Source: Alphaproteobacteria bacterium GM202ARS2 (GTDB taxonomy: Bacteria > Pseudomonadota > Alphaproteobacteria > GM7ARS4). From it: DNA of 64,000 nucleotides. This document shows positions 1-64,000 of the stretch, in pieces (within the stretch, counting starts at the first letter, position 1; every line of letters starts with the position of its first letter). The notes beneath the pieces were generated by a model, which was given only the letters and a program-made list of their open reading frames with translations, did no database searches and had not been told where the DNA came from. The translations under genes were made by a program, and so were the position numbers. The stretch spans positions 95,363 through 159,362 of the forward strand of contig JACONH010000012.1 in the NCBI GenBank assembly GCA_014323835.1, in the 5' to 3' direction.

Positions 1-213
1 GATAGCCGCCTGCCTAGCAGGGTTCTGCCCGCAAGCAGCCGTTAACACCTGTCCCATGATAACGTCGCCAACGTCCTCTTCCGAGAGTTGCGCACGAGCC
101 AACGACTCTTTGATAGCCACCGCACCGAGCGCGCTAGCGGACAGCGTCTTGAGCTGCCCAAGAAAAGAGCCAATAGGCGTGCGAACAGCCGATGTTAGAA
201 CAATATCAGTCAT
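1..213 (-). CDS. acetyl-CoA C-acetyltransferase (thiolase), N-terminal fragment; the 3' part lies beyond the window start
   Basis: Minus-strand translation from the ATG at 213..211 gives MTDIVLTSAVRTPIGSFLGQLKTLSASALGAVAIKESLARAQLSEEDVGDVIMGQVLTAACGQNPARQAAI. This is a classic thiolase N-terminus (VSAARTPIG...MGQVLTAGxGQNPARQAA). Same strand as etfBA immediately upstream. Confidence 0.8.
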   Translation of the reverse strand, partial: MTDIVLTSAVRTPIGSFLGQLKTLSASALGAVAIKESLARAQLSEEDVGDVIMGQVLTAACGQNPARQAAI

Positions 214-267
214 AGTGCCTTATAGCCTGTTTGGTGTCATACACGCAAGACTTACGAGTCATTGCCG

Positions 268-1209
268 TTACACTTTTTTGACGAGTTGCGGGAGCACCTC
301 GAACAAATCGCCGACCAGCCCATAATCAGCAAACTGGAAAATCGGGGCTTCCTCGTCCTTGTTAATAGCAACAACCACCTGTGCGTCCTTGATACCCGCA
401 AGATGCTGGATAGCCCCGCTGATGCCCACCGCCATATACAATTCAGGGGCAACAATCTTGCCGGTCTGCCCCACCTGCCAGTCATTCGGAGCATAGCCCG
501 CATCCACCGCGGCGCGGCTCGCACCAATGGCAGCCCCCAGCTTGTCAGCTAGAGACTCCAACAGCTTGAAGTTGTCGCTACTCTGTAAGCCCCGCCCGCC
601 AGAAATGACGACTCGCGCTGAAGTCAACTCAGGGCGGGTGCTCTCGCTGAGGGCTTGTTTGACAAACGTCGCCGCCGACTCTATGTCGGTAACATCGACA
701 GAGGCTATATCGGCAGGAGTGTTGCTTTCAGCTGCGGGTGCAAAAGCCGTTGTCCGCACAGTCAGCACTTTGATGGGGTCGTGGCACTGCACCGTCGCCA
801 GAGCATTGCCCGCATAGATGGGACGCTTAAAGGTGTCTTTGCCCTCGATGGCGATAATGTCGGAGATAGCATGACTATCGAGCAGGGCAGCCAGACGTGG
901 CACCATGTTTTTGCCTTCGGTGCTGGCAGGAGCCAGAATATAAGCATACCCTTGTGCCAGACCCTTAACCACATGCGCGGACGTCTCTGCCAAAGGATTT
1001 TTCAGCCACGCCTTTTCAGCACAAAGCACGCGGCTAATGCCCTCGAGGGCTGCCGCTTGCTTGGCGACCGCCGCGCACGAGTCACCCATGACCAGAACAT
1101 CCACAGACGATGCCAGCTGCGCCGCGGCGGTGACCACACGAGACACAGACGGTTTAAGCACGCCGCTGGCATGCTCCGCAACAACAAGGGCACGTAACGT
1201 ATCACTCAT
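268..1209 (-). CDS. etfA: electron transfer flavoprotein alpha subunit
   Basis: 313-aa ORF. C-terminal FAD-binding signature ...[56 protein letters not shown]... is typical of EtfA. 4-bp ATGA overlap with etfB. Confidence 0.9.
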
Positions 1210-1973
1210 GGGATAACCTTTGCCTCGTTGCGTAGTTTGTCCACGAGGTCGTCTACGTCGGCGACCATGACGCCGGCTTTGCGGGCGGGGGGCTCTTCGA
1301 CTTTTAAGGTGGTGGGTGGCTTGGGTAGCGCAATAGACAGTGACTCTAGGGGAATCTGCTCGATGGGCTTGCGTTTGGCTTGCATGATGTTGGGCAGAGA
1401 CGCAAAACGAGGCGTATTCAAACGCAAGTCAGTGGTAACCAGAGCGGGCAACGACAGACGCAACGTCTCGAGACCGCCGTCAATTTCTCGAGTCACCTCC
1501 AGATGCTTATCGCTGACACTCACCTCAGAGGCAAACGTCCCCTGCGGCCAATCGAGCAACGCGGCGAGCATCTGTCCGCACTGATTGTTGTCGCTATCGA
1601 TGGCTTGTTTACCCATGATGACCAGTTGGGGTTTTTCTTTGGCAACGAGTTGCTGCAAGATTTTGGCGATATGGAGCGCGGGCAACGAAGGATCATCGCA
1701 GACGACGTGGATGCCTCTGTCGGCGCCCATAGCCAGAGCCGTGCGCAAGGTCTCTTGGCAGGCAGCAGGCCCTATGGTCGCGGCAATCACCTGTTGGGCG
1801 TGCTTCTTTTCTTTGAGGCGCACCGCTTCCTCGACGGCAATCTCATCGAAGGGGTTCATCGACATTTTGACGTTTTGGGTTTCAACGCCGCTGTTGTCGC
1901 TTTTGACGCGGATGTGGATGGTATAGTCCACGACCCGTTTGACGGTAACAAGAATGGTTTCCAGCGCAGACAT
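1206..1973 (-). CDS. etfB: electron transfer flavoprotein beta subunit
   Basis: 255 aa. The N-terminus [18 protein letters not shown]....[22 protein letters not shown] matches the conserved EtfB start. Confidence 0.9.
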
Positions 1974-2089
1974 AACGTTCGTAACTCATAGGCAAAAATC
2001 AATAAGCATAAAATCGGCGGTATGGTGCCCGTGCATGTGCCGTTTATGCCCTGTGTATGCTCTGTGTTACGCTGTTTGAGGGTGTGTTG

Positions 2090-2677
2090 TCAATGCTCGG
2101 ATTCGGATGAACGTTGATTTTTGGCGGGCTGCCACAGCACGTCTGTGGCGCCGTTGTCGTTGGCTTGTCTTGCCAAGACAAAGAGCAAATCCGACAGACG
2201 ATTCAGGTAGGTTATAACGTGGGGGTTAATGGCGGTGCTTCGATGAAGGTCAATGACGTTGCGCTCGCATCGGCGCGCCACCGCTCGAGCTACGTGCAAC
2301 CAACTGGCAAGAGCACTGCCACCGGGCAGAATGAACGACCGCAACGGCTGTAAATCAGCGTTGGCTTTGTCGATGTGTGCCTCGAGGCGAGACGTGTAAT
2401 CTGCCGTAATGCGCTTGGGCGCATACTTTGTTTGCGAGTCGAGGGGCTGGCACAAATCAGCACCGATATCGAACAAGTCGTTTTGCAGCTCGGCAAGGAC
2501 GGCATCACAAGGCGCGCCTTTTCCGTGCAGACGCGCGATGCCAATAAAGCAGTTGGCTTCGTCAGCGTCACCGCACGCCCGTATGCGCGGGTGAGTCTTG
2601 CTGTGGCGTGAGCCATCGCCAAAGGAGGTGTCGCCGCTATCGCCGCCACGGGTGTAAATGGTATCGAGCTTGACCAT
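2090..2677 (-). CDS. ATP:cob(I)alamin adenosyltransferase, PduO type
   Basis: 195 aa. The N-terminal KLDTIYTRGGDSGDTSFGDGSRHSK matches the PduO-type ATR motif (KIYTRTGDxGxTSL). Confidence 0.85.
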   Translation of the reverse strand: MVKLDTIYTRGGDSGDTSFGDGSRHSKTHPRIRACGDADEANCFIGIARLHGKGAPCDAVLAELQNDLFDIGADLCQPLDSQTKYAPKRITADYTSRLEAHIDKANADLQPLRSFILPGGSALASWLHVARAVARRCERNVIDLHRSTAINPHVITYLNRLSDLLFVLARQANDNGATDVLWQPAKNQRSSESEH

Positions 2678-2678
2678 G

Positions 2679-2870
2679 TTAGTGGATAAGGAAAAGAGTC
2701 AACATCATCAAGATAGCCAGCAGCTGAAAGAAGACCCGCAGACGCATCAGCTTGTTGGATTGTTGGGCGTTGTCGGCACCCTTGCGGGCAAACTGGATAA
2801 GACCGATTGCCAGCACAATAACAACGGAAGCAAGAGCAAGACTAACAGGGATAATCGTCCAATGGGACAT
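2679..2870 (-). CDS. small twin-transmembrane-helix protein (hypothetical)
   Basis: 63-aa ORF with two hydrophobic helices (IIPVSLALASVVIVLAIGLI / VFFQLLAILMMLTLFLI). Its stop lies 1 nt upstream of the cobalamin adenosyltransferase start on the same strand, suggesting an operon. No homology check was possible. Confidence 0.5.
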   Translation of the reverse strand: MSHWTIIPVSLALASVVIVLAIGLIQFARKGADNAQQSNKLMRLRVFFQLLAILMMLTLFLIH

Positions 2871-3167
2871 AAGAGGCTACGAGAAAGCTATAAGGGTCGT
2901 TACGTATGCAACGTGGGGGTGCAACGTGGGGGGGGGTAAACCTATACGGGTGCTCTTGTTGACAACAACCACGTGACAGCCCGTGTGGCGGCGGGTGGCA
3001 GGCGGCGGTGGGGCGGGGAGAAGGGGTCCTGCAAGGAAAAGGAGGGCAACTGCCTAACAGGACGCCCCCCTCCCCATAAGACATAAACCTTGGGCTTATA
3101 ACAACCTGAGGTTTATGAGACGCAAAAGAACGTCTATGTAGTTATAGACGATATTTTATGTCATCGT

Positions 3168-3866
3168 CTAGTCTTTTTTATTGGTTTGTGCTTTTTTTGT
3201 GACGACAGCGAGGGGGCATAGAATTTTAATGACGAGAACAGTGGCTAGAATACTACCGAGCAGTTGAAAGACGATGAAGGGGACGGCATTTTCTGTTGCG
3301 ATGCCGACATTGGAGGTGGTAAACGTCCGTGCGAAGGTGGCTGCCGGGTTAATGTAGGCACCCGAGGATGACACTAGGACGGCAAGAGTGACGTAGGTCG
3401 AAACCAGCAGAGGCAACCGCTCGGGATGTTGGGCGGCGGCGATGAGGGCGACCATGACGAGTCCGAAGGTCATAAGGATTTCCGATAGCCACAAGCCACC
3501 TGTGGCGATGCTCGTGGGCGGAGGGGTTTGTAGGGCGGGCGTATCGAACATGGTGTGGACGGCAGCAACCGCAACGACGGCACCGAGCACCTGCGCGAGA
3601 ATATAGACGACTCCATCGTGCCAGTCAGTGTCACCGCTGAAGATGAAGGCAAGCGTAACCGCGGGGTTGAAATGCCCGCCTGAGAAAGGTTGGGCAAGGG
3701 TAATGCCCACGAACAGGGCGCCGCCGGTGGCAAGGGCGTTAATCAGCAAAGGCTGAGTGCGCAAGCCATCAGCAACAATGACAGAGCCGACAATGGCAAC
3801 GAGCAACAAGGCGGTGCCAAAAAATTCAGCAGCAAAACGAGCAGATAACGGTTGGGGCATATACAT
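3168..3866 (-). CDS. MIP family channel (aquaporin Z-like)
   Basis: 232 aa with six predicted TM segments and two NPA boxes (SGGHFNPAVT and NPAATFA). Confidence 0.85.
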   Translation of the reverse strand: MYMPQPLSARFAAEFFGTALLLVAIVGSVIVADGLRTQPLLINALATGGALFVGITLAQPFSGGHFNPAVTLAFIFSGDTDWHDGVVYILAQVLGAVVAVAAVHTMFDTPALQTPPPTSIATGGLWLSEILMTFGLVMVALIAAAQHPERLPLLVSTYVTLAVLVSSSGAYINPAATFARTFTTSNVGIATENAVPFIVFQLLGSILATVLVIKILCPLAVVTKKAQTNKKD

Positions 3867-3906
3867 GGGCGTATCTCAAACAGGTAGCAGGGCGACAGCT
3901 AAAGCC

Positions 3907-4260
3907 TTAGTGCTTATAGGCGGGTGTCGTGGTGAGGGGCGTATCGTTGAATCCCTCATCGATGTCGAAGGCACTTTTCATATATTTGCCGCTTTCTTTA
4001 TCGAGAAAGAGAATGGCTTTCCAGCCGGTATTCCAGACGATGTAGGCGCGCCCGTCCTGTTCGCTCCAGATACCGAAGGCATTTTGACTGCCGTGAGCAT
4101 GGGCTTGTCCGCCGCTCTCGAGGACGATATCGTATTCGCCGCCGCGGGTATCGGTGACGTGCCACGTGCCGACCCACGATTCTGCCAAGAGACCGCAAGC
4201 ACCAACAAAAGTAAGAACAACTGCAAGAACGCCCATACGCGCCGAATATCGAGAAAGCAT
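3907..4260 (-). CDS. putative lipoprotein / secreted protein of unknown function
   Basis: 117 aa. N-terminal signal-like segment MGVLAVVLTFVGACG with a lipobox-like VGAC. Preferred over the overlapping '+' ORF 3757..4269, which looks like low-complexity antisense. Confidence 0.45.
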   Translation of the reverse strand: MLSRYSARMGVLAVVLTFVGACGLLAESWVGTWHVTDTRGGEYDIVLESGGQAHAHGSQNAFGIWSEQDGRAYIVWNTGWKAILFLDKESGKYMKSAFDIDEGFNDTPLTTTPAYKH

Positions 4261-4354
4261 AACCCGTGACTCCTTGTTGTGTAAGGTTGATTGTCCCTAT
4301 ATGCTAGCAAAAGGCTTTGTTCCGTGCAAGAATTATTTAGAGGATAAAAAAACA

Positions 4355-5074
4355 ATGTCACACCCAGCAGTCATTTTTGATTTAGATGGCACCCTCGTGG
4401 ACACCGCAGAAGATCTAGGCATAGCGTTACAGTATACGTTGCGTCAGGCTGGTGTGAAGCCCTGTTCGCTGGAGTCCGCACGGCGGTGGGTGGGACACGG
4501 CGCGCTCGCTCTGTTGCGTCACGGCTTCGCGGCACAGGGCCAGACACCGACAGAGGACGAGCTCGCCAAACACTGCGACACCTTCCTTGCCTTTTATAGC
4601 GAGCACCTATCCGAGCATAGCCGTGCGTATCCCCATGCGGTCTCGACCCTTAAGACGCTCCAAGCACAAGGCTACGTTCTGGGCGTTTGCACCAACAAAC
4701 CACACGATTTTGCCGTGCGTCTCCTCGATGCGTTGGACGTGCGGAAACATTTTGCTTGTGTATGTGGCTACGCTGGCGATGGCGTGCGTAAGCCCGATAA
4801 AGAGCTCTTGCTCCGAGTCTTGCAACGTATGGATGTTGAAGCCACCCGCGCCAGCGTCATGGTGGGCGACAGTCTGGCAGACGCCCAAGCCGCACAAGGC
4901 TGTGGCTTGCGGTTTGTCGCTGTGTCCTTTGGCTATGGCTATGACTCCCTTATGGGAGGGGGGGCAGGGGGGGCAGAGAACAACAGCGATGTCGCTATAG
5001 ACGTTACGCTGGATGACTTAGCTGCGCTGCCGCCTTGGTTACAGAAAGATTCGAGCACCCCCCCGCCCCCCTGA
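4355..5074 (+). CDS. gph: HAD-IA family hydrolase, phosphoglycolate phosphatase-like
   Basis: Start moved to the ATG at 4355 (MSHPAVIFDLDGTLVDT...), preceded by AGGA. HAD motif I is DLDGTL and motif IV is VMVGDSLADAQAA, typical of Gph. Confidence 0.7.
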   Translation: MSHPAVIFDLDGTLVDTAEDLGIALQYTLRQAGVKPCSLESARRWVGHGALALLRHGFAAQGQTPTEDELAKHCDTFLAFYSEHLSEHSRAYPHAVSTLKTLQAQGYVLGVCTNKPHDFAVRLLDALDVRKHFACVCGYAGDGVRKPDKELLLRVLQRMDVEATRASVMVGDSLADAQAAQGCGLRFVAVSFGYGYDSLMGGGAGGAENNSDVAIDVTLDDLAALPPWLQKDSSTPPPP

Positions 5075-5286
5075 ATCCCTTTGACACTCCCCCTGAATCC
5101 CTTTAATCAACCCTGACAACTATAAGTAATGAAACTTTAAGTAAATAACCTTCTACGCACTGTCGCTGAAGAGGGGAATTGACGCAACACACTTTTCTGT
5201 CTGCCCTCTGAATCTCTCTTTTTGAACTTTAAGTAACGCAACTTTAAGTAAGCACGCCCGATACGTCAGCCCGCCCCTGCACAGCC

Positions 5287-5901
5287 TTACGCGCTGCCGC
5301 TGAAGGGTGAAATCTGTGCCAGATTGAAGTCGAGGCTATCTTTTGCTCGTTGCCACTTGTCGTTGTCATCGGGCGAGAAAATAAGGTTGCTGTCGCCGGG
5401 GATTTCAATCCACGCGGTGCTACTGAGTTCGCTTTCTAGTTGTCCTCGTCCCCAGCCGGCGTAGCCGAGGGCGAGCAGATAATCTTTTGGCCCCTTGAGG
5501 GTAGCGATATCGCGCACGATGTCGATGGTGGCGGTGAGGCAAATGTTGTCGTCAATGTTGACGGTGGCGTTATGGTTGTAGTCGTTAGAGTGCAAGACGA
5601 ATCCGCGGCGTGTCTCGACGGGCCCGCCGAAGTGGATGCGTTGCTTTTCGGTGATGGGGGCTGCTTTGATGCCGAGCTGTGATAGCAAAAACGGAAAGGT
5701 GAGGGACTCGACAACCTTATTGAAGATGATACCCATGGCTCCTTGCGTCGAGTGCGCGATAATATAAATGAGCGACCGCTCGAAACGCTCATCGCGGATC
5801 ATCGGAGTCGCAATCAGAATCTTGCCAGCAAGAGACTTTGCCGGCTTGCTACGACGAGAAGGAGTGCGTGGTTTCATCATGCTTATGGCTCTGTCGGTCA
5901 A
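5287..5901 (-). CDS. YqgE/AlgH family protein (UPF0301)
   Basis: 204 aa. Core ...LIATP...D..F.RSLIYI..H...GAMGIIFNK.......GGPV...RGFVLHS...NLIFS matches the YqgE/AlgH fold family. The exact start is uncertain. Confidence 0.75.
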   Translation of the reverse strand: MTDRAISMMKPRTPSRRSKPAKSLAGKILIATPMIRDERFERSLIYIIAHSTQGAMGIIFNKVVESLTFPFLLSQLGIKAAPITEKQRIHFGGPVETRRGFVLHSNDYNHNATVNIDDNICLTATIDIVRDIATLKGPKDYLLALGYAGWGRGQLESELSSTAWIEIPGDSNLIFSPDDNDKWQRAKDSLDFNLAQISPFSGSA

Positions 5902-6126
5902 GATAAGATTACGTGTATAAGACTACCACAGATGTGTCTTTTTTTGAAAGAGAGATAAGACACATATATACAGTGTTATAGTCTATCATACATCGTGGGG
6001 GTGGGGCGGGCGTGGGGTGTGGGTGTGACGGGGGTCGAACAGGGGTGCTTGCGGTTACACGTATATATAGTGCATATATATGTGGAGGGTTTGGTTTTTA
6101 TGTTTTGAATGATTTGAGGCGTATCG

Positions 6127-7434
6127 ATGATTCCGCGTTATAGTCGAGAGGCGATGGCAGCGCTCTGGTCGGACGACAAGAGGTTTTCTTTTTGGCTCGA
6201 GATTGAGCTGCTGGCATGTGAGGCTTGTGCGCATCACGGCTTGTTACCGCCTGAGGTGGCGCGTCGTATACGTAAGCGGGCGCGCTTTGACACAAAGCGG
6301 GTGCATGCTCTGGAAGCCGAAAGCAAGCACGATGTGTTGGCGTTTCTTGCTAGTGTTGGCGAGTCTTTGGGTGACGATTCGGCTTATTTGCATCGAGGCT
6401 TGACCTCCTCAGATGTCATCGATACCGCCTTCAGTCTGCAGTTGGTGGCGGCGGCGGATGTGTTGCTGGCTGGGCTGAAACGACTCTGTGATGGGCTGGA
6501 AAAACAGGCGTGGCGGTATAAAGACGTGCTGTGCATGGGACGCTCCCATGGTATGTGGGCAGAGCCAACCAGCTTCGGCTTGAAAATGGCGTATGCGTGG
6601 GCAGAATTCCAGCGTAACATCCAACGCTTGCAAACAGCACAAGAAGACGTGCGGGTGTGTGCCTTGTCAGGCCCTGTCGGGACGTATGCCCACCTTGCCC
6701 CTGAGATCGAAGCTTTTGTTGCGGAGCGTCTGAATCTACGTGTCGAGACGGTGTCCACACAGATTATCCCGCGGGATAGGCATGCGCTGTTTTTCTGTGT
6801 GTTGGGGGTTATTGCTGCGTCTGTTGACCGTCTGGCAACGGAGGTGCGTCACTTACAACGTAGCGAAGTTGCTGAAGCGGCTGAACCCTTCGCGCACGGG
6901 CAAAAAGGCTCCTCAGCCATGCCACACAAACGCAACCCGATTCTCAGCGAGAATGTCTCGGGGCTAGGACGGCTGGTGCGTTCCTATGTGCCAGCGGCTT
7001 TGGATAACGTGGTGCTGTGGCACGAGCGCGATATCAGTCACTCTTCTGTCGAGCGGGTGATTGCTCCTGATGCCACCATTGCCCTCGATTTTGCCGTGCA
7101 TCGACTGACGCACATTATAGAGGGCTTGGTGGTGGATGCCGACAAGATGGCACACCACATCGCGCAAAGCGGCGGGCTGTATGGCTCGTCTAAGGTGCTG
7201 GTTGCCCTGATGGAACAAGGTGTTGCCCGGGAACAAGCTTACAGCGCGGTGCAACAAGCAGCATTGAAATGCTATCAGGGCAAAACACCGTCTTTTATGC
7301 AGGGCTTGCAAGATGACTCTGTCGTCAATAAGGCACTGACTGCCGAGCAGCTGAAGGCTCTGCTTGAACCGCAAGATTACGTCAAGCACTTAGGGACAAT
7401 CTATCAGCGAGTCTTTAATAAAAAGATAGACTAA
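6127..7434 (+). CDS. purB: adenylosuccinate lyase
   Basis: 435 aa. N-terminal RYSREAMAALWSDDKRFSFWLEIELLACEA and the fumarate-lyase signature GSSAMPHKRNP. Confidence 0.9.
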   Translation: MIPRYSREAMAALWSDDKRFSFWLEIELLACEACAHHGLLPPEVARRIRKRARFDTKRVHALEAESKHDVLAFLASVGESLGDDSAYLHRGLTSSDVIDTAFSLQLVAAADVLLAGLKRLCDGLEKQAWRYKDVLCMGRSHGMWAEPTSFGLKMAYAWAEFQRNIQRLQTAQEDVRVCALSGPVGTYAHLAPEIEAFVAERLNLRVETVSTQIIPRDRHALFFCVLGVIAASVDRLATEVRHLQRSEVAEAAEPFAHGQKGSSAMPHKRNPILSENVSGLGRLVRSYVPAALDNVVLWHERDISHSSVERVIAPDATIALDFAVHRLTHIIEGLVVDADKMAHHIAQSGGLYGSSKVLVALMEQGVAREQAYSAVQQAALKCYQGKTPSFMQGLQDDSVVNKALTAEQLKALLEPQDYVKHLGTIYQRVFNKKID

Positions 7435-7533
7435 TGAATTGATAGTGAATAACACCTTTGTATACTCGTGTTTTTCTGTGGATAACTCTCTTTACTTTTG
7501 AGCGATGTCAGGCGATGATGTAACTTAAAGTTG

Positions 7534-7557
7534 CCATACTTAGAAGTATGGTTTTTT
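7534..7557 (+). terminator. putative rho-independent terminator (AT-rich hairpin + T6)
   Basis: CCATACT-TAGA-AGTATGG hairpin followed by TTTTTT, about 100 nt downstream of the purB stop. Confidence 0.3.
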
Positions 7558-7585
7558 ATCGTTGACACATAAGGAGGGTATAACG

Positions 7586-8752
7586 ATGAGACTTTTATTT
7601 TCTACAGTCGTGCTTTTTGGGTGCTTGGCTTTTGGTTTTGTGCCTGTGGTTTTGGCGGATGATGATGTTCAGCCGTCGCCGCCGTCTATTGGAGCGGATG
7701 TTCCTTTGACGTATTTTGGGCCTGCGCCGTCGGATGTTCAGCGTGAGTTGATAGGGCCTTATCAGTTATTGAAGTCGGGCCGTATTGATCATGAGCGTTC
7801 ATCGATTACGTTGCCGTTGTATCATGGTCGTATGCGTAATGGCGATGATGTTTGGTATATTGTTTTGGACACGACGGATTTTGGTAATGCGGAGGCTTTG
7901 GGGATTAACTATGCGCCGAAGTTATTTTATTCGAATGTTGATGGAGCGGTGCGCCGTGCTCGTTTGGGTAAGAACTTTGAGTTGGTTTTTGATTCGGGCG
8001 AGGTTGATTTTTCGCCCAAGCGGTCGGTTGTTGCGGGGGACAAGCCGAATTATTTTCCGCCCAAGAGTCACCAAGCGGGTTCCGTTGGCGATAGCGACTA
8101 CACCCCGCTGGTCGAGATTGTCAATGCGGGCGGTCATATTTACAATGCGCCGGTTTTGGCACAGGATGTATCGGCGGATGCGTTGAACAAGTTCTGTGAT
8201 GGTGGTGTTGATTATGATGTTGTCCATGACAAGGTGATGCGGATATGTCCTCGAGAGGCTGAGGTTGAGATATCGTTGACGGCGGGCTTTAGTTTTTCTC
8301 GGCCGGTTTTGTATATTTCCACGGAGGCGAACGATACGTTGGTTGCAGCGTTGGAGGGGGCTACGTATACGCCGGCGATGAAGAACATTGGCGTTGGTGG
8401 TGATGATAGTCTGTTTAGTCCTGTGGAGCGGATTTTTGTTTTTGTCAATGGGCCGTTGGGTCGGGGCAATCCGCAGCGTCAGGGTTTGAATAGTGCTTTG
8501 TCGGATGGGATGACTCCTTTGAATGTTTTGGGGGGTATTCCGACTGTAGCGACGGATTATAGCCCTTTGTGGGATTTGAATCCGGCGGTGTGGACGGACA
8601 AAGCCATTAAGCGTGGCTATCGCTCTCGTATGACGGAGGAGTTTGCCATTTTGGGTTTAGCGGAGAAAGGTTGGATTACGGGCTTGGGCGGTAAAGCCTT
8701 TGGCTCGTCGGGCTTCGTTGTCAATTGTCCGATTGTTTTCCGCTTCTTGTAA
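7586..8752 (+). CDS. secreted hypothetical protein
   Basis: Start set at ATG 7586 (MRLLFSTVVLFGCLAFGFVPVVLADDD..., a clear signal peptide), 8 nt after a strong SD AAGGAGGG. 388 aa with no recognisable catalytic motif. Confidence 0.6.
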   Translation: MRLLFSTVVLFGCLAFGFVPVVLADDDVQPSPPSIGADVPLTYFGPAPSDVQRELIGPYQLLKSGRIDHERSSITLPLYHGRMRNGDDVWYIVLDTTDFGNAEALGINYAPKLFYSNVDGAVRRARLGKNFELVFDSGEVDFSPKRSVVAGDKPNYFPPKSHQAGSVGDSDYTPLVEIVNAGGHIYNAPVLAQDVSADALNKFCDGGVDYDVVHDKVMRICPREAEVEISLTAGFSFSRPVLYISTEANDTLVAALEGATYTPAMKNIGVGGDDSLFSPVERIFVFVNGPLGRGNPQRQGLNSALSDGMTPLNVLGGIPTVATDYSPLWDLNPAVWTDKAIKRGYRSRMTEEFAILGLAEKGWITGLGGKAFGSSGFVVNCPIVFRFL

Positions 8753-8792
8753 GCAGTTGGGAGGGGTGTAGGGGCAGGTAAGGAGGGCTGGA

Positions 8793-8827
8793 GCGCGTCT
8801 GAGCTTGTCTCAGGCGCGTTCCTTTTT
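8793..8827 (+). terminator. rho-independent terminator
   Basis: GCGCGTCTGAG-CTTGT-CTCAGGCGCG hairpin (10 bp, one G.U) followed by TTCCTTTTT, 40 nt after the stop at 8752. Confidence 0.5.
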
Positions 8828-8881
8828 GCGGATGTGGTGACTTGATATTGTGGTGCTATTGTGGCTAGAGTGTGCTGGTGC

Positions 8882-8955
8882 GCGCCCGTAGCTCAATTGG
8901 ATAGAGCGTCTGACTACGGATCAGGAGGCTGGGAGTTCGAGTCTTCCCGGGCGCG
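8882..8955 (+). tRNA. tRNA-Arg (anticodon ACG)
   Basis: Hand-folded cloverleaf. Acceptor GCGCCCG/CGGGCGC, D-arm GCTC..GAGC, anticodon stem TCTGA/TCAGG with loop CTACGGA (ACG), T-arm GGGAG-TTCGAGT-CTTCC, discriminator G. No encoded CCA. Followed by a T-run. Confidence 0.85.
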
Positions 8956-8981
8956 CTTTTTTATTTTTTGCACGAGTCATG

Positions 8982-9010
8982 TTGACAAAATCGACTCGTT
9001 CTTTTATGCT
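8982..9010 (+). promoter_or_regulatory. sigma70-like promoter candidate for the giant gene (TTGACA - 17 bp - TATGCT)
   Basis: TTGACA at 8982..8987, a 17-bp spacer, TATGCT at 9005..9010. The RBS AAGGAG lies at 9036..9041, 9 nt before the GTG start at 9051. Confidence 0.35.
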
Positions 9011-9050
9011 TGGCTATCTGTTTTACTGTCACGTCAAAGGAGATTGACCG

Positions 9051-12000
9051 GTGCCGATACGTCTTGTTTTGCTTTTGAGTTTGTTTGTTTTGGGAGGGGT
9101 TTCATCATGTTCGTCGGGGGATTCGCCTTCCTCGAGTGCTTGGGTGCCGCCTCGTGTTGTTGTTGAGGGTCGGGCGGGGACTCGCCCTGACCCGGGCACG
9201 CGCCCGACTGACCCAGGTCCCACTGATCCAGGTCCCACTGACCCGGGTGTTGTGCCGCCGGGGGATCCGGATGGCACTGAGATACTGGTGTCCAATGATA
9301 GAGGGACGACTTTGCGTGGCACGCAGGATTTCCAGAGCGGTCAGCAATCGCCGGTGTTGATGGCGTTGCTCGAGGAAGTGGAGGAGGCTGATACTGAAGA
9401 GGAAGCCTCTATGAGCAGGCTCGAGAGTCTGTTTGGTTTTGGCAGTGGTGTGACCGAGCAACAGGAGCGCACTCGTTCCAGCTTTGAGTATGCCAATCAG
9501 CCGTCTTTCGACAAAGTCGGTGCGGGGTTTGCTTATTATGATCGGACGCGCACGCAGCCGTCCAGCGGTGGCTTGTCGGCTTTTCAGGACGATGGCGGGT
9601 TGTTGTATGACCGCACGGGTGCGGGGTCATCGATACGTTATTTGACCGACAGACGTTTTGGTAATTTTAATGGCACAACGGGACGTTTCACCGATACCAT
9701 CGGGTCACATCCCGAGTTGGCTTTGTCCGGTGGCGAGGCTCTGGTGCGGGCGTGGTCGGACGATATCACCAGTCGAGTGGCGGGTGCTTTGCTCTTTGAC
9801 CCCTATGTCAGACGCGAGGAACGCAAGCTACTGTATACGTATAACCGCTTAGGGACGTTACAGCACCACAGCAGTGCGGCGGTGCGGCAACCACGGGCTT
9901 TGGCTATTCCGTTTCTTAATCAAGGGGCGTCCACGACACCGCCGGCAGATATTGTAGCGGTTCTTTTCCATCCTGACCCTATCCCTACTCCTCCCCGTGT
10001 CAATGTTCACGGTGCTGACCCTAGCCCGTTAACTGTAGAGGACTCCCGTATCATTACGGCTTTCAATCGTGAAACCCTCAGCAGCATTTCTGCGGGTATC
10101 GATGACTCGGCTTATGTGGTGGCGCGTCGCTCGGTGTTGGCTCGGATAATCGATTCGGGCGTTCCGGGCTTCGATTTCTTGGTGGATGACAACGGCAACC
10201 CTGTTCTTGTGGATGAAAACGGCGATGTTGTGCCGACCGACAGTAGCGGCGACCCGCTGGATTCTAATATAGACATTAACACCCTTGATTTCGCCTACAC
10301 TGAGGACGTGGGGTATACCTATGGCGATGTTTTTGTTCAGACGGTGTTTGCCGCCTATGATCTTCCTTGGGGGGCTACCGCTGGTGACTTCCGTTCCGTT
10401 GGCGAGGAAGCCACGGCTGAGGATATTGGTCTGTTGGCGTTGATACGTGGTTTGGTCAATCCTGAGGATTCGATTAACTTGGCGGCGTTGCGGGTGTCGT
10501 CTCATGGTATTGCCCCGGGGGCGGAGTTGGGTGTGTTGACGACTCATGGTTTGCGGGAAGTGGGCGATTGTGTTTCGATCGCGCGTCCCACGAGTTCGGC
10601 TACCGCAGTGGGGACGTGTGACTCGACTGGTGGCAGTGATTATGGTGAAGTCAAAGCCGTGCGTGGCGGCGTTAATCTCTATGATGCGATTTTGCGAGCG
10701 GGCGCGCCTCGTGGTGTTGGGCGCGGCAACATTATTTTGTTCGATAATCGCTTGCAGGCATCGGGCTTGAGCATGGTTCTGGCAACGAGGGATATCACGC
10801 AGTTGCCCTTTGCCGACAACAACCTGTGGCACATTGAGAGTCAACGTGCGGGCGGTTTTTCTACCGATTTGGGTGATTATTACACACGGGTATCTGATGG
10901 CACGGTTGCGTTGCGTCCGACCCTTGCTGCTGACAATGGGGTGAAGGTCTACGAGCAAGACGGCTACAAGGCGAAGGGCACGGAGGTTACGACTTTTGAT
11001 GACACGACTCTCACGCCGCAGCAGATTGTCTTTGCGATTATTGATGGTCATTATGGTGCGAATACGATATTGCGTTCCCGTAATGATTTAGGCGCGGACG
11101 CTCAGCGGGCGTTGCGTCTGTTGTTGGGTATGCGTCATAGTTTGCAGCGGAATGATGACTCGGTGGTCGAGGATTATGATGCCTTGATTTTTGCCGCGCA
11201 GGAGCAAGGCGGTGATATTGGTTTGTTTGCGGGTCTGCCTCTTCAGGTTGATTTGCTGGTGGATGCTCGCCGTGCCGCGGCGGAGGCGGACTTTGCCCTT
11301 GCTTTGCGTGATGGTTTGAGCGAGCGCGATATTTTACAACGGGCATTTGCGGCAGGACACAGATATGACGCTGGTCGTCAGACTCTGCGGACTGAAATCA
11401 CCGTCGACAACGTCGATGGCGAGCCGATTGCTTTCCATAGACGTGTTTTCCATCGAGTGCCGCCGGCGTTGAATGACGATTTGAATAATTCGCAAGTGTC
11501 GCTTACGTCCTTTGAGTTTTTGGAAGGGAGCAATCAGCTACGTGTGGTTTTCAGCAATGGTAATTCGTATACCATTGAGCGCGGTTTGAATGAGCAAGGT
11601 GTTGCCAATGATTTCCCTGAGGGTCAGGGTCATTATTACTATGCGGCGGCTCGTGAGGTTCTGTTCAAGGTTGCAGGCGCGCGCACGTGGGTGTTTCATG
11701 CTGTCCCGCAGTGGCTTGTGGATGGTTTAGATTCGTCGGCTTCCTTTGAGTTTGTGGACAATCGTAACGAGGTGCGTGTGACTCTCAGTGATGGTCGTGT
11801 TCATGTGTTGGATGTGCCGACAGACCTTGAGACGCCGTTGCCGTATTATTTGGCGGTTGTTGCTGCCGAGAGTGGTGCTACGCCTTGTGGTGTTGTGGCA
11901 CAGGATTTCTGTTTGGCTGCTCCGGGGGCGTATACGTATCGCGATCCGGGTAGCGATGAAGCTTATGACGAAGATGATACGTTGGAGACAACGACCGCAA

Positions 12001-15000
12001 CTGCTCGAGCTGCCGCGTCGCTGGTTGCGGGTGGTTTTGCTCTGTTGCAAGAAGTCTTTGACGGGCAGTTGAATACTGCAGAGTTGGTTGCTCGTATCAA
12101 GCAGACGGCATCGCAGAACTTTGACTTGGATGGCGATGGTAATAATGACTATACCCAGATGGATGGCGGGGCTGAGCGGTATGGGCATGGTTTGCTCGAC
12201 TTGGAGTGTGCCACCAGAGCGAGTCTCGATAGATCCCGCTGTCGTCCAGCCACCACTGAAACCCGTGAATTCAGCCCGCAGGCGTGTTTGTTGCAGGGTA
12301 GAGGGGTGAATGTTGCGGGTGATGGCTGTGCGTCTGCATCGAGAAGTGCTTGTCGGGCGTTGGCGTTACAGGGCGCGGTGTTTGATAGCGCGAACAGCCG
12401 TTGCGTCAGCGAGACGGGATGTTTGGGCGTTCAGGGACGAGTCATCGACTTCGAAGTGGGCGAGTGTTTGACCGATGCGCGGGCGTGTCCTGCCGATAGA
12501 CCCAATGTTGCCGATGGACGTTGCTCGCAACGTATATCCGCAGAGATTTGTGCCAATTCGGGGCGTTTCTTGTTGGAGGAGTCGTCATCGGGGTCAGCTT
12601 TCCTCACTGAGGCTAATCGTGGCTTCCGCTGTGTCGATTCCTGTCCTGCTTTTCAGGGTGTGCGTGACGGCAATGTTTGCGTCGGCGATACGGCGCGGTG
12701 CGGTCCTGATGGTCGGGGGTCTCGAACTGTGCCTGGTGATGACCCTGGCGTTTCGCGTTGTGTCTCGTCTCTCGATGACTCTTTCACCGAGGATACGTGT
12801 TCGGCGGCGGGGCGGTTTGTTTCCTCTACGGGTGATGCTTGTGTAGCGCGCTGTGCTGCCGGTGAATTCGTTGGTGTTGCTATGGGCGGGACGTTGCCAG
12901 TGACGTGTATGTCCACGTGTCCGTCAAGGGGTGTTAGGGACTCGACCGATAATTGTATCTCGCGCTCGGCGTGTGTTGGCAGTGGTGTTGTCAGCTCGGA
13001 TAATCGTCAGTGTTTCACGGATGGCGATGATTGTCCCGCGGGCTATGGTGTTTATAAGAATCAATGCACCAGTCGGGTGATTAACGATGATAGCTGTTCG
13101 GAGGCGAGTCGTTTTGTTGGTGCAGACCGTCGGACGTGTGTTGCCAGTTGTGAGGGCGGGCAGTTTGTTGGGGCTGGCAGCTTAGGGGCGAATACGTGTT
13201 ATTCGGTTGATTTGTGTCAGGCGGCGGGTGGTGGTCGTGAAGCCATCAATTCGGGTGATTGTGTGACGGCAACGGCTTTGAGTTGTTACAATCTTGGTTC
13301 GGTTACGTACTTATATAACGGCATGCGTGGCGCGGAAGCTGCCTGTGTTGATACGTGTGCTAGCGGTGAAGTGCGGCAGATGTCAGGCTCGGCGAATCAG
13401 TGTTTGAGTCAGTTGGGTTGTCGGGAGTTGAGTTTGGTTGTGGGGCAGGGTGCCGAGCAAGATTTATGTGTTGCGGCGAGTGCTATAGGCTGTGCTCGAG
13501 ACGGAGGGCGAGGTTTTGAGAATGGTGCGTGCGTCGCGGCGTCAGCATCGACGTGTGATACGAAGGGTATTTCTTTTGTGGATGGTGAGTGTCGTTCTTG
13601 TTTGCGCTCGCAGGGTCTTGTGGGTAGCGAGTGTCGCAACATTGACACGTTACCAACAACGGCAGAGCAAATTACGGCGTGTGCGGCGTTGGATAGGTTG
13701 TATGACCCTGCCAGCACGGCGCGCTGTGTTGCGACAGCCTCGCAATGTAGCGATAACCGCGTGCAAGGTGTTTCGGGGTTGACGGTCAATGGTGTCGCGG
13801 CGGATACGCAGTGCGTTGCGGTGAGCGAATGTATCATGGGCGGTTTCGGGCTTGGCACCAACGTGTGTGCGCCAGCGGCGGCGGATACGTGTTACAGTGC
13901 CGATTCGGCTAGATATTTTTATGATGGCTCGAGCCGTTGTGTTACCGATTGTGGTGCGGGCAATGCTCGCCGCACGGTGGGGACGAGCAATGACTGCCCG
14001 TCAGAGATGATGTGTCGGGATACGTCATCGCGGGCGGTTAATAACGGAGTCTGTGTTGTTGCGGATAGCGATACCTGTCGAGCGGATGGCTCTCGGGTTT
14101 TCTCGACCAATAAATGTGTTGCCAATGCGCGGGCGTGTATCAATGAGACGGGCGACTTAGGCTATGATAGCACGACCAACAGCTGTGTTATGGCGACATC
14201 ACCGACAGAGTGTTTGGCTGCGGGCAATGCGTTCTTTGATGGCACCGATAGGTGTCTTGCCGAGTGTGCCGCGGGGCAGGGGTCTGATACCAATCGAGAG
14301 TGCATGGCGGTAACGGCGGCGAATGGTAATGTTGTTTGTGGCAATGCGTCGCGGCGTTTTGATGTTATGGCTGATGCCTGTAAGTCGAGCAACACGTGTG
14401 ACGTGGGCGAGTTCTTAGGGGATGCCAGTTTTGGGGCGAATAGTTGTTATACTGTGGAAGGGTGCGTCATGGCGAGCGGTGGTCGTAGTGTGTCAACCGG
14501 TGTCTGTGTGGGTGCGGCGGCGGATACGTGTCGTGCCGCGGGTGTGTCCACGTATTACTTTGATTCGGCGCGGGGCTGTGTGACGGCGTGTGACATGGGT
14601 GGCTTGACGGTCAGGCGTGCTTTGGGCTCGGGCAATAGATGTTTGACGCCAGCGGAGTGTCGTTCTCTGCCCCATACGGGCCCCGATAGGGGGGCGGTGC
14701 TTGCGGGTGATTGTGTTATTGCAACAGCGAATACGTGTGCCGGTGATGATAACGGCGGGCTTGGTTTTAGGAATGGCATTTGTATCGAAGCGAGTTCGAC
14801 GAGCTGTGATACGACTATGGGCATTCAGTTTTCGAATGGTCGGTGCATGGCTTGTAATGCGGGTCAGGGCTTTGTTTCGGGGTCGGGTTGCACGGATATT
14901 ACCACGTTGGGCACGGCGGCGGCACAAGTGGATGCCTGTGCGGCGGCGGCTCGTTTGTATGACCCTGCCAGCACGGTTACGTGCGTTGCGACAGCGAATG

Positions 15001-18000
15001 ATTGCACCCAGAACAGAATTCAGGGGCGTTCTGTTGTGATGGTGAATAACCGTCCTTCGAATAGCCAGTGCATTTCCATAGCCGAGTGTGGTGCGGGTAT
15101 GTCGGGTGTCGATACGGGGAGGAATAGATGTGTGGCGGGCACGGCAGTTACGTGTAAAGCGGTTACCAGTAGCACGCATTACTTCGATGGTGATGACGGG
15201 TGTGTTACGTCTTGTTCGGGTGTGGCAGATATGAGGACGGTGACTCGTGCGATAACGGGTGGCAACGAGTGTGTTACGGCAGATAATTGTCGTGGCATGG
15301 CACATACTGGCAGTGTCAGGGGTGCGGTGCAAAATAGCAATAATTGTGTTGTTGCGAATGGCAATAATTGTGCCTTCGATGACAGTCGTGCCTTTAACGG
15401 TGCGATGACGGGTTGTGTTGAGTCATGTATCGTTGATGATGGTGGGCGTGGTCGTTCTGCTTTGGGTCAATGTGAGGCTGCATCACCGGCTTCCTGTTAT
15501 AGAGATTTTCAATCATCCGCCGATGGCTTTTACGATGCCAATGCCAGTGGTGGGGCGCGTTGTATCGAGTTTCCCAATCAGTGTGCCAATGGTGCCTTCG
15601 GTAGTAGTCGTTCGCTTATGAATGAGTGTGTGGCGGATTGTCCGAGTAGCGGGCAGGGCGTGAATAGCAACAATATTTGTAGCGGTGTCGGTGGGCTCAA
15701 TGCTACCGAGCGGGTAACCAACTGTATACGTGCTGAGCGTATCGTGGAGGGCAACGCTTGCACCGAGACGTGTTCGAGTGGCACGCCCTATTATAATGGC
15801 ACCGATACGTGTGTGGACGCGGCGGGATGTGTTGCGATAAATCGGGGCGTTGCGACTAATGCGGCGAGTCGCTTTGGTCGCCAGATTGCCACAGCCGGTT
15901 CCTGTGCGACCGCCAGTGCCGCCAGTTGTCATACTGCGGGGTCTTCTACGTACTTCTTTAATTCGGGTGCACGTCGGTGCGTGTCGGATTGTGGCGCGGG
16001 CAATGCTCGCCGCACCGTTGGCACGAACAATACGTGCATTGCCGAGACCGCCTGTCGTAATGCCACCAATCGCGGTGCGGTTGTGGGTGGGATGTGTGTC
16101 GCGGCGAGTGCTGATACGTGTTTTGCCGATGGCGGAATGGGCTTTGGCAGTGGCCGTTGTGTGACGGCTTCCGCGACAACGTGCAATGAAGATTTGAACT
16201 ATGTGTTCGATGCGGACGATAGAGCGTGCGTGTTGGGCTCCTTTGTGGATGTTGCGTTGCCTGCCACCATAACGACTCGAGCGGATGCGTTGGCGTTGTT
16301 TACGGGCGACCCAGCTGAGGCAGCGGCGGCGGATGAGGTTAAGAACATCCGCACCGAGTATCAGGCACAGCCGTCTTTGGCTCAAGTGGGTGCCGCGCAG
16401 GCGTATGTCAGCCGAGTGCCGAACAGCGGGGCAACCATCAACAACCTGAGCCAGCTGACTATTGGCAAGGGAAGCCAAATCAGCGTGATTACCAATAGGC
16501 GTTTTGACCCGTCACACCCTGAGTTCTCGTCCGCAGTGACTGGCACGGATGCTGTCGACTACGAGACCCTGACGCGGTTTTACATAAGTGTTTCAGGCCG
16601 TTTACTTAATGACGATTTTAGTTCTGCGACGGCTGGTGCTCATGTATTTCTTAATCGCTATTTCAGTGGCGATAGCGGTGAGTCCCCTCGAACCGTTTTC
16701 TATACGAGCGGATATAGTCCGTTCGGAAATTTTGAAGCCTATTTCTCAGCAAGAATAGGGCAGATAACGAATATGAATTTCGATGCGATTTCTCGGACAG
16801 ATACAAGTTTTGATGGTACCACGAGCAATCCTGTTGGGGTGGGTTTGCTGGGGGTGTTTTCTCCGCTTCTTGGTGGTTCGGCTGTTGATGTAACACCGTC
16901 ATTCGATGGATTTGAGATTACTTATGATTCGAGTCAGAGGGTGATTATCGTTGATACTGCTTCCGACGATGACGAAAACTTCAACCACGTGGGGCGTATC
17001 TATGCGGAGGGCGAGGGCAATCTCGGCTCGTATCAAATTGTTGTGACCAGCGACACGGTGGTGCGTCAAGATAACAACACCTATGGCTCAGACGTGCCTG
17101 ATGAGGCGGACGCTGAGGAGATGGGCTTGTTGGTTTTGATTAACGGCATGTTGGATGGTGCAGGGGGTGCTACCAACACGCACGGCATTGCCCCGGGGGC
17201 GACTCTGAATGTGTTTACGTCACCGCGAGTAGGTGCCAACAGGCATAATTCTGTTGATTTGATTTATCGGGCGCGGGGCATCGATATTGCCCGTGATAGA
17301 GACAACAACGGCAATTTGATAGCCGACCCCGTCCGTAACATTGTGCTGATACAGAATACGCTTGCCCATAGTGAACGCAACAACGCTGTTACTGTTGCCA
17401 ATGTTAATGATGTGGTGGGTGCATCGGGTAGTAACATTGCTGATAGCTATAAGGAGATTTATGAAGCCTTGCAGTTGGGTGTCAAAGCACCGGTGCAGGG
17501 GTCTGTAACCGCTGACGAGAAACAACAAGACATTTACGTGTTTGCCGCGGCGGATAGTCGTAGCGCGCAAAATGGCGTAGGCTTGTTGGCTGCCTTGCCG
17601 GCATCGACGTCGGGAACATCGCTTATGCCCTATTCTGTTGCGGTGGTTGCCGCGGAAGATGCTGCCAGTGCTTTTTGTGGCGTGACCGCTAACGATTTCT
17701 GTTTGGCGGCACCGGGGGCGTATAAGTATCGTGATGATGGTGCGGATAACGCCTACGGCGGTAGCGATGACACCCTAGAGACCGCCAGTGCGACCTCCAA
17801 TGCGGCGGCGTCTTTGGTTGCGGGTGGCTTTGCTATCTTGGAAGAGCTGTTTGGCGACCAGCTGGGCAGTGACCAGTTGGTGGCTCGTATGCTGGCGACA
17901 GCATCGCAGTGCTTTAATATAAACGGCGGCGGTGCCGAGGCTTGGAACAGCGCGACTGGCAGATGTGAGAATGCTCGTAATGATTATGTTGGTGATAGAG

Positions 18001-21000
18001 GCACGCCGACGATGGACAACTTGAACCCGACTCGGTATGGGCATGGGCTTATGGACTTAGAGTGTGCCACTCGTGCCAGCTTAACGCAGGAGCGTTGCCG
18101 CACAGCATCAGACGCGCCGTCTGTGTGCTTGGCGAACGGTTTTGGGCATAATGGTTTTATTTGTGTGACCACAGGCATTACGACTGGCGATTGTGGTCGA
18201 GCAGGGGGCTTGCTGTCGGGCACTTCTTGTATTGCCGCGAGTGCCTGCACGGGTGGTATGGTGATTAACGTGGACAATGACGAGTGCGTTTCGTCATGTG
18301 AGACGACAGATGTTATTGGTGCTGGTGGTCGTTTTGCGACCAACAGGTGTTATACGGTGGATACGTGCATTATGGCGGGCGGGGGCTTGTCGGCTATGAG
18401 CAACGGCATGTGTGCCGCGGCGAATGCGCGGACGTGTCATAATGCTGGTGCGGATACGTATTTCTATGATGGCTCGAGCCGATGTGTTACGGATTGTGGC
18501 ATGAACAATGTGGGGCGGGTGAATGGCACGAGCAACTCGTGCATAACGCAGACTATGTGCCGTAGCAATAGTATCAGGGGTGCGGTTGTTGGTGGTGTGT
18601 GTGAGATGGCATCGGCGGACAATTGCTTTGCTGATGGTGGCTTGGGCTTTATGACCAATGAGTGTGTGACGGCATCTGAGGGGACGTGTAGTGAGGAAGC
18701 CAACTATGTCTACGATGGCTCGAGTGCTTGTGTGCCGGGTGCCAATATCAATGTTCGGGTATCGGGCATTGATACGCGGGTAAAGGCTTTGGCGTTGTTT
18801 ACGGGTGACAAGGCAGAGGCAACGGCGTCGGATGCGGTGAAGAACATCCGCACCGAGTATCAGGCACAGCCGTCTTTGGCTCATGTGCATGCCGCGCAAG
18901 CGTATGTCAGCCAAGTGGCAGAAACCGGTGAGACGGTGAGCAATCTGAGTCAGTTGGCTATTGGTAAGGATAGTTTGATTAACGTGATAACCAATCGGCG
19001 TTTTGACCCGACGCACCCTGAGTTCTCGTCCTCTGCCGACGGTGCCGAATACGAGACGTTGACTCGCTTTGAAATCGGCACGGATGATAACGAATTTACC
19101 AGCGATGCGAGGGATATCACTGAGGGAAGCAACAAGATTATCTCGGCAATTTTCAATCAAGATACGGGTGATAATCCGCGGGTTATTTCTTATGAGAACT
19201 GGTTCCAAGCGGGTCGCTCGTTCATATCGGTCAGAGTGCCGCAGATTGATGGTAGGAATTTCGATGAGATTTCTCGTAGTGGTGCGGGCTTTACATCGAC
19301 TGACACTAGCAATCAGGTTGGCTTGGACTTATTGGCGTTCTTCCAGACGATTCTCGGTGGGGACAGAGTTGGCTCTGTGACCTTTGACGGTGACGAAATT
19401 CTTTATAATAGTAACGAAGCCATAGACTTGGTATCGAATACCGACCATGGCACGGCGCGGCGGTTCAATCATATTGGGCGGGTGTATGCGCGCGGTAATG
19501 TTGGTTCGTATCGTGTTTTTGCCACAAGAGTCATCGATGGCGTGCGGCAGAATAATAACAACTATGCGAGCGGTATTCCCAATGAGGCGAATGCGGCTGA
19601 GATGGGCTTGTTAGTGTTGATTAACGGCTTGTTGGATGGTCAAGGGGGCGCGACAAACACGCATGGCATTGCACCGGGGGCGACGTTGAATGTCTTTGCG
19701 ACGCCGACTTTCAGTAGCGGTAATAATGTGGCTGATTGGACTCTGCGGGCCCGTGGCATCGATTTGGGACGTGATAGGGACGGTAGCGGCAATCTGATAG
19801 CGGATAAGACTCGTCATATTGTGTTGATTCAGAATGGCGTTGCCGATTCGGGCACGGGTAATGCGGTGAATCGCAATAGTGTTAATTCGGCAGGAAGAGG
19901 CAGTGGGGCTTATCGTGGTCTTTTGCCTAACTTGCAGTTGGGTGTCAAGGCGCCGGGCTCGGCAACCGCTGAGGAGCTCAGAGCACAAGATATTTATGTG
20001 TTTGCCGCGGCGGATAATCGTAATACGCACAAGGATGTGGGTATTCTTGCCGCGATGCCGTTGGCGACAGAGAATAGCATTAACATCAGTCCGTATTCGG
20101 TTGCGGTGGTGGCTGCTGAGAATGCGGCGAATGCTCATTGTGGTTCGGTGGCGCGTTCCTTCTGTCTGGCGGCACCGGGGTCGTATGCGTATCGCACGAA
20201 AACCGGCGGCTCGTATGGCGGTGGTGATGACACCATTGCGGTTGCCCGTGCGACCTCTAATGCTGCGGCGTCACTGGTTGCGGGTGGCTTTGCTATCCTC
20301 GAAGAGATATTTGGCGACCAGATGGGCAGTCATGATTTGGTGCAGCGGATGCGTTTGACCGCATCCACGTGCTTTAATGTGCAGGGTGCTGCGGGGGATC
20401 CGTGGAATAGTGATACGAACACCTGTGATAACAGCAAGAACGACTATGTTGGTGATTCGGCTAGTCAGCGTCTTGGCTCGGTGCCGGGGGAGAACCGCTT
20501 CGGGCATGGGCTTATGGACTTAGAATGTGCGACAAGAACGGCTCTTGAGCGTGATGGCTGTCGCATAGCGTCTACGGATACCGCGGCGGGTTGCTTGGCG
20601 AACAATCAAGGGTTCAACGGCGTGACTTGCACGGCGACCGGCATTACCGCCGCCGAATGTGTTGAAGCGGGCGGTATTAGGGAAGGCACCATGAATCGTT
20701 GTATTGCGCGCACGGCTTGCACCAGTCCAAGGTTGTTTAACCTTGACAACAATACGTGCGTTGATATGTGTGATCCTGGCGAGGGGCGGGCATCGGGTAG
20801 ACGCTGTGCCGCGGCGAGCGATGAAAACTGTAATAACTTGAGTGTTCGCTATGATGTTGGCAATGATACGTGTCGTGGCGACCAGAACTGTGGGAATAAT
20901 GAATTTCGTGGGGATAGTAACCTTGGGACGAACTCGTGTTATACGGTGGCTTCCTGTGGGAGCAATGGTGGCGGACGAGCCAACGCTGGCTCGGGTCTGT

Positions 21001-24000
21001 GTGTGCCAGCAACGGAAGCGACCTGCTACAATCTTGGTGCGACAACCCGTTACTTGCAGAATGGCGACTGCGTGACCAGTTGCACGGGTGGTGAATTGAC
21101 TCGTTCTATTGCGATGATGAATGTTTGTGTGTCTGATACGAACTGCCGTGGCTCTCGTCAGGGTGCGGTGTCTGGCACCACGTGCATTGCCCCCAGTGCG
21201 ATGGCGTGCAATGATGATGGCATGCGTGCCTTTAACAATGCGATGGATCGGTGTGTGGTTTCGTGCATTGCCAATGATAGCGGACGGGGTCGTGATTCCA
21301 GTCATAACTGTGTTGGGGCAACGGGTGCGTCTTGTCGTCTTGCTGGTGGCAATAGCAATACGATGGGTTTCTTTGATAACAGCGATAGTGCCAACCCCAC
21401 GTGTGTTGCCACTGCGGGCGATTGTAGCGGTAGTCAGTTTGGCGAGACGGATGGCAGTTCGAATACCTGTGTTACCAGCTGCACGAATCTGACGTATGGT
21501 GTCGATGATGATGAAATCTGTGTTATGCCCAGCAACCAAGATCAGTGTGGCAACGCCAATCGTTTCTTACAGGGCGGTATCTGTGTGGCTGCGTGTTCGG
21601 GGACGACCGACATTGTTGGCGGGGCATTGTCGGGCATGGATGCCACCTGTGTTGCTGTCACGGCGTGTATCGCTGGCAATTTGGGTGTTGAGAACGGCGA
21701 GTGTGCGACCGCGAATGCAGGGACGTGTCATGGTGCGGGCGAGAACACGTATTTCTATGATGGCTCGTCCATGTGTGTGTCCGATTGTGGCAACAACAAT
21801 GTTGGCTTGATTGATAGAACCGCTATGCAGAACACCTGTGTGACCGAGACGAATTGCCGCGACACACGTAATGATGCGATTATCGATGGTGTCTGTGTGG
21901 CGGCGAGTGCTCTGACGTGCTTCCAAGATGGCGGTAGGGGCTTTGATGGGACGAGCAGCTGTGTAGATGCGGCGGCGGATACGTGTCTCAGCACGAGTAA
22001 CCTGATGTTTATGAATGGTAGCTGTGTCTCGTCATGCACGGCGGGTCAAGGTTTCCGTGGTGGTAGCTGTGTGGCTTTGACGGGGTTGACGACAGGGCAA
22101 CAGATTGAAGCGTGTTCGAATATTGGGCGTTTGTATGACCCTGTGGATGGCACACCGACGTGTGTGGCGGCTGGCGCGAATTGCAGTGGTGACTTGGTGC
22201 AAGGACGCCGTGAGATTAACGTGAATGGTGTTGTCTCGAATACGCAGTGCATTACGGCAATGGCGTGTGGCGATGCTACGTATGGTGTTGCGAGTAAAGT
22301 GTGTGTCGATGCGGCGGCGGATACGTGTCGTGCTGCGGGTGATTCCACGTATTACTTTGATACGGATGGTGGCTGTGTGACCATGTGTTCTACGGACGAC
22401 CGTCTGTATACGTTGAATAGTGCGACGGCGGGTAACAGCTGTGCGACGGTGGCAGAGTGTCGTGCGGATACGGATACGGGCACTGCGTTGCGTGGGGCGT
22501 GCATGACAGCATCGGTAGAGAACTGCTTTATCGATGGGGGTAGAGGCTTTGATAGTGGTGAGTGTTTGACACCGACGCAGGCGAGTCATTGTGATTCGAA
22601 TGCCAACTTAGTGTGGAATAATGCTGACAACTGCGTCAGCATGGAGCGGGTTAATGTTGCCGTCAGTGGTATTACGTCTCGCCAGCTGGCAGAGGAGATG
22701 TTTACCGGCGATGTCGATGATACCTCAGCTGACATTGTTATCAGGAGCATCCGCCAAGAGTATCAAAATCAGCCGTCACTGGATATTGTGGGTGCCGCGC
22801 AAGCGTATGTTAGCAAAGTGGCAGAAAGCAACGCGGATATTATGAACCTCAGCGAGCTGTCTTTGGGTAAGGATAGTGAGATTAGCGTGATTACCAATGC
22901 TCGTTTTGATCCGAATCACCCTGAGTTTGCCTCTTCCCGTGGCTCGACCTTCGATACGTTGACGCGGGTGAGTGGATTTCGAACTAGTGTCGGTCTTCAG
23001 TTATCCAATATTGTCAATGAATTCTTTGGTGGCGATATGACGGCTACTGGCAGGCGGGCTACTGCTTATACGTTTAGTATAACTGGTCAACGATTTTACT
23101 TTACCCTACCGATAGGGGAAATCGACAGCATGCCTTTTGAAAATCTCGCACGAGATGACGTGACAGCTTCTGGGACGGCTAGAGCAAACCAGATACGTGA
23201 TATCTTGCGTCTGTTGACCGGGAATACAGAGGGCGAGTTTAGTGGTGACCTCAGTTTTAGCGATACGGGTTTCCCAACGGGGACGGCTAGTCGTTTTATT
23301 CAAATTTCTCGGATGGCAGCGGATGGGGTCAACCATGTCGGGCGTATTTATCAGAATAGTAACATTGGCTCGTATCAAATTGTTCTGGGCAGACAAAAAG
23401 TGCGTGAGGCAGACGATAAAGGCGAGTGCATCGGCAACAACAACTGTTATTCCTCATCCGGGGGTGTCCCGTCAGCGGCGAGCGATGCCCAGATGGGTGT
23501 GTTGGCTTTGATTAACGGCTTGTTGGATAGTCGCGGTGGGGCTGAAAACACGCATGGCATTGCTCCTGCGGCAACGTTGCATGTGTTCACCGCGCCTAAG
23601 GTGGGGGCGACAGGGCATAGCAGTGCTGATTTGATTTATCGCGCACGGAGCATCGACCCCGCCCGTGATTTAATGGATGGCACGAACACCATTATTGCCG
23701 ATGACGACCGCAACATTGTTCTTATCCAGAACACCATTGCGGTTACGGCTCGCACGGAAGCGGCGACTGTTGCCAATGTCGGTGATGTTGTTGGCTTGGC
23801 AGGAGCACCGACCACGTTGGATAATGACTACAAGGGGATTTATGATGCGTTGCTCGTGGGTGTTGATGCGGATTCGGCAACGCAGGATGCTTATGTCTTT
23901 GCGGCGGCGGATGGGGCTAGAAGCGATGTTGGTTTGTTGGCGGCGTTGCCGATAGCGACCAACTCGAAGCTGGCTGAGTATTCTATTATTGTGGTTGCGG

Positions 24001-26858
24001 TTGAAGATGGCGAGACCACCTGTGGCAGTGTTGTTGCGGTGCAAAATATATGTATCGCGGCACCGGGTGCATATAACTATCGCACCCGTGAGAACGATGG
24101 GACGTATACGTCCACCACGTTGGCGACAGCAACGACCGCGAATGCCGCCGCGTCATTGGTTGCGGGTGGCTTGGCTCTGTTGGAGTCTATCTTCCCGACT
24201 GAGACGACTGCCAAATTGGTTGACCGACTCTTGTTGACGGCATCGCAGAACTATGACCTCGATAACGACCTGAATATTGACTGGACGGCAGAAAAGCACG
24301 GGCAGGGCTTGTTAGACTTGGCGTGTGCGGTGCGTCCTGCCTTGAACAGCGTATCGTCTCGCACCCGCACGGGTTGCACCGATAGGTTTGGGGTTTCGGG
24401 GGCGGCGGCTTGTTTGGCGAATGGTCAGGGCTGGGATGGCGCGAATTGCGTGACCTCAAGCATTACGGCGATGCAGTGCGTTGCGGCCGGCGGTGTCTTG
24501 CAGGGGACGATGTGTATCAGACGTGATGCCTGTTCGACCTTCTTTAATACTGACGATGATGAGTGTGTCACGTCTTGTGCTACTGGGGAAGGGGCTACGT
24601 CCAGCAGGATGTGCACGGCAACGGGTAGTGTGGGTAATTGTGCCAATGCCTCGCGCTTACTCGATATGGGAACGACCACGTGCGTTACCAGCACTGTTTG
24701 CACCAGTGACCGCAGTAGGATGAATAGTTTTATCAGCTCGGGTTCGTGTGTCTCGATGTGTGCCGCCAATCAGGGCGTGGATAGTAACTTTATGTGCACC
24801 TCAACCAGCATCGATGGCGATGCGTGCGGCAGGGCGGGGCGTTTGCTCGATTTTGGCACGAGCAACTGTATCAGCAATACGATGTGCACCGATAGAAGCA
24901 GTGGTAATCAGTATGTCAATGCGGGTGCGAAGACCTGTAGCACGGGGCGGGATTGTGCCGAGGGACAGGGTATTATCAATGATGCTTGTGCGGATGTTTC
25001 TACTTTGAGTGGCAATGCTCTGACGATGGCTTGTGAAAGGGCGGGTAGAATTGTCGAGAGTGGGGCGTGCGCGGTGGGTGCTGTCGATGAGAATGCGATT
25101 ATCGAAGCCTTCCGTGGCACGGGTAACACTGCGGTGACCAGCGACCTTGCCAGCACCTCAGGCATTACCGATTCGAGTGACACCGATGCCAAACGCCGTT
25201 TGGAGTATGCCAATCAGCCGTCATTGGATATTGTTGGTGCGGCGTTTGCCTATGGTAAGGCGGGCGATGGTGCTGCTGGTATCGATGCCGCTATCGCCAA
25301 GGCTGGTGAGGGAAGCAATATCAGCGTCATTATGCCTCGACGCTTCGACACAACGCATCCTGAGTTCTCATCCTCTGCTACTGGTGTCACCTTCGAAACC
25401 TTGACGCGATTTCAGATTAGAGAATTAAACGACGGTAGTCGTATTATACCCACTCTTGTCTCGACTATCCCGACGTTCTTTACAGGTGATAGCGATGAGC
25501 AGGTGCTCGTTTATAATGACGGTTTTGCTGGTAATATTAGATTTCTGGCGGAGATACAGGTGCCGACCCTCGATGTGGGTGGCACCCCGACGGTGTTTGA
25601 AAGCTTTTCCCGCAATGATATCGACGGCAATAGCGATGCCCGTAACGCGTTGCTGACGTTCTTTAAGACCATCCTAGGCGGAACGGGAGTGCCTGATGTC
25701 GACGCGGTGATGCTTCAGGAGCGAAATAATGGGAAGTATCGCCTTGTGCTTGCACTGGCACAAAATGGTAGGCCTGCATATGTTATATCTTTTACTGATG
25801 ATAATAATTCTCAATTTAATTTCAATCATGTCGGACGTGTTTATGGCAGTGGCAGTAACATTGGCTCACACCGAGTTGTTGCAGATGCTTTACGTAGTAT
25901 TCGCAGTGATGCCGACAAGGGTGAATGTATAGATAAGGCTTGCTACGGTGGGGCACCTGTTTCGGCTAATGGTGCTGTGATGGGTGTGTTGGCTTTGATT
26001 AACGGCTTGATAGACCCGGATAAGGATGGGGTTGCCTACAACACGCACGGCATCGCCCCGGGGGCAACCTTGAATGTGTTCACCAGTAGTGACCGCGTTG
26101 GTGGAGAAGGTGGTTTAGACAATCCTGTTGACCTCGCTTATCAAGCCCGCAACATCGATGTGATACGGGATAGGGATAGTGGTGGCACCTTGGTTGCCGA
26201 TAGCCAGCGTGACATTGTCGTCCTCCATAATTATTTAGTAGATGATACGAGCAGTGAGGCAACCAGCACTGGCTTCAGTAGTGAATTCACTGGTAACGTG
26301 TTGAGTTTCCGCACCGCTCTGGCTTTGGGTGCAGGTGATAGTGTGATGCAAGATGCCTTCATCTTCGCCGCCCGAGATAGTGATGGTGTATCGAACGAAG
26401 GTGGCACTCAGCGGCAAGGTGATTTGGGCGTTGGTTTTGAGGATGATAATGGGGTAGTCACTGATGTTGGGGCATTCTCGGCTCTGCCGGTGTCGGATAC
26501 GGCTACCAAGACGGCTATCGGTGAATTCTCTATCATCGTTGTTGCTGTCGAGGACGGACAGACTCCATGCGGGAGCAACGCCGACGTGCAAGCAATTTGC
26601 ATCGCCGCCCCGGGTGAGTTCCGGTATCGCAACCGTATGAGCGACGGCAACTACGCCACAACCCTATCCACAGCAACCAGTGCCAACGCCGCGGCGTCAC
26701 TGGTGGCAGGTGGCTTGGCTCTGTTAGAGTCTATCTTCCCGACTGAGACCACCGCTCGTTTGATTGATAGGTTGTTGCTCACCGCCGCCAAGGTCTACGA
26801 CTTGGATGAGGATGGTGTCAACGACTACGGCACAGATGCCACCAAGCACGGTGGATGA
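9051..26858 (+). CDS. giant surface protein (5935-aa ORF). It has a lipoprotein-type signal, a Pro/Thr-Asp-Pro-Gly linker, five degenerate subtilase(S8)-like modules and cysteine-rich repeat arrays. The ORF ends prematurely inside a 49-bp tandem duplication.
   Basis: GTG start with an SD. N-terminus MPIRLVLLLSLFVLGGVSSC. Five modules repeat the motifs YANQPSLD-VGAAQAYVS, ISVITNRRFDPSHPEF, NTHGIAPGATLNVFT (like the subtilisin GVAPSASLYAVKV segment), CLAAPGAY-YR (APG box) and ATSNAAASLVAGGFALLEE (like GTSMAAPHVAGAAAL). The modules are separated by dozens of Cys-rich repeats (C..ADTC...YFYDGSSRCVTDCG.GNARRTVGTSN.C). The stop TGA at 26856..26858 lies inside the second copy of the duplication. Confidence 0.7.
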   Translation: MPIRLVLLLSLFVLGGVSSCSSGDSPSSSAWVPPRVVVEGRAGTRPDPGTRPTDPGPTDPGPTDPGVVPPGDPDGTEILVSNDRGTTLRGTQDFQSGQQSPVLMALLEEVEEADTEEEASMSRLESLFGFGSGVTEQQERTRSSFEYANQPSFDKVGAGFAYYDRTRTQPSSGGLSAFQDDGGLLYDRTGAGSSIRYLTDRRFGNFNGTTGRFTDTIGSHPELALSGGEALVRAWSDDITSRVAGALLFDPYVRREERKLLYTYNRLGTLQHHSSAAVRQPRALAIPFLNQGASTTPPADIVAVLFHPDPIPTPPRVNVHGADPSPLTVEDSRIITAFNRETLSSISAGIDDSAYVVARRSVLARIIDSGVPGFDFLVDDNGNPVLVDENGDVVPTDSSGDPLDSNIDINTLDFAYTEDVGYTYGDVFVQTVFAAYDLPWGATAGDFRSVGEEATAEDIGLLALIRGLVNPEDSINLAALRVSSHGIAPGAELGVLTTHGLREVGDCVSIARPTSSATAVGTCDSTGGSDYGEVKAVRGGVNLYDAILRAGAPRGVGRGNIILFDNRLQASGLSMVLATRDITQLPFADNNLWHIESQRAGGFSTDLGDYYTRVSDGTVALRPTLAADNGVKVYEQDGYKAKGTEVTTFDDTTLTPQQIVFAIIDGHYGANTILRSRNDLGADAQRALRLLLGMRHSLQRNDDSVVEDYDALIFAAQEQGGDIGLFAGLPLQVDLLVDARRAAAEADFALALRDGLSERDILQRAFAAGHRYDAGRQTLRTEITVDNVDGEPIAFHRRVFHRVPPALNDDLNNSQVSLTSFEFLEGSNQLRVVFSNGNSYTIERGLNEQGVANDFPEGQGHYYYAAAREVLFKVAGARTWVFHAVPQWLVDGLDSSASFEFVDNRNEVRVTLSDGRVHVLDVPTDLETPLPYYLAVVAAESGATPCGVVAQDFCLAAPGAYTYRDPGSDEAYDEDDTLETTTATARAAASLVAGGFALLQEVFDGQLNTAELVARIKQTASQNFDLDGDGNNDYTQMDGGAERYGHGLLDLECATRASLDRSRCRPATTETREFSPQACLLQGRGVNVAGDGCASASRSACRALALQGAVFDSANSRCVSETGCLGVQGRVIDFEVGECLTDARACPADRPNVADGRCSQRISAEICANSGRFLLEESSSGSAFLTEANRGFRCVDSCPAFQGVRDGNVCVGDTARCGPDGRGSRTVPGDDPGVSRCVSSLDDSFTEDTCSAAGRFVSSTGDACVARCAAGEFVGVAMGGTLPVTCMSTCPSRGVRDSTDNCISRSACVGSGVVSSDNRQCFTDGDDCPAGYGVYKNQCTSRVINDDSCSEASRFVGADRRTCVASCEGGQFVGAGSLGANTCYSVDLCQAAGGGREAINSGDCVTATALSCYNLGSVTYLYNGMRGAEAACVDTCASGEVRQMSGSANQCLSQLGCRELSLVVGQGAEQDLCVAASAIGCARDGGRGFENGACVAASASTCDTKGISFVDGECRSCLRSQGLVGSECRNIDTLPTTAEQITACAALDRLYDPASTARCVATASQCSDNRVQGVSGLTVNGVAADTQCVAVSECIMGGFGLGTNVCAPAAADTCYSADSARYFYDGSSRCVTDCGAGNARRTVGTSNDCPSEMMCRDTSSRAVNNGVCVVADSDTCRADGSRVFSTNKCVANARACINETGDLGYDSTTNSCVMATSPTECLAAGNAFFDGTDRCLAECAAGQGSDTNRECMAVTAANGNVVCGNASRRFDVMADACKSSNTCDVGEFLGDASFGANSCYTVEGCVMASGGRSVSTGVCVGAAADTCRAAGVSTYYFDSARGCVTACDMGGLTVRRALGSGNRCLTPAECRSLPHTGPDRGAVLAGDCVIATANTCAGDDNGGLGFRNGICIEASSTSCDTTMGIQFSNGRCMACNAGQGFVSGSGCTDITTLGTAAAQVDACAAAARLYDPASTVTCVATANDCTQNRIQGRSVVMVNNRPSNSQCISIAECGAGMSGVDTGRNRCVAGTAVTCKAVTSSTHYFDGDDGCVTSCSGVADMRTVTRAITGGNECVTADNCRGMAHTGSVRGAVQNSNNCVVANGNNCAFDDSRAFNGAMTGCVESCIVDDGGRGRSALGQCEAASPASCYRDFQSSADGFYDANASGGARCIEFPNQCANGAFGSSRSLMNECVADCPSSGQGVNSNNICSGVGGLNATERVTNCIRAERIVEGNACTETCSSGTPYYNGTDTCVDAAGCVAINRGVATNAASRFGRQIATAGSCATASAASCHTAGSSTYFFNSGARRCVSDCGAGNARRTVGTNNTCIAETACRNATNRGAVVGGMCVAASADTCFADGGMGFGSGRCVTASATTCNEDLNYVFDADDRACVLGSFVDVALPATITTRADALALFTGDPAEAAAADEVKNIRTEYQAQPSLAQVGAAQAYVSRVPNSGATINNLSQLTIGKGSQISVITNRRFDPSHPEFSSAVTGTDAVDYETLTRFYISVSGRLLNDDFSSATAGAHVFLNRYFSGDSGESPRTVFYTSGYSPFGNFEAYFSARIGQITNMNFDAISRTDTSFDGTTSNPVGVGLLGVFSPLLGGSAVDVTPSFDGFEITYDSSQRVIIVDTASDDDENFNHVGRIYAEGEGNLGSYQIVVTSDTVVRQDNNTYGSDVPDEADAEEMGLLVLINGMLDGAGGATNTHGIAPGATLNVFTSPRVGANRHNSVDLIYRARGIDIARDRDNNGNLIADPVRNIVLIQNTLAHSERNNAVTVANVNDVVGASGSNIADSYKEIYEALQLGVKAPVQGSVTADEKQQDIYVFAAADSRSAQNGVGLLAALPASTSGTSLMPYSVAVVAAEDAASAFCGVTANDFCLAAPGAYKYRDDGADNAYGGSDDTLETASATSNAAASLVAGGFAILEELFGDQLGSDQLVARMLATASQCFNINGGGAEAWNSATGRCENARNDYVGDRGTPTMDNLNPTRYGHGLMDLECATRASLTQERCRTASDAPSVCLANGFGHNGFICVTTGITTGDCGRAGGLLSGTSCIAASACTGGMVINVDNDECVSSCETTDVIGAGGRFATNRCYTVDTCIMAGGGLSAMSNGMCAAANARTCHNAGADTYFYDGSSRCVTDCGMNNVGRVNGTSNSCITQTMCRSNSIRGAVVGGVCEMASADNCFADGGLGFMTNECVTASEGTCSEEANYVYDGSSACVPGANINVRVSGIDTRVKALALFTGDKAEATASDAVKNIRTEYQAQPSLAHVHAAQAYVSQVAETGETVSNLSQLAIGKDSLINVITNRRFDPTHPEFSSSADGAEYETLTRFEIGTDDNEFTSDARDITEGSNKIISAIFNQDTGDNPRVISYENWFQAGRSFISVRVPQIDGRNFDEISRSGAGFTSTDTSNQVGLDLLAFFQTILGGDRVGSVTFDGDEILYNSNEAIDLVSNTDHGTARRFNHIGRVYARGNVGSYRVFATRVIDGVRQNNNNYASGIPNEANAAEMGLLVLINGLLDGQGGATNTHGIAPGATLNVFATPTFSSGNNVADWTLRARGIDLGRDRDGSGNLIADKTRHIVLIQNGVADSGTGNAVNRNSVNSAGRGSGAYRGLLPNLQLGVKAPGSATAEELRAQDIYVFAAADNRNTHKDVGILAAMPLATENSINISPYSVAVVAAENAANAHCGSVARSFCLAAPGSYAYRTKTGGSYGGGDDTIAVARATSNAAASLVAGGFAILEEIFGDQMGSHDLVQRMRLTASTCFNVQGAAGDPWNSDTNTCDNSKNDYVGDSASQRLGSVPGENRFGHGLMDLECATRTALERDGCRIASTDTAAGCLANNQGFNGVTCTATGITAAECVEAGGIREGTMNRCIARTACTSPRLFNLDNNTCVDMCDPGEGRASGRRCAAASDENCNNLSVRYDVGNDTCRGDQNCGNNEFRGDSNLGTNSCYTVASCGSNGGGRANAGSGLCVPATEATCYNLGATTRYLQNGDCVTSCTGGELTRSIAMMNVCVSDTNCRGSRQGAVSGTTCIAPSAMACNDDGMRAFNNAMDRCVVSCIANDSGRGRDSSHNCVGATGASCRLAGGNSNTMGFFDNSDSANPTCVATAGDCSGSQFGETDGSSNTCVTSCTNLTYGVDDDEICVMPSNQDQCGNANRFLQGGICVAACSGTTDIVGGALSGMDATCVAVTACIAGNLGVENGECATANAGTCHGAGENTYFYDGSSMCVSDCGNNNVGLIDRTAMQNTCVTETNCRDTRNDAIIDGVCVAASALTCFQDGGRGFDGTSSCVDAAADTCLSTSNLMFMNGSCVSSCTAGQGFRGGSCVALTGLTTGQQIEACSNIGRLYDPVDGTPTCVAAGANCSGDLVQGRREINVNGVVSNTQCITAMACGDATYGVASKVCVDAAADTCRAAGDSTYYFDTDGGCVTMCSTDDRLYTLNSATAGNSCATVAECRADTDTGTALRGACMTASVENCFIDGGRGFDSGECLTPTQASHCDSNANLVWNNADNCVSMERVNVAVSGITSRQLAEEMFTGDVDDTSADIVIRSIRQEYQNQPSLDIVGAAQAYVSKVAESNADIMNLSELSLGKDSEISVITNARFDPNHPEFASSRGSTFDTLTRVSGFRTSVGLQLSNIVNEFFGGDMTATGRRATAYTFSITGQRFYFTLPIGEIDSMPFENLARDDVTASGTARANQIRDILRLLTGNTEGEFSGDLSFSDTGFPTGTASRFIQISRMAADGVNHVGRIYQNSNIGSYQIVLGRQKVREADDKGECIGNNNCYSSSGGVPSAASDAQMGVLALINGLLDSRGGAENTHGIAPAATLHVFTAPKVGATGHSSADLIYRARSIDPARDLMDGTNTIIADDDRNIVLIQNTIAVTARTEAATVANVGDVVGLAGAPTTLDNDYKGIYDALLVGVDADSATQDAYVFAAADGARSDVGLLAALPIATNSKLAEYSIIVVAVEDGETTCGSVVAVQNICIAAPGAYNYRTRENDGTYTSTTLATATTANAAASLVAGGLALLESIFPTETTAKLVDRLLLTASQNYDLDNDLNIDWTAEKHGQGLLDLACAVRPALNSVSSRTRTGCTDRFGVSGAAACLANGQGWDGANCVTSSITAMQCVAAGGVLQGTMCIRRDACSTFFNTDDDECVTSCATGEGATSSRMCTATGSVGNCANASRLLDMGTTTCVTSTVCTSDRSRMNSFISSGSCVSMCAANQGVDSNFMCTSTSIDGDACGRAGRLLDFGTSNCISNTMCTDRSSGNQYVNAGAKTCSTGRDCAEGQGIINDACADVSTLSGNALTMACERAGRIVESGACAVGAVDENAIIEAFRGTGNTAVTSDLASTSGITDSSDTDAKRRLEYANQPSLDIVGAAFAYGKAGDGAAGIDAAIAKAGEGSNISVIMPRRFDTTHPEFSSSATGVTFETLTRFQIRELNDGSRIIPTLVSTIPTFFTGDSDEQVLVYNDGFAGNIRFLAEIQVPTLDVGGTPTVFESFSRNDIDGNSDARNALLTFFKTILGGTGVPDVDAVMLQERNNGKYRLVLALAQNGRPAYVISFTDDNNSQFNFNHVGRVYGSGSNIGSHRVVADALRSIRSDADKGECIDKACYGGAPVSANGAVMGVLALINGLIDPDKDGVAYNTHGIAPGATLNVFTSSDRVGGEGGLDNPVDLAYQARNIDVIRDRDSGGTLVADSQRDIVVLHNYLVDDTSSEATSTGFSSEFTGNVLSFRTALALGAGDSVMQDAFIFAARDSDGVSNEGGTQRQGDLGVGFEDDNGVVTDVGAFSALPVSDTATKTAIGEFSIIVVAVEDGQTPCGSNADVQAICIAAPGEFRYRNRMSDGNYATTLSTATSANAAASLVAGGLALLESIFPTETTARLIDRLLLTAAKVYDLDEDGVNDYGTDATKHGG

Positions 26859-26901
26859 GGATGGTGTCAACGACTACGGCACAGATGCCACCAAGCACGG
26901 A
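26804..26901 (+). repeat. perfect tandem duplication, 2 x 49 bp (TGGATGAGGATGGTGTCAACGACTACGGCACAGATGCCACCAAGCACGG)
   Basis: Read directly: 26804..26852 is identical to 26853..26901. 49 is not divisible by 3, so the second copy shifts the frame and provides the TGA stop of the upstream ORF. Confidence 0.95.
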
Positions 26902-28497
26902 CAAGGGCTGATGGACTTGGCGTGTGCCATACGCCCGACCCTCGCCACGGGCGACTTGGTGCGCACCGGTTGCACAGACCGTCATCCTCTCGTTTCCCAG
27001 AACGCGCCGCCCTCACAATCCTCAGGACAAAACGCCCCGCCCGCAGCCCAAGAGGAACAAGAACACAGCGAGGATGGGGAACGCACCGAAGCGACCCCCG
27101 CTGAGGTTAACACCGTGGACTACTGCGATATTGACGGCTTGCGGATTATCTTGTCGGGTGACTTGTGCTCAGATGATTACCTGACCCTCGTAGACAAAGA
27201 CGGCAACGTCAATGGCGCGCTGATTGGTAACTTGCGTTTTGGTATGGGCTTTGGCGACTCGTTGTTGCAGGGTATCGGTATCACCTTCTTCGATGCCTTC
27301 GATACCGCTTGGACGGTGGACAATCCCTATAACCCGTATGCGCATCTGTTGAACTTTGGCAATATTGTCATCGCCCCCGCCGAATCCCGCTTCGATGTTG
27401 AAGATAGGTTCTATGCTATGCGTTATGGCACGCGTCCGGGCACGCGCAAAACATGGAACAGCGATACGGCTCGTATCACTTTCGACTTTGCTACGCAAGG
27501 CATGGCGACCAAGCCTTATGCGGTCACCCGTGGGCAAATCCGCAACACCATTACGCACGACAACATTGGGGCTGACCCCTATGCCGATGTCCGCTTTATG
27601 CTCTCTGCTGAGGATTCGTTGGGTGTTGGGCTTGGACGCCTGAAAGTCATGACGTATTCGGGCATGGCGATGGGCTATGCGTTGGGCTTGCATGCACAGG
27701 GCGATGCCATGATGCCGAGTTACTTGCTGACGAATCGTGACTCGTTCCATGCCCCGTATCTGTCTCTGGCGAGCAGTGGCTTAGGTGGCGGTATGACCTA
27801 TCGCTTCCGTGATGGCGGGCATATTGGTTTTGTGATGGGCGAAGGCACGAGCTTAAACGCTGATGGCACACTGCCGTATCAGCAACAGACGTCTCGTCCG
27901 CGGGCTTTCGCGGGTATGATGGAATATGCCCCGCACCGTAACTTGATGTTCCATGCGGGTGCGTTGCAAGAACAGAGCACGCTGTTGGCATCGCAAGGCT
28001 CAGGCTTGTTTGATATTCAGGGTGGCACAACCACCTTCGTTGGCGTGCAAGCCAAACAGCCGTTGACTGATAACTGGCAGGCGTTGGTCAGTGGCTATGG
28101 CGGACGCACGCAGCTTGCGGGGTCGGGCGGTATTGTGTCGGGCTTGGATGTGATGACGTCTTCGTTTGATGTGGGCTTGCTTGGCTCGCATGTCTTGGAG
28201 AAAGGCGACCATCTGTTGTTCCGTGCGGGACAACCGATGAAGGTCGAGTCGGGCTCGCTGGACTTGTCTTATGTGTCGTTCCGCCGTCAGGATAGGTCGG
28301 CAGTCAGTCATACGCAGAGCTTCGATGTTGCCCCGTCCATGCGGTCGGTGGAGTTCGGGGTGGGCTATGGTATGCCCATTGGCTTGAATGGCAGACAAGG
28401 CCACATGCGTTTTGCTATAGACTACGTGCTGAATCCGGGACACCGACGGGTGCGTGATGAGGTCTTTGGCATCATGTCATTCCGCCGCGAATTTTAG
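26853..28497 (+). pseudogene. out-of-frame 3' continuation of the giant gene (linker + autotransporter-like beta-domain), separated from 9051..26858 by the 49-bp duplication frameshift
   Basis: A different frame from copy 2 onward reads DEDGVNDYGTDATKHGQGLMDLACAIRP...FRREF*, colinear with the C-terminus of the downstream paralog (...NQHGQGLMDLECAVRP...FRREF). The C-terminal aromatic residue and alternating beta-strand pattern suggest an outer-membrane beta-barrel. The ATG at 26764 in the ORF track is not a real start. Confidence 0.65.
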
Positions 28498-28508
28498 GGG
28501 AGGGCACC

Positions 28509-31500
28509 ATGAACACATCAACAACACACACTGCAACAACGCAAACTGGGAGAAAAACAACCATGACACTGCTTACTGGCTTTTGTAACACCCTTCGTAA
28601 CATAGGTATAGCCGTCTTTGTGCTTCTTGTTGGAGCCTGCGATTCAGGGACGGAATTCTCGCCGAGTCGAGAAGTCCCCTTCGCACGGTCAGGCGGTAGC
28701 GGCGGTGTCACGCCCACAGACCCGACAACGCCCACAGACCCGGGCACGACAGACCCGGGGACAGTAGACCCATCTCGGGGTGGTCTGGTTGCTGCGTCCA
28801 TTTGTGCGACACCGTATGAGGGCTTGCCGCAGGGCATGACCGAAGCCTCGCAGTGTGTGCGTTTGAACGCGCCAAGCCTCGATGAGAACGGCAACATTGT
28901 GACCAATAGAGATGGCACAGAAGTGCCGCGTTACCGTGATGATGGCATTAGTAGGGAATCGCTGTGCTATCGTGCGGGGCGTAATGACGAACCGCTGGTG
29001 TATGATCACAGCACGGTATCGTGTGTGCGTGCTTTTCAGGGCTGTCCTGATGGGCAGGGAGTCATCCAAGCCCTTGGCAATAACGAGCAAAGTGGCTTGG
29101 GTCGCCGTTGTAGTGGACAAACGCCTGAGAACATTCAGACAATCAGCACGGTGGTTGTGGGTATTGCCAGTGGCGATGATGCGGATGCTCGTCAAGGCAA
29201 GATAGACGCTGCCATTACGGCGGAGCGCATGGCTAATCCTGATGTTGATTTGATTAATGTTGTTGAGGTTTTTTATGACAGCACCGATGATGGCACTGCG
29301 CAAGCGAACAAGCTGCAGGCTGTAACCAACAAAGTCAATGGTGCTCCTCTTGTAGATGGTGAGGCTCGTTTTATCTTCCGCACTGTTGCGGTGGGCATCG
29401 AGCCGACCGACACGCCAGCAGAGCGACTTGCGAAAGTCAAAGCGGCAATCACGGCAGAGCGTGCAACGTTGCCAAGCGGCGGCGGGGGTGAGACGGCTCT
29501 TAATGCCAATTCGATTATTAATGTCATTGAGGTCTTTTACGATGACGGTGACAGCGATGCCGAGAAAGAACGCAAAGTGGCTGAGGCTATGCGGGACGAG
29601 GCACAAGGCAATCGATTCGAGCACCAGCTTTTGTTTGTGACGGTTGCGGTGGGCATCGAGCCTGATGACACGCAGGCGATGCGTGAGGACAAAATCAGGG
29701 ATGCGATTAATGCGCGCCGTGCCGAGGTGCCGAATGCTCTTGCGATTGTAGCGGTGCCGGTTTTCCACGAGGCGGACGACACCGATGACGAGAAAAATGC
29801 AGCTTTAGCTGCGGCTTTGGCGGAAGCGGTGCGGGGTGACAATCAAGAGGCGACTGCGTTGCGGAAAAAATATGGCTCGTATACGGCTGATATGTGTAGC
29901 GCGGGCGGGCGTTTGTTGACGGTGCGAGGCACGGGTGCGGATGCTTTGACGGGGACGGGTTGCACGAATTTGTGTGCGGACGGCACGTTTGTTGGTGATG
30001 GCGGCGGGTCGCGCAGTGCTGGTATTTGTTATAATGATGTTGCGTGCACCGCGAGTGGCGGCGGACGAGCCGAACGTGGCAGTGGTGCGTGCATCGCGGC
30101 ATCGCCTGAATCCTGTTATGGAGTTAGTCGTGCGGGCAGTGAAGGTGTTGCCGCTGTATCGTATTTCTTTACGAATAGTCGGTGTATCCACAATGGCTGT
30201 ATCGATGATATATCGTTGGTGCGGGCGACCAGTGCGACTCGTGGCACGAGTACGTGTACGACTGTGCGGGAATGTTATAATCAACATGGCAGAACGTTGA
30301 CGGGTAATCGTTGTGTTGCGAGTTCTCGGTTGTGTTTGCGGCGCGGTGGGCGGGGCTTTGATGGCGATAGGTGTGTGGCAGCGAGCGAAGACTCCTGTGG
30401 CGGTGGCTTGGCGTTCTATTATGAGGGGCAGTGCCTCAGGGCGACATGTGGCGAGAGGAATGAAATCCCTGATGCCAGACGTTTCGATAAGTGCATCAGC
30501 GAGGCGAACTGCACAAGTGACCGCAGCGCGGCGTTGGCACAAAGCGGTGAAATCTGTGTCAGCAAGCAACAGGGCTGTCCGACAGGGCAGGGTGTCAATG
30601 GGGAGAGATGCACCGAGACGGTGAATGCGGCGACGTGTGCGGATGCTGGGCGATTCGTTGATGTGCGTGGCGGTGGTGGGGCGCGCTGTTTTAATACGTG
30701 TGCGGGACGTGAGGTTATTGCGGGGAACGTCTGTTTGGTGGATACGTGTGCCGCGGATGAGGTGTATAGCCCAACGAGTTTCCAGTGTGTCGATATTGAT
30801 AGCGATGCTGATACCGCGGCGACGCAGTGTCAAGCGGTGGGGCTGGTGGCGAATGTCGCCAATAGCCGTTGTGTCGAGCGATGCTCGGGCAATACGAGAA
30901 TCGCCACGACTGGCACGCCGCGCTGTGTGACGGATGTGACCCGCAGCAGTTGTCTGTCTAATAATCAGGCTTTTGATAGGGCGACGGGTGAATGTGTTAC
31001 GGCAGACCTTGATACGTGTGCGGCGACGGGTGCGTTCTATGATGGCTCGGCTTGTGTTGAGTTTGGCAACAATGCGACGATGATAACCACGATACGTGGA
31101 ACGGATGACGCTGCCGCGGATGGCGTCGATGGCAAGCAATCAGCGGCTTTGGCGGCGTTGCGGGAGGCGATTGCCGCGGTTGATGATGCCGATATTGGTA
31201 GCACACAGGACGTAACCACAACAGTGGATGATGATGACGACCCTAATACGCCTGAAGTCCCTATGGATTTCTTTGGCAATGGGGCGGATTTGTTGTTGTT
31301 GCAGGCTTCCGCCAGCGATACCCCAACCCGAACCATGCTGTTGAATCGTTTGCGAGTGGCGTATGCCAATCAGCCGTCCCTCGACCAAGTGGGTGCGGTG
31401 TTCGCGCACCATGTGGGTGACTCGGGGCGGACGTATGGCTTTGGCTCGACGGTGTCGTATTTTGCCCCGATTCCGACAAGCGACCGAGAGGGTAGCGACC

Positions 31501-34500
31501 AAGGCTTACTCGACCTGATTAGCGGCGGCGGTGATGTCTCGGATGCGGCGGTGACCCTAGGAGAAAACTTTAACTTTGGTGGCATCAAGACCCTGCGTCA
31601 TTCTATCGCCCCAGAAGCAACCCTGAATGTTGTCAATACGGCAGGTATGGCATTACAACGGGATTCAAGTGGTCTCAGAGCTATTGTTAGCAGATCTGGG
31701 ACGAGAACGACAGCAGGAAGTGAAAGTTCCTTGAGATCGCTTATAGACAGGGATGAGTTTGTGGTTCAGCTACAGGATACTAACGTGTATCGTCATATTA
31801 CAGGTGCCGGGGCACCAGCATGGCAGACTCGCGGCAATGTCATTCTCTTCGATAACCGCATGGCTGCCGATAAAGATATACACACTGTCTTCGCGGCGCG
31901 GGCAGCCAACTATTTTGAAGGGTTGACGACCGATACCAATGCCGATGCCATCGACCCCATTGGTTTTAGGAATAGCGTCTGGCGTCTCGATGCTCGTGGT
32001 GGTGCTACTTTAGCGACTTCCAGCTTTACTCGTGACCTTGACGCCTACTTCTATGCACCGGGCACACAAAGCCCGGCTTTCGCCAATGTTAGATACGATA
32101 ATCTTTATATCGATCAGCCTAGGGGGAATAATGAGGTTTACACATTGCCCGGCGGCTTTTTCACTAGGCCCCCGCCCCTCGGCGGCACGTTTCCTCATCG
32201 TCCGCAGGGAGAGCAGTTAAGGAATCTCGTCATCGAAGGGCTGTATGGCACTGGCACACGGCTTTATCCGACTACTCGTGGGCGAGAGACGAGGCTCAGA
32301 TTAGTCGTTAATACCCTTAACGCCCGAACAGACACATACAAAATGGTGGACACATTTAGGCGTTTTGACAACAACGAGCTCAATGTGATTGATGCCATTA
32401 TTGACCTGATGAGACAGCGGGCGGCGACTCCCGATGTTGAGATGGATGCTTTGATTTTTGCTGCTGATGATGAAGCCAGCGATATTGGTTTGTTTGCGGG
32501 TTTACCGATTTATATCGACCGTATCCGTGCGACTCGCGATAGTGGCATTGACTCGCCGTTGCCTTACTATCTGGCGGTGGTGGCTGCTGAGGAAGGTGCG
32601 TGTGGGTGGACGGCGCGGGACTTCTGCATTACGGCACCGGGTTCGTATACGTATGCCGCCAGTGGTGCAACCTCGCTATCGACGGCGACCAGTGCCAACG
32701 CCGCGGCGGCGTTGGTGGCGGGTGGCGTTGCCCTGTTGCAAGAGATCTTTGACGGGCAGTTGGGGACGGCAGAAATCATTGCTCGTTTGAAGGCGACGGC
32801 TTCGCAGAACTTCGATGTGGACGACGATGGCAGTAATGACTATGTCGGCAATGAGGATATTCCCGATGCCGATGATGTCCGTGCCGGGCAGCGTCGTTTT
32901 GGGCATGGCTTGTTGGATTTGGCGTGTGCGACTCGTGCCAGTTTAACGCAGAGGCGTTGTCGCACCATTACGGTGAACAACGTGCTGTCGGATGACGCGC
33001 AAGCGTGTCTGAGGGCGAGGCAGGGCTTTGATGGCTCGGCTTGTATTACGTCTCCGGTCAGCCAAGCGGATTGTGACCTTTTGAATGCAACATTTTCCAA
33101 TGGTCAGTGCATGGCACCGAGAGCCCCTCGGGTTGTGCGTGGTAACCGTCAAACGTGTCTGTCGTCGGGGCGGGGCTTTGATGGCACGAACTGCATTGCT
33201 ATCCCTGTCGTGCAGGAGCATTGTGACCCGCTGAATGCGATATTGGCTAGGGGTAATCGTTGTGTTGCGCCGGGTGGTGCTCCTGCGGTTATTCTTGGCA
33301 ATCGCGACAGCGAAGCCGATGTTGTGGCTCTGTTCGAAACGTCCGCACCGTCCTTTAGTGCGGGGGTGACGAACGTACAGAGACTCGCACGGGAATATCA
33401 GAATCAGCCGAGTTTCCGCACCATTGGCGTTGCCGATGCTTATGCCCGCGGTTCCGAGCGCGTCACTTATGGTAGCAGAACCGACAGATTGATGTTGCAT
33501 GATTTGAATCTGGGACAGGGGGCGCGGATAAGTTATATCACCAACTCGCGCTTTGACCCGAGTCATCCTGAGTTCACCCGGGATGCTTATGTCACCGCTG
33601 AGAACAACCACGTCAGAACTGTGCAGGTGATAGACCCTGTTACGATGATGCCTATGATGGAGACGGTGATAGACCCGGATACGATGACGGAAGTGACACG
33701 AGTCGTAACTCGAGACATCATCACCGAGCTGAGCAAGACGTATGGGGCAGAAAGCAACATTGCTCACCATGGGATTCATATCGAAACTGCCTTTTTGACA
33801 CCGAGGGAAGGTGAGCCTGATATTAGCACGCTTATTGGTGGCATTGATGCGGCGGATATGGGTGTGATGGCGTTGATTAATGGGCTTGTCAATCCGTCGG
33901 GGAGCACCGATGCGGCGACTTATGCCAGCAATACCCATGGTGTTGCACCGGGGGCGCGCTTGGAGGTGTTTACGATACCGCACTTAGGCTTCTATTCGCA
34001 TGGCGCCTTCCGTGTGAATGAACAGACGTTGGTGCGTAGGGCTCGTGGTGCTGATCCTTCGGGTAATAACAATAATTTCCGTAACATTGTTGTGTTTAGT
34101 AACGAGATGATTAGAGAGGAGGCTGAGATTCATCCAGTGACCATGAGGAATCTTATTGAGGTGGTGGACGATAGAACAGACGGCAGGTTCGGTTCGACCG
34201 GGCATATTCCTCTTACAAACCCAGAAGGCGGAGACCCAAGAGATACAGTCGTCGGCTACGATACGACATTTAGAACTTTGGTTGAGAACGTCCGTGCCCC
34301 GCATCGAACTCGCAGTGACATACGGCAAGCCCAAGATATATACGTGTTTGCGGCGTTGGATGGTCGTGGCGATACTCGTGATAGTTCGGGTATCAAGGCG
34401 GGTTTCAATGATGCCGGTTTATTTGCCTCGCTGGTAGCGGCATCGCGTCCTAACAATGACGATGGCACGTTGGGTCGGGCGGTTTTTGCCGATTATAGTC

Positions 34501-37500
34501 TGGTTGTGGTGGCGGCGGAGCGTTATCAGACCTACGATAGTGCCAGCTCGTGGGCGGAGAACTCGCCTTGTGGTGGTTTGGTGCAGACCCTCTGTATCGC
34601 TGCCCCGGGTGTGTATCGTTATCGCGACCGTGATGATGATGGCAACTATGAGACAAGCCTAAGCACGGGCTCTAGTGCGAATGCCGCGGCGGCACTGGTT
34701 GCGGGCGGTGTTGCCTTGCTCGAGAGCTTGTTTGGCGACCAGCTTACGTCGGATAGGTTGGTGGTGCGTTTGCTTGCGACAGCCAGCCAAGACTTTGACT
34801 TGAGCGGACAGGGTGGCAATACGCTAGACGGCAATAACGACTATGTGGATGAGACAAACGGCTTAACGAAGGAAGAGCGTTTTGGCGTTGGCTTGCTCGA
34901 CCTCGAGTGTGCGACTCGTCCGATTGTATCGGGGGATACGCCTCGTTGTCGTGGTGGTGTGGCTCGTGGCACGCCTTCGTCTTGTTTGTCGGCGGGTCAG
35001 GGTTATCGTGATACGGGCGGAGGCTCGTGTGTATCGGGCGTGTCGTTGCGGGCTGAGGATTGCACGCGGGCGGGTGGTTTGTTTGATATCCGTCAATCCC
35101 CGCCGCGCTGTGTGACTCGAGTATCCTGTGGGGCGGACACGGACGAAATAACGGGTCGTTGTGTGATTCCTGAGCCCTCGCCGTTGGTGTGTGGCGCGCA
35201 GGGCGAATTCTACCACGCCAGCAGTGGCAGCTGTGTCACCAATTGTCGAGGCACCACCACGCCGCTGGTGAATGTGGCAGGCAATACGTGTGTGAATGCT
35301 TGTGTGGGCGGTGTCCGTGATAGGGTGACGAATACCTGTGTGGCGGCAACGATAGTGGATGTTGGGGTAACGGGTATCAGCACGCGGAATGCGGCTTTGA
35401 ACTTGTTTGTAGGCGACCCGAGCGAATCGAGCGCGGCGCAACAGGTCAAGGATATTCGTAGCGAGTATCAGGCACAGCCGTCACTAGGGATGGTGGGTGC
35501 CGCGCAGGCGTATGTCAGTCAGTTGGGTGCAAGTGACTCTATCGCGAACTTGGGTGAACTGGCGTTGGGACGCGGCAGTAACATTCGAGTTATAACCAAC
35601 GTGCGTTTTGACCCGAATCACCCTGAGTTTGCCTCGTCACTGCCGGGAGTGGACTTTAGAACGTTGACACGTTTTCTGGTGACACCCACCTCAGGCAATG
35701 AATTCACAGCCAACCGTCCGGATCTGGTTCGCTCCAGTGTCTTCCCTCGTGATAGTGGCAACACGGTCGAGTTCTATAGTGCTGGGGTGGGGACGGGCAA
35801 TGCTCGCTTTACCATTGCTATAGACCTGACGGGTGGTAATCCCGGCTCAACAGCAACAAGCCCGTTTGAAGACCTGTCACTGACGGAAGCTGCTGCTTTA
35901 GCGGCGTCGAATGTCGACTTAGTCGCCCTACAGACACTCTTTAGGAGTCTCTTTGCTGCTTCCCCGACGGTGGTCGACTTGACAATTCAAGGGGCGGCGT
36001 CGGCTAACTTACGCCTTGAGACTTTGCCGGGTCGCTACGTGATTAACTTGAACTCGGATGCCACGATGGGATTCCAGCATATCGGGCGAGTCTATGAGGA
36101 TGGCAGTAACATTGGCTCGTATCAAATTGTTATCGACCCAGCCACTGCGGTGCGGGATGCTGGTGATGAAGGCGAATGTGTCGTCAATGAAGATTGCTAT
36201 GCTTCAGGGGTGCCGGCTATTGCGAGCGGGGCAGAGATGGGTGTGTTGGCTCTGATTAACGGCTTATTGGATGGTCAAGGGGGTGCGGGTAACACCCATG
36301 GTATCGCGCCGGCGGCAACGTTGAATGTGTATACCGGCGCGCAAGTGGGTGCGACTGGCGATAACTATTTGGACTTGGTCTATCGTGCTCGGGGTATCGA
36401 TGTGGGACGGGATATCAACGCTGACGATGCCGTTGTAGGAGATGACGACCGCAACATTGTTATCATCCAGAGCGATATGTTGCGTAACTTGGCGAGCGGT
36501 GCCACCGTCCCTGATCCTTCTACGGGTATTACCAATCTCCGTAGCAATAATTCGGCAGTGGATAACTTCTACAAAGCCTTAGAGGTGGGTGCGGCGGATA
36601 CCGCAACGCAGGATGCCTTTATCTTTGTTGCTGATGATGCCCACCGAGCCGATGACGACCCGAACAAAGGCTATGCTGGCTACGTTGAGACACTTGGTGT
36701 GATTAATAGTATGCAGACCCTCTACAACTATAGCCTTCTGGTGGTGGCTGCCGAAGACGGACAGGTTGGCTGTGCCGCACCTCGTCTTGGGTCTGCCTTA
36801 GACGACCTTAGGCGTGCCTGCATCGCTGCCCCGGGGACGTATCGCTACCGCACCCGTAACTCTACCGATGGGACGTATAACGATGCACTAGCAACCGCTA
36901 TCAGTGGCGATGCCGCGGCATCGTTGGTTGCCGGTGGCTTGGCTCTGTTGGAGTCGATATTCCCGACCGAGAACACCTCTCGTTTGATTGATAGGTTGTT
37001 GATGACGGCATCGCAGAACTTCGATATCGATAATGACGACCTCAACGATTACGATGTTAACCAACACGGACAAGGGCTGATGGACTTAGAGTGTGCGGTG
37101 CGTCCCGCGCTTATGAGCGGCACGCTGGCTCGCACGGGTTGCACGGATAGGTTTGCGAGTGGTATTCCCGACCCGACTCCGCCGTCGCAGAATGCGCCGT
37201 TACCGCGCCCGCCTTCACAGAACGCTGAGCCTGTCGGTGAGTCGCAAGGGGAGCGCGCCGATACCGGCGGTGTCGAGTATTGTCATATTGATGGTTTGCG
37301 GATTATTTTGTCTGGTGATTTATGTTCGGACGATTATATATTGCTGGCGGACAGCGAGGGCGAGGTCAATCCTGATGCGATAGGTAACTTGCGGTTTGGC
37401 ATGGGCTTTGGCGATGCTTTATCGGGCAGTGCTTTTGGTGGCATTACGTTCTTTGATGCTTTTGATACGGCGTGGACGATAGACAATCCGTATAATCCGT

Positions 37501-38654
37501 ATGCGCAGCTGTTGGACTTTGGCAGTATTGTGATTGCGCCGATTGAGTCTCGTTTTGACATTGAGGATAGGTTCTATGCGATGCGTTATGGCACGCGTCC
37601 GGGCACGCGTAAGACGTGGAATAGTGATACGGCGAATATCACGATGGACTTTGCTACGCAGGGCATGGCGACCAAGCCTTATGCGGTCACTCGGGGTCAA
37701 ATCCGCAACACGATAACCCATGATAATGTGGGTGCTGACCCGTATGCGGATGTGCGCTTTATGTTGTCGGCGGAGGACAACGTGGGCATTGGCAGGCTGA
37801 AGGTTATGGCGTATTCGGGCATGGCGATGGGGTATGCTTTGGGCTTGCATGCGCAGGGCGATGCGATGATGCCGAGTTATTTGCTGACGAACCGTGATTC
37901 CTTCCATGCGCCGTATTTGTCGTTGGCGAGCAGTGGCTTAGGTGGTGGTATGACGTATCGATTCCGTGATGGTGGTCATATTGGTTTTGTGATGGGTGAG
38001 GGCACGAGTTTGAATGCGGATGGCACTTTGCCGTATCAGCAGCAGACGCGTCGTCCTAGGGCTTTTGCTGGCATGATGGAGTATGCCCCGCATGGCAATT
38101 TGATGTTCCATGTGGGTGTTTTGCAGGAGCAGAGCACGTTGTTGGCATCGCAGGGTTCGGGTTTGTTTGCGTTGCAGGGTGGCACAACGGCGTTCTTTGG
38201 CATGCAAGCCAAGCAGCCGTTGGGTGACAACTGGCAGGCGTTGGTGAGTGGTTATGGGGGTCGCACGCAGATGGCTCGCACGAGTGGCATTGTGTCAGGC
38301 TTGGATGTGGTGACGTCATCCTTTGATGTGGGCTTGTTGGGCTCGCATGTGTTAGAGAAGGGCGACCATGTGTTGTTCCGTGCGGGACAGCCTATGCGGG
38401 TAGAGTCGGGCACGTTGGACTTGTCCTATGTATCGTTCCGCAACAAAGCGCGGGGCTCGGTGGGCAATGTGCAGAGCTTGGATGTTGCACCAAGCATGCG
38501 CTCGGTGGAATTCGGCGTGGGCTATGGCTTACCCATAGGCACAAACGGAAGCACGGGACACATGCGATTCGCTATCGACTATGTCCTCAACCCGGGACAC
38601 CGCAACGTCCAAGACGAAGTCTTCGGTATCATGTCCTTCAGAAGAGAATTCTAG
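28509..38654 (+). CDS. giant surface protein paralog (3381 aa). It has a lipoprotein-type signal, three subtilase(S8)-like modules, Cys-rich repeats and a C-terminal autotransporter-like beta-domain.
   Basis: GGGGAGGG SD 6 nt before the ATG. The signal/lipobox is ...IAVFVLLVGACDSG, followed by TPTDPTTPTDPGTTDPG. Three modules carry the YANQPS / RFDPSHPEF / NTHGVAPGA / APG / SANAAAALVAGG motifs. The C-terminal ~520 aa are near-identical to 26900..28497 and end in GIMSFRREF. Confidence 0.75.
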   Translation: MNTSTTHTATTQTGRKTTMTLLTGFCNTLRNIGIAVFVLLVGACDSGTEFSPSREVPFARSGGSGGVTPTDPTTPTDPGTTDPGTVDPSRGGLVAASICATPYEGLPQGMTEASQCVRLNAPSLDENGNIVTNRDGTEVPRYRDDGISRESLCYRAGRNDEPLVYDHSTVSCVRAFQGCPDGQGVIQALGNNEQSGLGRRCSGQTPENIQTISTVVVGIASGDDADARQGKIDAAITAERMANPDVDLINVVEVFYDSTDDGTAQANKLQAVTNKVNGAPLVDGEARFIFRTVAVGIEPTDTPAERLAKVKAAITAERATLPSGGGGETALNANSIINVIEVFYDDGDSDAEKERKVAEAMRDEAQGNRFEHQLLFVTVAVGIEPDDTQAMREDKIRDAINARRAEVPNALAIVAVPVFHEADDTDDEKNAALAAALAEAVRGDNQEATALRKKYGSYTADMCSAGGRLLTVRGTGADALTGTGCTNLCADGTFVGDGGGSRSAGICYNDVACTASGGGRAERGSGACIAASPESCYGVSRAGSEGVAAVSYFFTNSRCIHNGCIDDISLVRATSATRGTSTCTTVRECYNQHGRTLTGNRCVASSRLCLRRGGRGFDGDRCVAASEDSCGGGLAFYYEGQCLRATCGERNEIPDARRFDKCISEANCTSDRSAALAQSGEICVSKQQGCPTGQGVNGERCTETVNAATCADAGRFVDVRGGGGARCFNTCAGREVIAGNVCLVDTCAADEVYSPTSFQCVDIDSDADTAATQCQAVGLVANVANSRCVERCSGNTRIATTGTPRCVTDVTRSSCLSNNQAFDRATGECVTADLDTCAATGAFYDGSACVEFGNNATMITTIRGTDDAAADGVDGKQSAALAALREAIAAVDDADIGSTQDVTTTVDDDDDPNTPEVPMDFFGNGADLLLLQASASDTPTRTMLLNRLRVAYANQPSLDQVGAVFAHHVGDSGRTYGFGSTVSYFAPIPTSDREGSDQGLLDLISGGGDVSDAAVTLGENFNFGGIKTLRHSIAPEATLNVVNTAGMALQRDSSGLRAIVSRSGTRTTAGSESSLRSLIDRDEFVVQLQDTNVYRHITGAGAPAWQTRGNVILFDNRMAADKDIHTVFAARAANYFEGLTTDTNADAIDPIGFRNSVWRLDARGGATLATSSFTRDLDAYFYAPGTQSPAFANVRYDNLYIDQPRGNNEVYTLPGGFFTRPPPLGGTFPHRPQGEQLRNLVIEGLYGTGTRLYPTTRGRETRLRLVVNTLNARTDTYKMVDTFRRFDNNELNVIDAIIDLMRQRAATPDVEMDALIFAADDEASDIGLFAGLPIYIDRIRATRDSGIDSPLPYYLAVVAAEEGACGWTARDFCITAPGSYTYAASGATSLSTATSANAAAALVAGGVALLQEIFDGQLGTAEIIARLKATASQNFDVDDDGSNDYVGNEDIPDADDVRAGQRRFGHGLLDLACATRASLTQRRCRTITVNNVLSDDAQACLRARQGFDGSACITSPVSQADCDLLNATFSNGQCMAPRAPRVVRGNRQTCLSSGRGFDGTNCIAIPVVQEHCDPLNAILARGNRCVAPGGAPAVILGNRDSEADVVALFETSAPSFSAGVTNVQRLAREYQNQPSFRTIGVADAYARGSERVTYGSRTDRLMLHDLNLGQGARISYITNSRFDPSHPEFTRDAYVTAENNHVRTVQVIDPVTMMPMMETVIDPDTMTEVTRVVTRDIITELSKTYGAESNIAHHGIHIETAFLTPREGEPDISTLIGGIDAADMGVMALINGLVNPSGSTDAATYASNTHGVAPGARLEVFTIPHLGFYSHGAFRVNEQTLVRRARGADPSGNNNNFRNIVVFSNEMIREEAEIHPVTMRNLIEVVDDRTDGRFGSTGHIPLTNPEGGDPRDTVVGYDTTFRTLVENVRAPHRTRSDIRQAQDIYVFAALDGRGDTRDSSGIKAGFNDAGLFASLVAASRPNNDDGTLGRAVFADYSLVVVAAERYQTYDSASSWAENSPCGGLVQTLCIAAPGVYRYRDRDDDGNYETSLSTGSSANAAAALVAGGVALLESLFGDQLTSDRLVVRLLATASQDFDLSGQGGNTLDGNNDYVDETNGLTKEERFGVGLLDLECATRPIVSGDTPRCRGGVARGTPSSCLSAGQGYRDTGGGSCVSGVSLRAEDCTRAGGLFDIRQSPPRCVTRVSCGADTDEITGRCVIPEPSPLVCGAQGEFYHASSGSCVTNCRGTTTPLVNVAGNTCVNACVGGVRDRVTNTCVAATIVDVGVTGISTRNAALNLFVGDPSESSAAQQVKDIRSEYQAQPSLGMVGAAQAYVSQLGASDSIANLGELALGRGSNIRVITNVRFDPNHPEFASSLPGVDFRTLTRFLVTPTSGNEFTANRPDLVRSSVFPRDSGNTVEFYSAGVGTGNARFTIAIDLTGGNPGSTATSPFEDLSLTEAAALAASNVDLVALQTLFRSLFAASPTVVDLTIQGAASANLRLETLPGRYVINLNSDATMGFQHIGRVYEDGSNIGSYQIVIDPATAVRDAGDEGECVVNEDCYASGVPAIASGAEMGVLALINGLLDGQGGAGNTHGIAPAATLNVYTGAQVGATGDNYLDLVYRARGIDVGRDINADDAVVGDDDRNIVIIQSDMLRNLASGATVPDPSTGITNLRSNNSAVDNFYKALEVGAADTATQDAFIFVADDAHRADDDPNKGYAGYVETLGVINSMQTLYNYSLLVVAAEDGQVGCAAPRLGSALDDLRRACIAAPGTYRYRTRNSTDGTYNDALATAISGDAAASLVAGGLALLESIFPTENTSRLIDRLLMTASQNFDIDNDDLNDYDVNQHGQGLMDLECAVRPALMSGTLARTGCTDRFASGIPDPTPPSQNAPLPRPPSQNAEPVGESQGERADTGGVEYCHIDGLRIILSGDLCSDDYILLADSEGEVNPDAIGNLRFGMGFGDALSGSAFGGITFFDAFDTAWTIDNPYNPYAQLLDFGSIVIAPIESRFDIEDRFYAMRYGTRPGTRKTWNSDTANITMDFATQGMATKPYAVTRGQIRNTITHDNVGADPYADVRFMLSAEDNVGIGRLKVMAYSGMAMGYALGLHAQGDAMMPSYLLTNRDSFHAPYLSLASSGLGGGMTYRFRDGGHIGFVMGEGTSLNADGTLPYQQQTRRPRAFAGMMEYAPHGNLMFHVGVLQEQSTLLASQGSGLFALQGGTTAFFGMQAKQPLGDNWQALVSGYGGRTQMARTSGIVSGLDVVTSSFDVGLLGSHVLEKGDHVLFRAGQPMRVESGTLDLSYVSFRNKARGSVGNVQSLDVAPSMRSVEFGVGYGLPIGTNGSTGHMRFAIDYVLNPGHRNVQDEVFGIMSFRREF

Positions 38655-38657
38655 GGT

Positions 38658-39404
38658 GTGAAGGCTCAAGATTATGCCAGAGAAGGAGAAAATATAGCCG
38701 AAGGTATAAGCTCAATCATCGATTCAAACTTTAAGGATCAGGAGTGGAACAAGACGTTCGCTCGTGTCCTACAGGCACAACTCAAGCAAGCACGCAAAAT
38801 AGGCGGAGAATTACGACTCCGCCTATACGGCTCGAACGAAAAAGAAAATAAAGAAGCACAATACGATATACAAAGTATGGCAAACCAGCTCATCCCTGCG
38901 GATTGGGTCAATAAAAGTAACGAGTGTGGAACGATACACACTCGTAGAATCAGGGGCAGACAATGGCACAGATTCATTAGACAAAACAGCACAATCAAAG
39001 TAGATGACTTGCAAAATCCTATCAACGTAACAGCTGGGGACTCGTTGATTTTTACCGCAGAAAATGAAATTTACGATACCATGCACGAATTCGTTCACAG
39101 ACTACAAAACGTCTTCCCTGACATTCAAGAGATGTTTCAAAGTATCCACGACCAGCGAACTGCTCACGAAGACATAGATTATCTTTATCACGACGGGCAT
39201 GAAGTTGGCAAAAAGGACGATTACATTAACGCATATTTTGGCAGAGTCTATCCACATGGGGGCGCGCTCGAACTTTGGCCTATGTGTTGCCAATCAATCA
39301 TGGGGCATTTATTAGATGACTTGTATTGCCAACGCTTTTTCCTTGAAAAAGACCCCGAATTAGCTTACATAACCATAGGCGTTCTTTTTTGTTTCGAAGG
39401 GTAA
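38658..39404 (+). CDS. hypothetical protein with an HExxH motif (possible zinc-dependent hydrolase)
   Basis: 248-aa ORF starting at GTG 4 nt after the giant-gene stop, in an AT-rich patch. It contains MHEFVHRLQ (HExxH) and several Cys/His downstream. No family could be assigned by eye. Confidence 0.45.
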   Translation: MKAQDYAREGENIAEGISSIIDSNFKDQEWNKTFARVLQAQLKQARKIGGELRLRLYGSNEKENKEAQYDIQSMANQLIPADWVNKSNECGTIHTRRIRGRQWHRFIRQNSTIKVDDLQNPINVTAGDSLIFTAENEIYDTMHEFVHRLQNVFPDIQEMFQSIHDQRTAHEDIDYLYHDGHEVGKKDDYINAYFGRVYPHGGALELWPMCCQSIMGHLLDDLYCQRFFLEKDPELAYITIGVLFCFEG

Positions 39405-39410
39405 AAAGAG

Positions 39411-39740
39411 ATGGCACAACATCAATTCAAAATCCAAAGAAACGGGCACGACTGGTCTGTCGTATGGGACGACAAAACCCAACGATTCACGGGCGACCAT
39501 CCCAAAATCGATACAATGAACCGCTTGCTCGATAATCCGCCAGGTGACTACTACGCGGGCGTCTTCCCGCCCATAGGGTGCTACCAACCAAAAACCGACA
39601 AAGCCGACCTCATGGGTCTGTTGTGCATCGCCCTCAACATTTACACAGAGAACCCCACAATCAATACACCGCCCGCCTTCAAAGACGTACGAACCCGCTA
39701 CCCAAAAAGCTTCAAATTCAACCCCAACGTCGAATACTAA
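39411..39740 (+). CDS. hypothetical protein
   Basis: 109-aa ORF 6 nt after the previous stop, in the same AT-rich cassette. No recognisable motif. Confidence 0.4.
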   Translation: MAQHQFKIQRNGHDWSVVWDDKTQRFTGDHPKIDTMNRLLDNPPGDYYAGVFPPIGCYQPKTDKADLMGLLCIALNIYTENPTINTPPAFKDVRTRYPKSFKFNPNVEY

Positions 39741-39821
39741 ACGTTTGTAAAAGGGTTGCCATCGTTGCGATAATCAACCATATTACACGTAGGGGGCAAC
39801 GTAACCTAGGGAGCTATCGAC

Positions 39822-40160
39822 ATGGCACTGACACCCCCCGCCGCTGACGCACACGACCGCATGATCGAAGAAAACTTCGATGCTCTGCAAAAAATGCTAC
39901 CGACCCTGATGCAAAAAGAAGCAGGAAGGTATGCCCTTATGCGCGACTGCAAGCTTGTCGAGACGTTCACAGGTGCCACTGACGCGCAAAAATATGCCTC
40001 CGTGATATATGACGATGACAACTACAGCGTGCACAAAATTACAGATGCTCCCGTAGTTGTTCCTACTGTGTGGCGTGTGAGCAACAAGCCAAAAAAAGTA
40101 AGAATTGTTATCACCCCCCCAGTTGGTCCCGTCGTTATTACTCGTATGTTGGGTGTGTAG
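39822..40160 (+). CDS. hypothetical protein
   Basis: 112 aa. GGGAG lies 9 nt upstream of the ATG. Its TAG stop is directly abutted by the ATG of the next ORF. Confidence 0.45.
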   Translation: MALTPPAADAHDRMIEENFDALQKMLPTLMQKEAGRYALMRDCKLVETFTGATDAQKYASVIYDDDNYSVHKITDAPVVVPTVWRVSNKPKKVRIVITPPVGPVVITRMLGV

Positions 40161-40556
40161 ATGCCTCTGCTAAAACTTAAATTTGACCCAAAAGTTGGTG
40201 CCATCATACCTGTTGTTTTAGAGTATAAGGATGAAGGTGAAAAAAAATCTCACAAGACACGCGCTTTGATTGATACGGGGGCGAGTTCGACATGTGTAAG
40301 CGGTCGTCTTATAAAAACATTAGGGTTGTCGCCTGATGAGGAGACGGTACCTATAACAGGGACGACGGGAAAGATGGAGTCTAGAACATTTTCTGTTGAT
40401 ATTGTTCTTGCTATTGATATTGAAGAATTTAGTTTCGGGTGCCAACTTGTTGAGTATAACGAAACATCGCCCACATACGATATTTTGTTAGGGCGAGATA
40501 TCCTACAGCACTTTCTACTCCAGACTCATGGAAGCGATGGGCTCATCGGCTATTAG
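40161..40556 (+). CDS. retropepsin-like (clan AA) aspartic protease domain protein
   Basis: 131 aa. ALIDTGASSTCVS carries the D-T-G-A active-site signature of the retroviral-type aspartyl protease fold. The C-terminal ILLGRDILQHF resembles the conserved ILGxDxL flap/dimer segment. Confidence 0.6.
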   Translation: MPLLKLKFDPKVGAIIPVVLEYKDEGEKKSHKTRALIDTGASSTCVSGRLIKTLGLSPDEETVPITGTTGKMESRTFSVDIVLAIDIEEFSFGCQLVEYNETSPTYDILLGRDILQHFLLQTHGSDGLIGY

Positions 40557-40572
40557 GCTACCCCCCCCCACC

Positions 40573-41760
40573 TTACGCCTGCATACGGCGTATTGCCTCG
40601 CCGTCGCCCAATTCTGCTGCTCGTTTATAATCATCCAACGCCTTGTCCTCGTTGCCCAACGTCTCATAAGCCTTCGCACGTTGACGATACACCGCGCCCT
40701 GATACGAATCTAAGGCAATCGCCCGTGTATAATCCTCGATGGCTCTTGGCAAATCGCCCCTGCCCGCATAAGCAAAGCCTCGATTGGCATACAACAACGC
40801 ATCCGAGCCATCGCTCAATTCTATTGCCTTGGTGTAATCCACAACCGCACGATGATGGTCGCCATGACGCACATAGGCATACGCCCGATTGTTATACGCC
40901 ACCGCATAATACGGCTGTAAATCAATCGCCTGCGTAAAGTCCTCTATCGCCTCGGCAAAGTCACCGCGGCTATAATACGTGTTCGCCCGATTGTTATAGA
41001 AAACCGCCTGCTGCGGGTTTAATTCTATCGCCTTGGTATAATCACTAATCGCCTGCAACCTATCGCCCTTATCGCCCTTCTTGGCATAAGCATTGCCCCG
41101 ACTATTATAATAGCCGGCATGCTTGGGTTTGAGTTCTATCGCCTGCGTGTAATCGCTAATGGCATCGTCCTTCTCGCCCAACAAGTGATAGGCATCGCCA
41201 CGATTGCCATAATACAAGGCATCCTGCCCATTCAAAGCAATCGCCTGCGTATAATCCTTAATCGCCTCAGCCAAGTCGCCGCGGCTATAATACGTCATGC
41301 CACGATTGTTATAGTGAATAGCGTTGTCCGACTCCAGTTCGATGGCTCGAGTAAAATCCTTAATCGCCCGTAACCTGTCGCCTTGGTCGCCCTTATGAAC
41401 ATAAGCATTGCCCCGACGAGTATAAAAATCGGCCCGCTTGGGCTCCAAGTCAATCGCCTTGTTGAAATCGGCAAGAGCCCGCTCCTTGTCGCCATTCTGA
41501 TGATAAATGTCGCCGCGGTTGTTATAGAAAACCGCCTGCTTAGGCTGCAAGGCGATGGCTTGCTCCATATCCGCCAAAGCCTCGTCATACGCCGCTGCCC
41601 GCTGATACAACAACGCCCGCTCGTTATGGACAATCGCCCGCTCAACAGGATCCTGTGCGGCTTGCAACGCCTTCGTTTTGTCCTCAATCAATGCGATAAG
41701 CTTGGCATCCATCGTCTGTGCTTGTGTCATGATTCGTCCCTTGATACTATGATACGGCAC
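40573..41760 (-). CDS. tetratricopeptide (TPR) repeat protein
   Basis: 395 aa with at least 9 tandem 34-aa TPR units (AI.L.P..A..YNNRG.AY...GD...AI.DYT.AIEL.P). Confidence 0.8.
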   Translation of the reverse strand: MPYHSIKGRIMTQAQTMDAKLIALIEDKTKALQAAQDPVERAIVHNERALLYQRAAAYDEALADMEQAIALQPKQAVFYNNRGDIYHQNGDKERALADFNKAIDLEPKRADFYTRRGNAYVHKGDQGDRLRAIKDFTRAIELESDNAIHYNNRGMTYYSRGDLAEAIKDYTQAIALNGQDALYYGNRGDAYHLLGEKDDAISDYTQAIELKPKHAGYYNSRGNAYAKKGDKGDRLQAISDYTKAIELNPQQAVFYNNRANTYYSRGDFAEAIEDFTQAIDLQPYYAVAYNNRAYAYVRHGDHHRAVVDYTKAIELSDGSDALLYANRGFAYAGRGDLPRAIEDYTRAIALDSYQGAVYRQRAKAYETLGNEDKALDDYKRAAELGDGEAIRRMQA

Positions 41761-41795
41761 CCCCGCAATTCACCCCACCCTAGCACATAATCACA

Positions 41796-42410
41796 ATGTT
41801 CTTCAAACGCTTGAACCAAGACCTCACCGCCTTCTGTAGCAGAGACCCCGCGGCAACATCGAAGTTGCACGTGCTTTTGCTTTATCCCGGGTTGCATGCG
41901 CTGCTGCTGCACCGCCTCGCGCACCGCCTCTGGCGGATGCACCTGCGATTCCCCGCGCTGTTCATCGCCTTTCTCAGCCGATTCCTCACCAACATCGAAA
42001 TACACCCCGCCGCAACCATCCAAGAAGGACTCGTCATCGACCACGGCAGCGGACTCGTCATCGGCGAAACCACCATCATCGGCAAACACTGCACCCTTTA
42101 CCAAAACGTAACCCTCGGCGGCATTGCGCCCTCCATCAACACCGCCTCACAAAAAAACCGCCAAAGACACCCGCACCTGCACGACTACGTCATCATCGGC
42201 GCCGGCGCACAAGTGCTAGGGGCTATCACCATCGGCACCGGTGCGCGCATCGGCGCCAACGCCGTCGTCACCAACAACGTCAAACCCCACACAACCGTTG
42301 TCGGCATACCGGCAAAACCCATCAAACACACGCCACAAAAAACCGCTCCCGATTTCCAACCCTACGCCCTCACCACCGATACACAAAAAGATGATAAAAA
42401 AGCTCGATAG
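41796..42410 (+). CDS. cysE: serine O-acetyltransferase
   Basis: 204 aa. N-terminal SAT helical region (LLYPGLHALLLHRLAHRLW) and hexapeptide repeats (IHPAATIQEGLVIDHGSGLVIGETTIIGKHCTLYQNVTLGG). Confidence 0.8.
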   Translation: MFFKRLNQDLTAFCSRDPAATSKLHVLLLYPGLHALLLHRLAHRLWRMHLRFPALFIAFLSRFLTNIEIHPAATIQEGLVIDHGSGLVIGETTIIGKHCTLYQNVTLGGIAPSINTASQKNRQRHPHLHDYVIIGAGAQVLGAITIGTGARIGANAVVTNNVKPHTTVVGIPAKPIKHTPQKTAPDFQPYALTTDTQKDDKKAR

Positions 42411-43554
42411 CCTTTACCTCGATTGTAACGCCAGTGCGCCCTTGTTGCCCTGCGCCCGCCAAGCCCTCCTTCAGCACCTCGATACCTACGGCAATCCCTC
42501 GTCGAGCCACGCGCTCGGACAACAAGCCCGCGCCACCATCGATAGCGCCCGACAAACCATCCAAGCAACCCTCAACGCGCAACACGGACGATTCGTCTTC
42601 ACCTCAGGAGCCAGCGAATCCAACGCCCTCGCCCTCACACAAGACTGGCAACACGTTCTGCTCGCCCCCACCGACCACGACTCGCTGGTCGTCCACGCCC
42701 AATACACGTATCCCCAAACGCTGACGTTGCTCCCTGTCACCAAGCACGGACTGCTCGATATCGATGCCCTAGACTCGCAGCTGCGCACCATACGGGCAAC
42801 GTCACAAGGCACAATCCTGCTGTGCTTAACGTGGGCACACAACGAAATCGGCACATACTACGATGACGCTACGTTGCAAGCGATTGTCCGCCTCAGCCGT
42901 GTCTACGACGCTGCCCTGCACATAGACGCCGCGCAAGCCGTGGGCAAAATCCCCGTCAACATCGATGGGTTGGCTCCGCAGCACCCCGCTTTGTCGGTTG
43001 CTCTTTCCGCTCACAAAGTCGGGGGACCCAAGGGTATTGGCGGATTCTACACGACTCGACAAGAAACTCGACCCCTGACATACGGCGGCGGACAAGAATA
43101 CGCCCTCAGACCCGGTAGCGAACACACGCCCGCCATCGCTGCTTTTGCCGCCGCTGTCGCCCACACCCACAACACCACAGCACAAAAACAATGGCAGAAG
43201 TGGCGCGATGCTTTCGAAGACAACCTGCAACAGAGCCTACCGCAAGCCGTCATCATCGCTCGGGACGCCCCGAGACTGCCGAATACCAGCTGTTTTGCTC
43301 TGCCGCCGGTGCTGGCGGAAACGATGCTGGTCGCTCTCGACCTCGATAACATCGCTATTGGTAAAGGCTCTGCCTGCGCCCAAGCCAAAAATGAACCGTC
43401 ACGAACCCTGAAAGCCATCGGACACGACAGCCTACAAAGCTACACCATGCGAGCCAGCTGCGGTATGCACAACAACAAAGACGACTTCGACAGATTGCTG
43501 GCAGCCCTGCAAAAAAATGTCGAAAATATGAGCCATGCTCGTGATAGGGCTTGA
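42391..43554 (+). CDS. cysteine desulfurase family protein (class V aminotransferase, NifS-like paralog)
   Basis: Start set at ATG 42391 ([20 protein letters not shown]...). Fold-type I PLP enzyme features: ...[11 protein letters not shown]...[13 protein letters not shown]...[15 protein letters not shown]... The upstream part of the 42241 ORF overlaps cysE. Confidence 0.7.
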
Positions 43555-43576
43555 CAACGGGCACGAGAAAACCTAT

Positions 43577-44812
43577 ATGGATAGCATGAGTGCGAAACAC
43601 GACCAGAAACCGATTTACCTCGATTATCAGGCAACGACGCCCACCGACCCGCGAGTGGTGGATGCGATGATGCCGTATTTTCACGAGCATTTTGGCAATC
43701 CTCATTCACGGAACCACCCGTATGGATGGGAAGCGGAAGAAGCCATCGAAAAAGCGAGGGAACAGGTCGCGCACATCATCAACGCTAACCCGAAAGAAAT
43801 CATCTTCACCTCGGGGGCAACGGAATCGAACAACATCGCTATCAAAGGTGTCGCCAAGTTCTACCAAGAACGGAAAAACCACATCATCACGTGCGTCACG
43901 GAACACAAGTGTGTGCTGGAATCATGCCGTCACCTGTCTCAAGATGGCTTCGATATCACCTACCTGCCGGTGCAAGAAAACGGTTTGATTGACCTAGACG
44001 AGTTGCGTAAAGCCATTACCGATAAGACGGCTCTGATTTCTATCATGGGCGTTCACAACGAGATTGGCGTGATTCAGCCTTTGAAGGAAATCGGTGCGTT
44101 GGCGCGGGAACACAAAGTCTTCTTCCATAGCGATTGCGCGCAAGCGGTGGGCAAAATCCCCCTCGACGTCCAAGAGATGAATATTGACCTGATGAGTATC
44201 TCGGGTCACAAAATCTACGGGCCCAAAGGTGTGGGTGCCCTGTTTGTGCGCCGTAAGCCACGGGTGCGGCTCGCCCCCATGATGAGCGGCGGCGGACAAG
44301 AAAGAGGCATGCGCTCAGGCACACTGCCAACGCCCCTCTGTGTCGGACTCGGCGAAGCATGCGCTATCTGCGAAAAAGAAATGGCAAAAGAAAACGAACG
44401 GCTCCATAGCCTACACAACCAGTTCATCGCAGATATCAAAAGTGAGCTCTCCGATGTTTACATCAACGGCGACACCACACACCGAATCCCCGGCAACATC
44501 AATATTAGCTTCGCCTACGTCGAAGGCGAGTCGCTGATGATGGGCATTAAAGACTTGTCGCTGTCCTCAGGGTCGGCATGCACGTCCGCATCGTTGGAAC
44601 CTTCTTATGTGTTGCGCGCTCTGGGCGTGGACGAGGAGTTGGCTCACACCAGCCTCAGAATCGGTTTGGGGCGATTCACAACCAAAGAGCAGCTGAAAAA
44701 AGCCGCTCAATCGATTGTCTCGAGCGTGCAAAAACTCAGGGAAATGAGCCCGCTATGGGAAATGGCTCAAGAAGGAATCGATATCAGCAAAATCGAGTGG
44801 GCCCATCACTAA
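43577..44812 (+). CDS. iscS: cysteine desulfurase IscS
   Basis: [53 protein letters not shown], the PLP-lysine motif [20 protein letters not shown] and the active-site loop [21 protein letters not shown]. The start could be 43577 or 43586. Confidence 0.85.
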
Positions 44813-44898
44813 TCAACAGACGTTCAGCTTTCATTCATGGCACAACGTGATATACTAGGTGACAACGTGACAACCAACCAACACACACAGGAGCAGTC

Positions 44899-45279
44899 AT
44901 GTCATACAGCGACCAACTCTTAGACCACTACGAAAAACCGCGCAATATCGGTTCTATGGACAAGCAAGACAAAAATGTCGGCACCGGCCTCGTCGGTGCA
45001 CCCGCTTGCGGCGACGTTATGAAACTGCAAATCAAAGTCAATGAAAAAGGTGTCATCGAAGACGCCAAATTCAAGACTTTTGGATGCGGTTCGGCAATTG
45101 CTTCTAGTTCGCTCGTCACCGAATGGGTGAAAGGCAAAACCATCGATGAAGCCATGGCTATCAAGAACACACAGATAGCGGAACATCTTGCTTTGCCGCC
45201 GGTGAAGATCCACTGCTCGATTCTTGCGGAAGATGCGGTTAAGGCTGCTATCAAAGATTACCAAGATAAAAACGCCTAA
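44899..45279 (+). CDS. iscU: Fe-S cluster assembly scaffold IscU
   Basis: 126 aa. LLDHYEKPRNIGSMD...GAPACGDVMKLQIKV...FKTFGCGSAIASSSL...LPPVKIHCSILAEDAVKAAI are hallmark IscU motifs. Confidence 0.9.
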   Translation: MSYSDQLLDHYEKPRNIGSMDKQDKNVGTGLVGAPACGDVMKLQIKVNEKGVIEDAKFKTFGCGSAIASSSLVTEWVKGKTIDEAMAIKNTQIAEHLALPPVKIHCSILAEDAVKAAIKDYQDKNA

Positions 45280-45419
45280 GCAGGTGCGGGTGCGGCAAGG
45301 GGTGCGGGGCGGTCGTGGCAACGGGTGCGGTGAGCGGCGGTTGTGGCAAAGGGAGCAGGCGTGGCACGGGAGCGGGTGCCGCGATAGGCGGGGGTTGTGA
45401 CGCGATAGGAGTGTAGTAA

Positions 45420-45755
45420 ATGGCGACACCGATGATGAACATCACGCCCGCTGCGGCGAAAAGGGTCAAAGAGCTTATTCATGCGCGCCAGAAGCCGACT
45501 GCTGGGTTGCGCCTCGCTATCAGTAGTCGGGGATGCTCGGGGCTGTCTTACGTGCTCGAGTACGCCAATCAGCCCGAGCCTAACGACGAAAGCATACAAG
45601 CAGATGGTGTGACGATTTACATCGACCCGAAAGCCATCATGTTTCTTATTGGAACGGAAATGGATTACGTGGAAGAAGAGTTGGAATCGGGATTCGTCTT
45701 CCGCAACCCCAATGAAAAGGGACGTTGCGGTTGCGGTGAGTCCTTTCACGTCTAG
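45420..45755 (+). CDS. iscA: iron-sulfur cluster insertion protein (IscA/HesB family)
   Basis: 111 aa. ...GLRLAISSRGCSGLSYVLEY... with the C-terminal CGCGESF motif. Confidence 0.85.
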   Translation: MATPMMNITPAAAKRVKELIHARQKPTAGLRLAISSRGCSGLSYVLEYANQPEPNDESIQADGVTIYIDPKAIMFLIGTEMDYVEEELESGFVFRNPNEKGRCGCGESFHV

Positions 45756-45770
45756 TGTCTTGTCTGGTAT

Positions 45771-46367
45771 ATGCGTGCGCAACAACAAGAAGCATGGTGT
45801 GCGTGTTGGTCATGCCAGCACCCCATACAGAAAGACAGCATGGTGCTTAGGTGTCCTGTGTGTAACGCTTTACAGCCGTATTACGACGATGATCCTTTTA
45901 CCGTTCTTGCGGTTGCTCCGAGTTACACGTTAGACTTTAAGCAAGTGGACGAGTCGTATATTCGTTTGCAAGCCGAAATGCACCCTGACCGGTTTCCTTT
46001 AGCGAGCGCTAAGGAGAAGCGCATTGCTGCGGCGAATACGGCGACTCTCAATGCGTGTTATGGGACGTTGCGGCATCCGTTGAAGCGGGCGGTTGCGTTG
46101 ATGGCTCATGCGGGTCAACGGGCAAGCACCAGCAACGAGCAGACGACCATCGATGACCCTGACCTTCTTATGGACATGATGACGTTGCGGGAACAGCTGG
46201 CGGACAGCGATGTTGCTGAAGCGAAGCGATGCTACCTTGAGCATCTTGCTGCTTGTGAGGGTGCTATCGATGGCGCGCACCGCCAACAAGATTGGGACGC
46301 GATGGATAGGCATGTGACTCGTTTGCGTTATCTTTTGCGTCTTGGCGAAGACGTTGTAGGGGGTTGA
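45771..46367 (+). CDS. hscB: Fe-S cluster co-chaperone HscB with an N-terminal tetracysteine zinc-finger-like extension
   Basis: J-domain segment [14 protein letters not shown]...L...[11 protein letters not shown]. The N-terminus carries CWSC...CPVCNALQ. Position in the isc operon fits. Confidence 0.75.
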
Positions 46368-48253
46368 GTGTTATGGCTCTTTTGCAGGTTCACGAGCCTG
46401 GTGCGACTCCGCATCCGCACCAAGAAGACGACAGCGATGCGGTTGCGGTTGGCATTGACTTGGGCACGACCCATTCTTTGGTGGCATATTATGGGGAGAG
46501 GGGTCATGGGGACAAAGGTGACGTGCAGGTCATAGCGGACGAGCAGGGGCGTTGCCTGTTGCCGTCAGCTCTTGCGATGCGGGGAGAAGAATGTGTTGCG
46601 GTGGGTTACGAAGCCCTTGCATGTGCGGCGCGGGACGTGCATGTTGTGACGTCTATCAAGCGTTTTATGGGACGAGGCATTGACGATGTGGCGGGGGAGG
46701 ACACGTTGTATCCCATCGAGAGCGGCGAAGGGGGTATGGTGCGTTTGCGTTTGGGGGATGTGACTCATTCGCCGGTGGCGTTATCGGCTTTGTTGTTGCG
46801 TGCTTTGCGTGAGCGTGCGGAGCGTGCTTTGGGTTTTGCGGTTACAAAGGCGGTTATTACGGTGCCGGCTTATTTTGATGATAGTGCTCGTTTGGCAACG
46901 AAGGATGCGGCGCGTTTGGCGGGTTTACAGGTGCTGCGTCTTGTCAACGAGCCGACGGCTGCTGCTTTGGCTTATGGCTTGGATAGTGGCAATGAGGGTT
47001 TATACGCTGTTTATGACTTTGGCGGGGGTACGTTTGATATGTCGTTGTTGCGGCTACGTAAGGGTGTGTTTCAAGTGCTGGCGACGGGGGGTGATTGTGC
47101 TCTTGGGGGTGATGACTTCGACCGGGACGTGCGGGCTGCTCTGCACAAGGAGGGGTGGACAGGCAGTGGCGACAAGGCACAAGATTTACGTCTGGTGCGG
47201 CAGCTAAGGGAAACGTTGAGCAGTAAGGAAAGTGTGAGTCTTGATGATGGGGTTGTGTTGACACGGGAAGCGATGGAAGAGGCGGTTATGCCTCTTGTTG
47301 AGCGTAGTCTGCAGATTTGTGGCAACGTTATGGGTGATGCGGAGGGCATATCGGTTGATGATATACGGGGGGTTGTTTTGGCGGGTGGCTTGACTCGCAC
47401 GCCGATTGTGCGTGAGCAGGTTGAGTCGTTTTTTCATCGTCCGCCGATTACGGGCATGGATCCTGACCAAGTTGTTGTTTGGGGTGCGGCACGGCAGGCG
47501 CGGGCTTTGACGACGGGGGCACAGACTCTTTTGCTTGATGTGTGTCCGTTGTCTTTGGGGCTAGAGACGATGGGGGGTCTTTTTGAGCGTATTATTGCGC
47601 GTAATTCGCCTATTCCGTCGCAGAAAACGCAGACGTTTACGACGTGGCAGGATGGGCAGGTGGCGATGTCTTTGCATGTGTTACAGGGCGAGCGAGAAAT
47701 GGCGAGTGACAATCGTTCTTTGGCTCGTTTTGTGTTGGATGACATTCCGCCTATGACGGCTGGTGCGGCGCGCATTGATGTGAGTTTTACGATTGATGCG
47801 GATGGCTTGTTGACTGTGCAGGCACAGGAGCAATCGACGGGTCACCAGCAGCGTATTGAGGTCAAGCCGTCTTATGGCTTGTCGGAGCAAGAGATGATAG
47901 CGATGTTACGGCAAAGTGCGGAGCATGGTAGGGACGATATGGTGAAGCGTTTGTTGTTGCAGGCTCGTGTTGAGGGTAGGCGTTTGTTGTCTGCGGTTGA
48001 TTCGGCTTTGGTTCAGGCGGGGCATTTGTGTTCGGTGTCGGAAAGAAAAAGCATCGATGAGGCAATAAGCATCTTGGCACGAGCGGTCCAACGCGATACA
48101 AAAGAGGACATAACGCGGGCGATGGATGCCTTGGAGAAGGCGACCGAGCCCTTCGCGCAGCGGCGCATGCAAGAAGCCATGCGTTCGGCTTTGAAGGGAC
48201 GCTCAACGCAGGATGTCGAAAGCGCCATGCAAGACAACAAAAACAAACCATAG
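46364..48253 (+). CDS. hscA: Fe-S cluster chaperone HscA (Hsp70 family)
   Basis: 629 aa. Hsp70 motifs [22 protein letters not shown] and a substrate-binding domain. GTGA overlap with the hscB stop. Confidence 0.9.
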
Positions 48254-48265
48254 GAGAGCCAAGCC

Positions 48266-48601
48266 ATGCCCAAAGTAACGTTCGTTGAACACAACGGAAA
48301 ACGCCATGAAATCGAAGCGGAAGCGGGGCAATCTCTGCTGGAAATTGCTCACCATAACCACATCGCTTTGGAAGGTGCCTGCGAGGGCTCGTTGGCGTGC
48401 TCGACATGCCATGTTATTGTCGATGAGGCTTTTTATGATAAACTGGATGAAGCCTCCGAAAACGAAGAAGATATGTTGGACTTGGCGTGGGGACTGACGG
48501 AAACGTCACGGCTGGGCTGCCAGATTATCTTGACGGATGAACTGGACGGATTGGTGGTAACGTTGCCGGCGGCAACCCGCAACATGCAGGTGGATGGCTG
48601 A
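48266..48601 (+). CDS. fdx: [2Fe-2S] ferredoxin (Fdx, isc-associated)
   Basis: 111 aa. [34 protein letters not shown]...[17 protein letters not shown] has the adrenodoxin-type cysteine spacing. Confidence 0.85.
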
Positions 48602-48602
48602 T

Positions 48603-48803
48603 ATGGGACTGCGCTGGAGTGACACCTACGATATTGCTATCGAACTGGAAGAACGCTATCCCAACGAGGATAACGTCAATCTGCGTTTTACGGACTTGCA
48701 CAAGTGGGTCACGAGCCTGCCCGACTTCGAAGACGACCCGCAAGGGTCTAATGAATCTATCCTCGAAGCCATACAGATGGCTTGGATCGAAGAAAGAGAA
48801 TGA
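48603..48803 (+). CDS. iscX: Fe-S assembly protein IscX
   Basis: MGLRWSDTYDIAIELEERYPNEDNVNLRFTDLHKWVTSLPDFEDDPQGSNESILEAIQMAWIEE is colinear with E. coli IscX (MGLKWTDSREIGEAL...). The in-frame ATG at 48594 would overlap fdx. Confidence 0.7.
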   Translation: MGLRWSDTYDIAIELEERYPNEDNVNLRFTDLHKWVTSLPDFEDDPQGSNESILEAIQMAWIEERE

Positions 48804-49837
48804 AAGCGATCGAACGTATCAAAATCAGTAACGTTGCAGCTTTTGAGGAATTCGATTGCGCACTGTCCCCGGGCATCAACGCGTTTATTGGCGTTAATGG
48901 CACAGGAAAAACACGCCTGCTGAAACTGCTGTATATTTTTTGTCATTGGGTCGAAAGGAAGTATTTTGATACAGGCAATTTAAATATTGAATATTTGAAT
49001 GAATATTTTTTACCTAGTGAAAATTCTATTGGCAGGTTAGTAAGAAAAGGGCAGCAGGACGCTGAAGTTAGGTTTTTTATAGATGGAAAGAGTAAATTTA
49101 TGTCTTTTAGTAGAAACATGACGCAAGGCTTGATTTTTGGTGGAAACATCAAAATTGAAGCGACAATAAAAGGTGTCTACATTCCGTCAAAGGACATTCT
49201 TGCCAATGCACCAGGTTTTAGGTCTCTTTATGAAAAAAGGGAAATTCATTTTGAGAAAGTCTTTAAGGATATTCTTGACCATGCGTATCTTCCTTCTCTT
49301 AAAAACATTGATAGCAGAAAGGCGATGCTGGATATTTTGCAACGGGAGATGGGGGGACAGGTCGTCATCAAGGGCGAGGAGTTTTTTTTGGTGACGGACA
49401 AAGGGGAAGAATTCGAATTTACCCTACTGGCAGAGGGCATGCGTAAGTTAGGGTTGTTGTGGCTGTTGATTAAGAATGGTTCTTTGATAGCTGATGATGA
49501 CAATACGTTGTCGGTTTTGTGTTGGGATGAGCCTGAGACGAATTTGAATCCGAGGATGTTTGAATCGGTGGTGGATGTTCTGTTAGCGTTGCAGCGTCAA
49601 GGAGTGCAAATATTCTTGGCGACTCACAGCTATCCTTTTTTGAAGTTCATCGACCTGAAACGTAATAAAGAAAGCGACAAGGTTTTGTTTCATGCTCTCG
49701 ATGTTGATACGTCCCATGGTGTTACGTGCGAAAGCACGAAGCATTACGAAGACCTTGCCCCCAATGCGTTGGTTGAAGCCTATGATACGCTATATGACTA
49801 TGAAATCAAACGTATGGTGGGGAGAAAAAGAACGTGA
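48800..49837 (+). CDS. ABC-type / AAA_21-like ATPase (defence-associated family candidate)
   Basis: Start set at ATG 48800 (ATGA overlap with the iscX stop): MKAIERIKISNVAAFEEF.. Walker A is GVNGTGKT, signature-like LAEGMRKLGLL, Walker B LSVLCWDEPETNLNP, H-loop IFLATHSYPF. GC content drops sharply after about 48930. Confidence 0.7.
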   Translation: MKAIERIKISNVAAFEEFDCALSPGINAFIGVNGTGKTRLLKLLYIFCHWVERKYFDTGNLNIEYLNEYFLPSENSIGRLVRKGQQDAEVRFFIDGKSKFMSFSRNMTQGLIFGGNIKIEATIKGVYIPSKDILANAPGFRSLYEKREIHFEKVFKDILDHAYLPSLKNIDSRKAMLDILQREMGGQVVIKGEEFFLVTDKGEEFEFTLLAEGMRKLGLLWLLIKNGSLIADDDNTLSVLCWDEPETNLNPRMFESVVDVLLALQRQGVQIFLATHSYPFLKFIDLKRNKESDKVLFHALDVDTSHGVTCESTKHYEDLAPNALVEAYDTLYDYEIKRMVGRKRT

Positions 49838-50337
49838 CCTATCTTGAAGAAGGTAATTTGCGCATTGCCAAAGGTGGTGCTCTTCGTTGTTATAAGTTCG
49901 ATGACGAGAGGCAAACTGCTCGTGGCATGAAAGCAGTGGACTTTATTTTTGAATTTGACGATTGCTATTGGTTTATTGAATTCAAAGATCCAGACGACCC
50001 TCGTGCGCGTAAAGAAAGTCGAGATAAATTTTTTGGAAAGGAAATTGACATTGAATTAGCAATAAAATTTAGGGATACTTTTTTGTACCGTTGGGCTGAA
50101 GGTGGAGACGAGGCTCAGGGTAAAAAAGCTATACGTTACCTCGTTTTGTTCACAGGGCTGGATAGTGGTCAACGCATAAGAAGGATGGAATCGTTAAGAA
50201 ATAAATTGCGTGATAGTGATTGTTGTCCAAAGTCGTGGAAGAATATACTTCTCGATGAGTGTGCTATCTTTGATATGGAAGAATGGAATAAAAGATTTCC
50301 CGACAATCCTGTATCTCGGCTGAGCGAGTCCGTATGA
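49834..50337 (+). CDS. small protein with a PD-(D/E)xK nuclease-like core motif (hypothetical partner of the ATPase)
   Basis: GTG start overlapping the ATPase stop (GTGA). 167 aa. ..AVDFIFEFDDCYWFIEFKD.. fits the beta-strand D ... E-x-K pattern of restriction-endonuclease-fold nucleases. AT-rich codon usage. Confidence 0.6.
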   Translation: MTYLEEGNLRIAKGGALRCYKFDDERQTARGMKAVDFIFEFDDCYWFIEFKDPDDPRARKESRDKFFGKEIDIELAIKFRDTFLYRWAEGGDEAQGKKAIRYLVLFTGLDSGQRIRRMESLRNKLRDSDCCPKSWKNILLDECAIFDMEEWNKRFPDNPVSRLSESV

Positions 50338-50375
50338 AAGCATAAGAATATAAGTTTTTGTCTTTTATGCTTTTT
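50338..50375 (+). terminator. putative terminator hairpin between convergent genes
   Basis: AAGCATAA - 19-nt loop - TTATGCTT followed by TTT, immediately after the stop at 50337. Confidence 0.35.
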
Positions 50376-50383
50376 AGGTTCTG

Positions 50384-51568
50384 TCATCGTTTCGGTGAGC
50401 GTGGGGTCGCCTTTACTGTGTCTTTTGTTTTGGTATATTGCTGGTGCAGGCTCTTATGTGTTTGGCGGATAGCCCGTGTTTCTTCCTGTAGGAAGGCTTT
50501 GACGGCTCGGTGCAACCCTTCGTGGTGCATCATGTGGCTACTATAGGTCAGGGTGGGCTCGTAGCCTCGTAGCAATTTGTGTCCGCCTTGTGCGCCAGCT
50601 TCGACGGCGTCTAATCCGTGCTCGATGGCATAGGCGATGGCTTGGTAATAGCACAACTCGAAGTGCACAAACGCGCAATGCCGCGCACAGCCCCAGTAAC
50701 GCCCATACAGACGCTTGCCGTCGCGCACATGTAACGCTCCTGCTTGTAACACGCCTTTGTTATCTCGAGCCGTTGCCATAAGGATGCGCTCAGGCATCGT
50801 CTCCGCCAACAGCGGAAACAGCTGCGCCGTCAAATAAGCATAGCTGCCGTGGTCATCGATGGTTTTGCGGTAAAAGGCATAGAACCGCCGCCAATCCTCG
50901 TCCGTCAGGCTAGCAGGCGACTCCATAGCGATGCGCAGCCCGTGGTTGTGTGCTTTCTCTCGCTCTTTTTTAATCGCCTTGCGCTTGCGAGACGGCAACC
51001 GAGCAAGAAAGTCATCGAAACAGGTATCATCGCGCCGATACCAGTGAAACTGGATGCCAAGCCGAGTCAAATAACCGCTGTTTTCCGCCTCTCGGGCTTG
51101 CTCGGGCGGCAGAAACGTCAGATGCAAGGACGATACCCGCGACGCACTGAAGTCAGCAAGACAACGCAAGATAGGCGCAACCTCGTGGGGCTGGCATGCC
51201 TCCGCCAGTAACAGCCGATTGCCCGCTACCGGCGTAAAGGGCGAAGCAACAAGCCCCTTCGGGTAATAGGCAATGCCCGCCTGATGAGCAGCATGCGCCC
51301 AAGCATGGTCAAAAACAAATTCCCCTTGCGAATGAGCCTTCAGATAAAAAGGAACGCAAGCCTTGAGAACAGGGGGCGTGCCGTGATAAATAAGAAGAGG
51401 ACGAGAACGCCAGCCACTCGTGTTGTCAAGGCAACCGCTCGCCTCCAGAGCACAAAGAAACCCATGACTCGTAAAAGGAGACAACTCACCACCGCACCGC
51501 CGCCACAACGCAGAAGGCACAGCACCCACACAAGAATAGTCACGGACAGTATACATGAGCACAAACAC
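50384..51568 (-). CDS. FemAB-like / BioF2-like GNAT-fold acetyltransferase family protein
   Basis: 394 aa. ...PLLIYHGTPPVLKACVPFYLKAHSQGEFVFDHAWAHAAHQAGIAYYPKGLVASPFTP...LHVRDGKRLYGRYWGC...FELCYYQAIAYAIEHGLDAVEAGAQGGHKL.RGY.P matches the DUF482/FemAB-like family pattern. The start may be the internal M at 51554 to avoid overlap with speE. Confidence 0.6.
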   Translation of the reverse strand: MFVLMYTVRDYSCVGAVPSALWRRCGGELSPFTSHGFLCALEASGCLDNTSGWRSRPLLIYHGTPPVLKACVPFYLKAHSQGEFVFDHAWAHAAHQAGIAYYPKGLVASPFTPVAGNRLLLAEACQPHEVAPILRCLADFSASRVSSLHLTFLPPEQAREAENSGYLTRLGIQFHWYRRDDTCFDDFLARLPSRKRKAIKKEREKAHNHGLRIAMESPASLTDEDWRRFYAFYRKTIDDHGSYAYLTAQLFPLLAETMPERILMATARDNKGVLQAGALHVRDGKRLYGRYWGCARHCAFVHFELCYYQAIAYAIEHGLDAVEAGAQGGHKLLRGYEPTLTYSSHMMHHEGLHRAVKAFLQEETRAIRQTHKSLHQQYTKTKDTVKATPRSPKR

Positions 51569-52442
51569 ACAAACATGGTTCGAAGAACGCCTACACAGCA
51601 GCTTAACGCTGCGCGTGCGTATCGATACGTTACTCTATCAGGAAGAGACCCAGCACCAAAAGATAATCATCTTCGATAATCAGGATATGGGGCGAGTCCT
51701 GGGGCTCGATAACGTGGTGCAGACAACATCAAAAGACGAATACATGTATCACGAAATGTTGGTTCATCCCGCCCTTCTTGCCCGCACATGCTGGCAGCAG
51801 CAACAGAACAACACCGATACGCTGGACGTGCTGATTATCGGCGGCGGCGATGGCGGCTGTGCCCGAGAAGTCCTCAAACACCCCCGCGCCCGAGTCACCA
51901 TGGTCGACATCGATAAACGAGTCATCGACCTGTGCGTCCGCTACCTGCCCGAGCACAGCAACGGCGCTTTCGATGACGAACGCCTAACCCTCATCATCGA
52001 TGACGGCGCCCGCTACGTGCGCGCAAGCCCCCAACAATTCGATGCGGTCATCATCGACTCCACCGACCCCATAGGGCCCGGCAAACAGCTGTTCACACAA
52101 GAGTTCTTCGCCACATGTCAAAGCGTCCTCAAGCAAGGCGGCATCCTTATCAATCAAAATGGCGTGCCTTTTCTGCAGCCCACCATCGCCCAGAGTCACA
52201 AAAATTTCCAAGCTGTTTTTCGCTCCCATACGTTCTATTTTACGTCTGTGCCCACATACGTAGGCGGCGTCATGGCATTCGGCTGGGCATGCGATGACAC
52301 CACCATGCACCAATGGAGCACCCAACACCTCGCCCAAGTCATGCGCACAAGCCAACTAACCACACGCTACTATACGCCAGATGTGGCACACGCCGCTTTC
52401 GTCATGCCACCAGATATCGCAGCAAGCCTAAAAGCTGTATAA
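51555..52442 (+). CDS. speE: polyamine aminopropyltransferase (spermidine synthase)
   Basis: 295 aa. MSTNTQTWFEE.LH......RVRIDTLLYQEETQHQKIIIFDN...G.VL.LD...Q....DE..YHEML.H and VLIIGGGDGGCAREVLKHP...VTMVDIDKRVIDLCVRYLP. Confidence 0.85.
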   Translation: MSTNTQTWFEERLHSSLTLRVRIDTLLYQEETQHQKIIIFDNQDMGRVLGLDNVVQTTSKDEYMYHEMLVHPALLARTCWQQQQNNTDTLDVLIIGGGDGGCAREVLKHPRARVTMVDIDKRVIDLCVRYLPEHSNGAFDDERLTLIIDDGARYVRASPQQFDAVIIDSTDPIGPGKQLFTQEFFATCQSVLKQGGILINQNGVPFLQPTIAQSHKNFQAVFRSHTFYFTSVPTYVGGVMAFGWACDDTTMHQWSTQHLAQVMRTSQLTTRYYTPDVAHAAFVMPPDIAASLKAV

Positions 52443-52463
52443 CACCCCACAAGGAGACCAACC

Positions 52464-52742
52464 ATGACCACCAACACACCCCCAACAGTCGCCCCCATCG
52501 TTGGCGACAAAGCCCAAACCATCGAAGCCGCGGTTTTCCGCCACCTGCTTAAACACTTGGATAGCCGCAAAGACGTCCAGAACATCGACTTGATGAATTT
52601 GGCAGGATTCTGTCGTAATTGTCTGGCAAAATGGTATGTAGAAGCCGCACAACAACAAGGCATCGACATCACATACGAACAAGCACGCACACACATCTAT
52701 GGCATGACGTATCAAGAATGGAAGCAAAACTATCAAAAATAA
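52464..52742 (+). CDS. DUF1244 family protein
   Basis: 92 aa. ...AAVFRHLLKHLDSRKDVQNIDLMNLAGFCRNCLAKWY... carries the conserved DUF1244 core, as recalled from alphaproteobacterial annotations. Confidence 0.7.
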   Translation: MTTNTPPTVAPIVGDKAQTIEAAVFRHLLKHLDSRKDVQNIDLMNLAGFCRNCLAKWYVEAAQQQGIDITYEQARTHIYGMTYQEWKQNYQK

Positions 52743-53644
52743 CAACGTCCCACAGCGACGGCTTAAGCTTCGTCAAAATGCACGGACTCGGTAATGACTT
52801 CGTCATTATGGATGGACGTGTGGGCCCCGGGGCGGCTGCCAGCACTCGCGCCTTGTTGCCGTCATTCGTCCGAGCCGTCGCCAATAGACGCTGGGGAGTC
52901 GGCTGCGACCAACTCATCGTCCTCAGAGACGGACAACCGGGCCTCGCCGACATCTTCATGGAAATTTACAATGCCGATGGTGGCAACGCCAAAATGTGCG
53001 GTAATGCCGCCCGCTGTGTCGGTGCACTGCTGTTCCAGCAAGACGGCAAACACCACCACGTCATTGAAACCGACAGCGGTCTACTAGACACCGAATACTT
53101 AGAGGATGGACGCGTGCGAGTCGATATGGGACGCGCCCGCTTCGATTGGCGAGACATCCCCCTACGGGACGCACACGACACCAACGCCGTGCCCGTCGCC
53201 GTCAACGGTCTCGACCTACCCACAGGAGTCGCCGTCAGTATGGGTAACCCCCACCTCATCCTTTTCGTTGAAGACTGCCAGCTGCTCCCCCTCGATGTCA
53301 TTGGTCGCAGCCTCGGTAGCAACCCCCTCTTTCCCGAAGGCATTAACATCGGCTTGGCACAATGCCTATCGAAGACGCACCTGCACCTACGCACATGGGA
53401 GCGCGGCAGCGGCGCAACCCTCGCATGCGGCACCAACGCCTGTGCCGCCGCCGTCGCCGCCTGCCGTAGAAACCTCACCGACCGCAACGTCCACGTCACC
53501 ATGGACGGCGGCACCCTCGACATCGAGTGGCTCGCTGACGACCACGTCATGATGACCGGCAACACCGCTATCAGCTACAAAGGTATCATCCCACAAGACC
53601 AAGCCCGCGCCTGGCAAGCCCCCCCATCCCCGCCCCCATCATGA
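52717..53644 (+). CDS. dapF: diaminopimelate epimerase
   Basis: LSFVKMHGLGNDFVIMDGR... (compare E. coli MQFSKMHGLGNDFMVVD) with active-site cysteines in ...NADGGNAKMCGNAARCVGAL... and ...GSGATLACGTNACAAA... Start ambiguous: the ATG at 52717 overlaps the DUF1244 gene by 26 nt, and the ATG at 52777 is the alternative. Confidence 0.85.
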
Positions 53645-54990
53645 CTCACCCGACCGACACCCCCCCCAACACCCCCGCTCCCCCCGTGGTTATTACGCTC
53701 GGTTGTCGCCTCAACTTTTACGAAAGCGCGCTCATCGACCAACACGCCCGCGACGCCAAGCTCACCGACCACGTCTTCGTCCATAGCTGTGCCGTGACCG
53801 CAGAAGCGGTGCGACAATCACGCCAAGCCGTCCGCCGAGCACGCAAACAATACCCGCACGCACGCCTGATTGTCACTGGCTGTGCCGCCCACATCCACAG
53901 CGAGACATTCGCCGCCATGGACGAAGTAGACGACGTTATCGACAACACCCTGAAACTCAACAAACAGGTCTATCAACGCCTCCAGCAACAACAAGAAACC
54001 TCCGCCTCAAAGCCCACACCCGCACACATCTGGCACGGCGACTCCCAAGAGCTAAGCACACCAGAGGATACGTCCCACCCTATATTGCGGGATTTCTTTG
54101 GCCGCACCCGCGGCTTCGTCTCGGTGCAGGAGGGATGCGACCACACCTGCACGTTTTGTATTATCCCGCAAGGGCGCGGCGCACACCGAAGCGTCAGCCC
54201 ACAAGAAGTCGCAAGACGCTGTCAAGGACTCATCGCCCAAGGCTGCCAAGAAATTGTCTTGAGCGGCGTCGATATCGCCTCGTGGGGACAAGAGTGGCAC
54301 GGCTCGCTGGGCGACCTCGTTGCCTTTTTGCTCCAGCACCTAAAAGACTTGCCCCTTCCCCGTCCCCTTCCTCGTCCCCTTCCTCGTCTACGTCTGTCGT
54401 CCCTCGATCCCGCCCGAGTCGATGACACCTTGCTCGATTGCTTCGCTGGCGATGAACGCATGATGCCCGTCATGCACCTCAGCGTGCAGTCGGGCGATGA
54501 TCTGATTCTCAAACGCATGAAACGCCGCCACAGTCGCGGCGATGTGTTACGCCTCTGCCAGCGACTACGCTCGCGCCGCCCCAACATGATCTTCGGCGCC
54601 GATATGATAGCCGGCTTTCCCACCGAAGACGACCAGATGCACCGCAATTCCTGTCGCCTGCTAGAAGAAGCCGGGCTGGTTCTCAATCACATTTTTCCCT
54701 ATTCGCCCCGCGAGGGCACGCCCGCAGCCCGTATGCCGATGGTGCCCCCTTCGACACGCAAAGCACGAGCCGCACGCCTACGCCGCTATAGCCAAGCCCT
54801 CCTGCACGACACCCTCGACTCCTTTATCAACAAACAAGTAGACGTTTTGGTCGAAGACGGACAAAAAGGTATCGGACGCAGCGAACACGCCTTGCCCGTC
54901 CACTTCCCGCCCAACCCACACTGGCACGGCAGACGACCCATGACCATCCTCAGCCACCAACAAGGTATACTCCAAGCGACAACACCATGA
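53641..54990 (+). CDS. mtaB: radical-SAM methylthiotransferase, MtaB-like (tRNA ms2t6A37)
   Basis: 449 aa. N-terminal MTTase domain (VVITLGCRLNFYES), radical-SAM CxxxCxxC (CDHTCTFCIIPQGRG) and a TRAM-like C-terminus. The dapF-mtaB adjacency is typical of alphaproteobacteria. Confidence 0.75.
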   Translation: MTHPTDTPPNTPAPPVVITLGCRLNFYESALIDQHARDAKLTDHVFVHSCAVTAEAVRQSRQAVRRARKQYPHARLIVTGCAAHIHSETFAAMDEVDDVIDNTLKLNKQVYQRLQQQQETSASKPTPAHIWHGDSQELSTPEDTSHPILRDFFGRTRGFVSVQEGCDHTCTFCIIPQGRGAHRSVSPQEVARRCQGLIAQGCQEIVLSGVDIASWGQEWHGSLGDLVAFLLQHLKDLPLPRPLPRPLPRLRLSSLDPARVDDTLLDCFAGDERMMPVMHLSVQSGDDLILKRMKRRHSRGDVLRLCQRLRSRRPNMIFGADMIAGFPTEDDQMHRNSCRLLEEAGLVLNHIFPYSPREGTPAARMPMVPPSTRKARAARLRRYSQALLHDTLDSFINKQVDVLVEDGQKGIGRSEHALPVHFPPNPHWHGRRPMTILSHQQGILQATTP

Positions 54991-55220
54991 TGAAACCCCA
55001 TCCCCACTCTTTACACGAATCGCCCTTCGATACGCAGTCCACCGCCCACGACAGTGTGCGTGAAGACATCGTCTACGTCGATGCCACCACCACGACAGTA
55101 TCCTGTGCTGGCGAAGGGGTGCGCAACGGCGGACACCCAAGAGTCTACTTGCCCCTAAAAAAAGACAAAGGCTACGTGATTTGCCCCTACTGCCACCGAC
55201 GCTTCGTCCTGAAAGACTGA
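54987..55220 (+). CDS. zinc-finger (zf-CHCC type) domain protein
   Basis: 77 aa ending ...GHPRVYLPLKKDKGYVICPYCHRRFVLKD, the CHCC zinc-finger signature. ATGA overlap with mtaB. Confidence 0.6.
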   Translation: MMKPHPHSLHESPFDTQSTAHDSVREDIVYVDATTTTVSCAGEGVRNGGHPRVYLPLKKDKGYVICPYCHRRFVLKD

Positions 55221-55233
55221 TAGAGATTGACGG

Positions 55234-57984
55234 ATGGATAAACTCATTCTCGTGGATGGCTCAGGCTACATTTTCAGAGCCTTCTATGCCCTGCCGATGA
55301 TGAATCGCAGCGATGGCTTGCCCGTCAATGCCATTTATGGCTTCACCCGTATGCTCCTCAACATTGTCGAAAACGAGCAATCCCTCCCCGGCAACGAAAA
55401 TATATCAGTGGGCATCGGCATCATCTTCGATTGCAAACGACAAAACTTCCGCAACGACATCTATGCCGACTATAAAGCCAACCGACAAGAACCACCAAAA
55501 GAACTGATACCGCAGTTCGACTGGATCAAAAAAGTGCCACAAGCCTTCAACCTTGTCGCTATGGAAAAAGAAGGATTCGAAGCGGACGACATCATCGCAA
55601 CCTACGCTCGCCTCGCCCGCAAACAAAACGTCCCCGTTACAGTCTACTCCTCCGATAAAGACCTCATGCAACTGGTGGGCGATGGACTCGTGCTGTTCGA
55701 CCCCGTCAAAAACCAAGAAGTCGGCGTGCAAGGAGTCATCAATAAATTTGGCGTTGTGCCAGAAAAAGTCCTCGATGTGATGGCGCTCGCCGGCGATAGC
55801 TCGGATAACATCCCGGGCGTGCCAGGTATCGGCGTCAAAACCGCCGCCCAACTCATCGATACCTTTGGAGACCTCGATACGCTGCTGGCTCAGGCAGGTG
55901 ACGCCATCAAACAACCCAAACGGCGAGAAGCCCTCGTTGACTATGCCGACCAAGCCCGCCTATCACGAGAACTGGCACGCCTGAAAGACGACGTGAAACT
56001 CGATAACGACCTGTCCACCTTCGCCTTTAAGCCCCTCGATGTGACACGCCTGCTCACATTCTTGCAGACCCTAGAATTCTCTCGCATCATCACCGAAGTG
56101 AAAGAACGCTTTCATAGCCCCCTAACGCAAGACAGTATCTTTCAGCAAGGACAACTGGACTTCCCCGCAGACACAGGCGAATCCGCCAACCCCAGCGACT
56201 CCTCCACCTTTAAGGTGGAAACCCTAGACGCCGACGCACCCGCACAAGCCCTACAGACGTGGGTCACACAAGCCCAAGCCCGCGGACTATGCAGCTTGTT
56301 ATGGGTCGAAGAGAACGATACCACACCAGCATCGCTGTTGTTGGGCTTGCCGCCCGCAGTAAACAACGGACAAGCAACATGTGTCCTTATGACCATACCA
56401 GCCGATAAGCCCCCCCATAATCTTAAATGGTGGTCGGCATTGCAGGCTTTATGGGTCGATAACACCGTGCGTAAAGTCGTCCACGATATCAAAGCATGGC
56501 ATAAAAGGCTCAACCTTAAAGTTGACGAGGAGGGAGGGCTTGGGGGGCTGGTTGCCTGTGAGGATATCATGTTGCTCGCCTATAGTGCTGAGGGCGGGCA
56601 TTTACAGCATGATTGGCTGTCTATATGGCGGCGGATGCACTTGTCCTTAGGGTTGGGCGATGTGTCTACGTCGGAAGAGCCTACGTATCAGGCGATGGCG
56701 TTGCTGAAGATTTACCAACATCTCTGTAGCCTAGCCATAGAGCGCGGCGTGTATGCCTTATACCGCACCGTCGAGCGTCCTCTTGTCGAAGTATTGGCGC
56801 GCATGGAACGCACCGGCATGGCGATTGACCGAGCCTACTTAGGCAAACTCAGCGATGATTTTGCCGAGCGTCAGCAGACAATCGAATCGTCCATTTTTGA
56901 AGATGTCGGTCACGAGTTTGCCATAGGGTCATCGCAACAGTTAGCACGAGTATTGTTCGAAGAGCTCAACCTTCCCGCTGGCAAGCGCGGCAAAAGTGGC
57001 GCGTATTCCACCGATTCCAGTGTCCTCGATGATTTATCGGCACAAGGGCATCTGTTGGCAGATAAAGTATTGGGGTGGCGGCGACTGGCGAAACTACGCA
57101 ACACGTATACGGAGGCTTTGCCGCGCTACGTGGATGACGAAGGGCGGGTGCATAGCCATTTTGCTCAAACAGTGGCGAACACCGGGCGTTTGTCGTCAGC
57201 AGAACCCAACGTGCAGAACATTCCCATACGCAGAGAAGAAGGGCAAGCCATCCGCCGCGCCTTTACGGCAGACAAAGGATGGTGTGTGCTCAGTGCCGAT
57301 TATTCCCAGATAGAGCTGCGGTTGTTGGCTCATATTGCCGATGTGACGGCACTGAAACAGGCGTTTGCCGATGGCGTGGACATTCACCGCCGCACTGCTG
57401 CTGACATTTTCGCTATGAAAGAAGCGGACGTGGACAAAGACAAAAGACGGCGGGCAAAAGCCATTAACTTTGGTATCATCTATGGCATCAGTGCTTTTGG
57501 CTTGGCGCGCCAGCTGAAAATCGACCAGAGCGACGCACAAGTCGCCATCGATGCCTTCTTTCGAGTCTACCCGCAAGTCAAAACCTATATGCACGACACC
57601 ATCGAGCAGTGTCGCCAGAACGGCTACGTGCAAACGCTTTTTGGTCGCCGTTGCTTTATGCCGTCCATCAAAGACCCGAATGCGGCGCGCCGCCACTTTG
57701 CCGAAAGAGCCGCCATCAACGCCCCCATCCAAGGCAGTGCCGCTGACCTGATGAAGCGCGCCATGATACGCATCGATGACAAACTACGCACGCCACAGAC
57801 AGACTGCCGTATGCTCTTGCAGGTGCATGATGAACTCGTCTTCGAAGTCAAACGCGCCGCCGTAGACGAATGGGCAAAGACCATCGCCACAATCATGGAA
57901 CAAGCCCACTTGCCCGCCAAACCGATGGATGTCGCTTTGGTGGTCGATACCGGTTGGGGCGACAACTGGGCGGAAGCACACTGA
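55234..57984 (+). CDS. polA: DNA polymerase I
   Basis: 916 aa. 5'-nuclease N-terminus MDKLILVDGSGYIFRAFYALP and polymerase motifs A (DYSQIELR), B (RRRAKAINFGIIYGIS) and C (QVHDELVFEV). Confidence 0.95.
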   Translation: MDKLILVDGSGYIFRAFYALPMMNRSDGLPVNAIYGFTRMLLNIVENEQSLPGNENISVGIGIIFDCKRQNFRNDIYADYKANRQEPPKELIPQFDWIKKVPQAFNLVAMEKEGFEADDIIATYARLARKQNVPVTVYSSDKDLMQLVGDGLVLFDPVKNQEVGVQGVINKFGVVPEKVLDVMALAGDSSDNIPGVPGIGVKTAAQLIDTFGDLDTLLAQAGDAIKQPKRREALVDYADQARLSRELARLKDDVKLDNDLSTFAFKPLDVTRLLTFLQTLEFSRIITEVKERFHSPLTQDSIFQQGQLDFPADTGESANPSDSSTFKVETLDADAPAQALQTWVTQAQARGLCSLLWVEENDTTPASLLLGLPPAVNNGQATCVLMTIPADKPPHNLKWWSALQALWVDNTVRKVVHDIKAWHKRLNLKVDEEGGLGGLVACEDIMLLAYSAEGGHLQHDWLSIWRRMHLSLGLGDVSTSEEPTYQAMALLKIYQHLCSLAIERGVYALYRTVERPLVEVLARMERTGMAIDRAYLGKLSDDFAERQQTIESSIFEDVGHEFAIGSSQQLARVLFEELNLPAGKRGKSGAYSTDSSVLDDLSAQGHLLADKVLGWRRLAKLRNTYTEALPRYVDDEGRVHSHFAQTVANTGRLSSAEPNVQNIPIRREEGQAIRRAFTADKGWCVLSADYSQIELRLLAHIADVTALKQAFADGVDIHRRTAADIFAMKEADVDKDKRRRAKAINFGIIYGISAFGLARQLKIDQSDAQVAIDAFFRVYPQVKTYMHDTIEQCRQNGYVQTLFGRRCFMPSIKDPNAARRHFAERAAINAPIQGSAADLMKRAMIRIDDKLRTPQTDCRMLLQVHDELVFEVKRAAVDEWAKTIATIMEQAHLPAKPMDVALVVDTGWGDNWAEAH

Positions 57985-58094
57985 AGCCCACTGAACCCAC
58001 GAAAAAAGGGACACACGTGGACGCGTTACGGGCATTGCTTTTATGGACGTTTGTTCTTAAATTAGAGGCGGGGCAATCTAGGGAGTTTAATGTG

Positions 58095-58814
58095 ATGAAA
58101 AAGCTATTCTGTTTGGCAGCCGTGTTTGCTGTGTTGCTGGGGGCGACTCCAGCTGCCGCGGCTGAGTCGATTTCTGTTGTGGAGCTGTTCACCTCGCAAG
58201 GCTGTAGCTCGTGTCCGCCCGCTGATAAGGTGTTACGGCAGCTGAGCAAACGCCGCGATGTGATTGCTCTTGCCCACCACGTGGATTACTGGAACTACAT
58301 TGGCTGGGAGGATCCCTTTTCGTCGAAAGAAGCCAGTGCCAGACAGAGACGCTATGCCCGTATCCTCTCCAACTGGAGCCCCTATACGCCACAAGTGGTG
58401 GTGGATGGGCGACACGATGTCGCGGGCTTCAAGCGTTCCGCCATTCTACAGCGTATCAGCAACTCGTTGCAGGAAGGGGACGTGCAGGTGCTGAAAGTGG
58501 AACACAGCAGCGATGGCTCGGAGTCCCGTGTGATGTTGCCCCCCCTCAGGGACGGCTACGTGATGTGGCGGATAGATTACGACCGCCGCCACGAAACCGA
58601 AGTGGAGCGGGGCGAAAATGCCGGCAGAAGCCTCATTAACGCCAACGTGGTGCGAGACATGGCACAAATCAGCGACAGCGACCGAGCCCTAGGCGAAGTC
58701 ATCATCGATAAAGACTCGCTACAAGCACAAGGACGCGGCGGCGCGGTGGTGCTCGTCCAGCAAGGACGCGTCGGCCCCATCATTGCCGCCGGCCACGTGC
58801 GAGTCACGCCGTAA
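58095..58814 (+). CDS. DUF1223 family secreted thioredoxin-like protein
   Basis: Start at ATG 58095 (MKKLFCLAAVFAVLLGATPAAAAE, a signal peptide), preceded by GGGAG. Conserved VVELFTSQGCSSCPPAD...HVDYWNYIGWEDPF motif. Confidence 0.7.
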   Translation: MKKLFCLAAVFAVLLGATPAAAAESISVVELFTSQGCSSCPPADKVLRQLSKRRDVIALAHHVDYWNYIGWEDPFSSKEASARQRRYARILSNWSPYTPQVVVDGRHDVAGFKRSAILQRISNSLQEGDVQVLKVEHSSDGSESRVMLPPLRDGYVMWRIDYDRRHETEVERGENAGRSLINANVVRDMAQISDSDRALGEVIIDKDSLQAQGRGGAVVLVQQGRVGPIIAAGHVRVTP

Positions 58815-58838
58815 ATATACGGGAATATACGGGGGATG

Positions 58839-58914
58839 TGGTGCCCAGGGGAGGAATCGAACCACCGACACGACGCTCTTCAGGCGACTGCTCTACCGAC
58901 TGAGCTACCTGGGC
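58839..58914 (-). tRNA. tRNA-Phe (anticodon GAA), CCA encoded
   Basis: Reverse complement folds as GCCCAGG-TA-GCTCAGTCGGTAGAGC-A-GTCGC-CTGAAGA-GCGTC-GTGTC-GGTGG-TTCGATT-CCTCC-CCTGGGC-A-CCA. The anticodon and T stems each contain one U.U mismatch. Confidence 0.8.
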
Positions 58915-58954
58915 ACAAAGACATCTCGTATATAACGGATACAAAGCCTCTTGT

Positions 58955-59572
58955 CTATCGTCTACGTTGTTTGTTGGGGGGGTGCGGGGTCAATAGCTCT
59001 TGCGGATCCACGCCGGCGGATATCAGCAGTTCCCTGGTATGCCAAAGGGGCAAGCCAAGAGCACTCGACCACGAGCCATTCATGGCACGGACAAAGACTC
59101 CTGCTGCCCCCGCCAAGTCCAGCCCCGCAGCCCTTTTCTGCCACGCATTGCTGGCAATATAGGCGGCACGTGCCTCCTCACCCAGTCGACCAAACTTCAG
59201 CCACGTGGTCTGGTGCGTTACCGACACCCTGTCGGGCATGATAAGGCACAATGCCGTTGTGATGGTGAATCGCCGTCCGTCAAAGCAGGCAAGCATCGAG
59301 GCTGCCTGTTCGGCAGTCTCAGGAGTCGTGAAGAGCTGTCTTTGCCGCGCCACAACCGTATCCGCCGCCAAAATAAACGCCCCCTTGCTGTCTTTCAGGC
59401 TAGCCACCGCATCCGCCTTACGCCGCGCCCACAAGCGCGCCACCTTCGACGCCGTGCCCACCTCAGGATACGACTCAACAACAGAAGGCACCACCACACG
59501 GAAATGCGGAATCACCTGCCTCAGCAGAGATGCCCGAGACGATGACGATGAAGCAAGAATAAAGTTACGCAC
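58955..59572 (-). CDS. maf: Maf-like nucleoside triphosphate pyrophosphatase (septum formation protein Maf)
   Basis: Conserved Maf core FILASSSSSRASLLRQ.GIPF.VV.S.V.E...ILAADTVV.....L.KP....A..ML...GR.H.V.T.....FVR..NGSWSSALGLPL. Start trimmed to the GTG at 59572 (VRNFILASS...). The 235-aa ORF-track version adds a W/G-rich leader with no support. Confidence 0.7.
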   Translation of the reverse strand: MRNFILASSSSSRASLLRQVIPHFRVVVPSVVESYPEVGTASKVARLWARRKADAVASLKDSKGAFILAADTVVARQRQLFTTPETAEQAASMLACFDGRRFTITTALCLIMPDRVSVTHQTTWLKFGRLGEEARAAYIASNAWQKRAAGLDLAGAAGVFVRAMNGSWSSALGLPLWHTRELLISAGVDPQELLTPHPPNKQRRR

Positions 59573-59671
59573 AGCAAATAACGCAGATAAAACCCTAGAC
59601 ACAAAAACTATAAACACACACCAGCACAAAAGCCACCCCCCCCATCCCCCCCACCGATACAAACCGATACA

Positions 59672-60030
59672 AATGTTTCTCGTGAAACATTGCTTTTTTT
59701 TCTATCCTCTTATTTTTTTCTTTTCTGTTAAAAATCATCGTGTTATAGCGTTTTACCCTGTTTCTTCCTCCCGCGATGTTTCACGTGAAACAATTCTTTT
59801 TTTTTGCATCGACTTGTTTTTTTCTTTTCTGTTGAAAATCATAGCGTTATAGCGTTTTACCCCGTTACCCTCGCGATGTTTCACGTGAAACAATTCCTTT
59901 TTTTTGCATCGACTTATTTTTTCTCTTTTTGTTAAAAAATCATAGCGTTATAGCGTTTTGCCCCGTTACCCTCGCGATGTTTCACGTGAAACAATTCCTA
60001 TCCTGTCGATGTTTCTCGTGAAACAATTCC
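59672..60030. repeat. intergenic tandem repeat array (about 100-bp unit, ~3.5 copies) carrying the 16-bp palindrome TGTTTCACGTGAAACA
   Basis: The palindrome or a 1-mismatch variant (TGTTTCtCGTGAAACA) starts at 59674, 59778, 59878, 59978 and 60010. Each unit also contains ATAGCGTTATAGCGTT and long T-runs. The array lies between the 3' end of infA and the 5' end of maf. Confidence 0.8.
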
Positions 60031-60087
60031 TTTTTTTATCGCAGGTATACTATGCTATCTCTTTGTTTTATCTCTCTATATTGGTGT

Positions 60088-60306
60088 TTATTTATGCCGA
60101 AAGATGATTCGTCCTTTGGTTAAGTCGTAGGGGGTCATTTCTACTGTGACTCTATCGCCGGCGAAGACGCGGATGTGGTGTTTGCGCATTTTGCCAGCGG
60201 TGTGGGCGAGAATCTCGTGGCCATTGTCCAGTTTGACTTTGAACATGGCGTTGGGCAGTGTATCGAGAACGATACCAGAAAATTCTATCAGTTCTTCTTT
60301 CGGCAC
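60088..60306 (-). CDS. infA: translation initiation factor IF-1
   Basis: 72 aa, [70 protein letters not shown], near-identical to bacterial IF-1. Confidence 0.95.
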
Positions 60307-60317
60307 GTCAGTTTCAC

Positions 60318-61622
60318 CTATGGTTTGTTGTGGTTGATGCGGACGCTGAGGGAACGTGCGTGGGCATCGAGTCCTTCGGCTTGGGCTAAGGTTATCGCAT
60401 CGTCAGCCAATTGACGCAACTGCTTTTCGTTGCACTGCATATAGGTGTTGCGCACGAGGAAATCGTATACGCTCAAGCCTGAGGAAAAGCGGGCTGCTCG
60501 TGAGGTCGGCAACACGTGATTAGGGCCTCCGATGTAATCGCCGATGGCTTCGGGCGTGTGATGGCCTAAAAAGATAGCCCCGGCGTAGCGTATTGTCTTC
60601 ATAAAGGCTTCAGGCTTATTCATAGCGAGTTCAAGGTGTTCGGGGGCGAGCGCGTCCACGATAGGCGGGGCTTGTTTGTAGAGGTCATCCACGACAATGA
60701 GCGCGCCGTGGTTCTTCCAGCTGGCGGCGGCGATGTCTGCCCGCGGTAGACTCTTTAAGTATTCAGCCACCGCGACACTGACTTCAGCTGCTAGTTGCTC
60801 GTTATCGGTGATAAGGATACTTTGTGCGTCGGTGTCGTGTTCCGCTTGTGCCAGTAAATCGATGGCGAGCCAATCCGCCCGCGCGCTGGCATCGGCGACA
60901 ATCAGCACTTCGCTGGGGCCCGCTATCATATCGATGCCACAGCTGCCGAAGACGTGTTTTTTGGCGGCGGTCACGTAGGCGTTACCGGGGCCGACGATTT
61001 TGTCCACTTTGGCGATGGTGTTGGTGCCGTAGGCGAGGGCAGCGATAGCTTGTGCACCGCCCACTTGGTAGATTTCTTCGATGCCCAATAGGGCGGCGGT
61101 GGCAAGCACCAGCGGATTGATGGTGCCGTCAGGGGCGGGCACCACCATGACCAGTCGTTGCACGCCGGCCACTTGTGCGGGGACGGCATTCATAATAACC
61201 GAGCTGGGGTAGGCGGCGGTGCCGCCGGGCACGTATAAGCCAACGGAGTCGATGGCTTGCCAGCGCATCCCTAGCGTGATGCCGTGTTCGTCATGGTCGT
61301 GTTGGTCGTTGGGGCGTTGTTTCTCGTGGAAGGCACGCACTCGCTTCGCCGCGTGTTTCAGCGCGCCACGTTGTGATTCTGTGAGGGACTGCCATGCTTG
61401 CTGGCATGCTTCTTGTGGCACGGCTAGGGATTCGAGGGTTAAAGATACGTCATCCCATTTGTGCGTATAGTGCAGGAGGGCTTCGTCACCTTGGGCGCGC
61501 ACCGCGGCGATGACGTCTTGCACGACACCATCGACGTTGTGTTGTTGCTCGCGCCGCTCGGTCACGAGGGCGTGGACGGAATCGGCAAAGTTGGGGTCGT
61601 GGTGGTGCAGACGCTTCGTCAT
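60318..61622 (-). CDS. hisD: histidinol dehydrogenase
   Basis: Core motifs ...[25 protein letters not shown]...VMV.P....[25 protein letters not shown]......[28 protein letters not shown].....DLLAQAEH. Start set at the internal ATG (MTKRL...), giving an ATGA overlap with hisG. Confidence 0.85.
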
Positions 61623-62269
61623 GGTTTGGCTGCGGTGGTGGCTTTTTCGAACTGCGAGATAAGCGGGGCTATGGCTTGCGGCATCGTCTTCCAAGCGGCG
61701 CGGTTAATAATCAGGCGTGAGCTGACATCGGCAATTTTTTCGACTTCGGTCAGCCCGTTGTTTTTCAGGGTGCGTCCGGTGGATACGAGGTCAACGATAC
61801 GCTCGCATAAGCCAAGAGATGTTGCCAGTTCCACCGCGCCGTTGAGCTTGATGCACTCGACTTGCACGCCCCGTTGGACGAAGTGACGTTGGGTGAGACG
61901 GGGGTATTTTGTTGCGACTCGCACGTGACTCCAGTGAATCGGGTCATCGCTACGGGCGACGGTGTGGGGTTCAGCGACAACGATACGGCATCGTCCCACG
62001 TTCAGGTCGAGGGGCACGTAAATTTCGGGGTAGTCGAATTCCATCAGCACGTCCAAGCCGACAATGCCCAAGTGGGCAACGCCAAAGGCAACAAAAGTCG
62101 CCACATCGAAGGCGCGCACACGGATAATATCCACGTCTGGCATGTTGGTGGTGAAACGCAACTGACGAGAATTTTCGTCATAGAAGGCGTCCTCGGGATG
62201 AATGTTGGCTCGGGGGAGGAGCGACGTGATATCCTCTAAGATACGCCCTTTCGGCAGGGCAAGAATCAT
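61619..62269 (-). CDS. hisG: ATP phosphoribosyltransferase (short form)
   Basis: [18 protein letters not shown].....[69 protein letters not shown] matches short-form HisG. Start at the ATG (MILALPKGR) rather than the upstream GTG. Confidence 0.85.
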
Positions 62270-62334
62270 TTTTTTCGATAAGGAAGGCACAGGCAGAGAA
62301 AAAACGTAAAGAATTAAAGATGGAAAAAGGAGCC

Positions 62335-63804
62335 TTACTTGGCAGGAGCGGGGCTCTTGTGGTGGACGGGGGGCACTTTCGTTTCGGTCTTGTGCGAGTC
62401 ACGTTGCTCGAGGGGAACAAAGGGGCGTTCTTTTTCGCCCAGATAGAGCTGACGGGGGCGATTAATTTTGTTGCTGGTATCTTCGGTCATTTCTTTCCAT
62501 TGGGCAATCCAGCCGACGGTGCGGGCAACGGCAAAAAACACAGTGAACATGGCGGTGGGAAAGCCTAAGGCACGCAGGAGAATACCGGAATAGAAATCAA
62601 CGTTGGGGAAGAGGTGACGCTCGATGAAGTAGCTGTCTTTGAGGGCGCGGGCTTCCAGTTCTTGCGCGAGCTCGAGGAGGGGGTCGGGTCGACCGCGGTT
62701 GCGTTCTTTTAGGACGTCCATGCAGATGTTACGGAGCACTTCGGCTCTGGGGTCGCGGTTTTTGTAGACTCGGTGACCGAAGCCCATGAGGCGGAAGGGG
62801 TCGTCTTTGTCTCGGGCTTTGGCGAGGAAGGTATCGATGTGTTCTTTGTTGCCGATTTCTTCTAGCATGGTGAGCACCGCTTCGTTGGCACCGCCGTGGG
62901 CTTTGCCCCACAGGGACGCTATGCCAGAGGCAATACAGGCAAAGGGATGTGCACCAGACGAACCCGCCAGACGCACTGTCGAGGTGGAGGCATTTTGCTC
63001 GTGGTCGGCATGCAGAATCAGCAGCTGATCCATGGCACGCACTTGGTTGTCGGATATTTTCCATGGCTCACAGGGAGTCGAGAACATCATATAGAGAAAA
63101 TTCTCGGCATAGCTGAGGTCGTTGCGGGGGTAGATGAAGGGTTGTCCGATGGCGTATTTGTATGCCATGGCGGCGATGGTGGGCATTTTAGCGAGCATAC
63201 GGCTGACTGCGACCCAGCGTCCGTCATCGGAGGAAAAGTCGTATTCTTTGTCGGTATAAAACGAGGCGATAGCACCGACAACACCGACCAAAATAGCCAT
63301 AGGGTGGGCGTCTCGGCGGAAGCCGCGGAAGAAGGAAATGACTTGCTCGTGCACCATGGTGTGATAGGTCAGGGCGCGTAGAAAGCGTTCTTTCTGGCGT
63401 TTGTTGGGTAATTCGCCAAACCACAGCAAGTAGCAGACTTCGGGGTAGTCGCTGTGGCGCGCCAGTTCCTCGATGCGGTAGCCGCGGTGCATCAGCAAGC
63501 CTTCATCGCCATCGATGAAGGTGAGGGCAGAGTGGCAGCTGGCGGTCGAGATATAGCCGGGGTCGTAGGTGAAGTAACCGCTATTCTTGTAGAGGTCGCC
63601 AATGTCGATGACGGGGGGGCCCTGTGTGCCGCGTAGCACGGGCAGAGACCATTCCTTGCCGCTGGTGTCGTCTCGGAGGGTCACGGAGGACGTGGCGTCC
63701 CGGGACGGACGCAAATGGGGCGGAAGGTGCAGCTGCTCGTTCGAATACGGCTCCGCACGGCGCATCGTGGAGAAAAGCTTGTGGCGTGTCTTGTAATCAG
63801 TCAT
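62335..63804 (-). CDS. gltA: citrate synthase
   Basis: Strong colinearity with type II citrate synthase ([76 protein letters not shown]). The first about 50 aa extend beyond the usual N-terminus, so the true start may be downstream. Confidence 0.9.
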
Positions 63805-63870
63805 GTCTCGGCTACTTTAGCAGGTCGGTTTCAGGTTTTCAATGCTGTCGTCCATCGCTTGCGACAGGTG

Positions 63871-64000
63871 GACGCTCCAAGAAGAGCCATCATCTCGAAC
63901 AGGGGCGGCGAAACAACATCACCGCTCAGGGCTGCCCGCAAAGGCTGAGCCAGCTGCTTCATCGGGATGTTGTTGTCCTCGGCATAGTGCCGTAGGCTCT
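63871..64000 (-). CDS. gltX: glutamate--tRNA ligase, C-terminal fragment (the 5' part lies beyond the window end)
   Basis: Minus-strand translation ending at the TGA (63871..63873) gives ...HYAEDNNIPMKQLAQPLRAALSGDVVSPPLFEMMALLGASTCRKRWTTALKT*, resembling the GltX C-terminal tail (...LFQPLRVALTG...P.L.E.L.LLGKE..L.RL). Only 43 codons are visible. Confidence 0.5.

What the first reader, a model, noticed from the sequence alone, without database searches (positions are those of the whole stretch)
48800..50375. AT-rich two-gene module (ABC/AAA_21-like ATPase + PD-(D/E)xK-like small protein) grafted onto the end of the isc operon: candidate defence or abortive-infection system
Read directly: immediately after iscX, with an ATGA overlap, begins a 345-aa ATPase. 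It has Walker A GVNGTGKT, an ABC-signature-like LAEGMRKL, Walker B VLCWDEPETNLNP and an H-loop LATHS. It ends with a GTGA overlap into a 167-aa ORF whose core AVDFIFEFDDCYWFIEFKD fits the D…ExK nuclease motif. GC content falls abruptly about 130 bp into the ATPase gene and recovers at the convergent downstream gene (50384..51568, '-'). A hairpin plus T-run follows at 50338..50375. ATPase + small nuclease pairs of this build are the hallmark of many phage-defence systems (Septu, PARIS, Gabija, RloAB, AAA_21 + DUF4276 and others). I cannot assign it to a named system from the sequence. The housekeeping-looking 5' end and coupling to iscX suggest a recombinational graft, so that the module is co-transcribed with the Fe-S operon.
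Basis: partly seen in the sequence, partly recalled or inferred. Interest (0 to 1): 0.75.

Follow-up and report, generated by a model that had tools for sequence, protein, structure and literature searches.

The report
HEC-02 phage-defence pair after iscX
The AT-rich two-gene block after the iron-sulphur (isc) operon is a horizontally acquired copy of HEC-02, an already described two-gene anti-phage system, so it is a new member of a known kind whose only unusual feature is that it is fused start-to-stop to the housekeeping gene iscX.

Summary
These details are the gene coordinates, the ATGA and GTGA overlaps, the ATPase motifs, the D…ExK motif, the GC trough and the hairpin with a T-run.

Both proteins match PADLOC's HEC-02 models over their full length: HEC-02A at 9e-105 and HEC-02B at 1e-40. 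Payne et al. (bioRxiv 2024) showed that HEC-02, an ABC ATPase plus a NERD-like PD-(D/E)xK nuclease, reduces phage plaquing in E. coli and needs both genes.

- **Structure:** models place the ATPase with Rad50, SMC and Septu PtuA heads, and the small protein with restriction-endonuclease folds.
- **Acquisition:** the two closest relatives keep the order isc…iscX → slot → FemAB-like → speE → dapF → polA. Each carries different cargo in the slot. Homology to the nearest relative stops one base after the iscX stop codon and resumes about 8 bp beyond the FemAB stop codon.
- **Not supported:** the idea that the ATPase has a host-derived 5' end. The whole gene is cargo.
- **Inferred, not shown:** co-transcription with the isc operon.

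Verdict: a new member of a known family. Interest is low to moderate.

The parts
48603..48803 (+). iscX, the last gene of the isc operon (iscS-iscU-iscA-hscB-hscA-fdx-iscX). It is intact. Its final GAA-TGA supplies the ATG of the next gene.
   Evidence: Pfam PF04384, 4e-31. Its C-terminus matches the relatives L165 and L166. JGI gene call in L001.
48804..50375 (.). Horizontally acquired cargo (about 1.57 kb, GC 0.405) that fills the slot between the convergent genes iscX and FemAB-like.
   Evidence: blastn against L165 shows 86% identity up to 48804. Homology resumes at the shared CTGTCAT around the FemAB stop codon, at about 50376-50386. GC z = -6.6. L165 and L166 hold different cargo in the same slot.
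48800..49837 (+). HEC-02A, an ABC-type (Rad50/SMC/PtuA-like) ATPase of 345 aa. Walker A lies at 48890-48913, the signature at 49424-49450, Walker B at 49514-49537 and H276 at 49625-49627.
   Evidence: PADLOC PDLC04213, 9.2e-105, residues 3-341 on profile positions 2-335 of 337. Pfam AAA_21, 1.3e-20. Motifs invariant in 18 homologues. AlphaFold2 model pLDDT 79, pTM 0.83. Foldseek finds Rad50, SMC and Septu PtuA at about E 2e-14.
49834..50337 (+). HEC-02B, a PD-(D/E)xK (NERD-like) nuclease candidate of 167 aa. D36 is at 49939-49941, E49 at 49978-49980 and K51 at 49984-49986.
50332..50375 (+). AT-rich hairpin plus U5, the likely intrinsic terminator of the isc-HEC-02 transcript. It lies inside the cargo.
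   Evidence: Folding energy -13.2 kcal/mol, z = -3.6. Not called by the consensus scan, which needs at least 3 G-C pairs.
50384..51568 (-). FemAB_like gene, the convergent right-hand anchor of the slot. It is a host gene and not part of the system.
   Evidence: Pfam PF04339, 9.5e-127. Syntenic in L165 and L166.

Best explanation
Window 48800..50337 encodes a member of the HEC-02 family of two-gene anti-phage systems. HEC-02A is an ABC ATPase. HEC-02B is a small PD-(D/E)xK (NERD-like) nuclease.

The cassette was acquired horizontally into a variable slot between the last gene of the isc operon (iscX) and a convergent FemAB-like gene. The host is an uncultured alphaproteobacterium, MAG GM202ARS2.

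Proposed mechanism (inferred by analogy, not shown):
1. The ATPase dimerises through its Rad50/SMC-like head and holds the nuclease in an inactive complex.
2. It senses a phage-derived cue through its variable inserts.
3. ATP binding or hydrolysis then licenses or releases HEC-02B, which cuts DNA and stops phage replication, possibly at the cost of the cell.

Proposed expression (inferred): the cassette has no 5' untranslated region of its own. Its ATG is built from the last base of iscX's final Glu codon plus the TG of the stop codon. It is therefore probably transcribed as the tail of the isc operon, translated by stop-start coupling, and terminated at the hairpin at 50332..50375.
For: Family membership:
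- Both proteins match the HEC-02 models over their full length.
- Payne et al. report that HEC-02 lowers the efficiency of plaquing of at least two phages by orders of magnitude, and that both genes are required.
- The ATPase motifs and the D/ExK triad are intact and invariant across homologues.
- The predicted folds are a Rad50/SMC/PtuA-type ATPase and a restriction-endonuclease fold.
- The A-B gene pair with a 4-bp overlap recurs in four unrelated housekeeping contexts: L162, L164, L167 and L168.

Horizontal acquisition:
- GC is 0.405 against 0.54, the lowest in the 64-kb window.
- The best non-self homologues are only 51% (A) and 45% (B) identical.
- The slot holds different cargo in L165 and L166, which are otherwise syntenic.
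- Three more distant relatives have unrelated genes after iscX.

Expression through the isc operon:
- ATGA overlap with iscX, and no promoter-like site on the + strand in 48200..48800.
- The window ATPase is the only one of 18 with an extra residue after Met1. That fits a start codon created at the junction.
Against: - No experiment exists on this copy or in this host. HEC-02 activity rests on one preprint and one representative tested in E. coli.
- This copy is divergent (at most 51% and 45% identity). It has its own insert sequences and a 5-residue insertion before Walker B.
- The Pfam NERD model does not hit any of the 12 HEC-02B homologues.
- Foldseek matches of HEC-02B to solved structures are weak, with the best E-value at 0.008.
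- The sensing cue, the nuclease substrate and the A-B complex are all inferred.
- The promoter scan covers only sigma-70-like consensus sites, so an internal promoter in fdx or iscX cannot be excluded.
- The window holds no other defence genes or mobility genes next to the cassette.
Confidence: 0.8

Rival explanations
1. The pair is a selfish addiction module of the toxin-antitoxin type. The nuclease is a toxin held in check by the ATPase, and the pair persists because losing it kills the cell, not because it protects against phage.
For: - Pfam describes AAA_21 as a 'putative AbiEii toxin, Type IV TA system'.
- The cassette sits alone among housekeeping genes in all five loci examined, not in defence islands.
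- The ends are tightly packed, with no mobility genes nearby.
Against: - HEC-02 gave phage protection that needed both genes.
- Addiction and abortive-infection defence are not mutually exclusive.
- HEC-02B is almost absent from plasmids, with 4 of 72,556 records. Addiction modules are typically enriched there.
Confidence: 0.1
2. The pair has a housekeeping role in DNA repair or maintenance. It would act as a small Rad50/SbcC-like ATPase with a partner nuclease, or serve as an accessory to Fe-S assembly, as its operon position might suggest.
For: - The ATPase model is closest to Rad50 and SMC heads.
- The cassette is translationally coupled to iscX.
Against: - It is absent from the same position in both syntenic relatives and in three further relatives.
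- Its base composition is foreign.
- It has no coiled-coil insertion. Foldseek also finds Septu PtuA at equal scores.
- The family is scattered across phyla in unrelated contexts.
Confidence: 0.04
3. It is an inactive remnant. The cassette lost its own promoter and start codon on insertion and is silent or decaying.
For: - It has no 5' region of its own.
- The Shine-Dalgarno sequence before the ATPase start is weak.
- This copy is the most divergent in its family.
Against: - Both ORFs are full length against their profiles: 2-335 of 337 and 1-169 of 171.
- Every catalytic residue is kept.
- The A-B overlap and the GGAG before B are intact.
- The identical sequence was assembled independently in a JGI metagenome.
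Confidence: 0.06

Closest known systems
HEC-02 (Hma-embedded candidate 02; PADLOC-DB v2; Payne et al., bioRxiv 10.1101/2024.01.29.577857)
   Same: - The same two proteins in the same order: an ABC ATPase of about 337 aa followed by a NERD-like PD-(D/E)xK protein of about 170 aa.
- Full-length matches to the family profiles.
- The same (D/E/Q)xK motif.
   Different: - This copy is not embedded in an Hma system. It is a stand-alone cassette fused to the end of the isc operon.
- It is at most 51% (A) and 45% (B) identical to any other member.
- It has its own insert sequences and a 5-residue insertion before Walker B.
Septu (PtuA ABC ATPase + PtuB HNH nuclease), including the retron-associated PtuAB
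   Same: - A two-gene design of ABC ATPase plus small nuclease.
- PtuA is among the best structural matches to the ATPase model, at E about 2.5e-14.
- PtuA profiles hit weakly, at 2e-10.
   Different: - The effector is a PD-(D/E)xK protein, not an HNH nuclease.
- The PtuA profile matches cover only the ATPase core motifs.
- The NCBIfam PtuA score is 20.8 against a cutoff of 500.
PARIS (AriA ABC ATPase + AriB TOPRIM nuclease)
   Same: - AAA_21/AAA_15-type ATPase paired with a small nuclease.
- AriA profiles hit at 1.7e-22.
- PARIS is the model for the sequester-and-release mechanism proposed here.
   Different: - The effector fold is PD-(D/E)xK, not TOPRIM.
- The AriA match is partial (residues 144-281) and far weaker than the HEC-02A match.
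Gabija GajA and OLD-family nucleases
   Same: They share the ABC ATPase head of the same AAA_15/AAA_21 class.
   Different: In those systems the TOPRIM nuclease is fused to the ATPase. Here the nuclease is a separate protein with a different fold.

Membership tests
HEC-02 (PADLOC) | An ABC ATPase that matches a HEC-02A profile over its full length | tested here: met
   PDLC04213, 9.2e-105, 348.9 bits, residues 3-341 on profile positions 2-335 of 337. The next-best non-HEC-02 family is AriA at 1.7e-22.
HEC-02 (PADLOC) | A small partner protein that matches a HEC-02B profile | tested here: met
   PDLC04229, 1.1e-40, residues 1-164 on profile positions 1-169 of 171. Eight further HEC-02B profiles also hit.
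HEC-02 (PADLOC) | The two genes are adjacent and on the same strand | tested here: met
   A 4-bp GTGA overlap at 49834-49837. The same arrangement occurs in L162, L164, L167 and L168.
HEC-02 (PADLOC) | A (D/E/Q)xK phosphodiesterase motif in HEC-02B (Payne et al.) | tested here: met
   D36 followed by E49-F-K51, invariant in 12 homologues. The motif is described in the preprint.
HEC-02 (PADLOC) | Anti-phage activity that needs both genes | not testable with these tools
   Shown for one representative in E. coli. Not tested for this copy.
HEC-02 (PADLOC) | Embedded within an Hma (helicase-methylase-ATPase) system. This is how the family was discovered, not a requirement for membership. | tested here: not met
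   The neighbours are isc genes, FemAB_like, speE and dapF. No helicase or methylase lies within 10 kb.
ABC ATPase clade (Rad50/SMC/PtuA-like) | Walker A, signature motif, Walker B with catalytic Glu, and H-loop, together with the ABC head fold | tested here: met
   G31-x-N-x-TGKT38, LAEGxRKL 210-217, W242-D-E244-P-E and H276 are invariant. Foldseek gives probability 1.00 to Rad50, SMC and PtuA heads.
PD-(D/E)xK nuclease superfamily | The restriction-endonuclease-like alpha/beta fold, with D…(D/E)xK on the core strands | tested here: met
Pfam NERD (PF08378) | A sequence match to the NERD profile | tested here: not met
   None of the 12 HEC-02B homologues hits NERD, even at E up to 10. The only hit is a sub-threshold PDDEXK_9 match at 0.16. 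The NERD likeness reported by Payne et al. is structural.
Septu / PARIS / Gabija | The cognate effector: HNH PtuB, TOPRIM AriB, or a fused TOPRIM plus GajB helicase | tested here: not met
   The partner has a PD-(D/E)xK fold and hits no PtuB, AriB or GajB profile.

The most novel reading that the evidence does not exclude
The iscX-FemAB gap may be a lineage-specific 'operon-tail' capture site. On this reading, promoterless cargo is spliced exactly at the iscX stop codon and expressed by read-through and stop-start coupling from the Fe-S assembly operon. The known cargoes are HEC-02 here, ankyrin-repeat genes in GM7ARS4, and an unknown gene plus a DUF2335 gene in a third genome. Defence expression would then be tied to Fe-S or oxidative-stress physiology. 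That would be an unreported way of wiring an immune module into a core housekeeping operon.
Probability: 0.12. Interest if true: 0.5.

Novelty: new member of a known kind. Interest (0 to 1): 0.3.

Why it matters
- It adds a divergent HEC-02 copy from an uncultured alphaproteobacterial lineage that, as far as I recall, is sponge-associated; the source environment was not checked here.
- It shows that these cassettes travel as bare two-gene units that land between housekeeping genes rather than in defence islands.
- The exact fusion to iscX gives a natural case for asking whether a defence system can depend entirely on a core operon for its expression.
- It does not change what is known about how HEC-02 works, which remains uncharacterised.

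Tried and rejected
- **Collection scans for an empty site.** They returned only relatives at 37-49% identity, and none of the 80 genome-contig loci (the only set checked) has isc genes nearby. Relatives were found instead through an HscA protein search.
- **Family libraries.** Pfam, NCBIfam and PHROGs gave nothing for the small protein.
- **Insertion signatures.** There are no flanking direct or inverted repeats beyond what chance gives. The two tRNA genes in the window lie about 40 kb and 8 kb from the cassette. No integrase or transposase lies in the neighbourhood.
- **Host-derived or paralogue-derived 5' end of the ATPase gene.** Rejected. It has no homology to the relatives or to any other part of the window.
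- **Carriage on mobile elements.** No phage record matches, and only 4 plasmids match, at 29-31% identity.
- **Later literature.** No paper after the preprint mentions HEC-02 in the library searched.

Full report
**1.

The ORF list and the raw sequence show iscX ending in TGA at 48801-48803. A 345-aa ORF starts at ATG 48800, so the two overlap as ATGA. The relatives' IscX proteins begin MGLRW, which places the iscX start at 48603. Pfam identifies it as Fe-S_assembly at 4e-31.

The 345-aa ORF ends in TGA at 49835-49837. This overlaps GTG 49834 of a 167-aa ORF (GTGA), and GGAG lies 9 nt upstream of that start.

The FemAB_like gene (50384..51568, minus strand, 1e-126) is convergent.

The GC content of 48804..50375 is 0.405. 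Other blocks of the same size average 0.544 +/- 0.021, which gives z = -6.6. No non-overlapping sliding window in the 64 kb is as low.

The hairpin at 50332-50370 folds at -13.2 kcal/mol (z = -3.6) and is followed by five U. The consensus scan missed it because the stem has few G-C pairs.

**2. What the two genes are**

Pfam places the ATPase in AAA_21 and AAA_15 (1.3e-20 and 3.6e-15). It finds nothing for the small protein. NCBIfam and PHROGs add nothing specific.

PADLOC-DB settles the identity:

| Protein | Best profile | E-value | Coverage |
|---|---|---|---|
| ATPase | HEC-02A PDLC04213 | 9.2e-105 | residues 3-341 on profile 2-335 of 337 |
| Small protein | HEC-02B PDLC04229 | 1.1e-40 | residues 1-164 on profile 1-169 of 171 |

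Eight further HEC-02B profiles also hit the small protein. The next-best family for the ATPase is AriA, at only 1.7e-22 and over part of the protein.

The source paper is Payne et al., bioRxiv 10.1101/2024.01.29.577857. It describes HEC-02 as an ABC ATPase plus a NERD-like PD-(D/E)xK protein with a (D/E/Q)xK motif. It reports reductions in efficiency of plaquing by orders of magnitude for at least two phages, and states that both genes are required. It also says that how these ATPases sense infection is unknown. I found no later paper that mentions HEC-02.

**3. Independent checks on the proteins**

*ATPase.* An alignment of 18 homologues shows these positions invariant:
- Walker A: G31, N33, T35-G-K-T38.
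- Signature: L209-L-A-E-G-x-R-K-L217.
- Walker B region: W242, E244-P-E-T-N-L-N-P251. D243 is nearly invariant.
- H-loop: A274-T-H276.

The AlphaFold2 model has pLDDT 79 and pTM 0.83. Foldseek matches it to Rad50, SMC and Septu/retron PtuA heads at E about 2e-14 and probability 1.00. By sequence alone, only Rad50 N-termini and FtsE appear, and weakly.

*Small protein.* It has 12 relatives in the 90%-clustered database, with non-self relatives at 34-45% identity. K21, D23, D36, E40, E49, K51, D52, K78 and D81 are invariant. The AlphaFold2 model has pLDDT 82 and pTM 0.81.

*Family size.* For HEC-02B, a profile search finds 932 representatives at the 50% identity level with E <= 1e-3, and 599 with E <= 1e-10. 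For HEC-02A, 2,839 clusters at the 90% level have E <= 1e-10, and the best non-self match is 51% identical.

**4. The pair behaves as a mobile unit**

In L162, L164, L167 and L168 an ATPase of 334-340 aa is followed, with a 4-bp overlap, by a protein of 166-171 aa that matches HEC-02B. The surroundings are unrelated housekeeping genes. Examples are the gap between bamD/recN and lpxC-ftsZ, and the gap between plsY and folB-folK. None of these loci sits in a visible defence island. HEC-02B is absent from 50,697 phage records and present on only 4 of 72,556 plasmids.

**5. Where it sits in this genome**

The window comes from the MAG 'Alphaproteobacteria bacterium GM202ARS2'. An identical stretch was assembled in JGI metagenome 3300017829.

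An HscA search found two:
- L165, with HscA 80% identical.
- L166, from MAG GM7ARS4, with HscA 57% identical.

Both keep the order isc…fdx-iscX → slot → FemAB_like(-) → speE → DUF1244 → dapF → radical-SAM methylthiotransferase-like gene (UPF0004 + Radical_SAM) → zf-CHCC → polA. The slot content differs in each genome:

| Genome | Slot content | Slot length |
|---|---|---|
| Window | HEC-02A + HEC-02B | about 1,572 bp |
| L165 | 146-aa unknown protein + 133-aa DUF2335 protein | 925 bp |
| L166 | two ankyrin-repeat proteins (133 and 355 aa) | 1,522 bp |

In blastn, identity to L165 (86%) runs up to window position 48804. It resumes around the shared CTGTCAT at the FemAB stop codon. The cargo is therefore about 48804..50375 and includes the terminator hairpin.

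Three more distant alphaproteobacteria (HscA 55-57% identical) also end the operon at iscX and have unrelated genes after it. The pair is not conserved next to iscX.

**6. The 5' end of the ATPase gene**

I find no support for this. The first 130 bp have no counterpart in L165, L166 or the rest of the window.

GC3 per 45 codons runs .51/.27/.38/.31/.69/.49/.51. The conserved ABC-core blocks are richer in GC, and the insert region (48935..49339) is AT-rich. The gene is a mosaic, not a simple 5' graft.

What is notable is the junction itself:
- The bases GAATGAA are shared with L165.
- The ATG of HEC-02A is therefore made from iscX's last Glu codon and its stop codon.
- This ATPase is the only one of 18 with an extra residue after Met1: MK-AIER against M-ALTR.

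I read this as a start codon created at the junction. The cassette would then have no 5' region of its own.

**7. How it most likely works**

*Shown:* family membership, intact catalytic motifs, the predicted folds, foreign origin and the insertion boundaries.

*Taken from the literature:* the family's anti-phage activity and the need for both genes.

*Inferred:*
- The ATPase acts as a dimeric sensor whose variable inserts detect a phage cue.
- ATP binding or hydrolysis licenses or releases the PD-(D/E)xK nuclease to cut DNA, as in the PARIS and Septu models.
- The cassette is transcribed as the tail of the isc operon, and the ATPase is translated by stop-start coupling.
- The hairpin at 50332-50375 terminates the transcript.

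No promoter-like site lies on the + strand in 48200..48800. The scan recognises only sigma-70-type consensus sites.

**8. Rival explanations**

- An addiction-module reading cannot be excluded and is compatible with abortive infection.
- A repair or Fe-S accessory role is made unlikely by the cassette's absence from relatives and by its foreign composition.
- A decayed remnant is made unlikely by the full-length profile matches and the intact motifs.

**9. Verdict**

This is a real feature, correctly sensed as a defence module, but it is already catalogued. It is a new and divergent member of HEC-02. The modest residual interest lies in the exact stop-start fusion to iscX and in the three-allele variable slot in this lineage.

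Noticed in passing
L166:12495-13960 and L165:12532-13357: The same iscX-FemAB slot holds two ankyrin-repeat genes in MAG GM7ARS4. In the closest relative (L165) it holds a 146-aa unknown protein plus a 133-aa DUF2335 membrane protein. All three cargoes point the same way as the isc operon.
   Followed up: partly
window 48935..49339 versus 48800..48934 and 49340..49744: GC3 along HEC-02A is mosaic (.51/.27/.38/.31/.69/.49/.51 per 45 codons). The variable insert region is much more AT-rich than the conserved ABC-core blocks. This could reflect recombination that swapped the insert (sensor) region. It was not tested.
   Followed up: no
window 28509..38654 (+): A giant ORF of 3,381 aa lies upstream of the isc region. 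The relative L165 has a counterpart of 4,765 aa at the matching position. No Pfam hit is on record.
   Followed up: no
window about 38958..41000: This is the second-lowest GC stretch of the window (0.45-0.48). It holds small ORFs, including a 131-aa retropepsin-like (RVP / gag-asp protease) gene at 40161..40556.
   Followed up: no
window 41796..43554; L169:779-1995; L170:910-2160: More distant alphaproteobacteria carry cysE-like and Rrf2 (IscR) genes upstream of the isc operon. No Rrf2 gene appears among the genes called upstream of the isc operon in the window's lineage or in L165 and L166. How this isc operon is regulated is therefore unclear.
   Followed up: no
PADLOC profiles PDLC04146 and PDLC04145: One profile named HEC-02B matches the ATPase (8.9e-49), and one named HEC-02A matches the small protein (3.5e-5). 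PADLOC therefore seems to hold a HEC-02 variant with the A and B labels swapped.
   Followed up: no

Follow-up and report, generated by a model that had tools for sequence, protein, structure and literature searches.

The region examined here lies between infA and maf in a window of 64,000 nucleotides, the window being the whole stretch of DNA that was analysed. Both genes are on the minus strand, and the first-pass annotation, which had placed them on either side of the repeats, was confirmed by Pfam matches on a separately assembled JGI metagenome contig, Ga0189853_1000053 (L001), in which the same array occurs with 100% identity. The start of maf is uncertain, being either a GTG at 59572 or, according to JGI, position 59515. 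Beyond the array, hisD, hisG and gltA are found on one side, and a tRNA, a DUF1223 gene, polA, dapF, speE and the isc/hsc cluster on the other. An exact-protein look-up of InfA matched no record.

The infA–maf spacer is occupied by about 3.2 tandem copies of a T-rich unit of ∼101 bp and by a partial copy of 32 bp. Tandem Repeats Finder delimits an array at 59673-59999 (period 101, 3.2 copies, 89% matches) and, together with a mismatch scan, bears out the initial description of tandem ∼100-bp repeats that carry a 16-bp palindrome. The features are as follows, the 16-bp sites being designated as predicted parS copies for reasons given below.

58955 to 59572, minus strand: maf (Maf-like NTP pyrophosphatase), downstream neighbour of the array; Pfam match on the identical JGI contig
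59633 to 59673, plus strand: C-rich tract (59633-59655) and ACCGATACAA in two copies (59653-59673), outside the repeat unit, between the array and maf
59673 to 60037, no strand: whole tandem array, three ∼101-bp units and a 32-bp partial unit, with a T-rich plus strand
59674 to 59689, no strand: predicted parS copy A, TGTTTCTCGTGAAACA (one mismatch, A7T), closest to maf; mismatch scan against the consensus
59777 to 59792, no strand: predicted parS copy B, perfect TGTTTCACGTGAAACA
59841 to 59856, plus strand: 8-bp direct repeat ATAGCGTT in two copies inside the unit, travelling with the duplicated unit
59877 to 59892, no strand: predicted parS copy C, perfect TGTTTCACGTGAAACA
59978 to 59993, no strand: predicted parS copy D, a perfect site whose flank, CGA...AATTCCTAT, recurs at parS sites of the sister lineage
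60010 to 60025, no strand: predicted parS copy E, TGTTTCTCGTGAAACA (A7T as in copy A), in the 32-bp partial duplication, closest to infA
60088 to 60306, minus strand: infA (IF-1, 72 aa), upstream neighbour of the array; match to Pfam PF01176 in the JGI contig of identical sequence

The array thus holds three perfect copies of TGTTTCACGTGAAACA (59777, 59877 and 59978) and, at 59674 and 60010, two copies of its one-substitution variant TGTTTCTCGTGAAACA. Three of the palindrome positions given at first reading (59978, 59674 and 60010) are exact, and the other two are displaced by one nucleotide (59777 and 59877 instead of 59778 and 59878). An internal direct repeat, ATAGCGTTATAGCGTT, had been attributed to each unit. 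It is exact only in two of them, at 59841 and 59942, and the first unit has a version with two mismatches at 59737; in terms of the 8-bp element, the pair of ATAGCGTT recurs unchanged at 59942-59957 and in degenerate form at 59737-59752. The two copies of ACCGATACAA reported beside the array are indeed present. The C-rich tract that precedes them reads CCACCCCCCCCATCCCCCCCACC, and homopolymer runs of C as long as this one may be liable to slip.

When up to two mismatches to TGTTTCACGTGAAACA are allowed, the 64-kb window contains five matches for 0.02 expected, a number reached in none of 100 shuffles, and all five fall inside the array. As the sites are tandem duplicates, they should be counted not as five separate events but as a single one, a perfect 16-mer and its amplification. 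Start-to-start spacings of the palindromes are 103, 100, 101 and 32 bp. Outside the palindromes, the units are pairwise 74-89% identical (differences of ∼10-25%), and the most diverged unit, 74-77% identical to the others, still retains a site with 15 of 16 matches. Within the array, conservation of the palindromes is not significantly higher than that of the spacers (P ∼0.17-0.26), the array being too young to reveal selection on the sites. The remainder of the ∼101-bp unit has no further copy anywhere in the 64-kb window, and the unit is also absent from the loci of the relatives described below.

Sequence identity of the palindrome with parS

Judged by its sequence, the 16-mer TGTTTCACGTGAAACA is the canonical chromosomal parS consensus, the predicted loading site of ParB/Spo0J. 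In a full-text search with the exact 16-mer, all of the matches listed (20 of 27) concern ParB/parS, the ParB-related Noc, or the organization of origins and chromosomes. In the alphaproteobacterium Hyphomonas neptunium, purified ParB shifts a double-stranded oligonucleotide of sequence 5′-TGTTTCACGTGAAACA-3′ and leaves a two-base mutant unbound (PMC6650430). The parS consensus TGTTNCACGTGAAACA is matched in the array by the three perfect sites and, with one mismatch each, by the two others. The initial proposal of an array of sites for a dimeric DNA-binding protein therefore stands, with the qualification that the 16-mer, the universal parS bound by ParB, had not been recognized as such. The role then proposed, control of the maf promoter, is not retained: since the 16-mer is the universal chromosomal parS, the primary role of the array would be in chromosome segregation.

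The distribution of the motif was examined with a control scan for parS and its immediate flank across a collection of genomes from 185,579 species, which provided at least 117 loci. Among the matches listed, parS with its flank was found in Firmicutes, Alphaproteobacteria, Actinobacteria, Chloroflexi, Acidobacteria and other phyla, and 44 of 117 loci had a homologue of ParA or ParB within the 8 kb fetched. No relative of the window appears among the at least 117 loci listed. A scan of metagenomes with a longer flank, in the style of the window lineage, gave 14 matches, two of them directly beside parAB and none related to the window by blastn or tblastx. This occurrence across phyla, and beside parA or parB at part of the sampled loci, indicates that the array motif is the ordinary parS.

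Tight clusters of parS are common in the sampled genomes, with three to four sites within 70-300 bp and spacings of 33-114 bp among the matches listed. Those of a Clostridia MAG (L037), an Acidobacteria MAG (L049) and Neomesorhizobium albiziae (L113) are intergenic, with spacings of ∼33 bp and 108-114 bp that recur and are near the values in the window. Unlike in the window array, the DNA between their sites is not detectably repeated, and the sites are therefore old duplicates or independent. A tandem repeat detected by Tandem Repeats Finder and holding at least two parS was found, among the matches listed, at one of 117 loci, in a Ruminococcus MAG (L093).

Several further observations were made on the sampled loci. 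Neighbouring parS pairs recur, in various phyla, at centre-to-centre distances of ∼33-38 and ∼44-49 bp (L037, L033, L098, L113, L047, L056, L012, L019 and L101), in addition to the 32-bp pair of the window. Adjacent ParB dimers may pack preferentially at such distances, or these may simply be common sizes of small duplications. In the Ruminococcus MAG RUG12770, a perfect parS is followed 11 nt further on by a degenerate parS-like palindrome, both inside a conserved repeat of more than 80 bp that is found, among the matches listed, at eight loci on seven contigs (L011, L022, L026, L033, L080, L093, L105 and L119). L093 alone has nine parS-like sites in 8 kb, and the repeat looks like a dispersed, parS-carrying family. 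Two alphaproteobacterial MAGs have perfect parS on many different large contigs, namely MFD04651.bin.1.176 (L004, L013, L021, L073, L078, L088 and L112) and VAR_78_metabat_482 (L025, L030, L052, L063, L068 and L084). Their sites mostly share an asymmetric extension, G-A-parS-AATTCCTA, which is the same as at 59978 in the window. A TTCCTA extension as a general feature of parS was considered and discarded: in parS not selected by the query pattern, only two core-adjacent positions show a preference (T/A, then T).

The neighbourhood in sister and distant lineages

Protein searches assign the window to a lineage of uncultured Alphaproteobacteria, whose closest relative with a name is the sponge MAG ‘Alphaproteobacteria bacterium GM7ARS4’ (82% identity in citrate synthase). 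This MAG has been assigned to Ca. Methylospongiales, from Lamellodysidea sponges, and the closest named relatives of the window have reduced genomes of 1.6-1.8 Mb (PMC7313196). The gene order gltA-hisG-hisD-infA-maf-DUF1223-polA is conserved in all relatives retrieved.

A sister lineage is represented by three sponge-metagenome contigs (L002, L135 and L140; ENA ERZ25068803), with GltA 92% and Maf 67% identical to those of the window. It has one parS ∼30 nt downstream of infA, in the same infA–maf position as in the window and with one mismatch in the central CG, and three to four further parS at a distance of 7-8 kb, in the spacer between speE and the DUF1244 gene. There, parS occurs in tandem pairs of 55 bp on either side of an ankyrin-repeat gene that has been inserted (L002 8221-9342; L140 10890-12684), whereas the same spacer of the window organism measures only ∼80 bp and is devoid of parS. 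Units bearing parS have so been duplicated locally in the sister lineage too. With sister sites both at the infA position and in the speE-DUF1244 spacer, the neighbourhood appears to act as a conserved centromere zone in which individual sites turn over. Local alignment of the window spacer with the sister spacers detects homology only at parS and its TAGGAA flank; an extended asymmetric context, TCGA-parS-(A/T)TTCCTAT, is common to all parS of the window organism and the sister lineage. In L135, a gene with a SocA_Panacea domain and a 119-aa ORF are inserted at 13929-14779, between the parS that follows infA and maf, and together look like a toxin-antitoxin pair.

Mismatches in the parS of these ENA long-read contigs (L002 1078; L135 13710; L140 10890, 10945, 12614 and 12669) are all transitions at the central CpG, from CACGTG to CATGTG or CACATG. 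L002, which is near-identical to L140, has perfect parS at the speE-DUF1244 positions where L140 is mismatched. Such a pattern points to errors of base calling, possibly linked to methylation, instead of true variation, so that the sister-lineage sites may in fact be perfect.

In more distant clades (L003 and L136; GM7ARS4 loci L137-L142), the infA–maf spacer is 16-88 bp long, and no parS was found in 20-29 kb of syntenic sequence. Conserved and clustered parS in the related neighbourhood is a property of the sister lineage, and is not found in the GM7ARS4 and L003 clades. Given these short spacers without parS, the array is a derived insertion or amplification specific to its lineage.

Partition, amplification and competing readings

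The best explanation of the array, to which a probability of about 0.88 is given, is that of a tandemly amplified cluster of five chromosomal parS sites, in other words a predicted bacterial centromere of the ParABS type. The sequences themselves show that the palindrome is identical to parS, that its copies are clustered, that the sister lineage conserves the neighbourhood and that the array arose by tandem duplication. The five sites derive from a ∼100-bp intergenic unit that already held one parS. In the simplest history, parS would have arisen in the neighbourhood in the common ancestor of the window and sister lineages, the site of the infA–maf spacer would then have been amplified in tandem in the window lineage, and in the sister lineage sites would have been duplicated elsewhere in the same 10-kb zone.

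The mechanism is drawn from ParABS biology as reviewed (PMC7022226, PMC5002424) and from work on Caulobacter (PMC5815017). Each 16-bp palindrome would be recognized by ParB dimers through their helix-turn-helix domains; upon binding CTP, the dimers would close into clamps and slide to flanking DNA, leaving the site free for reloading. Five loading sites within 350 bp would together nucleate, strongly and at one point, a partition complex of ParB and DNA that probably spans several kb on both sides, is moved by ParA and probably also loads SMC. A cognate ParB is assumed in this scheme. Points that count against it are the lack of significantly better conservation of parS over the spacers, the reduced genomes of the closest named relatives, as ParAB has been lost in some reduced genomes, and the negative results that follow. 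Searches by tblastn with B. subtilis Spo0J, Soj and DnaA revealed no parA, parB or dnaA in the 64-kb window, none of these genes is found in the extra 5.5 kb of the JGI contig, and parAB is not next to the array, at least over ∼60 kb in one direction and ∼10 kb in the other. No other parS was found in ∼70 kb around the array. AT-rich tracts had suggested that the array could be a replication origin, an idea rejected in view of the absence of DnaA boxes in or near it; in the window as a whole, DnaA boxes are not enriched (17 for 11.7 expected), and the skew profile has no clear inflection across the 64 kb.

Comparison with known systems clarifies what is ordinary and what is not. The same 16-bp palindrome, TGTTTCACGTGAAACA, serves in Bacillus subtilis (Spo0J/parS), Caulobacter crescentus (parS1-7) and Hyphomonas neptunium, where several chromosomal sites likewise lie in one short region amid housekeeping genes. 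The known chromosomal sites are independent and spread over kilobases, whereas those of the array fall within 350 bp and are recent tandem duplicates of a ∼100-bp unit; parAB is not adjacent to the array, a further difference from these systems. In Caulobacter, the five strongest parS are located within 5 kb, a clustering suggested by the authors to compensate for weak non-specific DNA binding, and many parS are inside genes, in contrast to the intergenic sites of the array (PMC5815017).

The architecture of the array resembles iterated plasmid centromeres more than typical chromosomal sites. In sopC of the F plasmid, tandem 43-bp repeats each contain a 16-bp inverted repeat bound by SopB, which is the same layout of direct repeats with one palindromic site for a ParB-family protein in each. 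Differences from sopC are the chromosomal type of the site, the longer unit (∼100 bp), the presence of only five sites, the chromosomal location and the lack of an abutting parAB operon. The repeat layout of a plasmid-type iterated centromere is therefore present, and the context, with chromosomal housekeeping genes, conserved synteny and no parAB nearby, is not that of such an element. A tentative extension, which we regard as doubtful, is that in a sponge-associated alphaproteobacterium with a reduced genome, near Ca. Methylospongiales, the chromosomal centromere has been remodelled into an iterated array of the plasmid kind. One spacer with a parS would have been amplified to five loading sites, with no other parS cluster in at least 70 kb, whereas the sister lineage retains one site there and has its duplicated 55-bp parS pairs around the ankyrin gene 7-8 kb away.

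As to the benefit of amplification, redundancy or faster loading of ParB is the most plausible contribution of the extra copies; the amplification could equally be a neutral and recent product of slippage or unequal crossing-over. For the T-rich spacers and the ATAGCGTT repeats, the simplest view is that they were carried along as the unit was duplicated; if the tentative extension above were true, the TCGA-parS-WTTCCTAT flank and the same ATAGCGTT repeats could be accessory determinants. It is pure speculation to see an IHF-like site in AATCATAGCGTTA, with an A-tract before it on the plus strand as a parallel to P1 parS, the consensus being too degenerate for a claim.

Among the alternatives, the most serious accepts that the sites are real parS and holds that only one of them matters, or that the true centromere is elsewhere, so that the amplification is neutral and possibly a slippage-generated VNTR that varies between strains. 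This reading, improbable on balance but by no means negligible, is in keeping with the youth of the array, the units of which are still so similar outside parS, with the lack of significantly better conservation of parS over the spacers, with the sufficiency of a single parS for segregation in several species (review PMC7022226), and with a sister lineage that has only one site at the infA–maf position. It is weakened by the preservation of at least 15 of 16 matches in all five copies, even in the most diverged unit, and by the distribution of sites, the array being the sole source of parS in its ∼70 kb while the sister lineage keeps four to five in the same zone.

Far less probable is the reading of the palindromes as operators through which some dimeric transcription factor, distinct from ParB, would control maf or infA, although the array is intergenic, lies upstream of maf and consists of palindromic sites. 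The sequence is identical to the universal parS, and the same site occurs beside parAB in unrelated bacteria. No sigma-70-like promoter is predicted inside the array, which is without promoter-like hexamers, and in the sister lineage the same site with its flanks is also found at intergenic positions unrelated to maf; an operator array in the maf promoter, as first suggested, is accordingly abandoned. The spacing had been described as compatible with helical phase, which is incorrect: at 10.5 bp per turn, 100-103 bp correspond to 9.5-9.8 turns and are nearly out of phase, the one pair in phase being that at 32 bp (3.05 turns). It is nevertheless conceivable that ParB secondarily affects the expression of neighbouring genes, as an effect of this kind has been reported in Pseudomonas aeruginosa (review PMC7022226).

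Equally hard to defend is the proposal that the unit is a dispersed element of the REP or MITE type, a small RNA gene or a terminator hairpin. A T-run follows each palindrome on the plus strand and superficially evokes a terminator, but no plus-strand gene lies upstream for such hairpins to terminate, and the scan predicts no intrinsic terminator inside the array, the stem having only six, mostly A-T, pairs. The RNA fold z-scores of the array strands are strongly negative (-4 and -6); they were rejected as evidence for an RNA, since the predicted helices are formed by the self-complementary parS copies pairing with one another. Rfam gives nothing at gathering thresholds over the array, with noise only at E values up to 1. 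A precedent for a dispersed element exists in the one unrelated Ruminococcus MAG in which parS rides on a dispersed repeat, but here the part of the unit outside parS is confined, within the 64-kb window, to the array. The REP-like element and the small RNA considered in the first-pass annotation are therefore set aside. An assembly artefact, through collapse or expansion of repeats, is scarcely credible either: tandem repeats are prone to misassembly and the window has a suspicious perfect 49-bp duplication elsewhere (26803-26900), but the array is identical in the separate JGI assembly, and its units differ enough (∼10-25%) for short reads to be placed uniquely.

Significance of the locus and a second duplication in the window

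Taken as a parS cluster, the array marks the probable chromosomal centromere of an uncultured lineage of Alphaproteobacteria associated with sponges, and hence probably its origin-proximal region, and the ‘novel operator array’ is removed as a false lead. The type of element is textbook, while its arrangement as recent ∼100-bp tandem repeats each with a parS is uncommon. The locus is a clear case, found in nature, of a chromosomal parS cluster that arose through recent tandem duplication. Together with the sister lineage, in which parS takes different positions in the same 10-kb zone, it could serve to study the multiplication and movement of centromeres and the question of whether the number of loading sites is of consequence. 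If the tentative idea of a rebuilt iterated centromere were true, the locus would capture a centromere in the course of rapid turnover and relocation through local duplications.

The 49-bp sequence at 26803-26900, present in two perfect tandem copies, deserves a separate mention. It is situated where contig Ga0189853_1000053 would end if collinear with the window (∼26802, by extrapolation). At this duplication, an ORF of 5935 aa shifts frame into the next ORF (ORFs 9051-26858, 26764-28497 and 28509-38654). The duplication is probably an artefact of contig joining, or else a true frameshift, within a single giant gene of ∼9,800 codons. In the parts of it that were scanned (9051-20000 and 26764-38654), Pfam matched a Peptidase_S8 segment and nothing else.
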